DNA of 64,000 nucleotides. Source: Collinsella sp. GTDB taxonomy: Bacteria > Actinomycetota > Coriobacteriia > Coriobacteriales > Coriobacteriaceae. Made by a program: the position numbers and the translations under genes. The stretch covers positions 22,426-86,425 of the forward strand of contig JAGZFB010000001.1 in the NCBI GenBank assembly GCA_018368055.1. The letters run 5' to 3'. Position 1 is the stretch's first letter; each line of letters begins with the position of its first letter. The notes beneath the pieces were generated by a model. The model ran no database searches. It was not told where the DNA came from and worked only from the letters and a program-made list of their open reading frames with translations. Positions 1 to 64,000 of this stretch are shown here, in pieces.

Positions 1-1098
1 AACATCGTGCTCAAGGACTTCTATGCCCTGACGCCCGAGAAGTTCAACAACAAGACCAACGGCATCTCGCACCGTCGTTTCTTTGCCGAGGCCAACCCCA
101 CCTATGCCAAGCTCGTGACCGAGGCCATTGGCGATGGCTGGCTGAAGGACGCCTTTGAGCTGGAAAAGCTCAAAGAGTTCCAAAACGACACTGAGTTCCT
201 CAAGGCCGTGGGTGCCTCCAAGCGCGCCAACAAGGAGCGCCTGGCCGCCTACGTTAAGGCCGAGACCGGTCTGGTCATCGACCCCAACACCGTCTTCGAT
301 GTTCAGGTAAAGCGCTTCCACGCCTACAAGCGCCAGCTCATGAACATCATGAAGGTGATGGACATCTACAACCGTCGCATCGCCGATCCCAACTTCCACG
401 TGACGCCGACGACCTTCATCTTTAGCGGCAAGGCTGCCTCGAGCTACACCTTCGCCAAGGAGACCATCCGCCTCATTAACTCGGTGGCCGAGGTCATCAA
501 CAACGACCCCCGCGTCAACGAGGTCATGAAGGTCTGCTTTATCCCCAACTTCCGTGTGAGCAATGCTCAGCTCATCTACCCTGCCGCCGAGATCTCGGAG
601 CAGATCTCCACGGCCGGCAAGGAGGCTTCGGGTACGTCCAACATGAAGCTCATGATGAACGGCGCCATTACGCTGGGCACCCTCGACGGCGCCAACATCG
701 AGATTGCTGACCTGGCCGGCCGCGAGAACGAGGCCATCTTTGGCCTGACCGCTCCCGAGGTCGAGCAGCTCTGGGCATCCAACAGCTACTTTGCGTGGGA
801 TACCCTCAACGGCGACCGCGAGCGTCTGGGCCGCGTGATGGACGAGCTCAAGGACAACACCTTTGCGGGTCTTTCGGGCAACTTCGAGAGCATCTACAAC
901 GAGCTCATGAACAACAACGACCCCGATCTGGTCATGGCCGATTTCCGCAGCTACGTGGATGCGTGGGAGAAGCTCACCGGCAGCTACGGCGACCAGGAGA
1001 CCTGGAACCGCAAGGCGCTGCTCAACACCGCCTCCTCGGGCTGGTTCTCGAGCGACCGCACCATTCGCGAGTACCGCGACGAGATCTGGCACGCATAA
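1..1098 (+). CDS. glgP: glycogen/alpha-glucan phosphorylase, C-terminal approx. 365 aa (5' end outside window)
   Basis: Open frame runs from window edge. PLP-lysine motif EASGTSNMKLMMNGA and the conserved phosphorylase C-terminal region are present. Stop at 1098. Confidence 0.9.
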   Translation, partial: NIVLKDFYALTPEKFNNKTNGISHRRFFAEANPTYAKLVTEAIGDGWLKDAFELEKLKEFQNDTEFLKAVGASKRANKERLAAYVKAETGLVIDPNTVFDVQVKRFHAYKRQLMNIMKVMDIYNRRIADPNFHVTPTTFIFSGKAASSYTFAKETIRLINSVAEVINNDPRVNEVMKVCFIPNFRVSNAQLIYPAAEISEQISTAGKEASGTSNMKLMMNGAITLGTLDGANIEIADLAGRENEAIFGLTAPEVEQLWASNSYFAWDTLNGDRERLGRVMDELKDNTFAGLSGNFESIYNELMNNNDPDLVMADFRSYVDAWEKLTGSYGDQETWNRKALLNTASSGWFSSDRTIREYRDEIWHA

Positions 1099-1132
1099 AG
1101 CGCGCGAGCTCCCTTTGCCGCACGGCATTATT

Positions 1133-1175
1133 CGGTGGGCACGACCAGGCGCCGTGCCCACCGCTAATGGGTTTA
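1133..1175 (+). terminator. GC-rich hairpin (ggtgggcacg..cgtgcccacc) after glgP; weak T tract
   Basis: 10-bp perfect stem directly downstream of the glgP stop; only a short T-run follows. Confidence 0.35.
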
Positions 1176-1203
1176 GGAACATCGATGACAGAAGGAGAAA
1201 TCG

Positions 1204-2352
1204 ATGAGTAAGAAAGAATGCATCGCGATGCTCCTCGCAGGAGGACAGGGCAGCCGATTGGGGGCACTCACCCAAAAGATCGCCAAGCCGGCGGTTAGCT
1301 TTGGTGGTAAGTTCCGCATTATCGACTTTTCGCTGTCCAACTGCTCCAACTCGGGCATCGACACGGTGGGCGTTCTGACGCAGTATCGCCCCTACCTGCT
1401 GCACGCCTATGTGGGCTCCGGCGAGGCGTGGGATCTGGACAGCCGCGACGGCGGCGTGTCAATCCTGCCGCCGTACGAGACGCAGACCGGCGGCGCCTGG
1501 TATGCGGGCACGGCCGACGCCATTACGCAGAACCTGGACTACATTAAGGCCAACGACCCCAAGTACGTCCTGATCCTGTCCGGCGACCACCTGTATCGCA
1601 TGGACTACCGCAAGATGCTCAAGACGCACATTGAGAACAACGCCGACCTCACGGTGAGCGTCATGCCCGTGCCGTGGGAGGAGGCCAGCCGCTTTGGCAT
1701 CCTGACCACCGACCCCGAGGACGGCCGCATCACCAAGTTCACCGAGAAGCCCGATAAGCCCGATTCGAATCTCGCGTCCATGGGCATCTACATCTTCTCG
1801 GCCGACGTGCTGATCGAGGCGCTCGAGGAGGACGCTCTGGACCAGCGCTCGAGCCACGACTTTGGCAAGGACATCATCCCCAAGCTGCTCGGCGAGGGCA
1901 AGCGCCTGTACAGCTACGAGTTCCACGGCTTTTGGAAGGACGTCGGCACCATCGCCAGCTTCCACGAGACCTCGATGGACCTGCTGGGCAACAACCCCGA
2001 GTTCGATCTGTTTGACAAGCACTTCCCCATCATGTCCAACATCACCACGCGTCCGCCGCACTACATTGGCCCGGATGGTCGCCTGGACGACTGCCTGGTC
2101 TCCAACGGCTGCAAGATCTACGGTACCGTTCGCCACTCGATCCTTTCGACCGATGTCATCATCGAGGAGCGCGCCGTGGTCGAGGACTCCGTGCTGCTGC
2201 CGGGTGCGCACGTTAAGAGCGGCGCGCACATCTGCCGCGCTATTTTGGGCGAGAACTCCACGGTCGAAGAGGGCGTGAAGCTCGGCTCTGTCGATACCAC
2301 CAAGGATACGGCCGTCGTTGGAAATGACGTCGTTATCGGGAAGGGGGAATGA
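1204..2352 (+). CDS. glgC: glucose-1-phosphate adenylyltransferase
   Basis: 382 aa. N-terminus [14 protein letters not shown] is the nucleotidyltransferase motif. GGAG RBS lies 8 nt upstream. C-terminal left-handed beta-helix region is present. Confidence 0.92.
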
Positions 2353-2356
2353 TCCG

Positions 2357-3484
2357 ATGATCAATCGCAAGGCCATCGGTTATATCACCGCTAACTACTC
2401 TTCGACCTACGGCAGCGTGCTGCTCAAGGACCGCCCCATCGCGTCCGTTCCGTTTTTGGGCCGCTACCGCCTGATCGACTTCCCGCTGTCCAACATGATG
2501 AATGCCGGCATCAAGACCGTCGGTGTCGTCATGCCGGGCAACTATCGCTCGCTGATCGACCATGTGGGCTCGGGCAAGGACTGGGGCCTGGACCGCAAGA
2601 AGGGCGGCCTGTTCATGGTGCCCGGCAACGCGTATGGCACCACCAAGGGCGGCATGCGCTTCCTGCTGCGCGACATCATTTCCAACAAGACGCTGTTCCA
2701 GCGCTCGGACAAGCCCTATGTTGTGATGATGGGCACCAACATCATCTTTAACATGGACCTCAACACCATCATCGAGGCGCACGAGAACTCCGGTGCCCAG
2801 ATGACCGTGGTGTACTGCAAGGCCACGCGCAACGTAGATGACGAGACCAAGCTGCAGATCAACGAGAACGGCCGTCTGACGGGCGTCAGCGCCGGCGTCG
2901 TGTATGGCGACAACGCGTCTATGGACTGCTGCATCGTCAACCGCGAGACGCTGCTCGAGATCATCGACCACTACCAGGCCGCCGACTATCTGGACCTGCT
3001 CGAGGCACTACAGGGCGACTTTGGCAACATCGACGTGTGCAGCTACGAGTACAAGGGCGAGGTCGTGGGCGTGTTTAGCGAGAAGTCGCTGTATCGTCGC
3101 AGCATGGACCTGCTCGACCAGACCGTGGCCGACCATCTCTTTGACCCCGAGCGCCCGATTCTGACCAAGGCTCACGACGTGCCGCCTTCGCGCTATGCGA
3201 CCGGCAGCCACGCCTGCAACTCGATCATCTCGGCCGGCTGCATCATCAAGGGCACCGTGCGCAACTCGATCCTGTCGCGCGGCGTTGTGGTTGAGGAAGG
3301 CGCCTCGGTGACCAATTCGATCATCAACCAGAGCTGCGTCATCAAGAGCGGCGCCCGCGTTGAGAATGCAATCCTGGACAAGAACAACGTGGTTCCCACC
3401 AACACCGAGCTTCGCGGCACGCCCGAGAACATCCTGGTGCTGGGAAAGGCCCCGTTAACTTCTGATATCACCAACGCGAGCTAG
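2357..3484 (+). CDS. glgD: glycogen biosynthesis protein GlgD (non-catalytic ADP-glucose pyrophosphorylase subunit)
   Basis: Paralogous to GlgC but lacks the GGxGxRL motif (has ITANYSSTYG). Firmicute/Coriobacteriia-type glgCD arrangement. Start chosen at MINRK after a GGGGGAA RBS, overlapping the glgC stop. Confidence 0.8.
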   Translation: MINRKAIGYITANYSSTYGSVLLKDRPIASVPFLGRYRLIDFPLSNMMNAGIKTVGVVMPGNYRSLIDHVGSGKDWGLDRKKGGLFMVPGNAYGTTKGGMRFLLRDIISNKTLFQRSDKPYVVMMGTNIIFNMDLNTIIEAHENSGAQMTVVYCKATRNVDDETKLQINENGRLTGVSAGVVYGDNASMDCCIVNRETLLEIIDHYQAADYLDLLEALQGDFGNIDVCSYEYKGEVVGVFSEKSLYRRSMDLLDQTVADHLFDPERPILTKAHDVPPSRYATGSHACNSIISAGCIIKGTVRNSILSRGVVVEEGASVTNSIINQSCVIKSGARVENAILDKNNVVPTNTELRGTPENILVLGKAPLTSDITNAS

Positions 3485-3572
3485 CTTTGGCACCGCAACA
3501 TCGCTCGTAACACGTAGAATAGCCGCCCGGTTTGCGCCAGCGGCTATTCTCGAATTGCAACAGGGAGACAAT

Positions 3573-5963
3573 ATGGCTGATTCCAGCAAAAAGATGCAGA
3601 TCGTGTTTGCCTCGGCCGAGTGCGCACCGTTTGTGAAGACCGGTGGCCTGGGCGACGTGGCGGGCTCGCTGCCTGCGGCGCTTGTGCGCGCCGGCGCCGA
3701 AGTAATCGTGATGGTGCCCAAGTACGCCACCATCAAGGACGAGTACAAGTCGCAGATGGAGCACTTCTCCGACTTTTACGTGAGCCTGGGCTGGCGCAAT
3801 GAGTACTGCGGACTCGAGAAGCTCGAGCACGACGGCGTCACCTATATGTTCATCGACAACGAGCGCTACTTCGCGCGCGACTATCCGTACGGCTTCTTTG
3901 ACGACGGCGAGCGCTTTGCGTTCTTCTCCAAGGCCATCACCGAGAGCCTGCAGCACCTGCCCGCCGGCTTTGAGTGCGACATCCTGCACTGCAACGACTG
4001 GCAGACGGCGCTGGCGCCCGTGTTTTTGCGCGAGTTCTACCAGGGCCTGCCGCTGTATGACCGCGTCAAGACCGTGTTCTCGATCCACAACGTGGCGTTC
4101 CAGGGCCAGTTTAGCGACACCGTGATGGAGGACATCCTTGGTGTGGCGCACATTCCGGCGGCCGCCTCGCAGCTGCGTTGCGACGCCTGCAGCATCAACT
4201 ACATGCTGGGCGCCCTGCGCTATGCCGACGCCATCACCACGGTGAGCCCCACCTATGCCAACGAGATCCAGACGCCCGAGTTTGGCGAGGGCCTGGACGG
4301 CGTGCTGCGCGAGCGTTCGTACGCGCTGCAGGGCATCCTCAACGGCATTGATGTGGCAGGCTTTGACCCGGCAACCGACAAGCGCATTGCCGCCAACTAC
4401 ACGGTCGAGGACCGCTCCGGCAAGGCCATTTGCAAGGCCAAGCTGCAGGAGGAGCTGGGACTCGAGATCCGCGACGACCGCCCGCTTATGGTGATGGTCA
4501 CGCGCCTGACGCGCCAAAAGGGCATGGACTTGGTCATGTACGCGCTCGACCGCATCCTGGCTGGCGGCGTGCAGGTAGCCGTGTTGGGTACCGGCGACCG
4601 CGACTACGAGGACGGCCTGCGCTACTTCCAGGACAAGTACCCCGGCACCATGGCCGCGCGCATCGAGTTCGATCCAGCGCTGTCGCAGCGTATGTACGCC
4701 GCCGCCGATATGTTCCTGATGCCGTCGAAGTTTGAGCCCTGCGGCCTGTCGCAGATCATCGCCATGCGCTACGGCACCCTGCCCATCGTGCGCGAGACTG
4801 GTGGTCTGAAGGACACTGTGATCCCGTATAACGAGTTTACCGGCGAGGGCACGGGCTTCTCGTTTAGCAACTTTAACGGCGACGAGATGGGCGACGCGGT
4901 GTTCCGCGCGGCGCGCCTGTTCTGGGATAACCGCGAAGCGTGGGATCAGCTGGTCACGCAGGCCATGAGCCAGGACTTTAGCTGGACGCGTTCGGCCGAT
5001 AAGTATCTGGACCTGTACTTCTTTATGCATCCGGAGATTGAGCGCCCGGCGGCTGTGGAGGCTGCTGCGGCTGAGGAGGATGAGGCCAAGCCCGAGGTTG
5101 TGGCCGAGCCCGAGCCCAAGGCCGAGCCGGTTGTTGAGGCGCCCGCTGCTGTTGAGGAGCCCAAGGCTGAGGAGAAGCCGGTTGAGGCTAAATCTGAGGT
5201 GAAGGTTGAGGCTGCTCCCGAGGCTGAGGCTAAGCCGGCTGCAAAGCCTGCCGCCAAGAAGACCACGACGCGCAAGACGACGGCCAAGAAGGCTACGACG
5301 ACCAAGGCCGCTGCAAGCAAGACCGCCGCAGCAAAGACGACTGCTGCCAAGGCAACGACGACGCGCAAGCGCACGACCGCCGCTGCCAAGAAGGCCGCCG
5401 AAGCTGAGACTGCTCCCGAGGTAAAGGCTGAGGCCGCCGTCGAGGCCAAGCCCGCCGTCAAGGCACCGGCCAAGACCACTGCCAAGAAGTCGACGGCGTC
5501 CAAGACCACGACCGCCAAGAAGGCAACGGCAGCCAAGAAGACCACGGCAAAGAAGTCGACGACCACGAAGCCTGCTACGACGAAGGCCGCCGCAAAGCCG
5601 GCCGCCAAAGTCGAGGAGACGCCAGCCAAGCCCAAGGCCGAGGCAACCGTCGAGGCCAAGCCGGCCGCCAAGACCACCACGCGCAAGCGCACTACGACGA
5701 CGGCCAAGAAGACCACGACCAAGGCCGCTGCTCCCAAGGCGGAGGCTGAGGTCGAGAACAAGCCCGCAGCAAAGGCCAAGCCGGCGCCGAAGGCTGCCGA
5801 GGCCAAGCCTGCAGCCGCCAAAGAGGAGCCCAAGGCCGAGGTAAAGGCCAAGCCCGAGCCCGCCAAGGAGACCCCGGTCTCCCCCGCCACTCCGGCCGAG
5901 GAAAAGGCTCCGACCAAGAAGACGTCCGTCCGCAAGGCATCGGCCACCCGCAAGCGCCGCTAG
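3573..5963 (+). CDS. glgA: glycogen synthase (ADP-glucose type) with long low-complexity C-terminal extension
   Basis: MQIVFASAECAPFVKTGGLGDV is the GT5 N-terminal motif and a ...GGLKDTV... C-terminal motif is present. AGGGAG RBS precedes the ATG at 3573. The catalytic domain is about 490 aa (to about 5040). A 310-aa K/A/T/P/E-rich tail follows in frame. Confidence 0.9.
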   Translation: MADSSKKMQIVFASAECAPFVKTGGLGDVAGSLPAALVRAGAEVIVMVPKYATIKDEYKSQMEHFSDFYVSLGWRNEYCGLEKLEHDGVTYMFIDNERYFARDYPYGFFDDGERFAFFSKAITESLQHLPAGFECDILHCNDWQTALAPVFLREFYQGLPLYDRVKTVFSIHNVAFQGQFSDTVMEDILGVAHIPAAASQLRCDACSINYMLGALRYADAITTVSPTYANEIQTPEFGEGLDGVLRERSYALQGILNGIDVAGFDPATDKRIAANYTVEDRSGKAICKAKLQEELGLEIRDDRPLMVMVTRLTRQKGMDLVMYALDRILAGGVQVAVLGTGDRDYEDGLRYFQDKYPGTMAARIEFDPALSQRMYAAADMFLMPSKFEPCGLSQIIAMRYGTLPIVRETGGLKDTVIPYNEFTGEGTGFSFSNFNGDEMGDAVFRAARLFWDNREAWDQLVTQAMSQDFSWTRSADKYLDLYFFMHPEIERPAAVEAAAAEEDEAKPEVVAEPEPKAEPVVEAPAAVEEPKAEEKPVEAKSEVKVEAAPEAEAKPAAKPAAKKTTTRKTTAKKATTTKAAASKTAAAKTTAAKATTTRKRTTAAAKKAAEAETAPEVKAEAAVEAKPAVKAPAKTTAKKSTASKTTTAKKATAAKKTTAKKSTTTKPATTKAAAKPAAKVEETPAKPKAEATVEAKPAAKTTTRKRTTTTAKKTTTKAAAPKAEAEVENKPAAKAKPAPKAAEAKPAAAKEEPKAEVKAKPEPAKETPVSPATPAEEKAPTKKTSVRKASATRKRR
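5040..5960 (+). repeat. in-frame low-complexity coding repeats (AKK/TTT/KPA-rich, histone H1-like) forming the GlgA tail
   Basis: Reiterated aagaagaccacgac / gccaag / aagccggc units. Translation gives AKKTTTRKTTAKKATTTKAAASK..., PEAEAKPAAKPAAKK and similar motifs. Confidence 0.85.
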
Positions 5964-5996
5964 CCCACAGACGATCCAAAACCTCATCAAACCCTA

Positions 5997-6030
5997 AGCA
6001 AGGGGCGCTCCAACCGGGCGCCCCTTCTCT
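5997..6030 (+). terminator. hairpin aggggcgc-N9-gcgcccct after glgA
   Basis: 8-bp GC stem followed by tctctgtgg; T tract is weak. Confidence 0.4.
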
Positions 6031-6181
6031 GTGGATAGTTGGTAAAACGATTTTCTAGGACAACCGTTCGCCGATGGTAAACGGATGTTGTTTATACAGC
6101 CTGTGTACAACAGATATACTTACATCTTGTGCGTAAAGCCCATGGCCCGCAGGCCATGATTCTATTGAACTGGACCGTACT

Positions 6182-9100
6182 ATGAGATTGATACACAACA
6201 GCCGTCTACCGCAGTTTCGCACACCGTTTGGCGCTGTGACCACTGGTACCACCCTTTCGCTCTCCGTGATTCTGGAGGATGCCGACCCCAACCAGGCAAC
6301 GCTTACGCTGCGCACCTGGGTCGATGAGATCGGTGAGACACGGTATCCCATGACGCACGAAGGCGACGGCATATTTACCGTAGAGCTTGAGTGCACCGAG
6401 CCCTGTCTTATCTGGTATAGCTTTATCTGCAATATCGAGGGCCAGCCCGAGGTTCGTCTGGGCGCACCGCAGGGCCGCACCGGCGGCGAGGGCGTGACCT
6501 ATAACTACGCCGAGGTGCCGTCGTTCCAGGTCACCGTCTACAAGCACCGCGAAGTTCGACCCGAGTGGTACGAGCGCGGCATGGTCTACCAGATCTTCCC
6601 CGATCGCTACGCCCGCGACGAGCACTGGCGCGAACGCACGCAGGCACAGGTCGAAAAGCCGCGCAGTGGAATCCAGCGCCGCATGATCGAGGACTGGAAC
6701 GAGCCGCCAGTATACGAGCGCGCCGAAGACGGCTCCATCAAGACCTGGGACTTTTACGGCGGATCGCTCAAGGGTATCCAAGAAGACCTGCCCCGCATCG
6801 CCGAGCTGGGCTTTACGGCCATCTACCTCAACCCCATCTTTGAAGCCGCGAGCAACCACCGCTACGACACGGCCGATTACAGCAAGATCGATCCGATTCT
6901 GGGCACCGAGCAGGACTTTACGGAGCTGTGCGAGGCGGCCGAGAAGCTTGGCATTTCCATCATCCTGGACGGTGTGTTCAACCACACGGGCGACGATTCG
7001 ATCTACTTCAACCGCTACGGCAACTACCCCGGCGTCGGTGCCTGGCAGAGCGAGGATTCGCCGTGGCGCGATGCGTTCTATTTCCACGAGGACGGCTCGT
7101 ATGACTGCTGGTGGGGTGTGGGTAACATGCCCGCCATCAACGAGAGCTCCGAGCTGGTGCGCGAGCGAATCCTGGGTAAGGACGGTATCATCCGCAAATG
7201 GCTGCGTGCCGGCGCCCATGGCTGGCGCCTGGATGTGGCCGACGAGCTTTCCGATGACTTCCTGGCCGAGATCAAAAAGGCCGTGCTTGCCGAAAAGCCC
7301 GACGCGCTGCTGCTCGGCGAGGTCTGGGAAGACGCCTCCAACAAGATCAGCTATGGCCACCTGCGCCGCTATCTACAGGGCTCTGAGCTCGACTCCGCCA
7401 TGGACTACCCCTTCCGCGACATGGTCATCGGCTTTTTGATGGGATACAAGAACGCTTACCAGGCAGCCGAGGATATCGAAACCCTGCGCGAGAATTATCC
7501 GCGCGAAGCCCTGTCCTGCGCGCTCAACCTGCTGTCGAGCCACGACCGCCCGCGCATCATCTCGGTGCTCGGCGGCGGCCCCGACGAGTCACAGCTACCC
7601 GAGTGCGAGCGCAGCAAGTGGCGCCTGGACGAGAACTCGATGGGCCTGGCCAAGAGCCGTTTTTGGCTTGCAACGCTCATGCAGATGACGTTCCCCGGCG
7701 TGCCTTCGATTTACTATGGTGACGAGTACGGCCTTGAGGGCCTGACTGATCCGGGCAATCGCCGCACGCTGCCTATGAAGGAAGACCTGCACGACTTCGA
7801 TACACTCGCCATCCTTAAAAACGCCTCGGCCGTGCGCCGCGCCCTGCCGTTTATGATTGACGGCGAGATCAAGGCCTTCGCACTCAACGACGAGGTACTG
7901 GCCTATACGCGCACCGGTAAAGACGGTGAGGCCGCAACGGTTATCATCAACCGCAGCTTGCGCAATTCGCATTGCGTGACGATCCCGGCGCTCGGCGAAT
8001 GTGCGAGCGACGTGATCAGCGGCCACGAGTGCGAAATCCACAACGGTACCGTCACGCTCGATCTGTATCCGCTGGGGTCGTCGATCATCTATCACCACGC
8101 CGAGCAGCGTCTGCAAGAGCCGCTCGATCACGGCGCGGGCGTCGTTTGTCACATCACCTCGGTACCGACTGACGATGGCAAGCCGGGTACGATCGGCGCA
8201 CCCACGCGTCGCTTTATCGACCATCTGGCCGCCATGGGCATGCGCTACTGGCAGGTCCTGCCCGTCAACCCGACGGATTTCTTCCGCTCCCCCTATGCCG
8301 GGCCTTCGGCTTTTGCGGGCAACATTGACCTACTGCCCGAGAGTCACGAGGAGCTGGCCGCCGACTTTGCCGTCTGGAAGGCCCGCGGCGGCGAGGATGC
8401 CGATCCGCTGTACACCGCGTTTAAACATCGCAATGCCGATTGGCTCGAGAAGTACTGCGTCTACATGGCCGTTAAGAAGTACTTTGAGGGCGAGTCGCGC
8501 CACGATTGGCCGGCGGATGTCGCGCGCTACAACGAGCATCTGATCGACGACAAGCGCTTCCACGACGAGGCCGAGCTTCAGGCGTACATGCAGTACCGCT
8601 TTGACCTGGCTTGGTGCGAGCTCATGAACTACGCACACAAGAAGGGCATCGAGGTTATCGGCGATATTCCCATGTACGTGTCCGACGATTCGGCCGATGC
8701 CTGGAGCGAACCCGAGAACTTCTGGCTGTCCGATACCGGCAAGGCAATCGAGATCTCCGGTGCGCCGCCCGACAACTTTGCGCCCGAGGGCCAGGTGTGG
8801 GGCAACCCGACGTTCCGCTGGGACCACATGAAGCAGAACGGCTATAGCTGGTGGATGGATCGTCTGCGCCGTGCGTTCTCGCTCTACGACCGCGTGCGCC
8901 TGGATCACTTCCTGGGCTTCCACAGCTACTTTAGTATCCCCGCGGGCAAGGCCTGCGCCGACGGCCGCTGGCTGGCGGGACCGGGCAAGGACCTGTTCCA
9001 GACCGCCTACGACGAGCTGGGTCCGCTCAACTTTATCGCCGAGGACCTGGGCTATTTGACGCCCGGTGTTCGCGCCATGGCTTCGACCTGCGGCTTCCCC

Positions 9101-9478
9101 GGCATGGACGTGCTGGAGTTTAGCGATTACGACGTTCGCTGCGGCGTGCACCCCACGCCTGACAAGATCCTGTACACCTCAACGCACGATACATCGACGC
9201 TGGCCGGTTGGTGCACACACTCCTTTGCGGGCGGCGATGAACCGAGCGGTGTTGAGGTGGCGGCCAAGCTGATGGGCGACGCGCTGGCAAGCGACGCTCC
9301 CCTGGTGATGATGCCGCTGCAGGATATCCTGGGGCTTGGCGACGACGCGCGCATGAACGTACCGGGCGTGGCCACGGGCAACTGGACTTGGCAGGCTGAC
9401 GAGGCCGACGTTGCGGCCGCCGAGGGCAAAACTGCGCAGCTCCTGCGCAACACCCATAGATTCTGGGGCGAGGCGTGA
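6182..9478 (+). CDS. malQ: fused GH13 alpha-amylase/neopullulanase-like domain + GH77 4-alpha-glucanotransferase (amylomaltase)
   Basis: 1098 aa. The N-terminal two-thirds carry GH13 regions (GFTAIYLNPIF, DGVFNHTG, GWRLDVADE, LLGEVWE, SHDRPR). The C-terminal third carries MalQ hallmarks (YWQVLPVNPT, SPYAGPSAFAGN). Exact start is uncertain because the RBS is weak. Confidence 0.8.
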   Translation: MRLIHNSRLPQFRTPFGAVTTGTTLSLSVILEDADPNQATLTLRTWVDEIGETRYPMTHEGDGIFTVELECTEPCLIWYSFICNIEGQPEVRLGAPQGRTGGEGVTYNYAEVPSFQVTVYKHREVRPEWYERGMVYQIFPDRYARDEHWRERTQAQVEKPRSGIQRRMIEDWNEPPVYERAEDGSIKTWDFYGGSLKGIQEDLPRIAELGFTAIYLNPIFEAASNHRYDTADYSKIDPILGTEQDFTELCEAAEKLGISIILDGVFNHTGDDSIYFNRYGNYPGVGAWQSEDSPWRDAFYFHEDGSYDCWWGVGNMPAINESSELVRERILGKDGIIRKWLRAGAHGWRLDVADELSDDFLAEIKKAVLAEKPDALLLGEVWEDASNKISYGHLRRYLQGSELDSAMDYPFRDMVIGFLMGYKNAYQAAEDIETLRENYPREALSCALNLLSSHDRPRIISVLGGGPDESQLPECERSKWRLDENSMGLAKSRFWLATLMQMTFPGVPSIYYGDEYGLEGLTDPGNRRTLPMKEDLHDFDTLAILKNASAVRRALPFMIDGEIKAFALNDEVLAYTRTGKDGEAATVIINRSLRNSHCVTIPALGECASDVISGHECEIHNGTVTLDLYPLGSSIIYHHAEQRLQEPLDHGAGVVCHITSVPTDDGKPGTIGAPTRRFIDHLAAMGMRYWQVLPVNPTDFFRSPYAGPSAFAGNIDLLPESHEELAADFAVWKARGGEDADPLYTAFKHRNADWLEKYCVYMAVKKYFEGESRHDWPADVARYNEHLIDDKRFHDEAELQAYMQYRFDLAWCELMNYAHKKGIEVIGDIPMYVSDDSADAWSEPENFWLSDTGKAIEISGAPPDNFAPEGQVWGNPTFRWDHMKQNGYSWWMDRLRRAFSLYDRVRLDHFLGFHSYFSIPAGKACADGRWLAGPGKDLFQTAYDELGPLNFIAEDLGYLTPGVRAMASTCGFPGMDVLEFSDYDVRCGVHPTPDKILYTSTHDTSTLAGWCTHSFAGGDEPSGVEVAAKLMGDALASDAPLVMMPLQDILGLGDDARMNVPGVATGNWTWQADEADVAAAEGKTAQLLRNTHRFWGEA

Positions 9479-9523
9479 TAAAACGCCCGATATAGGGTAC
9501 AGTTACAGACGTTTGAATTTTTG

Positions 9524-9552
9524 CGGGCAGAGCGATCTGCCCGCTTTGTGCT
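9524..9552 (+). terminator. hairpin gcgggcag-N6-ctgcccgc + tttgtg
   Basis: Lies downstream of the amylomaltase stop. Confidence 0.35.
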
Positions 9553-9566
9553 GAAAAGGAAGTATT

Positions 9567-9803
9567 ATGGCACGCTATGATTACAAGTGCTCGAGCTGCG
9601 GCAACGTGTTTGAAGTTGAGCACCCCATGTCCGAGAGCCCCGAGGTCGTGTGCCCCAGCTGCGGCGCTCCTGCCGCCAAGACGTTCTCGGCCAGCGGTAT
9701 TAAGTTCGAAGGCAGCGGTTTCTACAACACCGACCAGCGAAGCGGCGGCTCCAGCACCAACGCCACTAGCGGCTGCTGCGCCAACTGCCCGCATAGCCAC
9801 TAG
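9567..9803 (+). CDS. FmdB-family zinc-ribbon protein
   Basis: MARYDYKCSSCGNVFEVEHPMSESPEVVCPSCG: two CxxC pairs typical of the FmdB putative-regulatory family. Confidence 0.85.
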   Translation: MARYDYKCSSCGNVFEVEHPMSESPEVVCPSCGAPAAKTFSASGIKFEGSGFYNTDQRSGGSSTNATSGCCANCPHSH

Positions 9804-9863
9804 CGACAAGCGGCCCACGATCAAGCCCGATCGCGGGGCTATTTCTTTGCGCTATGAGTAGCT

Positions 9864-11282
9864 CTATGAGTTGCGGACCAGCCTGGCGCAGAAGTGGCCG
9901 TCGTAGGAGTCGGCGTTTACCGGCACGCTTTGGAAGAGGCCTCGAGCGTTTTGACGCAGGGTGACGAGGCTCTTGGCATGATCGTATTCGGGGAGTTGCA
10001 AAATCTGGGCTTCGCTGAGCGGCGCCACGGCAAAGCCCTCACCCTCGGCAGAGGCCAAGAAAGCATCCACGACCTGTGTGTTCTCTTCGTCAAAGACCGA
10101 GCAGGTGGCATAGATGAGCTCACCGCCGGCAGCCACGCGCGCGGCGGCTTCCTTGAGCATCGTCAACTGCAACTTGGGCAGCTCAACCGTCACATCGTTT
10201 TCGGTCAGACGCCACGGAATCTCGGGATGACGGCGCATGGTTCCGGTGCCCGAGCACGGGGCATCGATAAAAACTGTATCGAACAGGGCAGGTTTGCCAA
10301 GCATGGCATCAAAGGACGTGAGCACCTCATTGAGCTCGCAGGCATCGCCCGAGACCGTGCGAACACCCTGGATGCCTGCCTTGCGCAGACGCGCGAGATT
10401 CTGGTCGCACTTGCGCTCGTGCAAATCGAGCGCGGTATGCTGGCGCTCGTACCCAGCACGTTTGGCCTGGCACATCATCACATAGGTCTTGGTGCCGCGG
10501 CCGGCACCAATCTCCAAGCAACGCCCGGGACGCGTCGCCGCAGTGGCGATGAGCTGGGCGTTAAGGTCTGAGGCAACGGCAGCAGCGCGCTCAAACACGC
10601 CGGACGCAACCGTGACATGCGCATCGACCGGCGCATGGCAGCCCGGAAACACGGGTGCCACAAGCTGCGAAATGTACGGATCGGGTTTGGTTGCAAAGGC
10701 GTTCTCGTGCAAAGCCAGCGGCGCAGGCGCCAGATTGCCGGCAAAGTTGAGCGCGCCCTCGGGTGTGTCGAACGATGCCATAATGCGAGCACAAAGCCAG
10801 CGCGGCAGACCCATCAGGCGCGACAGGCGAACCAGACGACGTTCGGACTCATCGGCATCCGCTGCGGCGGCAAAATCCTCAACGTTGTCCGCGACCTTAT
10901 GCAGCACGGCATTGGCCAAACCAGCGGCTGACTTAGCACCGCTGCGCACGAGCTCAACGCCCTGACTCACCGCAACACGACCCGGCGTATGCAGATAGAG
11001 CATCTCAAAGGCCGAGATACGAAGCGCCATGCGCACACGAGGCGCGACCTTTTTGGGCTTATCGAGAAACTGGTCGAGCAGTTCGTCCAAAATGCCCTGA
11101 GTGGCTGCAACGCCAAGTGCCAAACGAGCCGCAAAAGCAGAATCGCGCTGGTCAATGGCCTTGGCCGAAGCACGAGACGAGAGCACGTCGCGTGCGTACA
11201 TACCGCGGCGATCGGCCTCCATCAGCACATCGAGCGCAAGCTTGCGCGCGGGAGACAGCTTACTCACGACAAAACACCCCAC
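9864..11282 (-). CDS. rsmB: 16S rRNA (cytosine967-C5)-methyltransferase
   Basis: N-terminal NusB-like domain plus SAM methyltransferase domain with the FIDAPCSGTGTMRRHPE motif. Confidence 0.88.
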   Translation of the reverse strand: MGCFVVSKLSPARKLALDVLMEADRRGMYARDVLSSRASAKAIDQRDSAFAARLALGVAATQGILDELLDQFLDKPKKVAPRVRMALRISAFEMLYLHTPGRVAVSQGVELVRSGAKSAAGLANAVLHKVADNVEDFAAAADADESERRLVRLSRLMGLPRWLCARIMASFDTPEGALNFAGNLAPAPLALHENAFATKPDPYISQLVAPVFPGCHAPVDAHVTVASGVFERAAAVASDLNAQLIATAATRPGRCLEIGAGRGTKTYVMMCQAKRAGYERQHTALDLHERKCDQNLARLRKAGIQGVRTVSGDACELNEVLTSFDAMLGKPALFDTVFIDAPCSGTGTMRRHPEIPWRLTENDVTVELPKLQLTMLKEAAARVAAGGELIYATCSVFDEENTQVVDAFLASAEGEGFAVAPLSEAQILQLPEYDHAKSLVTLRQNARGLFQSVPVNADSYDGHFCARLVRNS

Positions 11283-12184
11283 GTAAGATCGACACCCTGC
11301 AGGCCGGCAGCCCAGGCAGAAGCAGCCATAGCGCGCTTGCCATCGGGCTTAACCTCGAGCAGTTCAACCGCGCCATCGGACAGGCCCAGGTAGACGCGCT
11401 TGCTCTTAACGGCAACGGCGCCCTCACCAAGCGACACGTCGGCAGGGGCAGCATCGAGCACACGCACGGTCTTGCCGGCAATCACGCAACGAGCGGGAGC
11501 GGTGTCGGACGAGGCAAGCACATGACGCACGCAATCAAGCGCCGCCATCTGAGGATCCAAACGCATCTCCTGCTTAGAAATCTTGGCAGCATGAGTGACG
11601 AGCGACTCATCCTGTTCAGTCCACACAGCGGTGCCATCGGCAAGAGAAGGAAGCGTATCGGCAAGCAGTTTGCCGCCAAGCTCACTAAGCTCCATCGTGA
11701 GCGCCTCGGCATGCTTACCGGCAACCGACGTAGACGCCTGGGCACAATAAGCGCCGGTATCAACGCCATGTCCAATACGCATAATAGAAACGCCAGCAAC
11801 CTCATCACCAGCGAGAATCGCACGCTGAATGGGAGCAGCCCCACGCCAACGAGGCAGCAAGGACGCATGAACATTCACAATACCAAGCGGCGCCATATGC
11901 AGCACGTCATCCGGCAAAATGCAACCATAGGCAGCCACGCAGAAAATGTCAGCCTGGGCAGCCTTAAACGCCTCAACGACCTCAGGCGTCATACGATTAG
12001 CCTCAACAACCGGCAACCCCAGCTCAAGCGCTTTAGCCTTAACAGGAGACGGCTCCAGCTTCTTACCACGCCCGCGAACAGCATCAGGACGAGTAACAAC
12101 AAGCGCAATCTCGTTACCAGCCTCAACAAGCGAAACCAGCGAAGGCACAGCAAAATCAGGCGTACCCATAAACACAATACGCAT
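11264..12184 (-). CDS. fmt: methionyl-tRNA formyltransferase
   Basis: MRIVFMGTPDFAVPSL N-terminus and formyltransferase core; conserved def-fmt-rsmB order. Confidence 0.92.
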   Translation of the reverse strand: MRIVFMGTPDFAVPSLVSLVEAGNEIALVVTRPDAVRGRGKKLEPSPVKAKALELGLPVVEANRMTPEVVEAFKAAQADIFCVAAYGCILPDDVLHMAPLGIVNVHASLLPRWRGAAPIQRAILAGDEVAGVSIMRIGHGVDTGAYCAQASTSVAGKHAEALTMELSELGGKLLADTLPSLADGTAVWTEQDESLVTHAAKISKQEMRLDPQMAALDCVRHVLASSDTAPARCVIAGKTVRVLDAAPADVSLGEGAVAVKSKRVYLGLSDGAVELLEVKPDGKRAMAASAWAAGLQGVDLTWGVLS

Positions 12185-12400
12185 AAAGAACGTCTCCCCT
12201 CAACCAAAGCCGAGACGGCTACAAATAGCGGCGGAAAGCCAAGTCACCAGCCCATCCGCAATAACATTTCAACAAAAACAAATATACCCAAAACCAAAGA
12301 AAGAGCCGCATAAAAGCAGCCCTCCCAACAAAGCACCTATCAGCGAAGACGCCCCTCCCTGGCCCGACGGCACCCGGGCGAAACGAAGAGCGACAACGTA

Positions 12401-12502
12401 GTCCCTGGGATGGGGCCCACACATATCGTCCCGCGCGCAGTTTCGCAGCGCAGCGAGAATGTTTGAGCACGGGATGATATGTGTGGGCCCCATCCCAGGG
12501 AC
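12401..12502. repeat. 33-bp near-perfect inverted repeat (1 mismatch) with 36-nt loop, between def stop and fmt start
   Basis: Left arm gtccctgggatggggcccacacatatcgtcccg (12401-12433); right arm cgggatgatatgtgtgggccccatcccagggac (12470-12502). Confidence 0.8.
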
Positions 12503-12513
12503 GGACAATTAAC

Positions 12514-13056
12514 CTATTCGGTCTCGCCCGGTCGAGCGCCGCGGGCCAGGGCGTCCTGGTACTCCTTGACTGCCTTGAGCCTCTGCATGGGCTTCAGTCG
12601 CTCGAACATGGTATTGCCGTGCAGGTGATCGATCTCGTGCTGCAAGCACACGCAGAACAGATCACCCGTGGCCTCATAGCGAATAAGGTTGGCATCCAAG
12701 TCATACGCCTCGACGACGACATGGTCGGGACGCTCAATCTCGCAGCTAATGCCAGGGATGGAAAGGCAGCCCTCGCTAAAGGGCACCAGATGGTCACTCT
12801 GCTCAACAATGACGGGATTAATAAGCACGTACGGATCATAGTCATTCTTGTCGCTGTAGTCGCAGTCGATGGTGACGAGCTGAATAAGCTCGCCAATCTG
12901 CGGGGCAGCCAGGCCGCAGCCGCCGTTCTCGAACATCATCTTCTTCATCTTCTCGGCAAGCGCCTCGATCGCCGGGGTGATCTCCTCGATGACGGCGCAC
13001 TCCTGGCGCAGACGAGGGTCGGGCGACAGTACGATTCCGTTGGCTTCCATGGCCAT
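12514..13056 (-). CDS. def: peptide deformylase
   Basis: GCLSIPG, EGCLS and QHEIDHL metal-binding motifs are present. Confidence 0.93.
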   Translation of the reverse strand: MAMEANGIVLSPDPRLRQECAVIEEITPAIEALAEKMKKMMFENGGCGLAAPQIGELIQLVTIDCDYSDKNDYDPYVLINPVIVEQSDHLVPFSEGCLSIPGISCEIERPDHVVVEAYDLDANLIRYEATGDLFCVCLQHEIDHLHGNTMFERLKPMQRLKAVKEYQDALARGARPGETE

Positions 13057-13068
13057 CCTTTCGGGTTG

Positions 13069-15522
13069 TTACATCAAATCATAGGCGTCGACGTCAACGC
13101 TCACGCTCACGCCACGCACGGAGCCCACCTCTTTGAGGCAGGCGTCGATATCGTCAGAGACATGGTACCCCACGGGCGACTTCACAAGCAGATGGAAGCG
13201 GTAACGGTCCTTGGCTCTCTCGATTACACACGAAGCCGGGCCAAGCACCTGCGGCACGGCACTCCCCGCCCGCAAAAAGTCGGGCGCGGCGGCATGCCAG
13301 CGGCGCTTAAGAAGCTTTGCAATGCGCCCGATGTAGTCTTGCGCGTCGTCTCGGTTCGCCGACCACACCAAGATGTTGACCAGGCGAACAAACGGCGGGT
13401 ATAGCGCGTCGCGGCGCTGTTCCAGGTCGTAGTCGGTAAAGATCGAACGGTCATGCTCAGCGACGGCGCGAATGACCGGATCCTCGGGCAGGTAGGTCTG
13501 GATGATCACCTCGCCGGGGCGATCGCCGCGACCGGCACGGCCCGCCACCTGTTCCAGCAGGTCGTAGGCGCGCTCCCCTGCGCGAAAGTCGGGCAGCTTG
13601 AGGGCGAAGTCGGCATTGACCACGCCCACGAGCGTGACCTCAGGAAAGTCGAGACCCTTTGCGATCATTTGGGTGCCCAGCAACACGGCGCAATCGGCCG
13701 CATCGAACTGCTCGAGCAGCTTTTTGTGCGCATCCTTGCCGCGCGTGGAATCGGCATCCATGCGAATAATGGCGACGTCCTCGGGAAGCATCTGGTGCAG
13801 TGCGTCCTCGATCTGCTGAGTGCCCAGACCCATTTTTGCCAGATAGCGGCTACCGCATTTGGGACAGTGGCTCGTGGGCGCGGGATACGGCTGCACGCGC
13901 CAAGACGAACCGCATGTGTGACACTGCAGCGTGTGCGTGCGTTCGTGGTACGTGAGCGCGGTGGAACAGTGGTTGCAGGTGGGCACGCAGCCGCACTCGC
14001 GGCACATCAGGAACGGCGCAAAGCCACGGCGGTTATGCAGCAGTACGGCCTTCTCGCGTCGCTCGACCACACGCTCCAAGCCCTCCATCAAGGGTTTTGA
14101 GAACATGGAGCGGCTGCCGTGAGAAAACTCATGGCGCAGGTCGGCAATCCGAACCGTAGGCAGCACGGCGTGTCCCGGGCGCTCGGGCATCTCGACGCGC
14201 GTCCAGGTGCCACCGTTATACGTGCCACGGCGGCAGCGGTCGAGGGCCTCGGCAGAAGGCGTGGCGGAACCCAATACGAGCGGACAGCGGTAGCGTCGCG
14301 CTATCTCGGCCGCCACCTCGCGCGCATGGTAGCGCGGGCTAGAACCCTGCTTGTAACTGGTCTCGTGTTCCTCGTCGATGATGATGAGGCCCAGGTCGCT
14401 GAGCGGGCAAAAGAGCGCCGAGCGGGCACCCACGACCACACGCGCGGCACCGCTGGCAACCATGTCCCACTGGTCCAGGCGCTCGCCGGCCGAAAGGCGC
14501 GAATGGAACACGGCGACCGTCTCGCCAAAGCGCGAGCGGAAGCGGCCGACGGTTTGGGCCGTCAGCGAGATCTCGGGAACCAACACGCAGGCCGAACGGC
14601 CGGCCGCGAGCACGCGCTCAATCGCCGAAAGGTAAACCTCGGTTTTGCCGGAGCCGGTGACGCCGTCGACAAGGACCACGTCTCCGTGGGCGTCAAGACG
14701 GGCGCGCTCAATCTGCGCGAGCGCCTTCTGTTGGCCCTTGGTGAGCGCGACCGGCGCCTTGCCGCTTGCCGAGGACAGCGTGGTCTGCTCGCTGCAGCCA
14801 CGCCACGCACGGCGCTCCTCCACCACCACGACACCGCGCTTTTCGAGCGCCTTGATGGTCGCCGACATGCTGTTATAGAGCAGGTTGAGGTCGCGCGTCG
14901 TGACCGGCCCGCACTGGAGCGCCTCGATGAGCTGACGCTGACGGACCGCGGTCTTGGGCGGCGTATAGTCGAAACCCTCGGGCGTAAGCATGACCCAGCG
15001 GTTTTGAATAGGTTTGACGGCGGGACGCTCAACCGACCATGCACCGTCATCGCCCTTGACCACGCGCGGGCTTCCGCCCGGGGGCAAGAACAGGCGCAGG
15101 CACTCGGAAAGCGTCGCGACGTACTCGCGGCTCATCCAGCGCGCGATGCGGGCGGCCTCGGCGGTAAAGAGCGGTTTGCTGAGGATAGCCTCGATGGCTT
15201 TAATGCGCACGGGGTCGAGGGCGTTGTTACCCTGCAGATCGCCCAGCTCAGGCGCAATGTCGACGATATAGCCCGCGGCCGAACGGTTACCAAAGTGGAC
15301 CAGGACCGTGGATCCGATCTGCACCTCATTGGCAAGGGGTTGAGGAATGCCATAGGCAAACGGCTCGGACAGCGCACGCGTCGGGATGTCGAGGACCACG
15401 CTCGCATAGGCAGCGATGGGCTCAGGTGCAGGCTCGGGCTTGGCTGGGGCAGCAGCGGATGCCGATGCCACCGTAGTCTCCTCCGGTTCCGGCGAACCAA
15501 ACAGCGAAAGTTGCTCGGCCAT
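13069..15522 (-). CDS. priA: primosomal protein N' (replication restart helicase)
   Basis: 817 aa. DEEHE Walker B and helicase motifs, plus a Cys-rich zinc-binding insert (CxxC x4). Confidence 0.9.
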   Translation of the reverse strand: MAEQLSLFGSPEPEETTVASASAAAPAKPEPAPEPIAAYASVVLDIPTRALSEPFAYGIPQPLANEVQIGSTVLVHFGNRSAAGYIVDIAPELGDLQGNNALDPVRIKAIEAILSKPLFTAEAARIARWMSREYVATLSECLRLFLPPGGSPRVVKGDDGAWSVERPAVKPIQNRWVMLTPEGFDYTPPKTAVRQRQLIEALQCGPVTTRDLNLLYNSMSATIKALEKRGVVVVEERRAWRGCSEQTTLSSASGKAPVALTKGQQKALAQIERARLDAHGDVVLVDGVTGSGKTEVYLSAIERVLAAGRSACVLVPEISLTAQTVGRFRSRFGETVAVFHSRLSAGERLDQWDMVASGAARVVVGARSALFCPLSDLGLIIIDEEHETSYKQGSSPRYHAREVAAEIARRYRCPLVLGSATPSAEALDRCRRGTYNGGTWTRVEMPERPGHAVLPTVRIADLRHEFSHGSRSMFSKPLMEGLERVVERREKAVLLHNRRGFAPFLMCRECGCVPTCNHCSTALTYHERTHTLQCHTCGSSWRVQPYPAPTSHCPKCGSRYLAKMGLGTQQIEDALHQMLPEDVAIIRMDADSTRGKDAHKKLLEQFDAADCAVLLGTQMIAKGLDFPEVTLVGVVNADFALKLPDFRAGERAYDLLEQVAGRAGRGDRPGEVIIQTYLPEDPVIRAVAEHDRSIFTDYDLEQRRDALYPPFVRLVNILVWSANRDDAQDYIGRIAKLLKRRWHAAAPDFLRAGSAVPQVLGPASCVIERAKDRYRFHLLVKSPVGYHVSDDIDACLKEVGSVRGVSVSVDVDAYDLM

Positions 15523-15610
15523 GACCCCAGCACCTCCTATCCCATACGTCTACAGAAACAAGAGCCCCGCTCGGGTGAACGGGGCTCGGATACAAACGTT
15601 TGCGCAGCGA

Positions 15611-17086
15611 TTACAGTGCCATCGTGCGGGCGCGGTCGATGCGCGCCAGGCAGTCGTCGCGACCGACGAGCGCCATGGTCTCGCCCAGCGGGGGGCTCAC
15701 CATGTTGCCGCAGACGGCGACGCGCACGGCCTGGAACACCACGCGCTTCTTAAGGTCCATCTGCTCGGGAAGCGGCTCAAGCGCGGCGTCGATGTTGGCA
15801 GCCGTCCACTCGTCCACGCCCTCGAGCGCGGCCTTGGCGGCGTCCAGAATGGCACCCATGCCCTCCTTGGCCAGGCCCTTGTTGACGGATTTCTCGTCAT
15901 ACTCGAGCGTCTCGGCCGTAGCGAAGATGGGAGCGGCGACGGTCACGGCGTCGGCCGGCATCTTGGTGCGCGGCTTGACGATGGCGGCAAGCGCGTCGAT
16001 CCAGTCCTCGCCGTACTCGACATTACCCTCGATGAGACCCGCCTCGTGCAGCTCGGGGACCATGATCTCGTCGGCAAACTGAGCATCGGACATGCCGTTG
16101 ATGTACTCGGCGTTGACCCAGTCGAGCTTCTTGGGGTCAAAGGTCGCAGGATTCTTGGAGATGCGGTCAAGCGAGAACTTGCTGGCCAGGACATCGCGCG
16201 GGATGATCGTGGTCTCGCCGTCGAGCGACCAGCCGAGCAGCGCCAGGTAGTTGACGAAGGCGTCGGACAGGTAGCCGGCGTCGCGGTACTCCTCCACCGA
16301 GGTGGCGCCGTGGCGCTTGGAGAGCTTCTTGCCGTCGGCACCCAAGATCATGGAGATGTGGGCGAACGTAGGCACGGGCGCGCCGAGGGCCTCGTAGACC
16401 ATGACCTGACGCGGGGTGTTGGACAGGTGGTCGTCGCCGCGGATGACATGGGTAATCTTCATCATGGCGTCGTCGACGACGGTCGCGAAGTTGTACGTGG
16501 GCGTGCCATCGGAGCGGAAGATGACAAAGTCGTCGAGCTCCTTGGCGTCGAAGGTCACCTCGCCGTGGACAGCGTCGTGGATGACGACGTCGCCGCGGTC
16601 CTCGGGCACCTTGATACGCAGGACGTAGGACTCGCCGGCCTCGATGCGGCGGCGGGCCTCCTCGGGATCAAGATCGCGGCAACGGCGCTGATAGCCCTGG
16701 AAGGGGTCCTTGCGCTCCTGCGCGGCCTTGCGGTCGGCGTCGAGCTGCTCCTTGGTGCAGAAGCAGGGATAGGCCTTGCCCTCGTCCCAAAGCTTCTGGG
16801 CGGCCTGCTTGTACAGGTCCAGGCGCTCGGTCTGGGCGTAGGGGCCAAAGTCGCCGCCCACCTCGGGACCCTCGTCCCAGTCCAGGCCCAGCCAACGCAT
16901 GGCGCGCAGGATGATCTGCGTGTTCTCGTCGGTGGAGCGGGTGGGGTCGGTGTCGTCGATGCGCAGGATGAACGTGCCGCCGTTTGCGCGGGCGAAAGCC
17001 CAGTTATAGATAGCGGTGCGGGCGCCGCCGATGTGCAGCTTGCCCGTCGGTGAGGGTGCAAAGCGGACGCGAACGTCTGATGCCAT
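15611..17086 (-). CDS. gltX: glutamate--tRNA ligase
   Basis: RFAPSPTGKLHIGGARTA (HIGH motif) and KLSKR (KMSKS-type) are present. Start chosen at MASDVRV. Confidence 0.9.
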   Translation of the reverse strand: MASDVRVRFAPSPTGKLHIGGARTAIYNWAFARANGGTFILRIDDTDPTRSTDENTQIILRAMRWLGLDWDEGPEVGGDFGPYAQTERLDLYKQAAQKLWDEGKAYPCFCTKEQLDADRKAAQERKDPFQGYQRRCRDLDPEEARRRIEAGESYVLRIKVPEDRGDVVIHDAVHGEVTFDAKELDDFVIFRSDGTPTYNFATVVDDAMMKITHVIRGDDHLSNTPRQVMVYEALGAPVPTFAHISMILGADGKKLSKRHGATSVEEYRDAGYLSDAFVNYLALLGWSLDGETTIIPRDVLASKFSLDRISKNPATFDPKKLDWVNAEYINGMSDAQFADEIMVPELHEAGLIEGNVEYGEDWIDALAAIVKPRTKMPADAVTVAAPIFATAETLEYDEKSVNKGLAKEGMGAILDAAKAALEGVDEWTAANIDAALEPLPEQMDLKKRVVFQAVRVAVCGNMVSPPLGETMALVGRDDCLARIDRARTMAL

Positions 17087-17167
17087 GGAAATCTCCTCGA
17101 TTGCAGGATGGATGTCTAACCGCATCAGTATAAAGCATCAAAGCAACCTCCGCACAAAGGGCACCGA

Positions 17168-17263
17168 CCTACTCATTGGGGACAGACTTAAATGACCAGC
17201 CTTACCTGAGTGCCGACAGGTTGCCCAAAGACTGGTCATTTAAGTCTGTCCCCAATGAGTAGG
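17168..17263. repeat. 32-bp perfect inverted repeat with 32-nt loop in the gltX/metK divergent intergenic region
   Basis: cctactcattggggacagacttaaatgaccag (17168-17199) and its exact reverse complement (17232-17263). Locally AT-richer than surroundings. Confidence 0.85.
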
Positions 17264-17369
17264 TGCGGAAAGGGTGTGAATGTTTGATTTACGCGCTATG
17301 ATGTGCCCTTGCATAGAGAGCCCGGCGGAATGGTAACGGTCGCTGGGACACGTTTTTGAAAGGACAATC

Positions 17370-18650
<1,281 letters not shown>

Positions 18651-18687
18651 GCTAACTCGAAAAGCTACAGCCAAAAACAACGAACCA

Positions 18688-18727
18688 AAAGAAGTACCGG
18701 CCCCAACCGGTACTTCTTTTTTATTTA
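18688..18727 (+). terminator. rho-independent terminator of metK
   Basis: gaagtaccgg-cccca-accggtacttc followed by ttttttattt. Confidence 0.8.
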
Positions 18728-18819
18728 AACGGTGGTGAAGATGCTTCGATATGAGCCTACGCTGCGTCACCAGCTAATGAATTTTGCAGCACACGCGCCT
18801 CTACCATGTATCCTTAGTT

Positions 18820-18934
18820 CCGAGGGCTTTGGTATTTGGTCGATCGCGAGTTCCGCACGAGCCGGAGGCCACTTAATGTGGCCTCCGTGCGAGCAGGACT
18901 GTCCGAGCAGGCGACCAAATACCAAAGCCCTCGG
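18820..18934 (+). ncRNA. structured palindromic element, copy A: 23-bp perfect outer inverted repeat enclosing an approx. 70-nt conserved asymmetric core with central hairpin. It sits in the sdaA 5' region. This is a candidate ncRNA/cis element of unknown function
   Basis: Outer arms ccgagggctttggtatttggtcg / cgaccaaataccaaagccctcgg. Core atcgcgagttccgcacgagcc-[ggaggccac ttaat gtggcctcc]-gtgcgagcaggactgt. The core recurs at 56532-56603 on the other strand with compensatory changes. Confidence 0.55.
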
Positions 18935-18962
18935 GACGACGGGACAGATTAAAGGAGCAGTC

Positions 18963-20570
18963 ATGGCAGGCAAGCCGCAAACACTAGCTACGACCTCGGC
19001 ATTCGAGATCTTGGGCCCCGTCATGGTCGGCCCCAGCTCGTCGCACACCGCCGGCGCCCTGCGCTGCGCCCAAGTTGCCGCCAGCCTGCTGGAAGGCCGC
19101 ATCACCAAAGTCACCTTTGGCCTGTGGAACTCCTTCGCCCACACTTACCGCGGCCACGGCACCGACCGCGCGCTCGTCGCGGGCATACTGGGCCTCGACA
19201 CCGATGACGAAAACATCAAGCAGGCCTTCGACCTTGCAAGCGAGCAGGGCCTCGAATATCACTTTGACATCAAGGGCGACGACGCCTCCATCCACCCCAA
19301 CACCGTCGACATCGACATGGTCGACGACACGGGCGCCACGGCACAGGTCCGCGGCGAGAGCCTGGGCGGCGGCAAGATGCGCATCAGCCGCATTAACGGC
19401 GTCGGCGTCGACATCTCGGGCATGTATTCCACGCTCTTCGTGGCGCACAAGGACGTTCCCGGCGTACTCGCCGCGCTCACGAACCTGCTCGCCTACGCCC
19501 ATGTAAACATCGCTTTCTGCCGCACCTACCGCACCGAAGTGGGCGGCCAGGCCTACTCCGTCTTTGAGACCGACGGCGCGCCCGACGACACCGTCGTCCC
19601 CATGCTGCGCAAGCTCGACAATGTCGATTACGCGACCTTTATCGAGCTCCCCGGTTCTGCCTCGTCGCTCTCCCCCGGCGTCTCGGCCAAGGAAATTTTC
19701 GACGACGGCGAGCAGCTGCTCGATGCGTGCGAGGAACTGGGGCTCAGCATCGGCGCCGTCATGGCCGTTCGCGAGGCGCGTCTGACCGGCGAGGCCCACG
19801 CCGTCGCCGCCATGCGCCGCGTGCTCGACGTCATGCGCGAGGAGACCACGGCCCCCCTCGCCAATCCGCAGCGCTCGCTCGGTGGGCTAATCGGCGGCGA
19901 GGCCAAGCTCGTCGAAGCCACCGGCCGCAACGATTTGAGTGCAAGCCTGATGGGCCCCGTTCAGACCGATGCCGTGGCTCGCGCCATGGCCGTGCTCGAA
20001 CGCTCCGCCACGATGGGCGTGATCGTCGCCGCCCCCACGGCCGGCTCCGCGGGTGTTGTGCCCGGCTGCGTGCTTGCGCTTGCCAATCACCTGCAGCTCG
20101 ATGACGAGCAGATAATGGACGCGCTCTACTGCGCAGCCGCCATCGGCCTCAACCTCACCACGAGTGCCTGCGTCGCCGGCGCCGAGGGCGGATGCCAGGC
20201 CGAGGTGGGAAGCGCCGCCGCCATGGCAGCCGCCGCGCTGGTGCAGATGCTCGGCGGCACGCCCGAACAGGCGCTCGACGCCAGCTCCATCGCGCTGAGT
20301 AACCTGCTGGGCCTCGTTTGTGACCCCGTCGGTGGCCTCGTGGAGGTGCCCTGCCAAAACCGCAACGCCATCGGCGTGGCAGCGGCCTTTAGCTCGGCAC
20401 AACTCGCCCTCGCAGGCATTAAGAGCCTGGTGCCGTTTGACCAGATGGCACATGTCATGCTCTCGGTGGGTCACGCGTTGCCGGCCACACTGCGAGAGAC
20501 GGCAAAGGGCGGCATCGCGCAGGCTCCGGCCGCACTTTCGGCCTGTGCAAAATGCGGTGTGTGCGGATAG
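18963..20570 (+). CDS. sdaA: L-serine dehydratase, iron-sulfur dependent, single chain (beta + alpha domains)
   Basis: N-terminal beta domain (ACT-like) and C-terminal alpha domain with Cys residues. AGGAG RBS precedes MAGKPQ. The longer predicted ORF from 18732 would read through the palindromic element and is unlikely. Confidence 0.82.
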   Translation: MAGKPQTLATTSAFEILGPVMVGPSSSHTAGALRCAQVAASLLEGRITKVTFGLWNSFAHTYRGHGTDRALVAGILGLDTDDENIKQAFDLASEQGLEYHFDIKGDDASIHPNTVDIDMVDDTGATAQVRGESLGGGKMRISRINGVGVDISGMYSTLFVAHKDVPGVLAALTNLLAYAHVNIAFCRTYRTEVGGQAYSVFETDGAPDDTVVPMLRKLDNVDYATFIELPGSASSLSPGVSAKEIFDDGEQLLDACEELGLSIGAVMAVREARLTGEAHAVAAMRRVLDVMREETTAPLANPQRSLGGLIGGEAKLVEATGRNDLSASLMGPVQTDAVARAMAVLERSATMGVIVAAPTAGSAGVVPGCVLALANHLQLDDEQIMDALYCAAAIGLNLTTSACVAGAEGGCQAEVGSAAAMAAAALVQMLGGTPEQALDASSIALSNLLGLVCDPVGGLVEVPCQNRNAIGVAAAFSSAQLALAGIKSLVPFDQMAHVMLSVGHALPATLRETAKGGIAQAPAALSACAKCGVCG

Positions 20571-20585
20571 CGACAAAGAACGACT

Positions 20586-20620
20586 CAAAGGTGGGACAAA
20601 TGTCCCACCTCTTTTGAATG
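20586..20620 (+). terminator. rho-independent terminator after sdaA
   Basis: ggtgggaca-aat-gtcccacc + tcttttg. Confidence 0.75.
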
Positions 20621-20710
20621 CCACCGTTTCCGTACCACAAACAGCAGGGCAATCGCTATAATGCAAGCCCAGTAAAAACACGATAAACCGCAAGGCGAAA
20701 ATCGAAGGAT

Positions 20711-22444
20711 ATGCATACGATGTCGCAAAACGATCGAACTCAACTGATTCCCGATCCGCAGCAGCCGAGCAGGCACACCGGCGGCGTTCAGTCGCCGCGT
20801 CCTATCGCGCCGAGCCACGGTCAGCAGCGTAGTGCAGCAAACGCTTCCCAACGCCCGAACCAACAGCATCAGCAACGTCAGCAGCGCCAGGCAAACGGCA
20901 ATGTGTCCAAGCAGCCCCCCACGCACGCTCGAGGCGATTGCGGCCCCGCGCGCAAGTCCGCCGGCAACAATAAGTCGGGCAAAAAGACGACGCTCTTTGT
21001 CGTCCTGGGTCTTATCGTCATTGTCTATATCGTAGGCATCGTAGCGTTTTCGCAGCTAGCCTACCCCAACACCACCATCGCCGGCGTCGACGTCTCGTTC
21101 TCCAACGCTTCGTCTGCCGCCACCAAGGTCAATTCGGCATGGAAGCACTATAAGCTCGCCGTGACAGGCGATGACTTTAGCTGGACCTATCAGCCCGAGT
21201 CCGATGAACCCATCGTCGATGGCGAAGCTGCCGCAAAAGAGATCATCAACCACAACGAAGCCTTTATTTGGCCGGTCCGCCTTGTGGAATCCTTAAGCGG
21301 CAAGACCAAAACAACCGCTACCTCCAACGAAGTCGATCTTGATCAAGACGTCAACCTGTCCATGCTCTCCGACACCTTTGACCAAAAGAAGTTTGAGAAG
21401 GATCTGGGCGCCGCCATCAACGAGTTTAACGAGGGCCGTTCGGGCACGTTCGAGGCCAATAGCTCCTATGACGAGCAGGCCGGCAAGTTTACCGTCGAGA
21501 AGGCGCGCTCCAACGAAAAACTCAACCGCGAGCATGTCATTAAGTATGCCGAGCTCGAGCTTGCCTCGCTGGCCGAGTCCGTAGATCTTTCCAAGCTCGG
21601 CAACGATGCCTATGAGCCGCTCAATGGAACGCTGACCGATGATCAGATTCAGGCCGCATGCGATGCCGCCAACAACTTCCTGGGCGTCAACGTGACCCTC
21701 AAGCTCAACGGCGAGGATGCCGGCAAGGTTGATGGCAGCTCCGTCTTACAGTGGATCAGCTTTGCCGATCCGGCCAGCCCCACGCTCGATACGTCACAGA
21801 TCAGCAGCTGGGCAGCCGAGCTCGCCAACGGCTTTAATACCGTGGGCTCCACTCGCTGGTGGACGCGCGCCGATGGCAAGCAGTGCGCCGTCGAAGGCGG
21901 TGACTTTGGTTGGTCCATCGACAGCAGCTCGCTCGCCAAGCAGGTCGAGGACGCCATTAACAACAAGCAGACCGGAGAAATCGAGATCAAGTACTCCCAG
22001 AAGGCCGACACCTTTACCGCAAAGGGAGAGCCCGACTGGAAGGCGTATATCGACGTCGACTTGTCCGAACAGCACGCGCGCTACTATGACGAGAGCGGAA
22101 ATATCGTTTGGGAGGCCAACTTTATCTCGGGCAAGCCGGGCGAGGACGCCACCCCCGAAGGCGTGTGGCAGATCAACAGCAACGACGGCGGCAGTACCCT
22201 GATCGGAGCCAAGGACCCCGAGACCGGTAAGCCCAAATACGAAAGCCCGGTGAGCTACTGGATGCCGTTCGAGGGCAATATGATCGGCTTCCACGATGCC
22301 ACCTGGCAAAACGACAAGAGCTTCGATAATGCCGAGTCGTACAAGTGGTGCGGCAGCCACGGTTGCATCAACCTGCGCCTGGCAGACGCCAAGGCACTTC
22401 ACGACTGCATCAAAGTCGGCCTGTGCGTGGTTGTCCACTCGTAG
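20711..22444 (+). CDS. L,D-transpeptidase family membrane protein
   Basis: Gln/Pro/Arg-rich cytoplasmic N-terminal region, one TM helix (LFVVLGLIVIVYIVGIVAF), extracellular domains, and a C-terminal YkuD domain with catalytic GSHGCINL. Confidence 0.8.
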   Translation: MHTMSQNDRTQLIPDPQQPSRHTGGVQSPRPIAPSHGQQRSAANASQRPNQQHQQRQQRQANGNVSKQPPTHARGDCGPARKSAGNNKSGKKTTLFVVLGLIVIVYIVGIVAFSQLAYPNTTIAGVDVSFSNASSAATKVNSAWKHYKLAVTGDDFSWTYQPESDEPIVDGEAAAKEIINHNEAFIWPVRLVESLSGKTKTTATSNEVDLDQDVNLSMLSDTFDQKKFEKDLGAAINEFNEGRSGTFEANSSYDEQAGKFTVEKARSNEKLNREHVIKYAELELASLAESVDLSKLGNDAYEPLNGTLTDDQIQAACDAANNFLGVNVTLKLNGEDAGKVDGSSVLQWISFADPASPTLDTSQISSWAAELANGFNTVGSTRWWTRADGKQCAVEGGDFGWSIDSSSLAKQVEDAINNKQTGEIEIKYSQKADTFTAKGEPDWKAYIDVDLSEQHARYYDESGNIVWEANFISGKPGEDATPEGVWQINSNDGGSTLIGAKDPETGKPKYESPVSYWMPFEGNMIGFHDATWQNDKSFDNAESYKWCGSHGCINLRLADAKALHDCIKVGLCVVVHS

Positions 22445-22575
22445 TGCAACGCGCGCATTCCTACAACGTGGAACCGCTGCGACCAATCTAACAGTTCCGA
22501 AAGAAACCGTCCTATGCGCCCGCCCCAACCGGTGGGCGCATATAATTATCGAGGTTCTTTCTATAAAGGAGACGC

Positions 22576-24013
22576 TATGCCGAATGTCCCCACGATCACC
22601 CCAGGCCCAGATGATACCGAGCGCACGCCCGAAGGTGCCACCGAAACGATTCCTCTGATTTCAAACGTATATGCCGACAAGCAGAGCGGACGCGCGAACG
22701 ATACGGCCGAGATTTCCGATGAAGAGGCATATGCCAAGCTCAAGGCAAAACGTGCCGAACGTCGATGCAAAAAGCTGATTCGACGCGGTATTGCCGCCGG
22801 CGTCGTAGGTGCCATCGCGCTCCTTGCCATTGTCGCAACCCTGGTTATCAATGCGCAGCCTCAGGGCGCTAGCGGGCCTGTGACCGACATGGTGACCGAG
22901 GGCACGTTTACCACATCGGTCGAGGCGAAAGGGCAGCTCAAACCCATTTCGTCCTCAGTGGTCTCCCCTTCTGTCGACGGTACGGTCGATTCGATCAACG
23001 TGCAGGCAGGCCAATCCGTCAGCGAGGGCGACGTGCTTATGACCATTAAAAATGACGAGCTCGATCGCAACGTTGCCGAGGCGCAGCGTACAGTTGCTGC
23101 CGCTCAAGAAGACCTCGCTAACGCGAAGAAAGCCGCAGCTGCCGCGCAGGCCACCCCAACAACGGACGTCGATGGAGGTTCCGCAGCGGCTGGCGTCTCC
23201 GACGCATCAGCGGACACGAACGCCGTATCGGCCGCGCAGCGCAGCCTCGCATCGGCCCAGGCAAACCTCGATCAGGCGAACGCCAAGGCAGCCAGCCGTA
23301 CGGTCACGGCCCCGAGCTCGGGCAGCATCGTGGAGCTCAACGCCAAGGTGGGCGCCACGGTAACAGGCGGCATGATCATGGGCGAAAGCGATACGAGCGG
23401 CGGCAAGCAGTGCATGCAGATCGCCGACCTATCCAAGATGAAGGTGACCGTGCAGGTGGGCGAAAAGGACATCGCCAAGATCGCCGTTGGGCAGAGCGCC
23501 AACGTCACGTATCCCGCGTTTCCCGATATCGTGAGCCAGGGCACCGTCACGGCTATCGCGTCGGTGGCAAACTCCGACGCCGCTAACGATGGCGGCGGCA
23601 GCGTAACCTTTAACGTCGACATCCTCATCGAGTCGCCCGACGCGCGCCTGAAGCCGGGCATGACGGCCGAGGTATCGGTGGTGACCGAGCAGCTCGACGA
23701 CGTGGTGATGGTGCCGACGATGGCGCTCATGACCGAAGACGGCGAACACTATTACGTCAACGTGGCGACTGATGAAGAGGGCAAGCAAACCCGTCGCGTG
23801 AAGGTGACCGTCGTGACGCAAAACGACAACGAAGCCGTAGTCGGCAAGACACAGGTCAAGCGCGACGACCAGGGCAACGAGATCAACCCCAACGTGCCGG
23901 TTACCAAGCTGCGCGATGGCGACACCCTCGTCATGGACACCGGAGCGGACGCAACGGCTGACGGCGGCTACGGCGCGGATTCGGGCAGTATGTCTGCCGA
24001 CGAGGGCATGTAA
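22576..24013 (+). CDS. efflux ABC transporter periplasmic adaptor subunit (HlyD/MacA-like)
   Basis: N-terminal TM anchor, biotinyl/lipoyl-like hairpin domain (QAGQSVSEGDVLMTI), long coiled-coil segment and beta-barrel C-terminus. AGGAG RBS precedes MPNVPT. Confidence 0.8.
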
Positions 24014-24786
24014 TGCGTCCCGTTATCGACATCCGCAACGTGCACCGCATCTTTGAGAGCGAGGCGGGGTGCGCCCACATCCTGCACAACGTGAGCCTGG
24101 CGGTAGAACCCGGCGAATTCGTCGCTATCACTGGCCCCTCGGGCTCGGGCAAATCAACGCTCATGAACATCCTAGGCTGCCTGGATAAGCCGACGGCGGG
24201 CGACTACTACTTGCAAGGGCTCAACGTGGCCGAGCTCGATGATGACGAGCTCACCGAAGTTCGCGCCCTGAGCATTGGCTTTGTCTTTCAGAGCTTCAAC
24301 CTGCTGCCGCGCCTGTCGGTTATCGAAAACGTCATGCTGCCGCTGGCCTACACCAATGTGCCCCGTAGCCAGCGCGAAATGCGCGCCGTACACGCGCTGC
24401 AGGCCGTCACGCTACCGGCCGACCACTGGGACCACCGCATATCCGAGCTCTCGGGCGGCCAGATGCAGCGTGTCGCCATCGCGCGCGCCCTTGTCAATGA
24501 CCCGCCCATCATCCTGGCCGACGAGCCGACGGGAAACCTGGACTCCGCCACTGGAGCGCTTGTGATGGAGACCTTCCATAAGCTCCAGAAGCGCGGCAAA
24601 ACCATCGTTCTTATCACACACGACCCCGGCATCGCCGCCGAGGCCGACCGTGCCGTGACCATCCGCGACGGTCGCATTCACGACGGCGCGTATATTCCAC
24701 ATGCACCGCGGACCCTGCGCAGCGCCGTAGATAGCCTGCCCATGATTTCCGCCTCCGCCAACCCGCCGAAAGGAGTGGTGGCATGA
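24013..24786 (+). CDS. ABC transporter ATP-binding protein (MacB/LolD-type)
   Basis: Walker A GPSGSGKST, signature LSGGQMQRV, Walker B ILADEPT. Start overlaps the adaptor stop (TAATG). Confidence 0.9.
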   Translation: MRPVIDIRNVHRIFESEAGCAHILHNVSLAVEPGEFVAITGPSGSGKSTLMNILGCLDKPTAGDYYLQGLNVAELDDDELTEVRALSIGFVFQSFNLLPRLSVIENVMLPLAYTNVPRSQREMRAVHALQAVTLPADHWDHRISELSGGQMQRVAIARALVNDPPIILADEPTGNLDSATGALVMETFHKLQKRGKTIVLITHDPGIAAEADRAVTIRDGRIHDGAYIPHAPRTLRSAVDSLPMISASANPPKGVVA

Positions 24787-25997
24787 GCGCCCGCGATCTC
24801 ATCCAGGAAGCCCTTCACTCGCTCGAAGCCAACAAGGGGCGCAGCCTGCTCACCATCCTGGGCATTGTCATCGGCATCGCCTCGGTTATCGCCATGACTT
24901 CGCTCATCGGCGGTATCCAAAACAGCCTGGTCAACAGTCTGGGCCTCAATGCGGCACGCATGGTGCAAATCTATTCGTCGCAAGAACTCACCGAGTCGGA
25001 CATCGAGAAGCTTCAAAAACTGGTGCCGCAGATAGAGCAGATCGGCATTGTCGACAGCGCGTATACCGAGTATAAGACCGGCGATAAAAGCTATACCGTC
25101 ATGGCACAAGGTGTCGATAGCGACATGCTCGACGCGGTGGGGGCCAGCAAGCTCGTTGCGGGGCGCACCTATTCCCAGGCCGAGTCCCAGTCAGGCTCGC
25201 GCGTGGCGCTCATCAGCCGCAACGGCGCCGATCAGCTTTACGGCAACGAACAGGATGCGCTGGGGAAAACCATCAAGGTGTCCAACGGCGAGGTGCAGAT
25301 TGTAGGCGTGATAGATGGTGGCAGCGACTCCATGGGCTCGCTCACGCTGTATATGCCACGCGAAACCATCTCCGGCCTGTTTGGTGACGAGAATCCTTCA
25401 TTCCCCAGCGTGACGGCACTTGCCGCCGAGGGCACGGACATGGATGAGCTTTGTAAGACCATCGAGTCAAAGGTGCGCGCGATGAAGGGCATCGAGGAGG
25501 AGGATGGGTACGACAGTGTATCGGCGACATCCATGAAAAGCGCCATCGATGCGCTCAACTCCTTTATGGGCGCGTTCTCGCTCATCATGGGTGCTGTCGC
25601 CAGCATCTCGCTGCTTGTCGGCGGTATCGGCATTATGAATATGATGCTTACCAACGTAACGGAGCGCATCCGCGAGATCGGCATCCGCCGCGCTCTGGGC
25701 GCAAGTCGTCGCGATATCACCGCGCAGTTTTTGGCCGAATCCTCGGCGCTGTGCGTCACCGGCGGACTGCTAGGTGTCCTGATTGGCTATCTGCTGGCAT
25801 GGGGCCTCGCGATGTTTGCCTCCGGATCCGGGATTCTTGGCGAGCTCGGTGCCAGCGGGCAAATCACACCGAGTTTTTCAATCGCCACGGTGATGCTGGC
25901 CTTCGCCGTCTCCGTCGGCATCGGCGTGATCTTTGGCTTCTACCCCGCTCGCCGCGCGGCGAAGCTCGACCCGGTGGAGTGCCTACGCTACCAGTAA
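24783..25997 (+). CDS. ABC transporter permease, FtsX/MacB-type
   Basis: 404 aa. N-terminal TM helix, large extracytoplasmic domain and C-terminal FtsX-like 3-TM bundle. Translationally coupled to the ATPase. Confidence 0.85.
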   Translation: MSARDLIQEALHSLEANKGRSLLTILGIVIGIASVIAMTSLIGGIQNSLVNSLGLNAARMVQIYSSQELTESDIEKLQKLVPQIEQIGIVDSAYTEYKTGDKSYTVMAQGVDSDMLDAVGASKLVAGRTYSQAESQSGSRVALISRNGADQLYGNEQDALGKTIKVSNGEVQIVGVIDGGSDSMGSLTLYMPRETISGLFGDENPSFPSVTALAAEGTDMDELCKTIESKVRAMKGIEEEDGYDSVSATSMKSAIDALNSFMGAFSLIMGAVASISLLVGGIGIMNMMLTNVTERIREIGIRRALGASRRDITAQFLAESSALCVTGGLLGVLIGYLLAWGLAMFASGSGILGELGASGQITPSFSIATVMLAFAVSVGIGVIFGFYPARRAAKLDPVECLRYQ

Positions 25998-26009
25998 GCC
26001 ACCACCAAC

Positions 26010-26078
26010 AAGTTGCGGTGAATTAGGGACTAAATATGCTATCTAGCAGCAAATACAGACACTATTTCACCGCAACTT
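26010..26078. repeat. small palindromic element of the AAGTTGCGGTGAAATAGGGACT inverted-repeat family (copy 1, imperfect), 3' of the efflux permease
   Basis: Arms aagttgcggtgaattagggact ... ctatttcaccgcaactt. Core ttgcggtgaa / ttcaccgcaa is a 13-bp perfect repeat. AT-rich loop. A second, perfect copy lies at 56749-56817. Confidence 0.7.
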
Positions 26079-26208
26079 ATTGAAGGGCTGCTTGCGCCAG
26101 TTCCGGGCGTCGTCCTCGAGCTATTGGCGGATGACGGGCTTGTACGGGTCGAGCTTGCTCGGGGCGCTCCTCTTCGCGGGCGGGAGGGCGCGCAGGCGCG
26201 GCGAGCGC

Positions 26209-26982
26209 CTAGCGCGCGAACTCCCGTAAGAGCGCGTCTTCCACTTCCATAAGCGAAAGGGCCCCGCCTCCCTCGGCGGGACGGGCGACCACGATACAGC
26301 GCGCTCCCACGTCGCGCGCGGAGGCGATCTTCTCGGCCGTGCCGCCTACGGTTCCCGAGTCCTTGGTCACAAGCCACTGGGCGCCCACCTGCCGAAGCAT
26401 CGCCTCGTTGAGCTCGCGGGTGAAGGGCCCCTGCATGCCGATGATGTGCGATGGCGAAAACCCCGCGTCGATGCACTTCGTTATAGCACCGGGCAGCGGG
26501 AGCACACGCACGAAGAAGCGCTCCGCGTAATCGGCGAGGCGCGTGTAGGGAGCAAGCTCCTTGCTCCCCGTCGTGAGAAGCGCGCGACCCGGGTTCTCGG
26601 AGAGAAAGCGCGCCGCGCAGGCGATCGACGTGACCGAGACGACGCCTTTGGGCAGCGCCTCGACCGGGCGCGCAAGGCGCAGGCATCGTGCACCCACGGC
26701 GAGCGAAGCGGCTCGGATGTTGCCGCTTGCGAGCGTAGCGAAGGGGTGCGTGGCGTCGACGACGATGCGCGCGCCGGAAAGCTCGCGCTCCATGTCGGCC
26801 TCGTCGAGCCTGCCCGCATGTACCTCAATGCCCGGAAGCTCGCCCAAAAGCTCGCCTCCGTACTCGGTTGCCGCGTAAGCACGGGCGGGGATGCCCGCCC
26901 CGCTCGCCCATTCGCACAGAAGGCGGCCCTCGGTGGTGCCGGCGAAGATGCGCAGCGCCGGCGCGGATGCGGGCGCCGTCAC
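26209..26982 (-). CDS. cbiJ: cobalt-precorrin-6A reductase
   Basis: 257 aa, CobK/CbiJ family (IFAGTTEG..., ...TKDSG...). Last gene of the cob operon. Confidence 0.8.
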   Translation of the reverse strand: MTAPASAPALRIFAGTTEGRLLCEWASGAGIPARAYAATEYGGELLGELPGIEVHAGRLDEADMERELSGARIVVDATHPFATLASGNIRAASLAVGARCLRLARPVEALPKGVVSVTSIACAARFLSENPGRALLTTGSKELAPYTRLADYAERFFVRVLPLPGAITKCIDAGFSPSHIIGMQGPFTRELNEAMLRQVGAQWLVTKDSGTVGGTAEKIASARDVGARCIVVARPAEGGGALSLMEVEDALLREFAR

Positions 26983-27620
26983 TTCGGGCCGCCTGGGCGC
27001 GTGATCTGGTAGAGCAGCGCGTTCATAATGGCGGCCGCCACGGTCGAGCCGCCCTTGCGACCCCTCGCGACGATGGCCGGCACGCGTCGCACGAGTAGCT
27101 CCTCTTTCGCCTCGACCACGTTCACAAACCCGACCGGCACCCCAACGACGAGCGCGGGCGCGATCTTCCCCGCGTCCATGAGCTCGGCGAGGCGCAGAAG
27201 TGCTGTGGGAGCGTTACCGACGGCCACGATGAGCGGACCCTCGATGCCGCAAGCTTTGTCCATGCTCGCTACGGCGCGAGTCGTGCCCGCGGCGCGCGCA
27301 GCCGCGGCGACATCAGGGTCGGCCATGTAGCACACGGTCTTGCAGCCGAGCTTCGCGAGCGCGGGCTTGCTTATGCCTGCGAGCGCCATGTTCGTGTCGG
27401 TGAGCACCGTGGCCCCTGCGTGCAGTGCGTCGAGCGCACAGTGCGCGGCGTCATGGGTAAATACGAGGGAATCGGCGTACGAGAAGTCGGCAGTGGTGTG
27501 GATGACGCGCTTCACGACGGGCTCTTCAAGCGGCGGGAACGTGCGGCCGCCGAGCTCTTCGGTGATGATCTCAAAGCTGCGCCGCTCGATGTCGCCGGGC
27601 GCCATCTCCTTGGAATCCAT
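26979..27620 (-). CDS. cbiC: cobalt-precorrin-8 methylmutase
   Basis: 213 aa, CobH/CbiC fold (HTTADFSYADSL, VAVGNAPTAL). Confidence 0.85.
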   Translation of the reverse strand: MDSKEMAPGDIERRSFEIITEELGGRTFPPLEEPVVKRVIHTTADFSYADSLVFTHDAAHCALDALHAGATVLTDTNMALAGISKPALAKLGCKTVCYMADPDVAAAARAAGTTRAVASMDKACGIEGPLIVAVGNAPTALLRLAELMDAGKIAPALVVGVPVGFVNVVEAKEELLVRRVPAIVARGRKGGSTVAAAIMNALLYQITRPGGPK

Positions 27621-28136
27621 CTAGTACTCCACTCCTTCCCTTGCACATATCCCCTGCTCGTAGGGGTGTTTCTCGCACCGCATCTCGGTTATGTAGTCGG
27701 CCTTCTCCACAATCTTGCGGGAAGGCGCGCGCCCGGTGAGCGCAACTTCGACGCCGCGCGCGGACATATCGAGCGCACGGTCCACGAGCGCCTCGTCGAC
27801 AAGCCCCTTCGAAAGCGCGTCGAGCGCCTCGTCGAGCACGAGCAGTCCCTCCTGCGCGCCCTCGAGCTCGGCGAGCGCAGAAGCGAGGTTCCCATCGTGC
27901 AGCTCGCACGTCGCGGCAAGTTCTTCCGACGTCATTGACCAGGTAAACTTGTCCGACACCTTCCCCGCGAACACGGGCACGCCGAAATGCTCGGCGAGCA
28001 GGCGCGCCTCCCCGCTTTCGCCGTCTTTCAGGAACTGCACGACGACGACGCGGCGGCCTGCGGCGAGCATGCGAAGGGCGAGGCCCATCGCCGCCGTGGT
28101 CTTGCCTTTGCCGTCGCCATGATACACGTGGATCAT
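27621..28136 (-). CDS. cobO: cob(I)yrinic acid a,c-diamide adenosyltransferase
   Basis: MIHVYHGDGKGKTTAAMGLALR P-loop. Roughly 172 aa BtuR/CobA/CobO family. Start set at MIHVY to avoid overlap with cbiP. Confidence 0.85.
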   Translation of the reverse strand: MIHVYHGDGKGKTTAAMGLALRMLAAGRRVVVVQFLKDGESGEARLLAEHFGVPVFAGKVSDKFTWSMTSEELAATCELHDGNLASALAELEGAQEGLLVLDEALDALSKGLVDEALVDRALDMSARGVEVALTGRAPSRKIVEKADYITEMRCEKHPYEQGICAREGVEY

Positions 28137-29611
28137 ACGCCCTCCTCGATAATGCGGTAGACATACTCCATGTCGAGCGCCCCGCGCACGACGTCGGCCA
28201 GACGGTCGAACTCGCGCGCACGGTGATCGGCCGCGGACGCCGCGCCCGCAGTACCCACGACGCTCTCGGGCAGGCCGCGCATGCGCGCGAGCGAGCGCGC
28301 GAGGGCGAGCGCCACCCCCGGTTCGTCGAACAGGCCGTGGAGATAGGTTCCGAACACGTTTCCGCAGGCCGCGCCTTCTGGTTTGCCGCCAATCGTGCCC
28401 GCAGGGGCGCAGGAGACGGTCGTTTCGCCGTCGTGAATCTCGTACCCGCGCGCCGTCATGCCGTTCCACACCGAGAACGCGCCTTGGGCGCCCGTGATGC
28501 GCAGCTCCGACTGGGCGAGGCGCTTTTCCTCCTTGAACACCGTACTTGCAGGGATGAGCCCGAGCCCGCGCGCGGTGCCAGCGCCTTCCCTGCCGTGCGG
28601 GTCGGAAAGCTCGTCTCCCAAAAGCTGGTAACCTCCGCATATGCCGAGCACTGGCGTGCCCGCGCCCGAAAGCGCGCGCACACAGGCTCCGATGCCGCTA
28701 GCCGCAAGCCAGCGCGCGTCGTCGAGCGTGGTCTTCGAGCCGGGGAGCACCACCAGGTCGGGTCGGCCCAGATCGGTCGTCGAGGAAACGTAGCGCACGC
28801 CCATGCCGGGCACGCGCGAAAGCGGGTCGAAGTCGGTGAAGTTCGACAGATGCGGAAGGCGCACGACGGCGACGTCGATGATGCCGCGCGCCTCGCGGGC
28901 AGATAGGCGCGGCGCGAGCGAGTCCTCGTCGTCCAGGTCGAGCGTAAGATACGGCACGACCCCCACGACGGGAACCCCGCACATCTTCTCGAGCGGGGCC
29001 AAACCCGGGCGCAGGATTTCCACATCGCCGCGGAACTTGTTCACCACAAGCCCCCGCAAAAGAGCGCGATCCTCGGGCGCAAAGAGCGCGACCGTGCCGT
29101 AGAGCTGGGCAAACACCCCGCCTGGGTCGATGTCGCCCGCGAGCAGCACGGGGGAGGACACGGCGCGCGCGAGCCCCATGTTGACGATGTCGTTTTCGGC
29201 AAGGTTAATTTCGACGGGGCTGCCGGCGCCCTCGATGACGATGACGTCGTTTTCCTCCGCGAGCGAATCGAACGCCTCCAAAATCTGCGGCATGAGCGCC
29301 TTCTTTCGCGCGAAGTAGTCCCTCGCAGCGAAGGCTCCCTGCGCCTTGCCGGCCACGATGAGCTGGCTTCGGTGGTCGCTTTCGGGCTTGAGCAGGATGG
29401 GGTTCATGCGCACGTCGGGCGCGATGCCGCACGCCTCGGCCTGCATGATCTGGGCGCGCCCCATCTCGAGACCGTCGGCCGTGACACCGCTGTTGAGCGC
29501 CATGTTCTGGCTCTTGAAGGGAGCCACGCGCAGGCCGTCCTGCGAAAGCACACGGCACAGCCCCGCCGCAAGCAGGCTCTTCCCCGCATTCGACATGGTG
29601 CCCTGGATCAT
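28133..29611 (-). CDS. cbiP: cobyric acid synthase
   Basis: MIQGTMSNAGKSLLAAGLCR N-terminal ATPase, C-terminal glutamine amidotransferase (GICGGYQ). Start set at MIQG. Confidence 0.88.
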   Translation of the reverse strand: MIQGTMSNAGKSLLAAGLCRVLSQDGLRVAPFKSQNMALNSGVTADGLEMGRAQIMQAEACGIAPDVRMNPILLKPESDHRSQLIVAGKAQGAFAARDYFARKKALMPQILEAFDSLAEENDVIVIEGAGSPVEINLAENDIVNMGLARAVSSPVLLAGDIDPGGVFAQLYGTVALFAPEDRALLRGLVVNKFRGDVEILRPGLAPLEKMCGVPVVGVVPYLTLDLDDEDSLAPRLSAREARGIIDVAVVRLPHLSNFTDFDPLSRVPGMGVRYVSSTTDLGRPDLVVLPGSKTTLDDARWLAASGIGACVRALSGAGTPVLGICGGYQLLGDELSDPHGREGAGTARGLGLIPASTVFKEEKRLAQSELRITGAQGAFSVWNGMTARGYEIHDGETTVSCAPAGTIGGKPEGAACGNVFGTYLHGLFDEPGVALALARSLARMRGLPESVVGTAGAASAADHRAREFDRLADVVRGALDMEYVYRIIEEGV

Positions 29612-29624
29612 GATGGGCTTCGCC

Positions 29625-30848
29625 CTACCCACGGGTATCGACCTCCTTCGCCGAGCCTCGGCCATCCGCGCCCGCCATAGCGCCGCTGCAAGAAGCGCCG
29701 CCCCGTTCGTCGGGTTCGCCTTCGCCCGATGCGCCTTCCGCCCGAAGCGCGCGGCTGAACGCCATCGCAAGCCGGGCATTCTCCTTGCGCGTGCGCACCG
29801 CGACGCGGCACCAGAAACGGGACAGTACCGAAAACGAGTCGCACGTGCGGACCAAAACCCCCTGTTTATACAGGCGCTCGGGGATGTCTTTCGCCGGCGT
29901 GCGGACTAAAAGGAAGTTCGCATCCGACGGCACGACGGAAAGCCCGAGCGAGGAGAGCTCGTGGGAAAGCCACGCTCGCTCGCCCGCCAATACATCGCGC
30001 GTGCGCGAAACGTATTCGACGTCTTCCAGGGCGGCGATGCCCGCGGCCTCGGCGACCGAGGAGACGGGCCACGCCTGCCCCGCCCGACGAATCCCCTCGA
30101 TGAGTTGGGCGTTTCCGCTGATCAGATACCCCAACCGCAACCCTGCCATTCCGTAGAGCTTGGTGAACGCGGAGAGCACGGCCACATGGCGCGAACACGC
30201 GGCGCGTGCGGCCACGCTCCTTTCGCGGGCGTCGGGCGCAAATCCGAGGAAGCACTCGTCCACGACGAGCAGTGCGCCCACCTGCTCGCAGCGGCAAGCC
30301 GCGGCATCGATCACGCTGGGGTCGACGAGGCGCCCCGTCGGGTTGTTCGGATTGCAGAGGTACGCCACGTCTCCCGGCCCCTCGATCGCGCGGGCGAAGG
30401 AGGCGGGCACGTCGAAGTCGTCCGCTTCGGAGAGCGGGAACTCCTGCACGCATGCGCCATAGTACGATGCCGCCTCCGCATATTCAGAGAACGTCGGCGC
30501 GCACACGACGATGCGTTTCGGGCGCACCGCCGCGGCGAGCCGCCAGATGATGTCGGACGCGCCCGCGCCGCAGACGATAGTATCTTCGGGAATGCCCTGG
30601 GCGCGCGCTAGGGCGCGAACGAGGGCGAGACTTTCCCTATCGGGGTAGGCGTCGATTCGAGAAAGCGCCTTGCAAGCTGCGGCGACGGCGCGCGGCGAGG
30701 GGCCTGCCGGATTCACGTTCACCGAGAAGTCAATGAGGTCGGAGGCGCCCCCTTCGCAAGCGATGCCGAGCGATTGCGAGCTGCCCCCATGCGTACGGGC
30801 GCGCAGGATTCCCCCAGCAGCCCGGGGCGCGGCGTGGTCTTCCCTCAT
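29625..30848 (-). CDS. cobD: L-threonine-O-3-phosphate decarboxylase (class II aminotransferase family)
   Basis: PLP-fold with NPNNPTG and SAFTKLYGMAGLRLGY (Lys). Short Ala/Gly-rich C-terminal tail. Confidence 0.75.
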   Translation of the reverse strand: MREDHAAPRAAGGILRARTHGGSSQSLGIACEGGASDLIDFSVNVNPAGPSPRAVAAACKALSRIDAYPDRESLALVRALARAQGIPEDTIVCGAGASDIIWRLAAAVRPKRIVVCAPTFSEYAEAASYYGACVQEFPLSEADDFDVPASFARAIEGPGDVAYLCNPNNPTGRLVDPSVIDAAACRCEQVGALLVVDECFLGFAPDARERSVAARAACSRHVAVLSAFTKLYGMAGLRLGYLISGNAQLIEGIRRAGQAWPVSSVAEAAGIAALEDVEYVSRTRDVLAGERAWLSHELSSLGLSVVPSDANFLLVRTPAKDIPERLYKQGVLVRTCDSFSVLSRFWCRVAVRTRKENARLAMAFSRALRAEGASGEGEPDERGGASCSGAMAGADGRGSAKEVDTRG

Positions 30849-31819
30849 GCCATCGCCCCCACGGCGAGCACGACCGCCGCGCGCGCGGCGCCGAAGACGG
30901 CGAGCGCGCATACGGACGCGGCGAGCATGAGCCTTGTCGCCCGGGCGATGTCGCCCCACTCGATTTCGCGGGACGCGTCGCCTATCGTCGGTTTCTCAAC
31001 GAGCTTGCCGAAATACACCGCGGGTCCTGCCAGGCGCAGCCCGAGCGCGCCCGCGCACGCTGACTCGGTCTGCGCCGCGTTCGGACTCGCATGGCGACGC
31101 CTGTCGCGGCGCCAGATACGCGCCGCCCCGCGCGCGTCGAGCCCGACGATCGGGCACACGGCGATCATGAGCAGGGCCGATAAGCGCGAGGGAATCCAGT
31201 TCACCGCATCGTCGAGGCGCGCCGAGGCGCAGCCGAAGTCGATGTAGCGCTCGTTTTTGTAGCCCACCATGCTGTCGAGCGTGTTCACAGCCTTGTACGC
31301 CATGCCCAAGGGCGCACCCCCGATCATAAGGTAGAAAAGCGGCGCGATGACGCCGTCGCTCGCGTTCTCCGCCACCGTTTCCACGGCGGCGCGCGCAACG
31401 CCCTGCTCGTCGAGAACAGACGTGTCGCGTCCCACGATGAGCCCGACTGTTTCGCGCGCCGCGACAAGGCCGCCCTTCGAGAACGCGCGGGCCACGGCCA
31501 GGCTCTGGCGGCGCAGCTCGCATGCCGCAAGAATCTGATAGCTCGCCCATGCCTCGGCCACGAAGCGCAAGCCGGGGTGAACCATGCCGCAAAGATGCAG
31601 GATTCCCCAGGTCAAAAGCCCACACGCAAGCGGAAGCGCCACGGCGAGCACAAGCCCTGCGGCGCGCGTGCCCGCGGACGTTTGCGGGAACGCGCCCCGC
31701 AGGCGGCCTTCGGCCCACGTGATCGCGCGCCCCATGGCGACGACGGGATGGGGAAGCCAGCGCGGGTCGCCGAAGGCAAGGTCGGCCGCGAACCCGGCGG
31801 CGACGGCAAAAATCGTCAT
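30845..31819 (-). CDS. cbiB: adenosylcobinamide-phosphate synthase
   Basis: Polytopic membrane protein of the CbiB/CobD family. Start set at MTIFAV; overlaps neighbours by a few nt. Confidence 0.8.
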   Translation of the reverse strand: MTIFAVAAGFAADLAFGDPRWLPHPVVAMGRAITWAEGRLRGAFPQTSAGTRAAGLVLAVALPLACGLLTWGILHLCGMVHPGLRFVAEAWASYQILAACELRRQSLAVARAFSKGGLVAARETVGLIVGRDTSVLDEQGVARAAVETVAENASDGVIAPLFYLMIGGAPLGMAYKAVNTLDSMVGYKNERYIDFGCASARLDDAVNWIPSRLSALLMIAVCPIVGLDARGAARIWRRDRRRHASPNAAQTESACAGALGLRLAGPAVYFGKLVEKPTIGDASREIEWGDIARATRLMLAASVCALAVFGAARAAVVLAVGAMA

Positions 31820-32820
31820 CACCGGGCATCGCTCCCCGAAGCGGGGCGAACGTCGCGAAGGCAGCGCCCATCCCAGGTGACAGCCCATGCGCCGCCCGGC
31901 TCGGTATGCACGTCGAAGTATCCCATTTTCGGGACAGCTAGCTCGGAGAGCAGCGCTTTCACGGTACCCGCGTGAACGACGAAGACGGCGCGCCCACTCC
32001 CCTGGGCACGCTCCGATTCGCACACCTCCCGAAACGCCGCGACGACGCGGCGGGTGAAATCACTCTTGCCCTCGCCATGCGGGCAGCGCGTCTCGCACCA
32101 GGAGTCTACCCAGGCGCGGTAGCGCGCATCCTCTTTAAGCTCGGCGGCGCTTCGCCCCTCGAAGTCGCCGAAATCCATCTCGCGCAGACCGGGGCACGCC
32201 ATAAGCTCCGCGTTCGGGAAGAGGATGCGCGCCGTCTGGTCGGTGCGGACCATGCCGCTCGTGATAACACGGAACACGTCACGATCGCACGCGAGGTCGC
32301 GCAAAGCGCGCTCACCCGCGCTCGACAGGGGCTCGTCGGTGCCTGCCCCGCTGTAGCGATGGTCTTCCGTGCCCGCCGTGGCACCATGGCGCACGAAGAC
32401 GACTTCCAAAGGCGCGACCGCGCCCTGCGTCCCTCGAGGCGCATCGGCAAGGTTTCCTTTGATGACCTGGGGAATCCCGCACGTCATGCGCACGACGACG
32501 TCGGCGCGCGCAGCGAGCGCGCATCCCAGGCGCCCCGCGCGCTCGCGCCATTGGGCGTCTTCCGCATGCATAGGGACGACCCCCGAGCCGACCAAGGACA
32601 GAATCACTGCGTCGAAGCCGATCAGCCGCTCGAGCGCCGGGTCAGCGTCGAGCGCGCGTACGAGTTCCTCAGCACGGTACGCGACGCGGCCGGCAAAAAC
32701 CGCGGGCACGCCGCCCTCCGCAAGCTGCGCCGCGTCGACGAAATCGTCCGCCGCGAACCCGAGCCTTTCGCGCACGAAGGTCCTCTTCCCCGAATGCGCG
32801 CCACCTACCACGAGAATCAT
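31819..32820 (-). CDS. cobC: fusion: degenerate CobU-like P-loop domain + alpha-ribazole phosphatase (histidine phosphatase, CobC)
   Basis: N-terminal MILVVGGAHSGKRTF P-loop and GIPQVIKG (compare CobU GIPVWMKG). C-terminal half has the RHG phosphoglycerate-mutase-family motif VVFVRHGATA. Confidence 0.65.
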   Translation of the reverse strand: MILVVGGAHSGKRTFVRERLGFAADDFVDAAQLAEGGVPAVFAGRVAYRAEELVRALDADPALERLIGFDAVILSLVGSGVVPMHAEDAQWRERAGRLGCALAARADVVVRMTCGIPQVIKGNLADAPRGTQGAVAPLEVVFVRHGATAGTEDHRYSGAGTDEPLSSAGERALRDLACDRDVFRVITSGMVRTDQTARILFPNAELMACPGLREMDFGDFEGRSAAELKEDARYRAWVDSWCETRCPHGEGKSDFTRRVVAAFREVCESERAQGSGRAVFVVHAGTVKALLSELAVPKMGYFDVHTEPGGAWAVTWDGRCLRDVRPASGSDAR

Positions 32821-33629
32821 AGGAGCATGCCCCCCGCCACCAGCATGGCAAGCATCGCGAGCTCGGCCCATTGCAGAAACCATCCGGCCAAATCACCCGT
32901 CACCCCGCCGAAGCGGGACAGGGCAACATGGCGGTACCACGCGAGCGCCAAAAGCCCCGCCACCGCCATAAGGGCGCCGACGGCCCGAACGCACGCGACC
33001 ATCCCTGCAGCCGAAGCCGCAGCGAAAGCGCAAAGCGGCACGACGATCACCGCGCGCCTCTTCGCAGGCGAGAGCCCCGCGGCCATGCCGTCCGCCCGCG
33101 CGGCAGGCCAGCATTCTACGGCGAGCCCCGAAAGCGCGCGGGAGAACACGAGCGAGCACAGAAGTGCGAGGAACGACCCCGCCGTAAGCGGCAGCGCGGT
33201 GAACAGGGAAAACTGCAGAATAAGGTACACGACAACACCAATGACCCCGAAGGCGCCCGCCCGCGGGTCGTGCATGATCTCGAGCTTTCGCTCGCGCGGG
33301 GCCCAACTTGCAAGCGCATCGGAGGTGTCGCAGAGCCCGTCTAGGTGGATGCCTCCCGTCACCGCCACAGGCAACGCCACGAGCACGGCCGCGACGATGG
33401 TCGCGGGCGCGCCGAGCAGGTTCGCCATGTGCCCCCACGCCGTCATGAGGAAGCCTTCCGCAACGCCCACCAGGGGAAACGCGGCAAGCGCATGGGTTGA
33501 TCCGAAATCGGTCCAGGCCGATTTCGGGACGGGGATGCGCGAGAACGTTCCGAACGCCGCGCCGATTGCCTCTGCTATCTTCACCTTGTAGGTCCTTCGC
33601 CTTTCATCCACACGGGAATCCCGCATACC
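32817..33629 (-). CDS. cobS: adenosylcobinamide-GDP ribazoletransferase (cobalamin synthase)
   Basis: Multi-TM protein with the CobS DGLCDTSDA motif. Start is uncertain; it overlaps the cobU 3' end. Confidence 0.75.
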   Translation of the reverse strand, partial: GMRDSRVDERRRTYKVKIAEAIGAAFGTFSRIPVPKSAWTDFGSTHALAAFPLVGVAEGFLMTAWGHMANLLGAPATIVAAVLVALPVAVTGGIHLDGLCDTSDALASWAPRERKLEIMHDPRAGAFGVIGVVVYLILQFSLFTALPLTAGSFLALLCSLVFSRALSGLAVECWPAARADGMAAGLSPAKRRAVIVVPLCAFAAASAAGMVACVRAVGALMAVAGLLALAWYRHVALSRFGGVTGDLAGWFLQWAELAMLAMLVAGGMLL

Positions 33630-34129
33630 ACTTCGACTGCGCGGTCGGCCAGCGCCGCCACGCCCGCGTTCACGCGCGCGAGCGCGCGCCTCCATCCCTC
33701 GGTCCCCTCATCGTAGCGCATCCCATCGGCGAACACGTCGACGGAGACCACCACCGTATACGCAGCGGCCTGAGTGAGTCGTTCGATGCCTCCGAGCACC
33801 TCGCGCGCCACAGCGTCGGGGTCACGTGGGGACAAGCCGCCTTCCGCGAAGAGCTCGTTCGCAACCAGGTTGCCCACGTCCTCCAAAAGAAGCGTGCAGC
33901 CGCGCGGAAGCCCGGGCACTGCGGCGCCCACGTCACGCGTGCGCTCGAGGGTGGAAAACCCCTTGCCCTCGCGCATCGCCCGATGGCGCGCGATACGGCG
34001 GGTGCCCTCTTCCCCGAAGGGCTCCATCGTTGCCAGGTACACGCGGGGGCCGTCGTGCCCGAGGCACAGGGACTCGGCATAGGCGCTCTTGCCGCTCGCG
34101 GCGGCGCCGATAACGAACGTCACCGTCAT
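33581..34129 (-). CDS. cobU: bifunctional adenosylcobinamide kinase / adenosylcobinamide-phosphate guanylyltransferase
   Basis: 182 aa with VIGAAASGKS P-loop and an HR...R region. Canonical CobU size. Confidence 0.85.
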   Translation of the reverse strand: MTVTFVIGAAASGKSAYAESLCLGHDGPRVYLATMEPFGEEGTRRIARHRAMREGKGFSTLERTRDVGAAVPGLPRGCTLLLEDVGNLVANELFAEGGLSPRDPDAVAREVLGGIERLTQAAAYTVVVSVDVFADGMRYDEGTEGWRRALARVNAGVAALADRAVEVVCGIPVWMKGEGPTR

Positions 34130-35268
34130 TTCCCGGCCTCGAAATGCTCGTAAGCAGCCATGCCAGTCGCCGTGAACGTCTTCCCATCCCGGTACACGCG
34201 CAGCGCCGAATCCAGAAGGGGCAGATACGCCATGGCGCCCGCGCCCTCGCCCAAGTGCATGCCTGCGTCGAGGGGTGCCTTTATGCCGAGCTCGCGAAGG
34301 AGCTCCTGGCTTGCGGGTTCGCTAGATGCGTGGGTGCCCACGAGGTAGCCCAAGGCGTTGGGGCACAGGCGCACCGCGCACAGGGCCGCCGTGCAGGATA
34401 TGACCCCGTCGAGGAGCGCCGGCGCCTTCGAGGCCGCGGCCCCCAGGTAGAAGCCACACATCGCCGCGATGTCGAAGCCGCCCACCTTCGAGAGCACGTC
34501 GATCGGGTCGGCGGGATCGGGCGAGTTCGCGTCGATAGCGCGCTCGACCACGTCGCGCTTGCGCGCGAGCGAGGTGTCCGAGAGCCCCGCGCCGCGCCCG
34601 ACGAGGCTCCGCGCGTCCGCTCGGATGAGCACTGCGGCCACCGCCGCCGAGGTGGTCGTGTTGCCGATGCCCATCTCGCCCGCGGCGAGAAGGCGCACGC
34701 CGGCGCGGGCGAGCCCGCACGCGACGGCGATTCCGACCTCGATCGCGCGCACGGCCCCATCGCGAGACATGGCGGAGCCGTGCGCGATGTTGCCGCTCCC
34801 CCGCCGCACGTTCGCGCGCACCATGCGAGCGTCTTCTATGCCCCGGGCCATACCCACGTCGACGGGCACGACCTCGGCACCCGCGAACGCCGCCATGCGG
34901 CAGGCGCTCGTGGCCCCCTCGCACATGTTGCGCGCGACGGCTCGCGTAACGTCTTGCCCGCTTTGCGACACGCCCTCGGCAACGACCCCGTTGTCGGAGA
35001 AGAATACCGCGAGCGCACGGGGAAACTCGGCCACCTCGGCGCTCCCCTGAGCTGCGGCGATACGCGCGACGGCGTCTTCAAAGTCGCCCAATCCCCCCAA
35101 AGGATGCGCGATGGAATCCCACGCGGCGTACGCGGCGGCGCGGGCACACTCATCTGCGGGCGCGATCCGGGAGAGCGCGGCTTCGAGCACGGCGCCCGGC
35201 GCCGACGAGAACGCGCGCTCGACTTCCTCGCGGATGCAGGCAAGCGCGGTTTCGGTTGCTTCAGCCAT
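34126..35268 (-). CDS. cobT: nicotinate-nucleotide--dimethylbenzimidazole phosphoribosyltransferase
   Basis: CobT family (GEMGIGNTT..., MHLGEGAGA). Start set at MAEATE. Confidence 0.85.
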   Translation of the reverse strand: MAEATETALACIREEVERAFSSAPGAVLEAALSRIAPADECARAAAYAAWDSIAHPLGGLGDFEDAVARIAAAQGSAEVAEFPRALAVFFSDNGVVAEGVSQSGQDVTRAVARNMCEGATSACRMAAFAGAEVVPVDVGMARGIEDARMVRANVRRGSGNIAHGSAMSRDGAVRAIEVGIAVACGLARAGVRLLAAGEMGIGNTTTSAAVAAVLIRADARSLVGRGAGLSDTSLARKRDVVERAIDANSPDPADPIDVLSKVGGFDIAAMCGFYLGAAASKAPALLDGVISCTAALCAVRLCPNALGYLVGTHASSEPASQELLRELGIKAPLDAGMHLGEGAGAMAYLPLLDSALRVYRDGKTFTATGMAAYEHFEAGK

Positions 35269-36619
35269 GCCGTCTCCTCTCTGCGAACGACGCTGTGGCA
35301 GACGCGAACGCGCGCGCAACGTCGGGGTTCGCAGGATAGTACACATGCGGGAAGCCCGCAACCAGGGCCGGGGTGGTCGTCATGCACGGCCAGCCCTTGT
35401 CGCGCCGGGGCTTCTGCGCCCAGAAGTCGCCGCCCGGGCAGGTGGACTGCCAGTAGTGGAACTCGTGCGCGCGGATGCGTGTGCCGCGCGGCCCGTAGAG
35501 CCCGTAACGTTGGGAAGTGAGCTCCACGTACCCGAAATGGGACAGCCTTCCCCCGTTCTCGCTTGCGCCCTCAAGGGCGCCCGCAACAGGCCAGCGCCGC
35601 CCCTCGCTATCGGAGATTTCGCGCTGCAGGTACAGAAACCCACCGCATTCGGCAACCGTCGGCATGCCGGATTCCACCGCACGCAGCACCGCCTCGCGCA
35701 TCGGCGCGTTCTCGGAGAGCTGCCGCGCATGGAGCTCCGGGTAGCCGCCTCCCAGATAGAGGGCGCTTGTCCCCCGGGGCAACTCGCTATCACACAGGGG
35801 GCTGAAAAAGGCCAGCTCGCAACCCAGGTCCTCGAGCGCGCGCAGGTTCTCCTCGTAGTAGAACGAGAACGCCTCGTCACGTGCGACGGCGACGATGGGC
35901 CGCGCTCCCGCGATCGGCTCCAACCGGTAAGGTTCCTCGCGGATATCGGGTGCCGTCGCCGCTATTTCGAGCAAGCGGTCGACGTCGACGCTCTTTTCCA
36001 CCAGCTCGGCCATCTTGTCGATGCGCGCGGAGAGCTGCTCGACCTCGTCGGCGGTCACAAGCCCCAAATGCCGGCTTTCGAGCGAGAACGCATCGTCGGC
36101 GGGGATATTCCCCAAAACCGCGACACCCGTGTGCTTCTCGATCGCAGGCTTCGCGTAGGCGCAGGCAGCGGCGCTCGTCTTGTTCAGCACGACGCCGCGC
36201 ACGTTCGCACAAGGCAGGAACTCGGCGATGCCGCGGATTACGGCGGCGAGCGATAAAGACGCCCCGCGCCCGTTCACCACTAAAACGACCGGCGTTTCCG
36301 TGTCGCACGCAACCTGGTAGCTGCTCGCATCGGCCACGCCGGGCGCCATGCCGTCGTAGAAGCCCATGGCCCCCTCGAGCACCGCGACATCCGCGCCCGC
36401 AGCGCCGCGTGCGAGCAGGGCGCGCAGCGTCGGGGCGTCGGTGAAGAAGCCGTCTAAGTTGCCCGAGCGCGCACCCACGACGCGGCGATGAAAGAGCGGG
36501 TCAATGTAGTCGGGGCCGCATTTGAAGGCCGCGCATGCGAGGCCGCGGCGCGCAAGCGCGCGCAGGAGCGCGCACGTAACGACCGTCTTGCCGCTCCCGC
36601 TCGAGGGCGCAGCGACCAT
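35261..36619 (-). CDS. cbiA: cobyrinate a,c-diamide synthase
   Basis: N-terminal MVAAPSSGSGKT ATPase and C-terminal GATase domain (ECGGFLYL). Start approximate. Confidence 0.85.
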   Translation of the reverse strand: MVAAPSSGSGKTVVTCALLRALARRGLACAAFKCGPDYIDPLFHRRVVGARSGNLDGFFTDAPTLRALLARGAAGADVAVLEGAMGFYDGMAPGVADASSYQVACDTETPVVLVVNGRGASLSLAAVIRGIAEFLPCANVRGVVLNKTSAAACAYAKPAIEKHTGVAVLGNIPADDAFSLESRHLGLVTADEVEQLSARIDKMAELVEKSVDVDRLLEIAATAPDIREEPYRLEPIAGARPIVAVARDEAFSFYYEENLRALEDLGCELAFFSPLCDSELPRGTSALYLGGGYPELHARQLSENAPMREAVLRAVESGMPTVAECGGFLYLQREISDSEGRRWPVAGALEGASENGGRLSHFGYVELTSQRYGLYGPRGTRIRAHEFHYWQSTCPGGDFWAQKPRRDKGWPCMTTTPALVAGFPHVYYPANPDVARAFASATASFAERRRHG

Positions 36620-36639
36620 GAAGCGAGGGATGGTCGTGC

Positions 36640-37989
36640 TCACCGGGCGCCGCCTTCCCCACCTGCACCACGCGCGCTGACGAGGAACACGGGGTTTTGC
36701 GCCTTCATAAGATGGTGCGAGCCTACAGCCTCGGCGCGGGCGGCCGACACCTGGCACGCCTCGAACCCCTTAAAGCGCGAACCCGAGAGGAGCGCGCACG
36801 CCTCGGTGAGCGTCTCAACGGTGACGCATGGCACGCACAGGCGAACCTGCGAGTTCTTCTCGAGCGCCGCCTCCACGATGGAGGGAAGCTCGCCCGCGCT
36901 CCCGCCGACGAACACGGCGTCGGGGACGGGCAGTTTCGCGAGCGCTTCGGGGGCGACACCGGGGATCGCATGCACGTTGCCGCACCCGAATGCATCCGCG
37001 TTCTCTCGGATGAGCCGCACGCCGGCCGCGTTGCGCTCGACCGCCCATACCGACCCCGTTCGCGCGACGAGCGCCGCCTCAATCGACACGCTCCCCGTGC
37101 CGGCGCCGACGTCCCACACGGTGTCGGTCGCGGTAAGGCGCAGCTTCGCGAGCGCGACGGCGCGCACCTCCTGCTTGGTCATGGGAACGTCGCCGCGGAT
37201 GAAAAGCTCGTCGGGAATGCCCGAGGAAGCGTACGGCCAGCGGGAGCTCGCGGCGCGGGATGCGCCCGCAAAGTCCGCCGCGGAAGAAGCCGCCGCGGGC
37301 GCGGACGCGCCGGCCGGCGCCTCGGAGGCTGCGCTAGAGCCCACAGGCGACCCGGCGCCGCTTGCGAACTCGATAAGCATCACGTTCAAGTCGTCGAACG
37401 TCTGACCTGCGATTTCACTTGCGGTCGCGCAGGTGATGCGCTCGTTGGGGTACGACAGGCGCTCGGCCACCGTCACGCGCGCGTCCCCGAAGCCCGCCTG
37501 CACAAGCTCGCCCGAAAGCCGCGAGGGGTCGTCCCCGCCCGACGTGGCGAGGAAGAGCTCGCCTGAGCGCTCGGCCTCGGCCACGATGTCGCACGCCACG
37601 CCGTGAGCGCTCGCGAAGCGCCAATCCTGCCATGGACGCGCGAGGCGCGCGGCGAGATACGACGCTGAGCTTATGCCGGGAATGATGCGCACGTCCACCT
37701 GCGCGTCGCCGGAGAGCGCCTCCACCAGGCGGCGCGCGCCGCTGAACAGCCCCACATCGCCCGTCATCACGACCACGGCGCGCTGCCACGACGCCGCATC
37801 GGTGAGCGCGGTGACGATGTCCGCCGTCTTCACGAGCTCGCATCTCACCACGTCGGGCGGCACGTCGATGCCGGCAAGCGCGCGATGAGCGCCGATGACC
37901 ACGTCGGCGATGTCGATCGCGTCGAGCGCCGCGCGCGAGAGCAAGTCGGGGTTTCCGGGCCCCGCCCCGATGATCGTTACCTTTCGCAT
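36640..37989 (-). CDS. cbiET: cobalt-precorrin-6B/7 methyltransferase and decarboxylase (CbiE-CbiT fusion, CobL-like)
   Basis: N-terminal tetrapyrrole methylase domain (VTIIGAGPGNPDLL), Ala/Ser-rich linker, C-terminal class I SAM-MTase (VWDVGAGTGSVSIE). Confidence 0.8.
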   Translation of the reverse strand: MRKVTIIGAGPGNPDLLSRAALDAIDIADVVIGAHRALAGIDVPPDVVRCELVKTADIVTALTDAASWQRAVVVMTGDVGLFSGARRLVEALSGDAQVDVRIIPGISSASYLAARLARPWQDWRFASAHGVACDIVAEAERSGELFLATSGGDDPSRLSGELVQAGFGDARVTVAERLSYPNERITCATASEIAGQTFDDLNVMLIEFASGAGSPVGSSAASEAPAGASAPAAASSAADFAGASRAASSRWPYASSGIPDELFIRGDVPMTKQEVRAVALAKLRLTATDTVWDVGAGTGSVSIEAALVARTGSVWAVERNAAGVRLIRENADAFGCGNVHAIPGVAPEALAKLPVPDAVFVGGSAGELPSIVEAALEKNSQVRLCVPCVTVETLTEACALLSGSRFKGFEACQVSAARAEAVGSHHLMKAQNPVFLVSARGAGGEGGAR

Positions 37990-38723
37990 GGAATCTCCCG
38001 ATACCCGCGCGGCGTGACCATACGGCCGCCTACGAGCTTCGTGTCCGCGTTGCCGACGAACACGGTGGTGAACATGTCGGCGTCGATCTCCCCCAGCTCG
38101 GAGAGCCTGCACATGCCCGACTGCTGCCCCTCGCGCCCGATGTTACGTACCCAGCCGCAGAGCGTGTCGGGGGCCTTCCATTCGAGCATAATCTTCGCCG
38201 CGCGTGAGAGCCTGTCGGCGCGCTTTCTGCTGCGCGGGTTGTACAAACAGATGCAGAAGTCGGCGCTCGCCACGGCGGCGAGCCTGCGCTCGATGACCTC
38301 CCATGGCGTGAGCAGGTCGGAGAGCGACACGACCGCGAAGTCGTGGGCAAGCGGGGCGCCGAGCACCGCCGACCCGCTCTGAGCCGCGGTGGCCCCGGCG
38401 ATAACTTCCACGTCTACATCGGGGTAGTCCTCCGCAAGCTCCAGCACGGGGCTCGCCATGCCGTACACGCCCGCGTCGCCGCTGCACACGAGCGCCACGG
38501 CTTCTCCACTCTGCGCGCGCGAAAGCGCAAGGCGGCACCGTTCGACCTCGTGCATCATCGGCGTCGCGAGATGCGCCGCGTCGGGCACGGCGGCGAGCGC
38601 GAGCTCCACGTATTTCGTGTAACCCACAACGACGTCGGACGCCTCGAGCGCACGCCGAGCCGCAATCGTCATGCCGTCGGGGCCGCCCGGGCCGATTCCC
38701 ACCACGAAGAGCTTTCCCATCAC
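37977..38723 (-). CDS. cbiH: cobalt-precorrin-3B C17-methyltransferase
   Basis: MMGKLFVVGIGPGGPDGMT; class III tetrapyrrole methylase. Confidence 0.8.
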   Translation of the reverse strand: MMGKLFVVGIGPGGPDGMTIAARRALEASDVVVGYTKYVELALAAVPDAAHLATPMMHEVERCRLALSRAQSGEAVALVCSGDAGVYGMASPVLELAEDYPDVDVEVIAGATAAQSGSAVLGAPLAHDFAVVSLSDLLTPWEVIERRLAAVASADFCICLYNPRSRKRADRLSRAAKIMLEWKAPDTLCGWVRNIGREGQQSGMCRLSELGEIDADMFTTVFVGNADTKLVGGRMVTPRGYREIPCER

Positions 38724-39853
38724 CGCTCCTTAAACGAAAGTTTAATAGTTACCTTGGAAAACGCGACGGTCACGCCGCCGTGAGCGAGCTTCGGGAAGAT
38801 AAGTTTGCCCCCCTCCGCGAGCGCTGCCCGCTCGCACACGTTGTCGACCCCCACCGTCGCGCGCACGAAATCAGATGGCGAAACGCTGCCTTCGACCTGC
38901 GACAACTCCTCTGCGGAATACGTCGCAAGCGGGATATTGCGCGCGCAGCAGAAGGCGAGCAGACCCTCCTCGTGCGCCTTCACGTCGATCGTCGCCGCCT
39001 CGCGCACGGCCGAAGGCGAGATACCCACCTGCCCGCACGCGAGAAGAAACGCCTCCTCGATCGCTTCGGCGCACGCACCGCGACGGCATCCTATGCCCGC
39101 AACGATGCAGGGCACGACAAGGCGAAGCGGCTCGGGCGCAGGCGCCTGCGCCCGCACGCCCGCCGGCTTCCCCGTCTCACCGGCGGGCACGACCTCGCCC
39201 GTTGTCTCCGCCGCACGAACGGACGCACCTGCATTCGCGCCAGCGAACGGCGACACGACGATATCGGCCCGAGCGCGGTCGGACGCAATGTCAACCCCCT
39301 CAGGCGGCTGTCCCGAAATCGGCATGTCGGAATAGAGCGCCACGCGCCCGCCCGAAAGCAGCCGCGCCGACACTCGCTTGATGGCCTCGGGATTCGAAAC
39401 GGCGAGCCCCGCACAGCGCGCCCACGTATCCACCGCCCACACGCCGCGGACGTCGGTCGCCGTGGTGATGACGGGGATGGCCCCTGCCGCGCGTGCCACA
39501 GTTTGCGCAAGCTCGTTCGCACCGCCCAAATGCCCCGACAAAAGCGGGACGGCAAAGCGCCCCGCCTCGTCGATCGCCACAACCGCGGGATCGTTTGCCT
39601 TCGAGGCGACATGCGGCGCGATCGCCCGCACGGCGATGCCCGCCGCGCCCACGAACAGAAGCGCGTCCGACGCTTCCCACGCGAGCGCCGTCCATGCGCG
39701 CAGGTCGGCCTTCCCCTCGCCGAACCCGCGCGAAACGGAAACGTCCCAGCCAGGGTCGTCTTCACCTGTCTGCGCGCAATAGGAAAGCGCGTGTGCGGTG
39801 CGCACCGCCAACGCATACCCCCTCTCAGTGAACGCTATGCAGGAAACCCTCAT
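38720..39853 (-). CDS. cbiG: cobalt-precorrin-5A hydrolase
   Basis: 377 aa, two-domain CbiG architecture. Position between cbiD and cbiH is conserved. Confidence 0.7.
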   Translation of the reverse strand: MRVSCIAFTERGYALAVRTAHALSYCAQTGEDDPGWDVSVSRGFGEGKADLRAWTALAWEASDALLFVGAAGIAVRAIAPHVASKANDPAVVAIDEAGRFAVPLLSGHLGGANELAQTVARAAGAIPVITTATDVRGVWAVDTWARCAGLAVSNPEAIKRVSARLLSGGRVALYSDMPISGQPPEGVDIASDRARADIVVSPFAGANAGASVRAAETTGEVVPAGETGKPAGVRAQAPAPEPLRLVVPCIVAGIGCRRGACAEAIEEAFLLACGQVGISPSAVREAATIDVKAHEEGLLAFCCARNIPLATYSAEELSQVEGSVSPSDFVRATVGVDNVCERAALAEGGKLIFPKLAHGGVTVAFSKVTIKLSFKER

Positions 39854-40087
39854 CTAGCGCACCACCATCGTCGAGAAGTAGCTGCCCCGATCGGGCACAT
39901 CGTCGAGCGAGCGGTACACGCGCTCGCCCGGAAGCCCACAGTCCTCTACAAGCTCAGCACCGTCGAAGGCACCCTCCTCGCAAAGGAAGCGCTTCGTGTC
40001 CGCAAGCGAGCGGCGCGCCTTCATGACCACCTTCGTCCCCGGCCAGCCGATTGCACGGCGCACCCCGTACAGAACGCCTTTACTCAT
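39854..40087 (-). pseudogene. 77-aa ORF resembling the C-terminal end of a class III tetrapyrrole methyltransferase (possible cbiL remnant)
   Basis: ...GLPGERVYRSLDDVPDRGSYFSTMVVR resembles the conserved methylase C-terminus (P-ERV-RGTL..L....ALIVVG). There is no room for the approx. 150-aa N-terminal domain between cbiD and cbiG. Confidence 0.35.
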
Positions 40088-41264
40088 ACGTCGCCCCCAA
40101 TTTCCCGATAACTGCATCGGCGCCCGACGTGCGGAAAAGCTCGCGGCGCTCGGCGTCGAACACGACCGCGGCGATGTCGCATGCGCCCGCCGCGCGGCGG
40201 CGCAACCTGTCCTCAATTGCCGCAGCGAGCGAGGCGCGCGCAGCGTCCCCAACGCCGGCGGCCTCGATTACCTCGAGCGCCGCCGTGGTCGTGACGGACG
40301 ACATGATCTCGCGCACGGTCTTCGCGCCCGCGCCGGCCATGGCCGCGTGGGCGGCCAGAATCTCCGCGCGGCAGTCGGCGGTACGCGAATGGGTGTCCAT
40401 GATGCCGCCCGCGACCTTCACCAACTTGCCGATGTGTCCCACAAGAAGGACATTGGTAAATCCCTCGCGAACGCAGCAGTCAATCGCATCGCCCACAAAG
40501 TTGGAGATGAAGACCACCGGCGCACCGTTTAGGTGGAAATGCCCCGAGATGAACTGCCCGCCGTAGTTGCCGGGCGTGAGCACGACTCCGCGCCGCCCCA
40601 TAGCCGCATGCTGCCGGATCTCGAGCTCGATGCTGTCGCGCAAGGCAGCGAGGCTGCGCGGCTCGACGATGCCCGTCGTGCCCAGGATGGAGATGCCGCC
40701 CTCTATCCCCAGATGCGGGTTGAAGGTCTTTTTGGCAAGGGCAACACCCTCGGGTACCGAAATCGTCACAGCAATATTTCCAGAAAAGCCGTGCGCGGCG
40801 CACACCTCGCGCACCGCCGAAGTGATCATCGCGCGCGGCGTCGCGTTGATGGCGGCCGCCCCCACCGGCTGCTCGAGCCCGGGCAATGTCACGCGCCCCA
40901 CGCCCACGCCGCCATCGACGGAAACTTCCGATTCGCGCGCGGGCACGTCCTTGCTGCCCGCAGCACCCGTGCCCGACCCCGCATGTTCCACGTGCGCGTA
41001 CACGAGTACGCCGTCAGTCACATCGGCATCGTCGCCTGCGTCCTTTCGCACGGCGCACTGGGCGCACCCCTCGCCGATGCATGCGTCGACCACGTTCGCC
41101 TCGACGGGCAGCCCGCCGGGGGTGACGATCGACACGCGGCCGACGGGCTTTCGTGACAAAAGCATCTCGCAGGCCGCCTTCGCCGCGAGCGCGGCGCAGC
41201 TCCCCGTGGTGTAGCCGCAGCGCAGGCGGGTCGTCCCGGTATATATGTAGTGCTCGAAGGCCAC
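40080..41264 (-). CDS. cbiD: cobalt-precorrin-5B (C1)-methyltransferase
   Basis: LRCGYTTGSCAALAAKAA N-terminal signature of CbiD. Probable GTG start near 41264, adjacent to the cbiF stop. Confidence 0.85.
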   Translation of the reverse strand: MAFEHYIYTGTTRLRCGYTTGSCAALAAKAACEMLLSRKPVGRVSIVTPGGLPVEANVVDACIGEGCAQCAVRKDAGDDADVTDGVLVYAHVEHAGSGTGAAGSKDVPARESEVSVDGGVGVGRVTLPGLEQPVGAAAINATPRAMITSAVREVCAAHGFSGNIAVTISVPEGVALAKKTFNPHLGIEGGISILGTTGIVEPRSLAALRDSIELEIRQHAAMGRRGVVLTPGNYGGQFISGHFHLNGAPVVFISNFVGDAIDCCVREGFTNVLLVGHIGKLVKVAGGIMDTHSRTADCRAEILAAHAAMAGAGAKTVREIMSSVTTTAALEVIEAAGVGDAARASLAAAIEDRLRRRAAGACDIAAVVFDAERRELFRTSGADAVIGKLGATYE

Positions 41265-41265
41265 G

Positions 41266-42057
41266 CTAGCTGCTCGCCTTCCGATACCCCGTGGCAAACG
41301 AAGGGTCGTAAAGCTTGCTGCGCTCGTACGACTCTGCTTGCGCGCCGTTGTGCGAAAACCCGCCGCGAGCTCCGAGCACGCGGCCCACCACCACGAGCGC
41401 CGTGCGGTCGATGCCCTCTCGCGCGCCCGCATCGGCGAGCGTGCCCACTGTGCATCGCACCACGCGCTCCTCAGGCCAGGTCGCCTTGTACACGAGCGCG
41501 GCCGGCTCGTCGGAGCTGCGGCCCGCGGCCAAAAGCTCGGCGGAAAGCTCGGCGAGCATACCCGAGCTCAGGAAGATGACCATAGTCGAGCCACTTTCCG
41601 CCATGGTGCGCATGCCCTCGCCCGCGGGCATGGGGGTACGTCCGGAAAGCCGCGTGATCACGACCGACTGGCTGATTCCCGGCAGCGTGTATTCCTGGCG
41701 AAGCGCCGCCGCGGCACCGCAAAAGCTCGACACGCCGGGCACCACCTCGTAGTCCACGCCGCGCGCGTCGAGTGCGTCCATCTGCTCCTGGATGGCGCCG
41801 TACAGGCACGGGTCGCCCGTGTGCAGGCGCACCACTTCCTCGCCCCGCGCATCCGCCGCGCACATCACGTCGAGCACTTCCTCCAAGGTCATGTGCGCGC
41901 TGTCGTAGACGATGCAGGATTCCTTGCACTCAGCGAGCAGCTCGGGGTTCACAAGGCTTCCCGCCCAAACGACCACGTCGGCCGCGCGCAGAAGGCGCGC
42001 CCCGCGCAGCGTGATAAGGTCGGCGGCGCCCGAGCCTGCGCCAACGATATGAATCAT
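41266..42057 (-). CDS. cbiF: cobalt-precorrin-4 C11-methyltransferase
   Basis: MIHIVGAGSGAADLITLRG plus class III methylase core. First gene of the minus-strand operon. Confidence 0.85.
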   Translation of the reverse strand: MIHIVGAGSGAADLITLRGARLLRAADVVVWAGSLVNPELLAECKESCIVYDSAHMTLEEVLDVMCAADARGEEVVRLHTGDPCLYGAIQEQMDALDARGVDYEVVPGVSSFCGAAAALRQEYTLPGISQSVVITRLSGRTPMPAGEGMRTMAESGSTMVIFLSSGMLAELSAELLAAGRSSDEPAALVYKATWPEERVVRCTVGTLADAGAREGIDRTALVVVGRVLGARGGFSHNGAQAESYERSKLYDPSFATGYRKASS

Positions 42058-42289
42058 CCGAGCCTTCCCTTCCCGTTTCTCATCGCAACCGTTTACGCCG
42101 CCCTTCGCGCAGCGGGCAAAACACGGCGTCTGCGGCGGCAATCGGCGCAAATACGCAGGCAGGAGGCGCAATGCCGCCCGCCCTGGCTTTGACACGTTCA
42201 CAAGTGCCCACTATCATAGTAAAAGTTTCGGCAACGAGCATATGACAATCGGATAAAAGGAAATGACCGGCGCGGCGCCCGCACAGCCT

Positions 42290-42470
42290 GCGCTGGCTTG
42301 CGGAGGGAACCAGGTGGGAATCCTGGGCAAGGGACATTACTGTATAGGACGCGCGGGCGAACCGCCTCGCGCCCCAAGCCAGACTGCTTCGCCTTTTCCT
42401 CACGGCATCGCCGTGGCGTTAGCTCCTTGTGAACCCCGAGGGGTGCGCTTTTCTTTCGCTTGTGCCGACA
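42290..42470 (+). promoter_or_regulatory. candidate cobalamin (B12) riboswitch in the 5' leader of the cbiK-lipoprotein-ABC operon
   Basis: GGAGGGAACCAGGTGGGAATCCTGG matches the conserved GGGAA-N-GGTG-N-AATCC-GG core. Downstream are ACTGTA and a GCCAGACTG B12-box-like segment. A possible expression-platform hairpin (ccccgagggg + T-rich) lies before the RBS. Confidence 0.55.
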
Positions 42471-42515
42471 AGCAACTGTCGCCGGGGGACCGGCAAACCG
42501 AGGAAAGGAAAAACC

Positions 42516-43442
42516 ATGTCCGACCAGATGTCACGCCGCGGCTTCATGGGCGCCGCAGCAACCGGAGTCGTCGCGCTCGCCGGAGTCGCGCTCGCGGGCT
42601 GCTCCAACACCTCCGCGAGTTCCGAGAAATCGAGTGAAAAGGAGAAGGCCGTGAAGCCGGTCATCCTCGTCACGAGCTTCGGCACGAGCTACAACGACTC
42701 GCGCCACATCACCATCGGCGCCATCGAAGACGCTATCCGCGAGAAGTACTGGCAGGACTACGACATCCGCCGCGCCTTCACCGCGCAGATCATCATCGAC
42801 AAGCTGAAGAAGCGCGACGGCATCACGATCGACAACATGACCGAGGCGCTCGACCGCTGCGTGAAAGACGGCGTGAAGGAAATCGTCGTGCAGCCGACGC
42901 ATCTCATGGGTGGCCTGGAATACACCGACGTGAAAGACGAGCTCGACAAGTACGCCGACAAGTTCGACAAAATCTCGCTCGGCGACCCGCTGCTCACCTC
43001 CGACGACGACTACAAGAAGGTGTGCGCAGCCATTAAGGAGAACATGGCGTCCTTCGACGACGGCAAGACGGCGCTGTGCCTCATGGGCCACGGCACCGAA
43101 GCCGATTCCAACGCCGACTATGCCAAGATGCAGGAAGTGTTTAAGAACGAGGGCTTGACGCAGTTCTTCGTCGGCACCGTCGAGGCTGAACCGACCTGCG
43201 AGGATGTTATCGCCGCCGCGAGCGCCGCAGGCTACAAGAAGGCCGTGCTCGCGCCGTTCATGGTGGTCGCGGGCGACCACGCGAACAACGACATGGCAGA
43301 CGAGACCGACCCCGACAGCTGGGCTGCGAAGTTCGTGGCTGCCGGCTTCGAAGTGACGTGCCTGCTCCAGGGTCTGGGACAGAACGTCGCGGTCGACGAC
43401 ATCTACGTCGCGCACGTGGACGACGCCATCGCCAAGCTGTAA
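42516..43442 (+). CDS. cbiK: sirohydrochlorin cobaltochelatase CbiK-like, exported lipoprotein form
   Basis: Tat-like RRGFMGAAATG followed by lipobox LAGC. Mature domain has the CbiK class II chelatase fold with conserved His residues. GAGGAAAGG RBS. Confidence 0.75.
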   Translation: MSDQMSRRGFMGAAATGVVALAGVALAGCSNTSASSEKSSEKEKAVKPVILVTSFGTSYNDSRHITIGAIEDAIREKYWQDYDIRRAFTAQIIIDKLKKRDGITIDNMTEALDRCVKDGVKEIVVQPTHLMGGLEYTDVKDELDKYADKFDKISLGDPLLTSDDDYKKVCAAIKENMASFDDGKTALCLMGHGTEADSNADYAKMQEVFKNEGLTQFFVGTVEAEPTCEDVIAAASAAGYKKAVLAPFMVVAGDHANNDMADETDPDSWAAKFVAAGFEVTCLLQGLGQNVAVDDIYVAHVDDAIAKL

Positions 43443-43477
43443 ACTCGCCGCGCACGGGGGCGCCGGTCGCGTCCCCG

Positions 43478-43524
43478 TGCAACGGGCATGCGCCTTCCCC
43501 GACTGACGGCGCATGCCCGTTGCA
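43478..43524 (+). promoter_or_regulatory. 17-bp perfect hairpin (tgcaacgggcatgcgcc / ggcgcatgcccgttgca) between cbiK and the lipoprotein gene
   Basis: Perfect inverted repeat with 13-nt loop and no T tract. May be an intra-operon stabiliser or attenuator. Confidence 0.4.
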
Positions 43525-43587
43525 TTCGCATCCCGCCCGCCCACCGCACGGCGCGGGCGGTCGAAGCGATTGAAAGGAACCCCCTCC

Positions 43588-44121
43588 ATGTTGAAGAAAA
43601 CCCTCGCCTTCGCCCTGTCGGCGGCGCTTTTCGCGTTCTCGCTCGCCGGCTGCGGCGGAAATTCAATCGACAGCGCAAAGGCAAGCGATGCCGATTCCCA
43701 GGAAAAGACCGAACAGGCGGCCGATGCGCCCGAGGGCGCAAGCGCTGCCCCCATCACCGCCGACAAGGTGGCCGACGGCACCTATCCGATCACCGTAGAT
43801 TCCAGCTCGAACATGTTCAGGATTGTGGATGCCCAGCTCATCGTGGAAAACGGCTCCATGCACTGCGTGATGACACTTTCCGGCACGGGCTACGGCAAGC
43901 TCTTCATGGGCACGGGCGACGAGGCTGCCGCCGCGAGCGAGGCCGACTTCATCCCCTATGTGGAAAACGCGGAAGGCAAGTACACCTACGACGTGCCCGT
44001 TGATGCGCTCGACGAGGACACCGCCTGCGCCGCGTGGAGCATTAAAAGGGAGCGGTGGTACGACCGCACGCTCGTATTCGAATCCGCCGGCGTCGATCTG
44101 CGCGCCGACGCACTGAAGTAA
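43588..44121 (+). CDS. small lipoprotein, unknown function; domain homologous to the N-terminus of the downstream binding protein
   Basis: Signal peptide with LAGC lipobox. About 150-aa mature domain containing ...YTYDVPVDALDEDTA....RTLVFES, paralleled by FEIPVTLDEDIA....YTLHFDS in the next gene. Confidence 0.7.
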   Translation: MLKKTLAFALSAALFAFSLAGCGGNSIDSAKASDADSQEKTEQAADAPEGASAAPITADKVADGTYPITVDSSSNMFRIVDAQLIVENGSMHCVMTLSGTGYGKLFMGTGDEAAAASEADFIPYVENAEGKYTYDVPVDALDEDTACAAWSIKRERWYDRTLVFESAGVDLRADALK

Positions 44122-44125
44122 CGCC

Positions 44126-45697
44126 ATGCGGTCGATTCTTCCCAAGGGGGAAAACAGGAAGCGCCGCAGCATCGCGGCGCGCGCGATCGCCTGCGTTCTC
44201 GTCGCCCTGCTCGCGCTTCCCTTCGCGGGGTGCAGTGCGAGCCCGAACGTGACCGGTGCCACGGCGGGCTCTCAGGAATACACTGTGAGCGTCTCGCTTT
44301 CCGGCGGGTCAGGGCGCGCAAGCATCGCCTCGCCCACCACAATTGTGAAGGATGGCGACACCTACACCGCGACCATCACCTGGTCGAGTTCGAACTACGA
44401 CAAGATGACCGTCGACGGCGTGGACTACGCGCCCGTAAACGACGGCGGCAACTCCACGTTCGAGATACCCGTCACGCTCGACGAGGACATCGCCGTGTCG
44501 GCCGAGACCGTCGCCATGTCGACGCCGCACACCATCGACTACACGCTCCACTTCGACTCATCCACCATGAAGGAGAAATCGGGCGACGATGCAAGCGGCG
44601 GCTCCCCTGCGGGAACGGCTTCAAGCGCCGCGGCCGACTTCCACAACGCTGATTTGGGCTGCGGCTGGGAGCCGACGGGGGCGCTTCAGCTTGAATACGC
44701 CAAGCACTTCACTGTCGACGAGTTCGAAGGCGGCTTGCGGCTTATCTGCGTTTCGAACGGGGAGCGCTTCCTCGTGGTGCCGCAAGATGCGAAGGTACCT
44801 GACGGGTTGAGCTCCGACATCGCGGTCATAAGACGCCCCGCCGACAAGGTGTACCTCGTGTCGTCGGCGACGATGTGCCTGGTCGACGCGCTCGATGCGA
44901 ACGACAATATCTTAATGTCGGGCACGAAGGCCGACGATTGCTCGGTCGCGGGCTTCAAAAGCGCGCTCGAAAGTGGGGCGATCGCCTACGGCGGCAAGTA
45001 CAGCGCGCCCGACTACGAGCGAATATCGGCCTCGGGCTGCACGCTCGCCATCGAGAACACCATGATCAACCACACGCCCGATGTGAAGGAAAAGCTGCAG
45101 AAGCTCGGGCTCGTCGTGCTCACCGAACAGTCGTCGAGCGAGCCCGAAGCACTCGGACGCGTCGAGTGGATTAAGCTTTTCGGCGTCCTGTTCGACAAGG
45201 AAGAGGAGGCCGCGCACCTGTTCAACGAGCAGAAGGCCCGCGTCGAGCAAACGTCGGGGCTCGCGTCGTCAGGTAAAACCGTGGCGTATTTCTACATTAA
45301 CTCGAACGGGGCCGCCGTCACGCGGCGGAGGGGCGACTACGTGGCGCAGATGATCGAGCTCGCAGGCGGCAGCTACGCGCTCGATGACGCACAGACGGCG
45401 TCGACGTCAGGTTCGTCAGTAACGCTCGAAATGGAGCGCTTCTATGCGACGGCGAAGGATGCCGACATCATCGTCTACAACGGCACCATCGACGAATCGG
45501 TTGCCACCTTGAGCGACTTCGTAAGCAAAAACGCGCTATTGTCGCAGTTCAAAGCCGTGAAGAACGGCAACGTCTGGGTCACAAGCGCCGACATGTACCA
45601 GCAGATGACTTCTACCGCCGACATTATCGACGAGCTGCACGGGGCGTTCACCGGCGATGACACGAGTGACTTCCATTATCTGAGGAAGCTCGGCTAG
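44126..45697 (+). CDS. ABC transporter substrate-binding lipoprotein, class III (BtuF/FhuD/HmuT-like) with extra N-terminal domain
   Basis: Lipobox FAGC. About 180-aa N-terminal domain homologous to the preceding lipoprotein, then a periplasmic-binding-protein type III domain (KVYLVSSATMCLVDAL...GGKYSAPDYERI...). Confidence 0.75.
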   Translation: MRSILPKGENRKRRSIAARAIACVLVALLALPFAGCSASPNVTGATAGSQEYTVSVSLSGGSGRASIASPTTIVKDGDTYTATITWSSSNYDKMTVDGVDYAPVNDGGNSTFEIPVTLDEDIAVSAETVAMSTPHTIDYTLHFDSSTMKEKSGDDASGGSPAGTASSAAADFHNADLGCGWEPTGALQLEYAKHFTVDEFEGGLRLICVSNGERFLVVPQDAKVPDGLSSDIAVIRRPADKVYLVSSATMCLVDALDANDNILMSGTKADDCSVAGFKSALESGAIAYGGKYSAPDYERISASGCTLAIENTMINHTPDVKEKLQKLGLVVLTEQSSSEPEALGRVEWIKLFGVLFDKEEEAAHLFNEQKARVEQTSGLASSGKTVAYFYINSNGAAVTRRRGDYVAQMIELAGGSYALDDAQTASTSGSSVTLEMERFYATAKDADIIVYNGTIDESVATLSDFVSKNALLSQFKAVKNGNVWVTSADMYQQMTSTADIIDELHGAFTGDDTSDFHYLRKLG

Positions 45698-45701
45698 CGC
45701 C

Positions 45702-46742
45702 ATGAGAAGCCGGCTTACCATGGCATACGACGAATCGGGGCGCGCCGCGCGGTGTCGCGTCGTGACGGCGCTGCTCGCTGTTGCCCTCATCGTGCTCGTC
45801 GGGGCCAACCTGTGCATCGGGAGCGTGCTCGTGCCCGCAGACCACATCCCCGACATCCTTTCGGGCGGCGCGGCCAATTCCATGGAAAGCCAGGTCATCT
45901 GGGAGATTCGCCTGCCGCGCGTGCTTTCAGCCATACTTCTCGGCGGGGCACTTTCGCTCTCCGGGTTCCTGCTGCAGACGTTTTTCAACAACCCCATCGC
46001 CGACCCGTTCATCTTGGGCGTCTCCTCGGGCGCAAAGTTCGTCGTCGCGCTTACGATGATCGTGCTTCTGGGCGCGAACCAGGCCATGTCCTCGCCGGTC
46101 ATGGTGGCCGCAGCGTTTCTGGGATCGCTTATCACCATCGGCTTCGTGCTCCTCATCGCACGGCGCATAAGTTCCATGGCCATGCTCATCGTGGCGGGCG
46201 TCATGGTGGGATACATCTGCTCGGCGGCGACGAACTTCCTCATCGCCTTCGCCGACGACCAGTCCATCGTGAACCTGCACAACTGGTCTTTGGGTAGCTT
46301 CTCGGGTTCGAGCTGGGACGACGTCGCGGTCATCGCGGTCGTGGTGATCACCGTGAGCGCATGCGTATTCGCGATATCGAAGCCCCTTTCCGCCTTCCAG
46401 CTGGGAGAAGCCTACGCAAAAAGCGTCGGCGTGAACGTCGCACGCTTCCGCGTGGTGCTCGTCCTTCTAGCAAGCATGCTCTCCGCCTGCGTGACCGCGT
46501 TCGCTGGTCCGGTGTCGTTCGTAGGCATCGCGGTTCCGCATCTCGTTAAGTCGGCGCTGAAGTCGTCGAAGCCCATCCGCGTGATTCCTGCGTGCTTCTT
46601 GGGAGGCGCCATCTTCTGCGCGGGCTGCGATTTGATCGCACGCACGCTGTTCTCCCCCGTCGAGCTTTCCATCAGCGCCGTCACCGCCATCTTCGGCGCG
46701 CCGGTGGTTATCGCACTCATGTTGAAGAAGCGGGTGAGGTAG
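45702..46742 (+). CDS. iron-chelate/cobalamin-type ABC transporter permease (FecCD/BtuC family)
   Basis: 346 aa, about 9-10 TM helices, typical FecCD motifs (LLGGALSLSG, GIAVPHL). Confidence 0.88.
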   Translation: MRSRLTMAYDESGRAARCRVVTALLAVALIVLVGANLCIGSVLVPADHIPDILSGGAANSMESQVIWEIRLPRVLSAILLGGALSLSGFLLQTFFNNPIADPFILGVSSGAKFVVALTMIVLLGANQAMSSPVMVAAAFLGSLITIGFVLLIARRISSMAMLIVAGVMVGYICSAATNFLIAFADDQSIVNLHNWSLGSFSGSSWDDVAVIAVVVITVSACVFAISKPLSAFQLGEAYAKSVGVNVARFRVVLVLLASMLSACVTAFAGPVSFVGIAVPHLVKSALKSSKPIRVIPACFLGGAIFCAGCDLIARTLFSPVELSISAVTAIFGAPVVIALMLKKRVR

Positions 46743-47981
46743 ATGGGGAAATTCGTGCCGCAGCCCAAAACGCTCGGAGGGGAGTCGAACCTCGAAACCC
46801 CGGTCGAAACGCAGGCTGACGGAGCGCCGCTTTTCCGCATAAGCGACCTGTCGGCGGGTTACGACAAGAAGGTCGTAGTCGAAGGCGTCGATCTGGAGGT
46901 TCGCGCGGGCGACGTCGTGGCGCTCATCGGGCCGAACGGCTCGGGCAAGTCGACCATCTTGAAAACAATCACACGCCATCTGGCACCGCATGCCGGCACG
47001 GTCGAGCTCGACGGGCGAGAGATTTCCCGATGGAAGACGGCGGAGTTCGCAAGGAACCTTGCCGTTATGCTGACAGATCGCCCCCGGACCGAGCTCCTCA
47101 CCTGCCGCGATATCGTAGAGGCGGGAAGGCATCCCTACACCGGGCGAATGGGCACACTCACGCCCGATGACCATAATCGGGTCGACGAGGCCATGAAAAC
47201 CGCACATGTGGAAGGGCTCGCCGAGCGCGACTTCATGCAGATAAGCGACGGGCAACGCCAGCGCGTCATGCTCGCACGCGCCATCGCGCAGGATCCGCGT
47301 GTGCTCGTGCTCGATGAGCCCACGTCGTATCTCGATATCCGCTACCAGATCGACCTGCTGCGAATACTTCGCCACCTTGCGAAATCGCGGAATGTTGCTG
47401 TCATCATGTCCATCCACGAACTCGAGCTCGCGCAGAAAAGCGCCGACAAGGTGATTTGCGTGAAGGACGGCCGGGTCTTCCGCGCCGGCGCACCCGAGGA
47501 CATATTCACGCGCGAGACGATTGGCGAGCTCTACGGCCTTCAACATGGCACCTTCAACGAGCGCTTCGGCAGCGTGGAAATTGGGCGCCCACACGGCGAT
47601 GCGCACACGTTCGTCATCGCCGGCGCAGGTACGGGGTCAGCTGTGTTTCGCCAGCTCATCCGGCAGGGCAAGGCGTTCTACGCGGGCATTCTGCACGAAG
47701 GGGACATCGACTGCGAGCTCGCGCGCGACCTGGCGACGGAATGCGTGGCCGAGCGCGCCTTCGAGCCGATCGGGGATAAAACCATAGCCCGCGCCAAAGA
47801 GCTCCTCGTCCACTGCGCGCGCCTTATCGTGTGCCCCGCCGCCTTCGGCACCATAAACGCCCGCAACGCAGAGCTCGTCGAGTTCGCACGATCGCATGGT
47901 ATCGAGGTCATGCGAGCGTGCGAAGGCGCATCGGAGGATTCCAAAATTGGAGTGGGAAGGATAAACTGGACTTTCTTTTAA
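46743..47981 (+). CDS. ABC transporter ATP-binding protein (FepC/BtuD-like) with approx. 150-aa C-terminal extension
   Basis: Walker A GPNGSGKST, signature ISDGQRQRV, Walker B LVLDEPT within the first about 260 aa. An additional C-terminal domain (HTFVIAGAGTGSAVFRQLIRQGKAFYAGILHEGDIDCELARDL...) follows. Confidence 0.8.
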   Translation: MGKFVPQPKTLGGESNLETPVETQADGAPLFRISDLSAGYDKKVVVEGVDLEVRAGDVVALIGPNGSGKSTILKTITRHLAPHAGTVELDGREISRWKTAEFARNLAVMLTDRPRTELLTCRDIVEAGRHPYTGRMGTLTPDDHNRVDEAMKTAHVEGLAERDFMQISDGQRQRVMLARAIAQDPRVLVLDEPTSYLDIRYQIDLLRILRHLAKSRNVAVIMSIHELELAQKSADKVICVKDGRVFRAGAPEDIFTRETIGELYGLQHGTFNERFGSVEIGRPHGDAHTFVIAGAGTGSAVFRQLIRQGKAFYAGILHEGDIDCELARDLATECVAERAFEPIGDKTIARAKELLVHCARLIVCPAAFGTINARNAELVEFARSHGIEVMRACEGASEDSKIGVGRINWTFF

Positions 47982-48076
47982 GGATCCTCAGGCTACAGCT
48001 CCTACGCCGGCAAGGTCTCCAAGGCGCCGGAGAACCTCAGGAACAGGAATTTCCACGCCGACGAGCCCAACTAGGC

Positions 48077-48688
48077 CTAATCCAAGCGAGATTCCAGACT
48101 CGACAGACCATTGAGAGTCAGATCGTTGGCGACCTCAGAGACGCGCTCGATAGGAACCGAGCCGTCAGACAGCGCCCACGTGCGATAGATACCGATAATA
48201 CCCGACAGCAAAAACGCCAGATAGTAGTCGAACATCTCGTCCTTGAGACCTTGGGGCAGCAGATCGCGCTCGGCAATCTCATGTTCGAGCGGCGCACGAA
48301 GACGAGCCATGAAATCATCGAGCGGAATATTCTCGATCAGCTGACGATTGAGCACTAAGTTGTTGCACAGTGCCTCATTAACGGTTTTAAAGAAGGTCGC
48401 CGCCGCGCCAAGAGCGCGCTCGCTGGTGTCACCGTCCATAGAAGCAAGCGTTTTCTCGACCGAGTCGACAATCATCTCCACCACATCGACGGCAATGGCA
48501 TCGAGCAGGCCGTCAACCGTACCAAAGTGAACGTAAAAGGTCTTGCGGTCGACATTGGCCTCGCGCGCGATGGCACTCACCGTAATGTCTGCCAGCGGCT
48601 TTTCCATGAGCAGGCGCTCGAAAGCCGAAAGGATGGCATTACGGCTGCGAATGATGCGACGATCAAGACGCGGTTTGCTGGTTGCCAT
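48077..48688 (-). CDS. TetR/AcrR family transcriptional regulator
   Basis: N-terminal HTH (ITVSAIAREANVDRKTFYVHF) typical of TetR. Confidence 0.85.
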   Translation of the reverse strand: MATSKPRLDRRIIRSRNAILSAFERLLMEKPLADITVSAIAREANVDRKTFYVHFGTVDGLLDAIAVDVVEMIVDSVEKTLASMDGDTSERALGAAATFFKTVNEALCNNLVLNRQLIENIPLDDFMARLRAPLEHEIAERDLLPQGLKDEMFDYYLAFLLSGIIGIYRTWALSDGSVPIERVSEVANDLTLNGLSSLESRLD

Positions 48689-48743
48689 GGGCGTGTCCCT
48701 TCGATATGCAAGCATTCATCAACAGATGAGAGATAATCTACGT

Positions 48744-48767
48744 AAGAGGATTATCCCCCATACAGCA
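48744..48767. promoter_or_regulatory. candidate TetR operator: GATAATC-N10-GATTATC inverted repeat upstream of the tetR gene
   Basis: Perfect 7-bp inverted repeat 56 bp upstream of the TetR start codon. Confidence 0.3.
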
Positions 48768-48804
48768 CAAATATGCCCTGCATCATGAAGAACGCACGAC
48801 TGCC

Positions 48805-50112
48805 CTACTGCGACTTGGGATGCTTCTTCTTATTGAGTGCCGACGGAGATACGCGAATACCATCGCCTGTCTGGCGCACATAGGCTTTATGAGCCGGCTT
48901 AGCGGTCCCAGAAGCCTTCTGAGCGCGCTTCTTGGGATCAACGGTAACAGCATTCGTGGGGTGCGGCATAGTGGGCGCAGAGGGCGTCTGAGGCGTGCGG
49001 CCGAGCTTGCGCATCACACGATCCCAGCGCGCATGGATGCTCTCGTTGTGGGCGCTCTTAAGTCCCAGCAGGGGCGCAGCCAAAATGGTCGGCGCAATAA
49101 ACGTAATGAGGCGCCACAGCAGATAGCCGGCGGTCGAAGCCGACCCAAAGAAATGACCCAAGAACAATGCAAAGCCGCCCTCAGCGCCACCAGTTCCACC
49201 GGGCAGGGGGACCGCAGAGCTCAGCAGCTGGACAAAGGCGCTCGCGGCCATGACCGAGAAAAAGTCGACCTCGTGGTGGCCAAAGGCAAGCATCAGGAAA
49301 TACGGCACGAGGTAGAAAAACGCGAGTTGCAGCATGGTGATGACCACCGTGAGCAGCATGGAAGAAAAATGTCCGGCCGAAAGCTTGAACTTCTCGGAGA
49401 AGGAGTAGATCTCGCCATCGACAAACGTGCGCCATCCCTCGATCTTAGTGGCCGAGACACCAATGCGCTCAAGCCAATTGATGATGCAATGGGCGACGCG
49501 CGTGACGGTCTTAGGCATGAGCGCGACGGCGAAGATGCCAAGCAAGATGCAGCAGTGTCCACCAAAGCTAAAGACGCACAGCAGCGTCATGTCGCCATAG
49601 CGCTCGGCAAAAAACGGCATGCGAGCAAGCAGTAGGATAGCGCCCCAGGCAACGAGGCCAAACTGGTACACGATAAAACGCGTGAATTGCGTGGCGCCGG
49701 CCTCGCCCACGTTTTGGCCGGCCTTGGTCAGGCGATAGATTTGAGCCGGGGTGGAGCCCATCATCATGGGCGTCAGGTTACCAAAGAAGATGCCACTCGC
49801 CTCGACCGAGATCAGGTCGCGGATGCCGACGGGCGAATTGGGATCGAGCCAGACGGCGATCGCATAGGCCACAATGCCAAAGAACAGGTACATGAACATG
49901 CAAAGACACGCGACAACGAGCCATGACGCCTGGACGCTCGACATAGCGGCCCAGAACTGCCCCATCTGCCCGGTTACCACCAGATAGACGATATAACCTA
50001 CCAGCACAACGCCGATAAAGATGGCGCCGCGGCGTGCGCTCTTATTGTCATCTCCGCCCGAGGCCTCAACCTCGACCTGGGGCTTAGACGTATGCTGAGA
50101 GGACTCCGTCAT
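48805..50112 (-). CDS. lysylphosphatidylglycerol-synthase-like transmembrane (flippase-like, UPF0104) domain protein
   Basis: About 8 TM helices with a Gly-rich PLPGGTGGAEGGFALF motif characteristic of the MprF-flippase-like/TIGR00374 family. Basic C-terminal tail. Confidence 0.7.
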   Translation of the reverse strand: MTESSQHTSKPQVEVEASGGDDNKSARRGAIFIGVVLVGYIVYLVVTGQMGQFWAAMSSVQASWLVVACLCMFMYLFFGIVAYAIAVWLDPNSPVGIRDLISVEASGIFFGNLTPMMMGSTPAQIYRLTKAGQNVGEAGATQFTRFIVYQFGLVAWGAILLLARMPFFAERYGDMTLLCVFSFGGHCCILLGIFAVALMPKTVTRVAHCIINWLERIGVSATKIEGWRTFVDGEIYSFSEKFKLSAGHFSSMLLTVVITMLQLAFFYLVPYFLMLAFGHHEVDFFSVMAASAFVQLLSSAVPLPGGTGGAEGGFALFLGHFFGSASTAGYLLWRLITFIAPTILAAPLLGLKSAHNESIHARWDRVMRKLGRTPQTPSAPTMPHPTNAVTVDPKKRAQKASGTAKPAHKAYVRQTGDGIRVSPSALNKKKHPKSQ

Positions 50113-50220
50113 GAGACTCCTTCTAACAGTCAAAATATCTTGGATATTGTACCCGTAAGGGCCATAGGCAGAACGCAAAGCTCTGGTTCAAACGGGAATT
50201 GCAGACGGTTGTTTGAAAAT

Positions 50221-50256
50221 AAAAAAACCCGGCCTTCCATAGGAAGTCCGGGTATC
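50221..50256 (-). terminator. rho-independent terminator downstream of the tRNA-Glu pair (minus strand)
   Basis: Minus strand reads cccggacttcctatggaaggccggg + ttttttt. Confidence 0.75.
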
Positions 50257-50263
50257 AGATGCG

Positions 50264-50340
50264 TGGTAGCCCGTACCAGATTCGAACTGGTGATCTCCGC
50301 CTTGAGAGGGCGGCGTCCTAAACCGCTAGACGAACGGGCC
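50264..50340 (-). tRNA. tRNA-Glu (anticodon CUC), copy 1
   Basis: Reverse complement folds as a cloverleaf: acceptor GGCCCGU/ACGGGCU, anticodon stem CCGCC/GGCGG, loop CUCUCAA, T-arm ACCAGUUCGAAUCUGGU, encoded CCA. Confidence 0.9.
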
Positions 50341-50362
50341 ATAAGCCTCAGCAGAAAAGAAG

Positions 50363-50439
50363 TGGTAGCCCGTACCAGATTCGAACTGGTGATCTCCGCC
50401 TTGAGAGGGCGGCGTCCTAAACCGCTAGACGAACGGGCC
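50363..50439 (-). tRNA. tRNA-Glu (anticodon CUC), copy 2 (identical tandem duplicate)
   Basis: Sequence identical to copy 1, separated by a 22-nt spacer. Confidence 0.9.
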
Positions 50440-50566
50440 ACATGACATCTGCACTGCCGTGCTGCGAGGAAATATATTACGGGACAAAAAACGTCAGCGC
50501 AAGAAGAAATTCCAAATTGCCGAAAAATTGTCGGCAGGTTATGGAATACGCAGGTAAACTTGGTAG

Positions 50567-51961
50567 CTAATTCAAGTTGAGATGAACCAAAAGAGCTTCG
50601 CGCTCGTTGGGAATATCGTCTTCGATCACGGCGTCGAGGGCGGAGTTGAGAAGCTGCCCCAGTTCCGGCCCGGGCTTGACTCCAGCACGGATCAAGTCGC
50701 CGCCGTTGATGGCGAGCATCTTGAGCGTATAGGGCTCCCCCGCCCTCAGCAGCTCGTGCGCCATCGCGCGCATCTCCTCAATCGTCTCAACGTAATAGAA
50801 GCACGACGGGGCCTTGCCAAGTGTGTCGGCACGCTTAAGGTCCATGAGCTCGTCAATCAGGCGGGCCGTGTCGACGCCCTCACCCGAAAGCGCGCGCATC
50901 ATATTGAGCAGACAGGAGCGCTCGGGGCGCAGCGGCTTGTCATGGTATTTGATGAGCAGGCACACGTCGCGCACCAAGTCGTGCGAGAGCGCCAGGCGAT
51001 CCATAATGACGCGCGCCTTCTTGGCGCCGAGCTCGGGATGACCGTAGAAGTGTCCGCTACCGGCATGGTCGACCGTGAAGCACTCGGGCTTGGACACATC
51101 GTGCAAAAACGCCGCCCACATAAGGCTCGACGAGGGCGCGACGCCGTCACACAGCGCGAGCTCCCCCGCCACCGTCAGCACACGGGCGATATGCACGTAG
51201 ACGTTAAACGCATGATAGACACTGCGCTGATCAAACCCGCGACCCGCTGCCAACTCGGGCACAGCGGCACAGATGAGCTCGGGATAGCGAAGCATCGCGT
51301 CTCCCCCATGACCGGTCGAAAGAATGCCCTCGAGCTCAATACCCACACGCTCACGCGCCACGGCATCGAGCAGCGGCGCGCACTCGGCAAGCGCACGCTT
51401 GGTCTCGGGCTCAATCATAAAGTCCAGACGGCAGGCAAAGCGCACCGCACGCAGCATGCGCAGGGCGTCCTCGTTAAAGCGACGCTTGGGATCGCCGACA
51501 GCGCGAATCAGCTTGCGCTCCAAGTCACCCTGGCCGTCGTAGCGGTCGACAAGCCCGCGCTCGGGATGCCAGGCCATGGCATTGACGGTAAAGTCGCGGC
51601 GCGCCAGATCGTCCTCGAGCGAGGCGGCACGCTCCACACTCTGGGGATGACGACCATCGGTGTAAAAGCCATCCAGACGGTACGTGGTGACCTCGATACG
51701 CTCGCCATCGGAAATAGCCGTGATTCCGCCAAATTTAATGCCCGACTCCACAACCGCGATGCCGGCGGCCTCGAGCGCCGCTTTGGACTCCTGCCACAGG
51801 CCGCTACAGCACATATCAACATCGTGGCTGGGGTACCCCATCAGGGCGTCGCGCACCCAACCGCCCACGTACCAAGCCTCAAGACCAGCCGCCTCAAGCG
51901 CGCGCAGGACGCGCAGGGACGCATCGGACGGTTGAGTACCGTTGAGCGAAACATTGCACAT
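50567..51961 (-). CDS. cca: CCA tRNA nucleotidyltransferase with HD domain
   Basis: PolyA-polymerase head domain (GGWVRDALMG..DVD) and C-terminal HD domain (HDVSKP). Confidence 0.85.
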   Translation of the reverse strand: MCNVSLNGTQPSDASLRVLRALEAAGLEAWYVGGWVRDALMGYPSHDVDMCCSGLWQESKAALEAAGIAVVESGIKFGGITAISDGERIEVTTYRLDGFYTDGRHPQSVERAASLEDDLARRDFTVNAMAWHPERGLVDRYDGQGDLERKLIRAVGDPKRRFNEDALRMLRAVRFACRLDFMIEPETKRALAECAPLLDAVARERVGIELEGILSTGHGGDAMLRYPELICAAVPELAAGRGFDQRSVYHAFNVYVHIARVLTVAGELALCDGVAPSSSLMWAAFLHDVSKPECFTVDHAGSGHFYGHPELGAKKARVIMDRLALSHDLVRDVCLLIKYHDKPLRPERSCLLNMMRALSGEGVDTARLIDELMDLKRADTLGKAPSCFYYVETIEEMRAMAHELLRAGEPYTLKMLAINGGDLIRAGVKPGPELGQLLNSALDAVIEDDIPNEREALLVHLNLN

Positions 51962-52065
51962 GCCTATGGCCTCCTGCGACTATCAAATTGGCTATCGATT
52001 GCGTCTGCAAGAAGTCTAGCAAGAAACAGCCTCCACTGCACACGCAAGTCCGATAAACAAAAACG

Positions 52066-52092
52066 CATCCGTCCTAGTCTAAGACGGATGCG
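52066..52092 (-). terminator. rho-independent terminator of the fructose operon (minus strand)
   Basis: gcatccgtc-ttagactag-gacggatgc followed on the minus strand by gtttttgttt. Confidence 0.7.
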
Positions 52093-52125
52093 AAATAATC
52101 AAACTATTCAGACAAGGTGCCGGAA

Positions 52126-53058
52126 CTAGCAGACCTGGCGAACCTCGATGTGCTTCTTATATTCGTCCACCTTGGCAAAATCACCCAGACCGGGGCACTC
52201 GACCACGTTGGCGCCAGTGGCCATCGAAAGGCGCAGGGCGTCCTCGACGCGCTCGGGGGCGTCGTGCCACACGGACAGGAAGGCAGCGAGCGAGGAATCG
52301 CCGGCGCACACAGTCGACAGCAGCTTGACGTCGAAGGTGCGGTTGGCAAACCAGATATGCTCGCCGTTGGAGAAGTACGCACCGGCGCCACCAAGGGTCA
52401 GCAGCACGTTCTTGGCGCCCTTGGCGTGCAGCTCGGCCATAGCGCCCTTGACGGACTCGTCGTCGCCACCGCTCACCTTGATGCCAAAGATGTCAAGCAG
52501 CTCGTCGTCATTGGGCTTGATCAGCAGTGGCTCCAGAGCAATGAGGTCTGCCAGCTGATGGCTCGAGATGTCGAGGACGAACTCGGCCCCCTTGGCCTTG
52601 ACACGGCGCAGGACCTCGGCCAAGAAGCCCTCGGAAGTGTTGGGAGGCAGCGAGCCGCTGATGACCAGGCAGGTCATGTCATCGAGCGAATCGATAAGTT
52701 CAAACATCTCCTGCTCGTTGGCCTCATTGATGGCGGCACCGGCATTGACCATGTTGTACTCGGTGTCGGGACCGGCGTTGAGGAACACATTGACGCGCGT
52801 AATACCGTCGGTCCACACGGGCTTGACGGGCACGCCCAGGGCCTCGGCGCCCTTAACGATAAACTCACCCGAGAAGCCGGCGAAGAAACCCAGGATCGTG
52901 GTGTCGACACCATAGTGGTCAAGCGTAAACGAGACGTTGAGGCCCTTGCCGTTGGGCGTGTAGACGGCATTGCGGGTACGCGTGACGGTATTGGCAGTAA
53001 GGCCGTCGCAGGCGATGTTGTAGTCAATGGCGGGATTTGCAGTGAGCGTGTAAATCAT
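52126..53058 (-). CDS. fruK: 1-phosphofructokinase / tagatose-6-phosphate kinase (PfkB family), paralog 1
   Basis: MIYTLTANPAIDY N-terminus, C-terminal ...GAGD... anion hole (VCAGDSSLAAF); ribokinase-like fold. Confidence 0.85.
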   Translation of the reverse strand: MIYTLTANPAIDYNIACDGLTANTVTRTRNAVYTPNGKGLNVSFTLDHYGVDTTILGFFAGFSGEFIVKGAEALGVPVKPVWTDGITRVNVFLNAGPDTEYNMVNAGAAINEANEQEMFELIDSLDDMTCLVISGSLPPNTSEGFLAEVLRRVKAKGAEFVLDISSHQLADLIALEPLLIKPNDDELLDIFGIKVSGGDDESVKGAMAELHAKGAKNVLLTLGGAGAYFSNGEHIWFANRTFDVKLLSTVCAGDSSLAAFLSVWHDAPERVEDALRLSMATGANVVECPGLGDFAKVDEYKKHIEVRQVC

Positions 53059-53188
53059 GAATGTTCCTTTCACGAAGCAACGTGTTAATGAAAGTATATT
53101 CCACGCATCGGTAAAAGGCTAGGACAACTCGGCGAACGGTGTGGAAGCGATGAAGTACGGCGGGACACCTCTCCCCCGCGGCGGAACA

Positions 53189-53225
53189 AAAAGGCGCCCC
53201 AGCCGAAACCGGGGCGCCGCATGCG
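53189..53225 (-). terminator. hairpin + T-run between the two fruK paralogs (minus strand)
   Basis: Minus strand: ggcgccccggtttcggctggggcgcc + tttttgttcc. Confidence 0.6.
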
Positions 53226-53246
53226 CACGAATTTGTCGCGTTTCGC

Positions 53247-54179
53247 TTACTTGCGATCGAGCTTGCGGACAGCAACGCGCTTGCTGTACTCGTCAACGTG
53301 ACCAAAGTCGCCAATGCCCACGGACTCGGCAACGTTGGCGCCGGTAGCCATAGCGAGCTTCATGGCCTCCTCGACGTTGTCGCGATCCCTGTACCACTTG
53401 TGCAGGAACGCAGCGAGGGTGCAATCGCCAGCGCAGACGGAAGAGACCAGCTTGATGTTGAACTCACGCTTGGCGTACCAGATGTCCTCGCCGTTGGAGA
53501 AGTAGGCGTCGCCGCGGCTACCACGAGTGAGCAGCACGTTCTGGACACCGGCGTCGTGGGCGAGCTTCATGGCAACGCGGACCTCGTCGTCGGTGTCGAC
53601 CGGCACACCGAAGATGGCCTTCATCTCGTGATGGTTCGGCTTGATGAGCAGCGGCTTCTTGTGAGCGAGCTCCTTGAGCTTGTCGGAGGACAGGTCCAGG
53701 ACGACGTCGGCACCACGGGCCTGAGCGTGCTCCATGACCTGAGCCAGGAAGTCGGGCGTAGCTTTGGGAGGCACGGAGCCGGAGACGATCAGGCACTCAA
53801 GGTCGCCCGCGGTGTCCAGGATGTTGTAGAGCTCCTTCTGGTGCTCCGGCGTAATCGGGGCGCCGGGGTTAAGGATGCCGTACTCGTGCTGGCCATCGTT
53901 GACGTAGGTGTTGATGCGCGTGATGCCGTCGGTCCAGACCGGGCGGCACAGGCAACCCAGGTTCATGACCTCCTCGACGATGAACTTGCCCGTGAAGCCG
54001 GCGAAGAAGCCGAGCGCGACGGTGTCGACGCCCATCTTCTTAAAGGCAAAGGACACGTCGAGGCCCTTGCCGTTAGCCGTGTAGCTGGCCGAGCCGGTGC
54101 GGACATTCTCGTCGGGCTCGAGCGGAGAGCTCGAAACCGTCATGTCGACAGCCGGGTTAGCGGTTAGCGTGTAGAACAT
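53247..54179 (-). CDS. fruK: 1-phosphofructokinase (PfkB family), paralog 2
   Basis: MFYTLTANPAVDM N-terminus; VCAGDCTLAAF. Divergent over the rest, but clearly the same family as paralog 1. Confidence 0.85.
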   Translation of the reverse strand: MFYTLTANPAVDMTVSSSPLEPDENVRTGSASYTANGKGLDVSFAFKKMGVDTVALGFFAGFTGKFIVEEVMNLGCLCRPVWTDGITRINTYVNDGQHEYGILNPGAPITPEHQKELYNILDTAGDLECLIVSGSVPPKATPDFLAQVMEHAQARGADVVLDLSSDKLKELAHKKPLLIKPNHHEMKAIFGVPVDTDDEVRVAMKLAHDAGVQNVLLTRGSRGDAYFSNGEDIWYAKREFNIKLVSSVCAGDCTLAAFLHKWYRDRDNVEEAMKLAMATGANVAESVGIGDFGHVDEYSKRVAVRKLDRK

Positions 54180-54253
54180 TTACAGTACCCCCTGTATATG
54201 TGAGGGCCGCGTGGCCGGCCCATTCCAACCACGCGGTTACCTCTGATACCAAA

Positions 54254-55957
54254 TTAGCGAGCTGCGGACTCGAGCAGCGCCTTGACCTCGGCGGCGGTGT
54301 TGCAGGCGAGTGCCTTCTCGGCGAGCTCGTCGCACTCGGCCTTGGTCCACTGGCTGATGGTCTTGCGGGCGCGCAGGATCGACGGAGCGCTCATCGAGAA
54401 CTCCTCCAGGCCCCAGCTGATCAGCAGCGGCTCAAGCAGCGGATCGGCAGCGGCCTCGCCGCACATGCCGACCATGATGCCGGCCTTCACGCCGCTCTCG
54501 ATGATGTTCTTGAGCGAGCGGAGAACGGCGGGATAGTACACCTGGTACAGGTTGGAGATGGTGTCGTTGCCACGGTCGGCGCACATGGTGTAGCCGATCA
54601 GGTCGTTGGTGCCGATGGAGAAGAAGTCGGCGACCTCGGCCAGACGGTCAGCGAGCAGCGAAGCGGCAGGCGTCTCGACCATGATGCCGACCTCGATGTT
54701 CTCGTTGAACTTACGACCCTCTTCGGTCAGCTCGGCCTTGCACTGCTCGACGAGCTCCTTGACGGCCACGACCTCCTCGACGCAGGTGACGAGCGGGATC
54801 ATGATCTTGACGTCACCAAAGGCGCTGGCGCGCAGCAGAGCGCGGAGCTGGACCTTGTACTGGTCGGGGTTGGCCAGGCAGTAACGCACGGCGCGGAAGC
54901 CCATGAAGGGGTTGTCTTCCTTGACCATGTGCAGGTACGGGATCTCCTTGTCGCCGCCCACATCGAGCGTGCGGATGATGACCGGAGCACCCTTGAGCGC
55001 GCTGGCGACCTTGCGGTAGGCGTTAAACTGCTCCTCCTCGGAAGGAAGCTCAGCGGAGTCCATGAACAGGAACTCGGAGCGGAACAGACCGATGGCCTCG
55101 GCGTCGTGATCGAGCGCGTTGGGCACGTCATCGGGGTTACCGATGTTGCAGGCGATGATCTTCTTGATGCCGTCGGCAGTCACAGAAGGCTTGCCGCGGA
55201 AGGCCTCGAGAGCCGCCTTCTCGGCAGCGAAAGCCTCGGCCTTGGCGGTGTAGGCGGCGAGGGTCTCCTCGTCGGGATCGGCCTCGACGACACCCTTGCC
55301 ACCGTCGACGACAACGGTCATGCCGTTGCGCAGTGCGGTGCAGCTGTTGGCAACCGAAAGGACAGCCGGGATCTCAAGGGCGCGCGCGATGATTGCGGAG
55401 TGCGACGTGCGGCCACCGGTCTCGGTGACGATACCGGCAACGTGGGGCTTATCGATCGTAGCGGTCATGGACGGCGTAAGGTCGTGCACGACAACGACGG
55501 TGTTCTCGGGCAGGACGGAGAGGTCGACGACCTCCTTGCCCAGCAGCTCGGCCAGAATACCGGTGCGGATGTCGGCGATGTCGGCCGCGCGCAGACGGAA
55601 CATCTCGTCGTCCATGGACAGGAACATGTTCTCGAACATGGTCGAGGTGTCCATGAGCGCCTGCTCGGCGCAGGTGCCGCCGTCAATAGCGGCGTTAATG
55701 GCGTCGGTCATGCCCGGATCCTGAGCCAGGACAATGTGCCCGCTCATGATCTCGGCCTCGGCCTCGCCCACCGTCTCCTTCATGTGGTCGGCCTGAGCCT
55801 GGGTCTTCTCGCAGAAGACCGAAAGAGCAGCCTGATAACGCTCCTTCTCTGCGGCCGAATCAGCAACCGCGTGCGGTTCAAACGTCAAGTCGGGATCGAC
55901 GGCGACCATGACGGTGCCGATACCGATGCCCTCGGATGCGTTGACTCCCTGATACAT
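54254..55957 (-). CDS. ptsI: phosphoenolpyruvate--protein phosphotransferase (PTS enzyme I)
   Basis: GGRTSHSAIIARALEIPAV phospho-His region and PEP-utilising C-terminal domain. Start at MYQGVNASEG. Confidence 0.9.
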   Translation of the reverse strand: MYQGVNASEGIGIGTVMVAVDPDLTFEPHAVADSAAEKERYQAALSVFCEKTQAQADHMKETVGEAEAEIMSGHIVLAQDPGMTDAINAAIDGGTCAEQALMDTSTMFENMFLSMDDEMFRLRAADIADIRTGILAELLGKEVVDLSVLPENTVVVVHDLTPSMTATIDKPHVAGIVTETGGRTSHSAIIARALEIPAVLSVANSCTALRNGMTVVVDGGKGVVEADPDEETLAAYTAKAEAFAAEKAALEAFRGKPSVTADGIKKIIACNIGNPDDVPNALDHDAEAIGLFRSEFLFMDSAELPSEEEQFNAYRKVASALKGAPVIIRTLDVGGDKEIPYLHMVKEDNPFMGFRAVRYCLANPDQYKVQLRALLRASAFGDVKIMIPLVTCVEEVVAVKELVEQCKAELTEEGRKFNENIEVGIMVETPAASLLADRLAEVADFFSIGTNDLIGYTMCADRGNDTISNLYQVYYPAVLRSLKNIIESGVKAGIMVGMCGEAAADPLLEPLLISWGLEEFSMSAPSILRARKTISQWTKAECDELAEKALACNTAAEVKALLESAAR

Positions 55958-56089
55958 TCCCAATCCTCTCTCCGTGTCATGTGATAAAGCGTTTTGCCAT
56001 ATCCATGACAAAAGAGCGCAGCTACCTTGAACAGGTCACTGCGCCCCTAAGTATGAACTTAATTGTTCAACATGCGACCCGTTTGAGTT

Positions 56090-56353
56090 CTACTCGCCAA
56101 GACCGCTCTTGATGAGCTCAATGGCAGCAGCCAGAGCCTCGGCCTCGTCAGCGCCGTCGCACTTGACCTCGACCTCGGTACCGCAAGGGATACCAGCAGC
56201 CATGAGGGCCATCGGGGACTTGCCGTTGACCTCCTTCTCGGGGGTGACGACCGTCACGTCGCAGGCGTACTTGCCCATGGTGGAGGCGAAGAGGCCGGCC
56301 GGACGCATGTGAAGACCCTGCGGATTGACGAGGGTAGCCTTCTCAGAAACCAT
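56090..56353 (-). CDS. ptsH: phosphocarrier protein HPr
   Basis: 87 aa with LVNPQGLHMRPAG (His15 region). Confidence 0.9.
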   Translation of the reverse strand: MVSEKATLVNPQGLHMRPAGLFASTMGKYACDVTVVTPEKEVNGKSPMALMAAGIPCGTEVEVKCDGADEAEALAAAIELIKSGLGE

Positions 56354-56491
56354 AATTGACTCCTTTTTTGTGTTTAACCCCTGTCATGCATGCGGCAGGA
56401 GTCAGATTCACGACGTTGTTTATATTAACTCACATCAAACGGTTTTTCATTATGTTTCGCACGAATTGTTGGACAGATGTGTTTGTCGTCG

Positions 56492-56643
56492 GCTTGCTCG
56501 CCCATAGGGGGCCGGGCGCGGCCTGTGAGATTTCCTGCTCTACAGTCCTGCTCGCACGAAGAGCACATTAAGTGCTCTTCGGCTCGTGCGGAACTCGCGA
56601 TAAATCTCACAGGCCGCGCCCGGCCCCCTATGGGCGAGCAAGC
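56492..56643 (-). ncRNA. structured palindromic element, copy B: 40-bp perfect outer inverted repeat enclosing the same approx. 70-nt conserved core as 18843-18911, in reverse orientation
   Basis: Outer arms gcttgctcgcccatagggggccgggcgcggcctgtgagat / exact reverse complement. The core on the minus strand reads ttatcgcgagttccgcacgagcc-[gaagagcac ttaat gtgctcttc]-gtgcgagcaggactgt. It lies between fruA and ptsH inside a minus-strand operon. Confidence 0.55.
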
Positions 56644-56748
56644 TGCGGAAACTCGGTCGGTCCAGAGCAATATCGTGCGAACGAAATTCTGGCTGATTTT
56701 TTGTTCGGCTGGTTGATCTAGTTGATGAGGTCTATCTATGCCCTTTTT

Positions 56749-56817
56749 AAGTTGCGGTGAAATAGGGACTGAATTTGGGGTTGAATCGTTTAAACAGTCC
56801 CTATTTCACCGCAACTT
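56749..56817. repeat. small palindromic element of the AAGTTGCGGTGAAATAGGGACTG family (copy 2, perfect 23-bp terminal inverted repeats, 23-nt loop)
   Basis: aagttgcggtgaaatagggactg ... cagtccctatttcaccgcaactt. Related to 26010-26078. Confidence 0.75.
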
Positions 56818-56900
56818 ATATCGGGAATGAAAAAGGCGGAGGCCCTGGAGAGGGTCTCCGCCTTTGTTGCAAGGGGCGATATTATTCGCTAGCTGCTGGA

Positions 56901-58904
56901 TTAAACCAGGCGGGCGTTGATCGTCTTGGCGATCTCGGCGGCGTCGGTGGAACCCTTGACGGTGGCACGGAAGTCCTCGTCCATAAGCGCCTCGGCGACC
57001 TTGGACAGGATCTTGAGATGCGTGGTGCCAGCCTGAGCGCCCGGGATGAGCAGGGCGATGGCAACGTTGACGGGAGCGCCATCCATAGTGTCCCAACCGG
57101 TCACGCCAGAGTCGTCCTTGACGACGATGACGGCAGCCTCGGTGATGGCGTCGGACTTGGCATGCGGAATGGCGAAGCCCTCCATCATGCCCGTGGTGCC
57201 CTCGGCCTCGCGGGCCAGGAAGGCGTTCATCACGGCGTCGGCATCGCCGGCGATACCGGCCTTAACGGCCTGGTTGGAGACAAAGCTCAGAGCCTCGTCA
57301 CGAGAAGCGAAGTCCTCGGCGACAAAGACGTTCTCGACCTTCACGAAGTCGGAAGCCTCGGCCTTGGGGGCCTCGACAGCAGCGGCCTTAGGGGTCTCAG
57401 CCGGCTTGGCTGCAGGAGCGGGCTTCTGGTTCTTCTCGAAGTCGTACTTCTTGAAGGCCACGAACAGGATGCCACCGACCACGGCGCCGATGAGGATCGC
57501 GAGGACCCACTGCGGGCCGTTCTCGACAACGGGCAGGACCAGGAAGCCGCCGTGAGGCGCCGGATCGTGAACGTTGAAGAAGATGGTCAAGATGGAAGCG
57601 ATGGAAGAACCGACCATCATGATAGGCATGACGGGCCAGATGTTCTTGGTCATGAACGGAATGGCGCCCTCGGTGATGTGGGTGCAACCAAGGATAAGGT
57701 TGACGATACCGGCGTCATGATCCTCCTGGCTGAAGTACTTCTTGCCGACAACGACGGCGAAGGTGGTGATCAGCGGCGGAACGATGCAAGCGGCGGAGAC
57801 GGCAGCCATGAAGTTGGTGCCGAAGTTGTAGGTCTCGGTGCCGACGCCAGCTTCGAGAGCGGTGCCGAGCAGGAAGGTGCCAGTAGCGTAAGCAGCCTTG
57901 TTGACCGGGCCGCCCATATCAAAGGCGCACATGCAGCCGATGGCCAGGCCAAGGATCACCGGACCGGAGTTACCGAGGCTCTGCAGGAAATCCATCATGC
58001 CCTGGTTAATGGCAGCCATGGGGCCGGAAATACCGAGCATGACCAGGCCGACGATGGCGGTAGAGCAAAGCGGATACAGGAAGATTGCCTTCAGGCCATT
58101 AAGGCTCGCGGGAATTTTAGAGAAAACCTTCTCGAGCAGCAAAATGACATAGCCGGCGAGGAAGCCGCCGACGATGCCGCCCAGGAAGCCGAAGCCCACG
58201 CCGGCGCCACCGGCGTCGATCATGCCGGTCTCGGCGTTAACAGGCAGGCCCTGGATGGCAATCATACCGGCAACGAAACCGGGGACGAGCGCCGGGCGCT
58301 TGCCGATGGATTCGGCGATGTAGGCGGAAAGCACCGGAACCATAAGGTTCATGGCGATGCCGCCGATGATCTTGAGCATCGCAGCAAAGCTGTTGTAGTC
58401 GGCAGCCGTCGAATCAAAGGACGTGATGCCCCACAGGAACGAAATGGCGGTCAGAACACCACCGGCAACGACGAAGACCAGCATGTGGCTGACGCCGTTC
58501 ATGAGGTGCTTGTAGATGACGTGGCCGATGGACTCCTTCTCCTCGACCTCGTCCTCGACATCGGCGGCAGCGGCAACCGTGTCGTCGCCCTTGGCGGCGA
58601 GCGCGCGGTCGATCAGCTTACCAGCAGTCTCGACAGACAGGGCCTTGGAAACACCAACGGAAACCATGGGCTTACCGGCGAAACGCTCAGCCTGGACATC
58701 CTTATCGGCTGCGACGACGACGGCCTTGGCACCGGCGATCTCGCTCTTGGTGAGCTCGTTCTCGACACCGACCTGGCCATGAGTCTCGACCTTAATGGTC
58801 AGACCGCGCTCGGCAGCTGCCTTCTCCAGCGCCTCCTTCGCCATGAAGGTGTGCGCAATGCCGGTCGGGCAACCGGTCGCGGCGATGATGTCAAACTTAG
58901 CCAT
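56901..58904 (-). CDS. fruA: PTS fructose transporter subunit IIBCA
   Basis: N-terminal IIB (MAKFDIIAATGCPTGIAHT, Cys), central IIC polytopic domain, C-terminal IIA (mannitol/fructose type, His). Start at MAKFD. Confidence 0.85.
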   Translation of the reverse strand: MAKFDIIAATGCPTGIAHTFMAKEALEKAAAERGLTIKVETHGQVGVENELTKSEIAGAKAVVVAADKDVQAERFAGKPMVSVGVSKALSVETAGKLIDRALAAKGDDTVAAAADVEDEVEEKESIGHVIYKHLMNGVSHMLVFVVAGGVLTAISFLWGITSFDSTAADYNSFAAMLKIIGGIAMNLMVPVLSAYIAESIGKRPALVPGFVAGMIAIQGLPVNAETGMIDAGGAGVGFGFLGGIVGGFLAGYVILLLEKVFSKIPASLNGLKAIFLYPLCSTAIVGLVMLGISGPMAAINQGMMDFLQSLGNSGPVILGLAIGCMCAFDMGGPVNKAAYATGTFLLGTALEAGVGTETYNFGTNFMAAVSAACIVPPLITTFAVVVGKKYFSQEDHDAGIVNLILGCTHITEGAIPFMTKNIWPVMPIMMVGSSIASILTIFFNVHDPAPHGGFLVLPVVENGPQWVLAILIGAVVGGILFVAFKKYDFEKNQKPAPAAKPAETPKAAAVEAPKAEASDFVKVENVFVAEDFASRDEALSFVSNQAVKAGIAGDADAVMNAFLAREAEGTTGMMEGFAIPHAKSDAITEAAVIVVKDDSGVTGWDTMDGAPVNVAIALLIPGAQAGTTHLKILSKVAEALMDEDFRATVKGSTDAAEIAKTINARLV

Positions 58905-59175
58905 GTGTCCCTCCTTCTTGAGTACAGCGCCCGCGGGCGCTCCCCTACACGCGCTTCGATGCGCGTTTTTCCACAACTGAAAGATACCAACCTACCGTCC
59001 GCGTGAGAAGAGACAAGGCGCAATTCTCCGGTGAAAGGTTCTTTCATAACCGTAAACGGCAAGTGAAAGTTTACCATCAACACTTGAAACGGCAAGGTGT
59101 ATCTTGTAAATGAAACTACCCGTATACTATGGCATGAAAAACGAGTCCGATTTTCATGCCAACCAGGAGCCATCC

Positions 59176-60033
59176 ATGACCGATAGCAGCAAGAGCGCGC
59201 TCTCCCTTATTAGCACGCACAAAGGGTACAGCGATTCCGAGCAGCGCATTGTCGACTATATATTGGAGCACCAGTCCGAGGCGCCGCGTCTGACAGCCGC
59301 CCAGCTCTCACGAGCCGCTGCCACGTCCGAGGCGACCGTTTCGCGTTTCTGCCGCAAGCTGGGCTTTGGCAGCTTCCGCAGCTTTCAGTTTTCGTTGGCG
59401 CGCGACTTGGAGAGCCAGCGCAACGAGGGCCTGACAGACGAGGTCTCGCTCGACAACATGGAGCAGAGCCTTAAAAATATCCTCGCCGCCAAGGTGAGCG
59501 AGCTTAATGCGACCATCGACGGCATTGATCACGACACGTTGGCCGCTGTTGTGCACGCGCTTAAGAATGCCGGCGTTATTGAGTTCGCCGCCGTGGGCAA
59601 TACGAACGCAGTCGCGCTCGATGCGACATTTAAGTTTTCGCAGCTGGGCCTGCGCTGTATGGCGAGCACCATCAGCGAGACATCAATCGGCTTTGCGCTC
59701 ACGTTGCGCCCCGGCGACGTTATCGTGCTAATCTCGAACTCCGGCAAGTCGCGCCGTTTGAATCGCATGGCAAAAGCGGCTCGCGGCTGCGGCGCCACTG
59801 TAGTCGTCATCAGCAGCGACAGCAAATCTCCGCTTGCGCGCCTGGCCGACTACACCTTTAATACCGTCAATCACGAGGCACTGCTGACAACGGGCGACTT
59901 CGCGTTCTCCAAGATGAGCGCCACAATGATCATAGAGGTCATCTACAACTTCCTGCTGCCCGAAATCGAGGACGCCCGAGAGCACATCAGCTACTACGAG
60001 GAGCTCATCCAGCCGGATAAGGTCGTGGAGTAG
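59176..60033 (+). CDS. MurR/RpiR family transcriptional regulator (HTH + SIS domain)
   Basis: HTH_6 (LTAAQLSRAAATSEATVSRFCRKLGF) plus SIS domain. AGGAG RBS precedes MTDSSK. Divergent from the fructose PTS operon. Confidence 0.8.
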   Translation: MTDSSKSALSLISTHKGYSDSEQRIVDYILEHQSEAPRLTAAQLSRAAATSEATVSRFCRKLGFGSFRSFQFSLARDLESQRNEGLTDEVSLDNMEQSLKNILAAKVSELNATIDGIDHDTLAAVVHALKNAGVIEFAAVGNTNAVALDATFKFSQLGLRCMASTISETSIGFALTLRPGDVIVLISNSGKSRRLNRMAKAARGCGATVVVISSDSKSPLARLADYTFNTVNHEALLTTGDFAFSKMSATMIIEVIYNFLLPEIEDAREHISYYEELIQPDKVVE

Positions 60034-60066
60034 GTAAATTGGGGAGCCGATAGACGCCTCTCGCCA

Positions 60067-60219
60067 CGAAACCCGCCCCATCTACTACGTTTTATCCGTA
60101 TGGCCCAACCACATACCGAAAATAGAGAAAACCGCAGGCGTTCTACCTGCGGTTTTCTTTTTGCAATTCTTGGCGTGGTTGCCGATAGTCTATTAAACGT
60201 AGTAGATAGGCCGGTTTCG
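60067..60219. repeat. imperfect approx. 27-bp inverted repeat (cgaaacccgccccatctactacgtttta / taaacgtagtagataggccggtttcg) nested around the bidirectional terminator
   Basis: 12-bp perfect core aacgtagtagat / atctactacgtt plus flanking partial complementarity. Confidence 0.6.
60127..60164. terminator. bidirectional rho-independent terminator between convergent rpiR-like gene and recN
   Basis: gaaaaccgcagg-cgttctac-cctgcggttttc flanked by T-runs on both strands. Confidence 0.75.
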
Positions 60220-60255
60220 TAGCGATCGGGTCGGGCATGTATGTGGCGGCTCGGC

Positions 60256-61884
60256 CTAAGCACGCGCTTCTTCGAGCATCTGCTTTGCGTGGGCCAAGCT
60301 TGCCTCGGATTGATCGCCGCTCAGCATGCGGGCGATCTCGGCGGTACGGGCATCGCCGGTCACCTCGTCCAGGTGCGTTTGGGGAACATCGCCCGGCTCT
60401 TTACTGACCACGTAATGCTTGTCGGCCATGACCGCAACCTGCGCCAGGTGGGTTACGACAATGACCTGATGCGTGGCGGCAAGATCGGCCAGCACACCAG
60501 CAAGAGCACGAGCCGTAGAGCCGCCGACACCAGCATCGACCTCGTCGAACACCAGTGTATCCACGCCATCCGCGTTGCCGAGGACAACCTTGCTCGCCAG
60601 CATAACGCGGCTGAGCTCGCCACCCGACGCAATACGGCGCAGGGGACGCGGCGTCAATCCAGCGCCGCTGCGATACAAAAGCTCATAGCTCGAAGGGCCA
60701 GCAAGCGTCCACTCGGCGCGGGGAAGATCACGCGACTCCCAGACGAGTTCGGCGCCCCCCATTTCCAGACGCGCCATTTGGCGGCCAACCTCATGACAAA
60801 AACGCGGGGCCGCCGTATTGCGTGCACGTTTAAGCGCCTTGGCGGCGGCGAACAGTTCATGCTCCGCTGCGCCAAGCGCTTCACGCGCCTTCTTGATCTG
60901 CCCATCACCATCGTCTACCAGCGACAACAGCTCTTGTGAGCGATCGCGCATGGCAAACACGTCATCCATGGTAGGACCCCACTGACGCAGCAGGCCCTTG
61001 AGGTCTGAATATCGCTCGCGCATGCGAGCGAGCTCGCGAGGGTCAAACGCAACGCCATCGCGATAAGCACGCAGCTCGTTGGCACAATCCTCAAGTGAGA
61101 TGCAGGCATCCGAAAGTGCATCGGCGATGTCACCGAGCTTGCGGTCAACGGTCGCCATGCGTGAAAGCTCGGCAACGGCGCCATTCACGGCATCGAGCGC
61201 TCCCCCTTCGGCAGCAAGCGATGCATGGGCCTCGTTGGCCGTCGCAACCAAGACCTCGGCGTGCTCCGAGCGCGGCAGCAGCTCCTCGAGCTCCTCGTAC
61301 TCGCCTGGCTTGGGGTCGACCTCGGTGATACGCTCAAGAGCAAAACGCGCTTCCTCGACGCGACTTCCCTGCGCGCGTGAGGCTTCCTCCACACGGCGAA
61401 GCTCCTTGGCGGCGGCACGCGAAGCCTTAAAGCAGGTGCGATACTTCTCGAGCGCCTCAAGCGCCGCGCGCCCAGCCCAAGCATCGACCATGGCAACATG
61501 GTGCGCCGGGTCGAGCAGACGCTGATGTTCATGCTGGCCGCATAGATCCATCATCACGCCAACGCGCTCCGAAAGCTCGCGCACGCTGGCGATGCGGCCG
61601 TCAATTTTTACGCGGCTGCGGCCCTCGGCAGAAAGGCTGCGCTGTACGGTAAAACCCTCCGTGTCGTGCGGGCCGTCAAACAGGCGCGCCTCGACGCTGG
61701 CAAGCGCCTCGCCCTCGCGAACCGTCGACGAATCCGCGCGCTCGCCCAAAATGAGCTTGAGCGCCGAGAGCAGCGCGGTCTTGCCAGCACCGGTCTCGCC
61801 GGTCAGAACGGTCAAGCCGGTACTCGGAACCAACGTCGCCTCGCGAATGAGCGCGATGTTGGAAACCTGCAGCTCATCGATCAT
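60256..61884 (-). CDS. recN: DNA repair protein RecN
   Basis: MIDELQVSNIALI...LTGETGAGKTALLSAL Walker A, long coiled coil, C-terminal SMC-like signature. Confidence 0.9.
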   Translation of the reverse strand: MIDELQVSNIALIREATLVPSTGLTVLTGETGAGKTALLSALKLILGERADSSTVREGEALASVEARLFDGPHDTEGFTVQRSLSAEGRSRVKIDGRIASVRELSERVGVMMDLCGQHEHQRLLDPAHHVAMVDAWAGRAALEALEKYRTCFKASRAAAKELRRVEEASRAQGSRVEEARFALERITEVDPKPGEYEELEELLPRSEHAEVLVATANEAHASLAAEGGALDAVNGAVAELSRMATVDRKLGDIADALSDACISLEDCANELRAYRDGVAFDPRELARMRERYSDLKGLLRQWGPTMDDVFAMRDRSQELLSLVDDGDGQIKKAREALGAAEHELFAAAKALKRARNTAAPRFCHEVGRQMARLEMGGAELVWESRDLPRAEWTLAGPSSYELLYRSGAGLTPRPLRRIASGGELSRVMLASKVVLGNADGVDTLVFDEVDAGVGGSTARALAGVLADLAATHQVIVVTHLAQVAVMADKHYVVSKEPGDVPQTHLDEVTGDARTAEIARMLSGDQSEASLAHAKQMLEEARA

Positions 61885-62734
61885 GGCGCACTCCATAGAA
61901 CACGCGGCTCACCGAGTTATAGAAGCTCTCGGGGCCGTAATCCAGCAGCAGCACATCGCCGGGACCGCGACGAACAGCCACGCTCTCGACCGTGCCATCG
62001 CAGGTAATAAACTGTCCGTCGATAGCGATGGCAGGCACGCTCGGGCGATCATCGGACATAAAGATTTCGACGACATCACTCGGCGAGGTCAAGAAGGCGC
62101 GAGCCTGAATGGTATGCGGAGCAATCGGCACGCAAACCATGCCCGTGTAATCAGGGCTGACGATAGGGCCGCCGGCGGAGAGCGCATAGCCCGTAGAGCC
62201 GGTCGCCGTCGACACGACGACACCGTCACCGCGCAGGCGATCGATATGATGGCCGGACACCGTGATGTCAAACTCGACCATATCGGACAGGGGCCCGCGC
62301 GTGAGCGCCATATCGTTGAGAGCAAACGTGCGCACGACGTCCTTCGTGCCGTCATCGCGCACCGAGACGATATCCGCGGCGATGGTGGCGCGGCGGCTCA
62401 CGTGGAGCTCACCGGACAGGGCATCGCTCACAACCTGCAAAATATCGCGATCCTCGGGACTGGCCGCCGTCAAAAAGCCCAGGTGGCCATAGGAAAGACC
62501 CAAAATGGGAATCTCGCGGTAGTTGAGAATACGGGCGGCGCGCAGCAGTGTGCCGTCGCCGCCGAGCGTGATGACCAAGTCGGCATCGTCAACATCGGGC
62601 GTGCTCTGGATCTTGGAGCGCTGGTCGGCAGCCCATGCAACCTCGTAGCCCTGGCGCGTCAGCCAGAGCTCGAGCATCAGGCCGCTCTCGACCGCCTCTT
62701 GCTTGTAGTAATTGGGAACCAGAAAGACCTTCAT
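61874..62734 (-). CDS. nadK: NAD(+) kinase
   Basis: GGDGTLLRAARI and NDxxxT motifs; 286 aa. Confidence 0.88.
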   Translation of the reverse strand: MKVFLVPNYYKQEAVESGLMLELWLTRQGYEVAWAADQRSKIQSTPDVDDADLVITLGGDGTLLRAARILNYREIPILGLSYGHLGFLTAASPEDRDILQVVSDALSGELHVSRRATIAADIVSVRDDGTKDVVRTFALNDMALTRGPLSDMVEFDITVSGHHIDRLRGDGVVVSTATGSTGYALSAGGPIVSPDYTGMVCVPIAPHTIQARAFLTSPSDVVEIFMSDDRPSVPAIAIDGQFITCDGTVESVAVRRGPGDVLLLDYGPESFYNSVSRVFYGVRHDR

Positions 62735-63546
62735 AGCGTTGCCGCTTTCTCGCTCAAAGCCGATACCTGGGATTGCAACTCATCTTCGGCGCGCTCGCCG
62801 GGGGCAAACCTCGTGCCGTAAAGGAAAAACTCAACGTTGCCCTTAGCGCCATGGATTGGCGACACGCACACATCGAGCGGGAACAGGCCCTTGGCGGCAA
62901 AGAGCTCAATCGCCGCCACGAGTGTATCGCGGCGGACGGCAGGGTCGGTCACGATACCGCCCTCGCCCACCAGCGCAGCCGGCGCCTCAAACTGCGGCTT
63001 TACGAGCGTGCAAAACGAACCCGAAGGCTTCAGGCACGCCAGCACGGCGTCGATGATATTCGCGATACTCGTAAACGACACATCGCACACAGCCAGGTCA
63101 ATAGCAGCGCCGTAGCCGAGCTCGGGCAACTGCGTCACATTCGTGCGCTCGTGGAGCGTCACGCGATCGTCTTGGCGCAGCGACCAATCAAACTGGGCAC
63201 GGCCCACGTCGACCGAGACAACGGTCGCGGCGCCGCGCTTGAGCAGGCAATCAGTAAAGCCGCCCGTGGAGCATCCCACATCGAGGCAAGCAAGGTCCGT
63301 CGGATCGATCCCAAACGCATCGAGCGCGCCCTCGAGCTTAAGGCCGCCGCGCCCAACATACGGGATGCGCCCCTTAACGTGCAGTGGCAGGCCCGGCGTC
63401 ACCTTGAGCCCCGGAGAGGTCAAACGCTCACCGCCACTCGAAACCAAGCCGGCCATAAGAGTGCGAAGGGCATCCGCGCGATCGGCGCAGATGCCCCGTG
63501 AAATCAGTTCGTCATCGAGACGCACGCGTTTCATGAATGCCATCAA
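62731..63546 (-). CDS. tlyA: TlyA family rRNA (cytidine-2'-O)-methyltransferase
   Basis: N-terminal S4 domain (RLDDELISRGI) plus FtsJ-like MTase (GCSTGGFTDCLL). Confidence 0.85.
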   Translation of the reverse strand: MMAFMKRVRLDDELISRGICADRADALRTLMAGLVSSGGERLTSPGLKVTPGLPLHVKGRIPYVGRGGLKLEGALDAFGIDPTDLACLDVGCSTGGFTDCLLKRGAATVVSVDVGRAQFDWSLRQDDRVTLHERTNVTQLPELGYGAAIDLAVCDVSFTSIANIIDAVLACLKPSGSFCTLVKPQFEAPAALVGEGGIVTDPAVRRDTLVAAIELFAAKGLFPLDVCVSPIHGAKGNVEFFLYGTRFAPGERAEDELQSQVSALSEKAATL

Positions 63547-63809
63547 CCATTCGTATCCGGAGATGCAGCCTGTCTATCTTGGGACTCGTTTGCCGCATCC
63601 TCATCGTATTCCTGCTCGAGCTTGTCGGCCTCACGCGGCGTCAGCTCAAACTTGTCGACCATATCGACCGCTCGGGAGCCCAGCTCAATCGCCTCGTCAA
63701 ACAAATCGAGCGAACGCTCCAAGGACGTATCCTTGGAGCGAACGGTGGCGATGATCTGGTCCAGGCGATCCGAGATCTCATCGAAGTTGCGGACGGAACC
63801 CTCTGGCAT
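63543..63809 (-). CDS. xseB: exodeoxyribonuclease VII small subunit
   Basis: 88 aa helical protein FDEISDRLDQIIATVRSKDTSLERSLDLFDEAIELG typical of XseB. Confidence 0.85.
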   Translation of the reverse strand: MPEGSVRNFDEISDRLDQIIATVRSKDTSLERSLDLFDEAIELGSRAVDMVDKFELTPREADKLEQEYDEDAANESQDRQAASPDTNG

Positions 63810-63811
63810 GG

Positions 63812-64000
63812 CTACTCCTCGACGGAGTCGGCCTCGACGGCCCCAGCAGCGTCCGCATCCTCGTCAAGTACACCGGCGGCAGCCTGAGCAGCAGCGACCT
63901 TGGCGGCTGCCTCGGCAGCCTGTGCCTCCTCACGAGCACAGTCCTCGGCCAGCAGCTCCTGGTACAGGTCCTCGCCCGGCAGCTCCTCGCTGCGAGCGAT
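63812..64000 (-). CDS. xseA: exodeoxyribonuclease VII large subunit, C-terminal fragment (5' end outside window)
   Basis: Open minus-strand frame to the window edge, ending ...GAVEADSVEE* with the stop overlapping the xseB start. Identity is inferred from the conserved xseA-xseB gene order; the visible Ala/Glu-rich tail is itself uninformative. Confidence 0.45.
   Translation of the reverse strand: MARSEELPGEDLYQELLAEDCAREEAQAAEAAAKVAAAQAAAGVLDEDADAAGAVEADSVEE

Follow-up and report, generated by a model that had tools for sequence, protein, structure and literature searches.

MITEs carry conserved terminal repeats that are recognised by a transposase, together with fixed direct target duplications, for example of TA. 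REPs are 20–40 nt long and have a conserved GTAG or CGTC head, while a REPIN is a hairpin-forming doublet with conserved arms and a variable loop, for which the single-stranded DNA hairpin is central; RAYT, the cognate of REPs and REPINs, is a Y1 HUH transposase. The bcr1 repeat of the Bacillus cereus group is an interspersed repeat in which compensatory changes keep a hairpin (Okstad 2004; Klevan 2007; PMC3184786), SPRITE repeats of pneumococci are terminator-like and the RPE repeats of Rickettsia form in-frame insertions (PMC3184786). In addition, the Collinsella-1 RNA motif is a candidate structured RNA from Collinsella and human gut metagenomes (RF01700; Weinberg 2010, PMC2864571).

The DNA analysed here (the window) is a stretch of 64,000 nucleotides from Collinsella sp. 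and contains at least three copies of a hairpin module. These modules are likely to be members of a multicopy family of non-coding hairpin repeats, MITE/REP-like and also bcr1/RPE-like, that is found in the Coriobacteriia and above all in Collinsella. The kind of repeat is known; its architecture is unusual in combining a conserved centre with free arms. The element resembles bcr1 in size (~155 bp), in being non-coding, multicopy and intergenic, in its strain-variable distribution and in its stable predicted structure. However, bcr1 is conserved over its full length and has 5-bp direct repeats, whereas the Collinsella element is conserved in the core only and has locus-specific arms; there is no sequence similarity between the two and no clean direct duplication was seen here. 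The likeness to RPE is one in-frame copy inside a protein-coding gene, but at one locus only, and the likeness to SPRITE is a position directly after stop codons, but with no consistent U-tract after the hairpin; both are unrelated to the Collinsella element in sequence. The Correia/NEMIS, ERIC and RUP repeats have in common with it a length of 100–170 bp, a single long hairpin, a location at gene ends and polymorphism between strains, and co-transcription with neighbouring genes may be a further shared trait.

As in MITEs, the element is small, non-coding and multicopy. In contrast to MITEs, its ends vary and its centre is conserved, the arms differ between loci, and a parent IS was not found: in the 2.3 Mb sampled, which came mostly from the surroundings of known copies, no core halves flanked an ORF and no transposase or other partner was detected, and an IS110 copy in one of the collected loci (L148) had no similarity to the core. 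REP, BIME and REPIN sequences are likewise extragenic palindromes and are frequent downstream of genes, but here the arrangement is reversed, with a conserved centre and a variable stem, and the REP type of palindrome was not found. The literature on repeats, MITEs and REPs in Collinsella and the Coriobacteriia yielded no description of such elements, and the family is apparently a previously undescribed palindromic repeat.

Comparison with described RNAs was made with Rfam 15 (4227 families, cmscan), and at gathering thresholds the window gave two tRNAs only. With the threshold relaxed to E ≤ 10, the hits on the two copies were all spurious and due to the long stem (mir-606 with 27 bits, gathering threshold 80; h2cR with 19, gathering threshold 70). 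Collinsella-1 comes from the same genus and is the sole Collinsella-named Rfam motif that emerged from the literature check; it gave no match on either strand of either copy (cmscan, E-values up to 10). A comparison with the consensus sequences of the K-turn, hammerhead, twister, pistol, SRP-like and group II domain V motifs showed no match either. The sequence-only reading of the window had placed the module in no known riboswitch class, which agrees with the finding that no Rfam 15 family fits. Two other origins for parts of the element were considered and rejected. Capture of the arms from phage as spacers found no support among 24 distinct arms compared with 50,697 phage genomes (blastn, E ≤ 1, 0 matches), and the element itself had no match in the same collection. 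A peptide encoded in the loop was suggested by the ATG within TAATG, which in copy 1 is in frame with sdaA, but the CAGYG loops outside Collinsella contain no ATG.

The sequence-only reading had described two copies of a module with identical 21-nt and 16-nt flanks. Both copies are real. In the window, the 21-nt flank ATCGCGAGTTCCGCACGAGCC is found only at 18843–18863 (+) and 56581–56601 (−), and the 16-nt flank GTGCGAGCAGGACTGT only at 18887–18902 (+) and 56542–56557 (−), with no extra matches even when 2–3 mismatches were permitted. The chance expectation for such matches is ~0.01–0.03, and none of 100 shuffles yielded two. The 9-bp stem between the flanks, GGAGGCCAC/GTGGCCTCC in copy 1 and GAAGAGCAC/GTGCTCTTC in copy 2, differs at three pairs, all three of them compensated, and the TTAAT loop is common to both copies, exactly as had been claimed. 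The perfect outer palindromes were also recognised correctly, with one correction of length: that of copy 1 is indeed 23 bp (18820–18842 with 18912–18934) and extends to 31 bp at 90% identity (18812–18842 with 18912–18942), but that of copy 2 is 42 bp at 100% (56492–56533 with 56602–56643) and not 40. The sequence GAGCAGG is present twice in the 3′ junction, 13–14 nt apart, in copies 1 and 2. When folding was compared with that of shuffled sequence, both copies were much more stable (z = −9.6 for copy 1 and −13.5 for copy 2).

The description as a two-copy module was too narrow, since a third, shortened copy lies at 12401–12502 of the window and many further loci exist elsewhere. Copy 3 retains the junctions CGCGCAGTT and TGTTTGAGCA and has TCGCAGCGCAGCGAGAA in place of P2 and P3 (Table 1); the same locus in other strains has a full-length core instead of the shortened centre. 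Pfam scans and gene calls placed copy 1 between metK and sdaA (+ strand), copy 2 between a PTS EIIBCA gene and ptsH-ptsI (− strand) and copy 3 antisense in the def-fmt spacer. Small proteins of the window gave no match when used as look-up queries.

Table 1. Coordinates of the element copies, their parts and an unoccupied site in the window.
Feature	Position	Strand	Remarks
Copy 1, 5′ outer arm	18812..18842	+	Perfect over 18820–18842; 162 nt from metK stop
Copy 1, type-1 core, asymmetric and conserved	18843..18911	+	
Copy 1, P1	AGTTC 18849–18853 with GGACT 18896–18900	+	Includes invariant T·G
Copy 1, P2	CGCAC 18854–18858 with GTGCG 18887–18891	+	
Copy 1, bulge GAGCC	18859–18863	+	
Copy 1, P3	18864–18872 with 18878–18886	+	
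Copy 1, loop TTAAT	18873–18877	+	
Copy 1, 3′ junction GTCCGAGCAGG	18901–18911	+	
Copy 1, 3′ outer arm	18912..18942	+	End 21 nt ahead of sdaA ATG (18963)
Copy 2, 5′ outer arm	56602..56643	−	42 bp perfect; 258 nt from upstream gene
Copy 2, core, type 1	56534..56601	−	P3 variant GAAGAGCAC/GTGCTCTTC
Copy 2, 3′ outer arm	56492..56533	−	End 139 nt upstream of ptsH ATG (56353)
Copy 3, shortened variant	12401..12502	+	33-bp arms 12401–12433 with 12470–12502; 3′ arm ~12 nt to def stop; 5′ arm ~190 nt to putative fmt start
Unoccupied site, ABC-ATPase gene, codons ~11–14	46773..46783	+	Other strains carry 96-nt in-frame copy

The extent of the family was assessed by scanning one genome per species for the exact 22-base two-part pattern CCGCACGAGCC-N(17–29)-GTGCGAGCAGG, which was matched by at least 119 loci. 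Nearly all of the loci listed are from Collinsella, with others from Eggerthellaceae, Parvibacter, Paratractidigestivibacter and Coriobacteriaceae; a single one of them (L085) is a chance match, and all the rest are from Coriobacteriia. One contig labelled Methanobrevibacter was found to be the Collinsella ptsH locus. Identical stretches of 22–24 nt of the core recur across three bacterial families (Coriobacteriaceae, Eggerthellaceae and Atopobiaceae relatives). A covariance model (R1) and an nhmmer profile detected additional, more diverged copies within these loci. With R1, 100 loci yielded 193 matches, both strands being counted, so that weak hits to the reverse strand of an element are included. 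That more copies exist is what the sequence-only reading had set as its own test. The nhmmer profile gave 154 matches in the first 120 sequences (the 119 loci and the window) and 287 matches across all 2.3 Mb collected; most of this sequence was gathered around known copies, and the counts do not measure density without bias. On a 0.9-Mb replicon of C. aerofaciens (PLSDB) the element is present at 11 places, none of them annotated, which suggests a copy number of a few dozen per genome.

Every copy is a single long rod-like hairpin, and the whole element measures ~100–190 bp. The core of ~70 nt is asymmetric and strongly conserved, and comprises three short helices (P1–P3) with conserved internal loops. 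P1 is AGTTC/GGACT with an invariant T·G, an A-T pair being replaced by G-C in one subtype. P2 has 5 bp and occurs in four compensated forms (CGCAC/GTGCG, CACGA/TCGTG, CGCAA/TTGCG and TGCAA/TTGCA). P3, of 9–12 bp, covaries freely, with four covarying pairs, and the CAC/GTG that closes its loop is conserved; the tip is TTAAT in Collinsella as opposed to CAGYG in other genera. The outer arms are 20–45 bp long and near-perfect: the best-kept copies have 0–2 mismatches and others as many as 6. Their sequence is specific to the locus or subfamily, and only the innermost 5–17 bp are loosely common within subfamilies (GGTYN.../...NRACC). Among 23 representatives, 92% of cells were paired as against 78% in shuffles, and the covariation score was 0.39 as against 0.14, a value that none of 500 shuffles reached; controls in slid register fell to 33–51% paired. 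Covariation was seen in P1, P2 and P3 and all along the arms. The level of pairing, together with covariation above that of all shuffles, indicates that the structure is real.

The identity of the folding molecule is a separate matter. P3 has undergone 30 double changes without a single G-U cell, mismatches in the arms are G·T in 46 cases and A·C in 40 with no strand bias, and the two strands of the element fold at −83.4 and −79.2 kcal/mol. Taken together, these three observations identify the pattern as that of a Watson–Crick DNA palindrome and not of an RNA read from one strand; the sole strand-specific hints are the T·G that is invariant in P1 and occasional G·T pairs on that strand. As the compensatory changes all lead from one Watson–Crick pair to another, a DNA palindrome or concerted evolution explains them at least as well as selection on RNA. 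It could be that the palindrome is maintained by template switching or gene conversion, or that it is selected as single-stranded DNA. Judged from the sequence, covariation alone would be compatible with either RNA or DNA as the molecule that folds. The earlier interpretation of the compensated pairs as a mark of selection on secondary structure is therefore upheld as regards pairing, which holds throughout the family, but the G-U and strand signature of selection at the RNA level is lacking.

Gene context was determined for 131 elements, which were grouped by crude ORF calls into 35 locus clusters, a slight over-count because alleles of one locus were in part split. When clusters were classified by the strand of the upstream and downstream gene relative to the core, 12 were same/opposite, 10 same/same, 10 opposite/opposite and one opposite/same (divergent), with no upstream ORF called in the other two. 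These mixed orientation classes rule out a common cis-regulatory leader. Note that the first two copies are indeed sense to their flanking operons, as had been observed, but that this does not extend to the family.

A strong polarity rule was found with respect to ORF boundaries. In ~30 of the 35 loci the 3′ arm lies 8–25 nt, rarely up to ~140 nt, from a boundary. At ~19 loci this boundary is a convergent gene's stop codon and at ~7–10 loci a co-directional RBS or start. The 5′ arm never comes closer than 56 nt to an ORF. Adjacency to a stop codon occurs only in reverse orientation (~19 vs 0), and adjacency to an RBS or start only in forward orientation (~7–10 vs 0–1). The rule holds for all three window copies against proper gene calls. 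The genes that neighbour the copies are unrelated. A few copies precede an RBS by ~10–25 nt, one example being found before an ORF that begins MEEMPKNYDPS. The placement at ~19 loci, 8–25 nt after a stop codon, is terminator-like, but the tails are not consistently T-rich and no consistent U/T-tract follows the hairpin among the locus representatives. The metK gene has its own canonical terminator at 18687–18720. Among 28 locus representatives, the sequence that precedes the 5′ arm showed no shared promoter or motif. A sigma-70-type site was not seen near copy 1, nor a promoter-like site in the core, and no recombinase or invertase gene was found near the annotated loci.

Strains whose flanks are 93–95% identical bear unrelated arms; for instance, L035 and L041 share 93% identity over 2.1 kb as well as a locus-specific core subtype, but their arms are wholly different. 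The ORF beginning MEEMPKNYDPS, upstream of which this pair is located, gained no identity from the searches made here. In L071 the arms of L041 form a simple hairpin that is closed by a TGGC loop and lacks the core, and no other core-less hairpin with the arms of known elements was present in the 2.3 Mb searched. At the metK-sdaA locus the outermost CCGAGGG/CCCTCGG is constant in all strains, as is seen in the 5′ arm of copy 1, whereas the 13 bp further in are swapped between strains as a block, in both arms; some strains keep a remnant of the 3′ arm of the other allele, and L138 is a conversion chimera at this locus. In L090 and L057 the arms of different loci are joined in one copy. At the ptsH locus, ten genomes with a common outer palindrome contain either a type-1 or a type-3 element, with differing inner arms, and in one of the ten, the complete genome CP024160.1, the core of the type-3 element has the opposite orientation between these arms. 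The ends of many contigs fall within the element. The inversions and chimeras were given less weight, as they are taken from assemblies in which repeats longer than the assembly k-mer may be mis-joined. The unrelated hairpin at 17167–17264 of the window also has an inverted centre in three strains.

Occupancy of a site varies as well. One locus is empty in L092 where L080 and L116 are filled, and the site at 46773–46783, within the ABC-ATPase gene, is empty in the window where L141, L143, L144, L146 and L149 have a 96-nt copy. This copy lies in the N-terminal region, antisense to the gene, and adds 32 residues in frame. The site could be classified in 117 of 120 metagenome contigs, 81 being filled, 27 empty and 9 with a further 39-nt deletion; of the three outside the anchor classing, two look filled and one empty. 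Mismatches in P3 and in the arms are common in the population at this intragenic copy. The empty alleles, GCTCGGAGGGGA, GCTCGGAGCGGA and GCTCCGAGCGGA, are mosaics of two imperfect 12-nt flanking repeats, which favours recurrent loss by recombination at this site, and here the element looks old and repeatedly lost. In two empty/filled pairs (L080/L092 and the window/L141) the flanking 12–16 nt are imperfect direct and inverted repeats at once, the two being indistinguishable at the insertion flanks because the outer arm ends are themselves palindromic. An inverted target-site duplication was considered as a signature of insertion on the strength of these two pairs and was not upheld, being weakened by the mosaic empty alleles and by the palindromic arm ends. 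At the ABC-ATPase site, which belongs to the second pair, the data favour loss over gain.

The explanation favoured by these data is the repeat family, since sites shared between strains are gained or lost, swapped, inverted or chimeric and the orientation to genes is mixed. The structured mobile DNA element, which the sequence-only reading had offered as its second option, is the one that the evidence favours. According to this explanation the family would spread and be homogenised at the DNA level, by transposition or by template switching, with gene conversion between copies. Such a process would explain why identical cores have unrelated arms next to them, and the chimeras and the arms exchanged in blocks also fit conversion combined with insertion or template switching at palindromes. 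The empty alleles would result where an element is lost by way of short repeats in its flanks. An element that is transcribed would form a very stable hairpin, probably with a generic terminator-like, insulating or RNA-stabilising role at gene ends and in 5′ UTRs. Some findings do not sit easily with a repeat family: a clean direct target-site duplication was not seen, the terminal repeats are not conserved and MITE-defining features are absent; the orientation rule at ~30 of 35 loci would not be predicted of a purely selfish symmetric hairpin; and the core identity across families, the internal loops, the covarying helices and the T·G of P1 also fit a functional RNA or single-stranded DNA. 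These last features would be expected of a functional structured RNA module that is used many times in a genome, whose core would be conserved by selection on the RNA and whose mobility, if any, would be secondary. Such a module could terminate or insulate in one orientation, serve in processing or stability, or be a processed small RNA that a conserved protein recognises. Helices P1–P3 covary while the internal loops and CAC/GTG closing pairs are conserved, the 22–24 nt recur in Coriobacteriaceae, Eggerthellaceae and Atopobiaceae relatives, the T·G of P1 is invariant on the + strand with an occasional G·T on the same strand, polarity towards a stop (reverse) or an RBS/start (forward) is strong, and the intragenic copy, in a position where function would be pointless, is visibly decaying. 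We nevertheless regard an RNA module as unlikely. The strand that would be transcribed depends on context, being the reverse in 3′ UTRs and the forward in 5′ UTRs; locus representatives have neither a common promoter or upstream motif nor a consistent U-tract; there are no G-U intermediates and arm mismatches are unbiased; presence and absence, replacement and inversion occur at one locus between close strains; and perfect arms of 40 bp far exceed the functional need of an RNA.

A cis-regulatory leader for sdaA and ptsH (a riboswitch, attenuator or protein-binding element) is highly improbable. It was suggested by the sense orientation of both flagged copies upstream of these genes, by the few other copies that precede an RBS and by the location of copy 1, which would fall within the sdaA 5′ UTR because metK has a terminator of its own. 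A leader calls for constant sense orientation and a coherent set of genes, and neither was found: the downstream genes are unrelated, the majority of copies run antisense to their nearest gene or lie between convergent genes, copy 3 is antisense in its spacer and another copy is inside an ORF. At ptsH, moreover, another subtype can replace the element, and one genome has it inverted, while the gene itself stays the same. Rfam offers no riboswitch or leader that matches, and alternative terminator/antiterminator pairing is absent. The context statistics largely refute this reading, and the element is probably not a signal-sensing leader for either gene. The preference first expressed for an sdaA leader, attenuator or small RNA is not supported, in view of the ~19 of 35 clusters that are antisense just after a stop codon, the intragenic copy, presence or absence between strains and the flip of the core. 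Little probability is likewise attached to a DNA-level site, whether the core of an inverton or a binding site for a protein, recombinase or nucleoid protein on a cruciform. Both core orientations do exist between genomes, the core being inverted between identical arms in CP024160.1; the hairpin at 17167–17264 is centre-inverted in the same manner; and the GAGCAGG doublet of the 3′ junction and the long perfect inverted-repeat arms would suit such a site. However, inversion was seen in one of ten strains and may be a passive effect of inverted repeats or a choice of the assembly, the core and the surroundings of copy 1 have no promoter-like sequence and no invertase or recombinase gene lies near annotated loci, and the palindromic half-sites of P3 covary, which argues against a sequence-specific dimer. 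A further possibility, which is doubtful, is that the core and short inner arms are a structure-directed mobile module without a transposase of its own, which would enter or adjoin palindromes already present, terminator hairpins among them, or would build new arms through fold-back (inverted) copies of the DNA at its flanks. The core-less hairpin of L071, the nested, block-wise arms and the rule relating the 3′ arm to ORF boundaries fit such a module. The core would then play an active part, as a nucleic-acid machine or as an RNA signal that depends on orientation, instead of being a passive repeat.

Clean compensatory changes between two copies alone do not prove selection on RNA, and what is found here beyond chance is a copy of a widespread repeat family and not a specific regulatory RNA. 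Collinsella is among the most studied gut Actinomycetota and very many species-level Collinsella entries are present in the reference collection used here. Dozens of copies per genome break short-read assemblies and matter for assembly, binning and genome comparison. The element seeds rearrangements and gene conversion and can sit within genes, and a hairpin of 25–45 bp after stop codons or ahead of an RBS may alter the expression of its neighbours. A conserved centre with free paired arms is the reverse of the REP and MITE arrangement and, together with the polarity towards ORF boundaries, points to an undescribed mechanism of mobilisation or maintenance.

Members of the main hairpin-repeat family, in which a conserved core of ~70 nt lies inside long locus-specific arms, were often found in pairs with 120-300 nt between them (Table; L-numbers denote loci collected from other genomes). 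In an Eggerthellaceae MAG the paired elements follow each other in tandem, and those in Collinsella are inverted relative to each other. The contig designated L030 (CAVHBE010000073.1), labelled Methanobrevibacter smithii, was found to be the Collinsella PTS-ptsH locus carrying the element, and this indicates bin contamination in the corresponding entry of the reference genome collection.

Table. Coordinates of paired elements, further repeats, insertions and tRNA genes
Feature	Position	Equivalent window position	Details
Main-family element pairs	L083 1330-1566; L003 2211-2514; L018 7062-7440		
Second hairpin-repeat family	window 56738-56828 and 26006-26082		arms AAGTTGCGGTGAAATAGGGACT
Gene-end indel	L141/L143 18274-18423	48071-48075	
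Gene-end indel	L159 8040-8182	15529-15551	
Near-perfect inverted repeat	window 17167-17264		37 bp; centre ~24-32 nt; divergent gltX/metK spacer
Inverted repeat bounding ~165-nt segment	window 60070-60095 with 60192-60217		26 nt
IS110-family transposase	L148 13292-14449	53169-53173	DEDD_Tnp_IS110 + Transposase_20
Two identical tRNA genes	window 50267-50340 and 50366-50439 (-)		Rfam tRNA, 62.3 bits each

In the complete genome CP084004.1 (L148), the IS110-family transposase was inserted in the spacer separating two pfkB genes, and this insertion displayed no similarity to the main-family hairpin core. The two tRNA genes of the window lie in tandem, with a gap of 26 nt.

A second hairpin-repeat family was also present. 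L150-L153, L155, L156, L158 and L159 carry a member of ~100 nt in the spacer that separates the Zn-ribbon gene from rsmB; window positions 9861-9871 represent an empty site, lacking the second-family member found there in other strains. The inverted repeat in the gltX/metK spacer is unrelated in sequence to the main family. Its centre was flipped in L136-L138, and in L131/L152 another palindromic element stood in its place. About 165 nt at window 60032-60252, containing a terminator-like hairpin, were missing from L140, L141, L143-L146 and L148, where a short GGGACAAAATA-type hairpin replaced the segment. Indels of 120-145 nt between strains were observed at gene ends at two further sites, and the one in L159 is another long perfect hairpin (GGGACAAAATAATCAGTAGTGTTTGTCCCATG...). 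Polymorphic palindromes appear to be generally abundant in the spacers of these genomes.

Follow-up and report, generated by a model that had tools for sequence, protein, structure and literature searches.

What accounts for the long, repeat-laden stretch of non-coding DNA that separates fruA from ptsH in a fructose phosphotransferase (PTS) locus of Collinsella sp. (GCA_018368055.1, JAGZFB010000001.1:22426-86425)? The initial annotation placed this spacer inside an operon and read its palindromes as small inserted non-autonomous elements, akin to MITEs or REPs, or else as a regulatory RNA hub. The spacer is best read as an ordinary terminator-to-promoter gap that now houses two non-coding palindromic DNA repeats. 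Throughout, "the window" is the whole stretch of 64,000 nucleotides that was analysed, and positions are counted from its first letter.

Layout of the fruA-ptsH spacer

The spacer occupies positions 56354-56900 (547 bp). These bounds are exact, as the ptsH ATG lies at 56353-56351 on the minus strand and the ORF of the EIIB-EIIC-EIIA (EIIBCA) protein ends at 56901, which confirms the annotated span to the nucleotide. The EIIBCA gene ("fruA"; 56901..58976, minus strand) encodes a fructose-family PTS protein with the Pfam domains PTS_IIB, PTS_EIIC and PTS_EIIA_2, and the NCBIfam models for fructose-specific IIC, IIA and IIB domains score above their cut-offs. ptsH, encoding HPr (56090..56353, minus strand), is followed by ptsI (54254-56011, minus strand), both assigned by Pfam and NCBIfam, and then by two genes of the 1-phosphofructokinase family, in an order that is the same in ten other genomes; a divergent gene for an RpiR-type regulator lies upstream in the fru-pts region. 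In one locus (L009) an IS110 insertion, unrelated to the repeats, sits after the pfkB terminator.

Read along the minus strand, the order of parts is EIIBCA gene, intrinsic terminator, a repeat here called IR2, the composite palindrome and a 138-nt ptsH upstream region, and there are three inverted repeats in all, namely the 15-nt G+C-rich hairpin of the terminator, IR2 and the composite palindrome. The terminator of the EIIBCA gene (about 56827..56865, minus strand; AAAGGCGGAGACCCTCTCCAGGGCCTCCGCCTTTTTC) consists of this hairpin followed by TTTTT. It gave a partial match in a terminator scan, and in an alignment of the spacer from ten genomes with the same junction plus the window (11 strains) both hairpin and T-run are kept, with compensatory changes. 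Between IR2 and the composite palindrome lies a 94-nt linker without any recognised feature (56644..56737, assigned to neither strand), in which mean pairwise identity among the 11 strains is 76%.

The region directly upstream of ptsH (56354..56491, minus strand) is the best-conserved part of the spacer, with 92.5% mean pairwise identity over its 138 nt among the 11 strains, which have identical HPr. It holds a ribosome-binding site GGAG (56360-56363), a dyad TGAAAAACCGTTTGA (56435-56449) and a putative -10-like hexamer CATAAT (56449-56454), all on the minus strand. A strict sigma-70 scan of the whole spacer, palindrome included, found no promoter-like site, and for this reason it is only from conservation and the CATAAT hexamer that we infer a ptsH promoter, which probably lies in this upstream region. 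Because an intrinsic terminator directly follows the EIIBCA gene, to place the spacer inside an operon is too simple; the canonical terminator at one end and the conserved block at the other have displaced that part of the annotation.

The composite palindrome and its copies in the window

The composite palindrome in the spacer, copy B (56492..56643, 152 bp), carries its core in forward orientation on the minus strand, "forward" meaning that the centre is written GAGTTCCGCACG...GCAGGACTG; the right arm is defined from that reading. Its annotated extent stands, and its arms, given as 40 bp, measure 42 nt (56492-56533 and 56602-56643). They are 100% complementary and enclose a 68-nt asymmetric centre (56534-56601, minus strand). 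The arm sequence has no other occurrence in the window, where chance would produce 0 matches. Folded as RNA, copy B has a predicted energy of -131.7 kcal/mol (z = -16.7 against shuffled sequences).

A covariance model of the core, run over the 64-kb window, found exactly three copies. Copy A (18812..18942, plus strand, 110.7 bits) has 31-nt arms unrelated to those of copy B and lies between the metK terminator and the start of the L-serine dehydratase gene (sdaA, 18963), ending 20 nt before its ATG. Copy B scores 107.2 bits on the minus strand vs about 42 on the plus strand, and since the opposite strand of both A and B reaches only about 42 bits, the centre is clearly asymmetric. The core of copy A (18843-18902) is 90% complementary to 56542-56601 of copy B, and the differences between their central hairpins are compensatory (GAAGAGCAC/GTGCTCTTC vs GGAGGCCAC/GTGGCCTCC), which bears out the conserved covarying core proposed at the outset. 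Copy C (12401..12502, plus strand, 31 bits) is degenerate, with its central (tip) hairpin deleted; it lies 11 nt after the def stop codon, between def and fmt, and the orthologous site in another genome (L109) holds a full core.

IR2, a second repeat family

IR2 (56738..56828, assigned to neither strand) belongs to a family separate from the core palindrome. Its 69-nt core unit (56749-56817) is built of three 23-nt parts, the outer two being perfect inverted repeats (56749-56771 and 56795-56817), just as annotated, and an imperfect extension brings the arms to 34 nt; its fold gives z = -9.7 against shuffled controls. A second copy in the window (26006..26082, likewise unstranded) lies 9 nt beyond the stop of a MacB/FtsX-type permease gene. 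About eight sites of the family occur in 1.1 Mb of Collinsella DNA; its arms AAGTTGCGGTGAAATAGGGACTG are conserved and covarying, and its middle is variable and often forms a small hairpin of its own. No T-run follows either IR2 or the composite palindrome on either strand, so neither qualifies as an intrinsic terminator; separate canonical terminators adjoin the modules.

Distribution and structure of the core palindrome family

A scan for exact matches to the pattern, covering 185,579 species genomes (one per prokaryotic species), gave at least 120 stretches, and among the matches listed all are from Collinsella or Coriobacteriaceae, many of them titled "uncultured bacterium", with the exception of one contig binned as Methanobrevibacter smithii. 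In the DNA fetched for closer study, 147 occurrences represent at least 22 flank-defined sites, or 30 if clustering uses one flank only. The covariance model gave about 120 forward matches in 711 kb of Collinsella loci, and 25-30 of these go beyond the seeds, which suggests that a genome carries tens of copies. The annotation's view that two unrelated REP/MITE-like families meet in this spacer thus holds, both being dispersed. An association with phages was considered and dropped, as the two matches in "viral contigs" are host regions, one of them (L139) being the chromosomal site numbered 9.

A typical element spans about 130-155 bp, with a conserved asymmetric centre of about 90-100 nt and G+C-rich arms; the segment that is near-identical between sites measures 86-102 nt, centred on the tip loop, and the arms outside it are site-specific. 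The consensus structure, drawn from 51 non-redundant aligned copies, is one long irregular hairpin comprising outer and inner arms, an asymmetric internal loop (GAG opposite TGTAGAG or TGTCCGAG), helices that include a GTTCCGC/GCAGGAC helix with a fixed mismatch and a 4-5-bp inner helix in three sequence versions, and a 9-bp tip hairpin. The unpaired or asymmetric nucleotides of the internal loop and of the mismatch are conserved in 51 of 51 copies. Double compensatory changes affect 22 of the 33 consensus pairs, and one-sided changes are almost absent. Mismatches of the G·U type and of the A·C type are equally rare (about 11 each), and when copies were split by the strand likely to be transcribed, no excess of wobble pairs appeared in either positional class. 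Such Watson-Crick-only pairing marks a palindrome of DNA rather than an RNA selected on one strand.

Neither repeat resembles a catalogued RNA. At the gathering threshold Rfam finds only two tRNAs in the whole window, and at E<=10 the spacer draws only generic, sub-threshold hairpin models of the miRNA-like kind. A search of the literature on Collinsella and Coriobacteriia for repeats, invertons, REPs and MITEs turned up no description of either element. Candidate RNAs from Collinsella are listed in the supplement of PMC8040213, in whose searchable files the core sequence is absent. Both elements, undescribed in the literature found, look like genome furniture of the REP/MITE type rather than regulatory RNA, and the idea of a regulatory RNA hub is not supported, given the lack of an Rfam match, the pairing pattern and the mirror-image orientation of copies at the 5' and 3' ends of genes, described below.

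Variation at the same site among strains

HPr identical to that of the window is encoded on many contigs, including CP024160.1 and CP084004.1, which we take to be from C. aerofaciens, and the loci that share the fruA-ptsH junction are from Collinsella aerofaciens or Collinsella sp. The slot of the palindrome was checked in 16 genomes of the C. aerofaciens complex, and in 16 of 16 it holds the composite palindrome, which is therefore old at the site rather than a recent landing. Mean pairwise identity among the 11 strains falls to 82% in the centre, 72% in IR2 and 63-67% in the arms. At least three arm alleles occur at the copy B site (42, 31 and about 41 nt), each of them self-complementary, and they differ between strains by 11-nt indels and by wholesale changes of sequence. 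This variation upholds the earlier verdict that the mirror-image ORFs predicted on the two strands are artefacts of the palindrome. In one of the 16 genomes (L004, CP024160.1) the whole centre is reverse-complemented between arms that are otherwise unchanged.

Other sites behave alike. Strains with identical Def protein have at least four arm alleles of the def-fmt copy, and one flipped centre; these alleles share their tips (GTCCC...GGGAC) and inner ends, and their middles are wholly different. At the site numbered 20 the centre is flipped in L017 vs L148 between the same arms, and L017 also shows inversion of the loop in a third palindrome family (17167-17264). At one and the same site, different genomes combine the three versions of the inner helix and several versions of the tip hairpin differently. 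The centre stays asymmetric and has not been symmetrised, except in one copy (L124). A description of the arms as hypervariable has to be tempered, for unconstrained neighbouring DNA is almost equally diverged; the arms thus drift at a nearly neutral rate and are still complementary. Nor do they draw on a shared pool of sequence, since sites share 9-mers barely more often than their flanks do, an excess that a G+C-rich composition accounts for. We do not claim a site-specific crossover at the TTAAT loop, because allelic recombination or assembly chimeras suffice and the loop is not conserved in L145; several apparent recombinants (L073, L127 and L152, with hybrid hairpins) are metagenome-assembled contigs that may be chimeras joined at the repeat.

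IR2 shows a different kind of variation, in that about 66 nt of unrelated sequence replace it in two of the 11 strains (L002 and L004), and no clean absence occurs. Beyond the complex, Collinsella sp. zg1085, whose HPr is 90% identical, has the same gene order and a 269-nt spacer with neither element, and the covariance model found no core copy in the zg1085 locus or in four loci of other, more distant relatives. The same holds at gatB. Its 3' flank has no module in C. tanakaei and two other relatives with 86-89% GatB identity, an ordinary terminator following the gene in C. tanakaei and one other and the next gene beginning 48 nt past the stop in the third. In a relative with 94% identical GatB the module after gatB is kept, and its tip, GGAGGCGCC-ACTG-GGCGCCTCC, replaces the usual TTAAT-loop hairpin. 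As far as sampled, then, the family is limited to the C. aerofaciens complex; IR2, too, was seen in no Collinsella other than the C. aerofaciens type.

Neither IR2 nor the core palindrome has a target-site duplication or direct repeat at its boundaries, and the flanks of the distant relatives that lack the elements are too diverged to set precise boundaries of an empty site. Comparison of orthologous junctions, as the annotation had recommended, thus yielded a spacer free of both elements in zg1085 and no clean empty site. The proposal of insertion fares likewise: the replacement of IR2 in two of 11 strains and the zg1085 spacer speak for it, and the missing target-site duplications and the age of the palindrome at its site qualify it. 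It is from distribution alone that we infer mobility, since a mobilising enzyme, a parent element, a target-site duplication and a precise empty site were not found.

Position and orientation relative to genes

The core palindromes keep a regular relation to coding sequence, with genes in the fetched loci called by a GC3 heuristic with hand correction. In 13-15 of the 30 site clusters a gene reads into the module and has its stop codon 4-42 nt from the right arm. Ten such ORFs were checked, and Pfam domains reach to their C-termini (PcrA/UvrD, ValRS, GatB, NrdD, a TsaD fusion, an SDR, DUF711, an S58 peptidase and others). A recurrent "LS-stop" motif beside the modules was accordingly rejected as a feature of the repeat, as these are natural C-termini. 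In three clusters the right arm lies instead 13-21 nt from a start codon, belonging to the L-serine dehydratase gene of the window, a GHMP kinase gene and the gene for LeuRS, and several other right arms adjoin promoter-like sequence, the ptsH site included. Only one candidate was found for a left side at a coding boundary.

Beyond the module, in the gene's reading direction, four sites (3, 10, 12 and 0e) have a canonical terminator, which places the module within the 3' UTR and implies that it is not itself the terminator. The copies at 5' and 3' ends of genes are mirror images of one another, so no single RNA strand explains the orientation rule. Replication direction was rejected as its cause, given that adjacent copies are often mutually inverted and that GC skew, across the window, tracks the coding strand without a switch. 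The DNA between paired modules was considered as a parent element or the seat of a transposase and proved to hold ordinary genes (CstA, sulfatase and others). No recombinase or transposase was found near any copy examined, and no recombinase lies within 6 kb of the locus in ten genomes; a phmmer search with sequences of IS608 TnpA and the E. coli RAYT, a weak test, gave 0 Y1-transposase matches in 1.17 Mb of fetched loci, divided into 7,665 segments running from stop to stop.

Known counterparts

REP and BIME sequences of Enterobacteria and the REPIN-RAYT system of Pseudomonas are short extragenic palindromes present in tens to hundreds of copies; a REPIN-RAYT system includes a cognate gene, RAYT, for a Y1 HUH transposase, which the repeats typically flank. 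Such palindromes are concentrated at gene ends, chiefly on the 3' side and where genes converge; they have no target-site duplications, form co-transcribed hairpins in UTRs and act as recombination hot spots, and the "RIP" units among BIMEs have a conserved central motif between inverted palindromic units. The core palindrome is like a REP in being a dispersed, extragenic, imperfect palindrome (at least 22-30 sites; three copies in the 64-kb window). Its architecture is the inverse of REP/REPIN, however: there the arms are conserved and the spacer varies, whereas in the core palindrome it is the centre that is conserved, and the arms change from site to site. The core palindrome also lacks the GTAG-type head of REPs, and its orientation rule at coding boundaries is stricter than any we know of for them. 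IR2, with conserved arms and a variable middle, is the one that shows the REPIN arrangement.

The Correia/NEMIS repeats of Neisseria and the ERIC/IRU, RUP and BOX repeats are non-coding elements of 70-170 bp that form long hairpins and are restricted to a genus or family; they lie in UTRs, and their presence varies between strains. To bacterial MITEs it is IR2 that corresponds best, with its 23-nt conserved terminal inverted repeats and variable middle. Unlike MITEs, neither family has a target-site duplication or a parent IS that could be found, and the core palindrome is conserved only in its centre and at its extreme tips, which are of the G(G/T)(A/T)CC type. With integron attC sites the core palindrome shares an imperfect palindrome that conserves structure and a few asymmetric extrahelical bases, copies varying with pairing kept; in attC, however, the R and L boxes at the stem base are conserved and the centre varies, whereas the stem bases are variable here, and in place of cassette arrays with an adjacent integrase there are housekeeping neighbours and no integrase was found.

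The same evolutionary signature is known from much larger palindromes. In the inverted repeats of chloroplast genomes and the palindromes of the human Y chromosome, arm-to-arm conversion keeps the arms near-identical even as lineages diverge in them, and the spacer occurs in both orientations. These palindromes share that signature with the core palindrome, but they differ from it in scale by three to five orders of magnitude, and presumably in repair pathway too.

How the repeats may be maintained

The explanation that we prefer, and hold to be somewhat better than an even proposition, is that these are REP/MITE-like repeats acting at the level of DNA, under two-tier concerted evolution and without a dedicated regulatory role at fru-ptsH. 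Copies at different loci would exchange their homologous centres by gene conversion, which would keep the centres near-identical everywhere and shuffle variants among sites. Within each copy the two arms would correct one another, by intra-palindrome recombination or hairpin-templated repair; such correction could keep the arms complementary during nearly neutral drift, and the same process might occasionally invert the centre. Most likely, then, the fruA-ptsH copy has no dedicated part in PTS regulation. If so, the core family would offer a compact natural case of two-tier concerted evolution, with centres homogenised between copies and arms within a copy. Counting against this explanation are the failure to find a mobilising enzyme or parent element and the possible chimerism of several apparent recombinants. 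A purely neutral or selfish repeat, moreover, does not predict the strict orientation rule, and the persistent asymmetry of the centre suggests that something reads it.

The orientation rule and this asymmetry, with the conserved tips, keep alive the main rival, which we consider unlikely and yet worth serious attention, namely that the palindrome is an oriented, structure-specific DNA site whose asymmetric centre is recognised by a protein as duplex, cruciform or single-stranded hairpin. The reader might be a recombinase or transposase, encoded by the host or the element, or a nucleoid protein, and the elements would delimit or insulate transcription units at their ends, or else be places where recombination occurs. 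That the orientation is mirrored between gene starts and gene stops is explicable only by reading at the DNA level, and conservation of the unpaired nucleotides in every aligned copy, and of GTCCC...GGGAC-type tips beside diverged arm middles, points the same way, as do adjacent inverted pairs whose left sides face each other 90-250 nt apart and candidate inversions between neighbouring cores (L127). Set against these are the absence of a recombinase or transposase near every copy examined and of a match in the phmmer search, the divergent tip in L145, which implies that the sequence and loop of the tip hairpin are not essential, and the fact that gene conversion between copies could by itself explain the conservation of the centre. 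A more ambitious version, in which the core palindromes form a new class of such sites that bracket transcription units, seems to us doubtful. It would mean that the sites have a protein of their own, which recognises the asymmetric centre together with the conserved tips, that they are substrates of recombination or transposition in the manner of attC or REP hairpins, or else polar boundary elements, that the locus-specific arms are needed only for extrusion or folding of the site, and that the mirror-image orientation is functional rather than historical. Were the orientation rule functional, it would point to a system that works on DNA at the boundaries of genes.

REP, ERIC and Correia elements have been described as structures that protect mRNA ends or as RNase III processing sites, and the hairpin of about 150 nt could act likewise as an RNA element in UTRs. 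Most copies have a stop codon on one side and the intrinsic terminator of that same gene on the other, as at the four sites named above, and others lie 13-21 nt upstream of a start codon, from which it follows that many copies must be transcribed; the predicted folds are extremely stable, and the 5' arm is rich in G and the 3' arm in C, whichever strand is read. We nevertheless judge this improbable as the general explanation, since the strand that enters the transcript is not the same for copies at 5' ends as for those at 3' ends, so that the conserved asymmetry cannot serve one RNA function, G·U tolerance is absent on the transcribed strand, and neither element has a U-tract; copy B, moreover, lies between a terminator and the presumed ptsH promoter and is probably little transcribed. 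For other copies a hairpin role in UTRs is possible, and would leave the conserved asymmetry unexplained. It is very unlikely that the palindrome is a phase-variable inverton in which the 68-nt centre inverts between 31-42-nt inverted repeats and so controls ptsHI. Invertons, as sought by PhaseFinder-type approaches, are invertible promoters flanked by inverted repeats, and like them the centre is a short segment between inverted repeats that occurs in both orientations among strains (L004 vs the 15 others at this site, and two other palindromes). Scans found no promoter-like sequence and no U-tract terminator in the centre, however, and no invertase gene within 6 kb; flips are rare (1 of 16 at this site, 0 at other well-sampled sites) and affect even the degenerate copy, and the conserved block upstream of ptsH lies outside the invertible segment. 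A better account of the flips is that they arise incidentally when long perfect arms recombine. Scarcely credible, finally, is the idea that a leader RNA or riboswitch controls the downstream gene in cis: copies A and B do share an orientation relative to sdaA and ptsH, and covariation is strong, but the positional data largely refute it, as most members follow the stop codons of unrelated housekeeping genes in the opposite sense (PcrA/UvrD, ValRS, GatB, NrdD, TsaD and others), Rfam gives no match, and the centre may be flipped or the hairpin lost with the neighbouring gene still present.

Consequences for Collinsella genomes

Collinsella aerofaciens is among the commonest Actinobacteria of the human gut, and its genomes split into hundreds of species-level clusters. 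A repeat family that adjoins the stop codons of core housekeeping genes, breaks short-read assemblies, flips its centres between strains and may mediate inversions bears on the quality of metagenome-assembled genomes, on strain typing and on searches for structured RNAs. About one fifth of the genome matches lie at contig ends, as is expected of a multi-copy repeat of about 100 nt.

Palindromic repeats elsewhere in the window

The core palindrome, a dispersed repeat with a conserved asymmetric centre and site-specific complementary arms, has a third, degenerate copy at 12401-12502, in the def-fmt spacer and 11 nt 3' of the def stop codon. The tip hairpin has been lost from this copy and a 24-nt loop remains. 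Strains with identical Def carry at least four distinct arm alleles here, and in one of these strains the centre is flipped.

IR2, the separate palindromic family represented in the fruA-ptsH spacer, likewise has a second copy (26006-26082). It follows a MacB/FtsX-type ABC permease gene, 9 nt 3' of its stop codon; the permease gene is convergent with cbiJ. The two IR2 copies differ by 2 nt per arm, and their loops are unrelated. A third palindrome family occupies the gltX-metK gap at 17167-17264, where 37-nt arms (ACCTACTCATTGGGGACAGACTTAAATGACCAG) enclose a 24-nt loop. Among the related loci compared with the window, L017 has this loop in the opposite orientation, and in L064 and L113 another sequence stands in its place; L113 contains the motif TCATTGGGGAC three times.

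Variants and flanks of the core palindrome in other loci

The apparent invariance of the TTAAT loop in the core palindrome is partly an artefact of the search pattern. In a Collinsella relative (L145, 4696-4801; GatB 94% identical), the tip hairpin of the module 3' of gatB differs from the usual one and reads GGAGGCGCC ACTG GGCGCCTCC.

Two kinds of neighbouring sequence were also observed. The motif CCAAAATAAACCTGTCCCTTTTTGGCAGG recurs beside core palindromes, in the left flanks at three different sites (L015, L016, L029, L101 and L124), and looks like either a further small repeat or a common terminator-like hairpin. Between a core palindrome and cstA lies a conserved non-coding leader of about 370 nt (L082, ~7450-7500; L103, ~400-770), beginning ...ACTGTCGTGGGGTAAAGTCCGAGGTCAG. 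Because it is conserved at the nucleotide level and not as protein, this stretch may be a leader RNA.

The ptsH upstream region and the pts locus of CP084004.1

Within the invariant block upstream of ptsH, an imperfect dyad, TGAAAAACCGTTTGA, is found on the minus strand at 56435-56449, just downstream of the -10-like CATAAT. Its sequence resembles a LacI/CcpA-type operator, and this candidate dyad could be the real ptsHI regulatory site.

In CP084004.1 an IS110-family transposase gene (L009, 9109-10833) is inserted between two pfkB genes, directly 3' of the terminator of the first; the insertion is absent from the nine other genomes compared and from the window.

Other features of the window

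Two tRNA genes on the minus strand (50267-50340 and 50366-50439) are arranged in tandem with a start-to-start spacing of 99 nt. Each is contained in its own copy of a 79-nt direct repeat, and the two copies (50263-50341 and 50362-50440) are identical. The direct-repeat families of the window are dominated by a coding region at 5064-5873 built from degenerate tandem repeats of GCC/AAG/CCC/GAG-type codons, which appears to be Ala-, Lys-, Pro-, Glu- and Thr-rich. The block at 28001-40000 has a G+C content of 0.68-0.69, compared with ~0.58-0.63 over most of the window.
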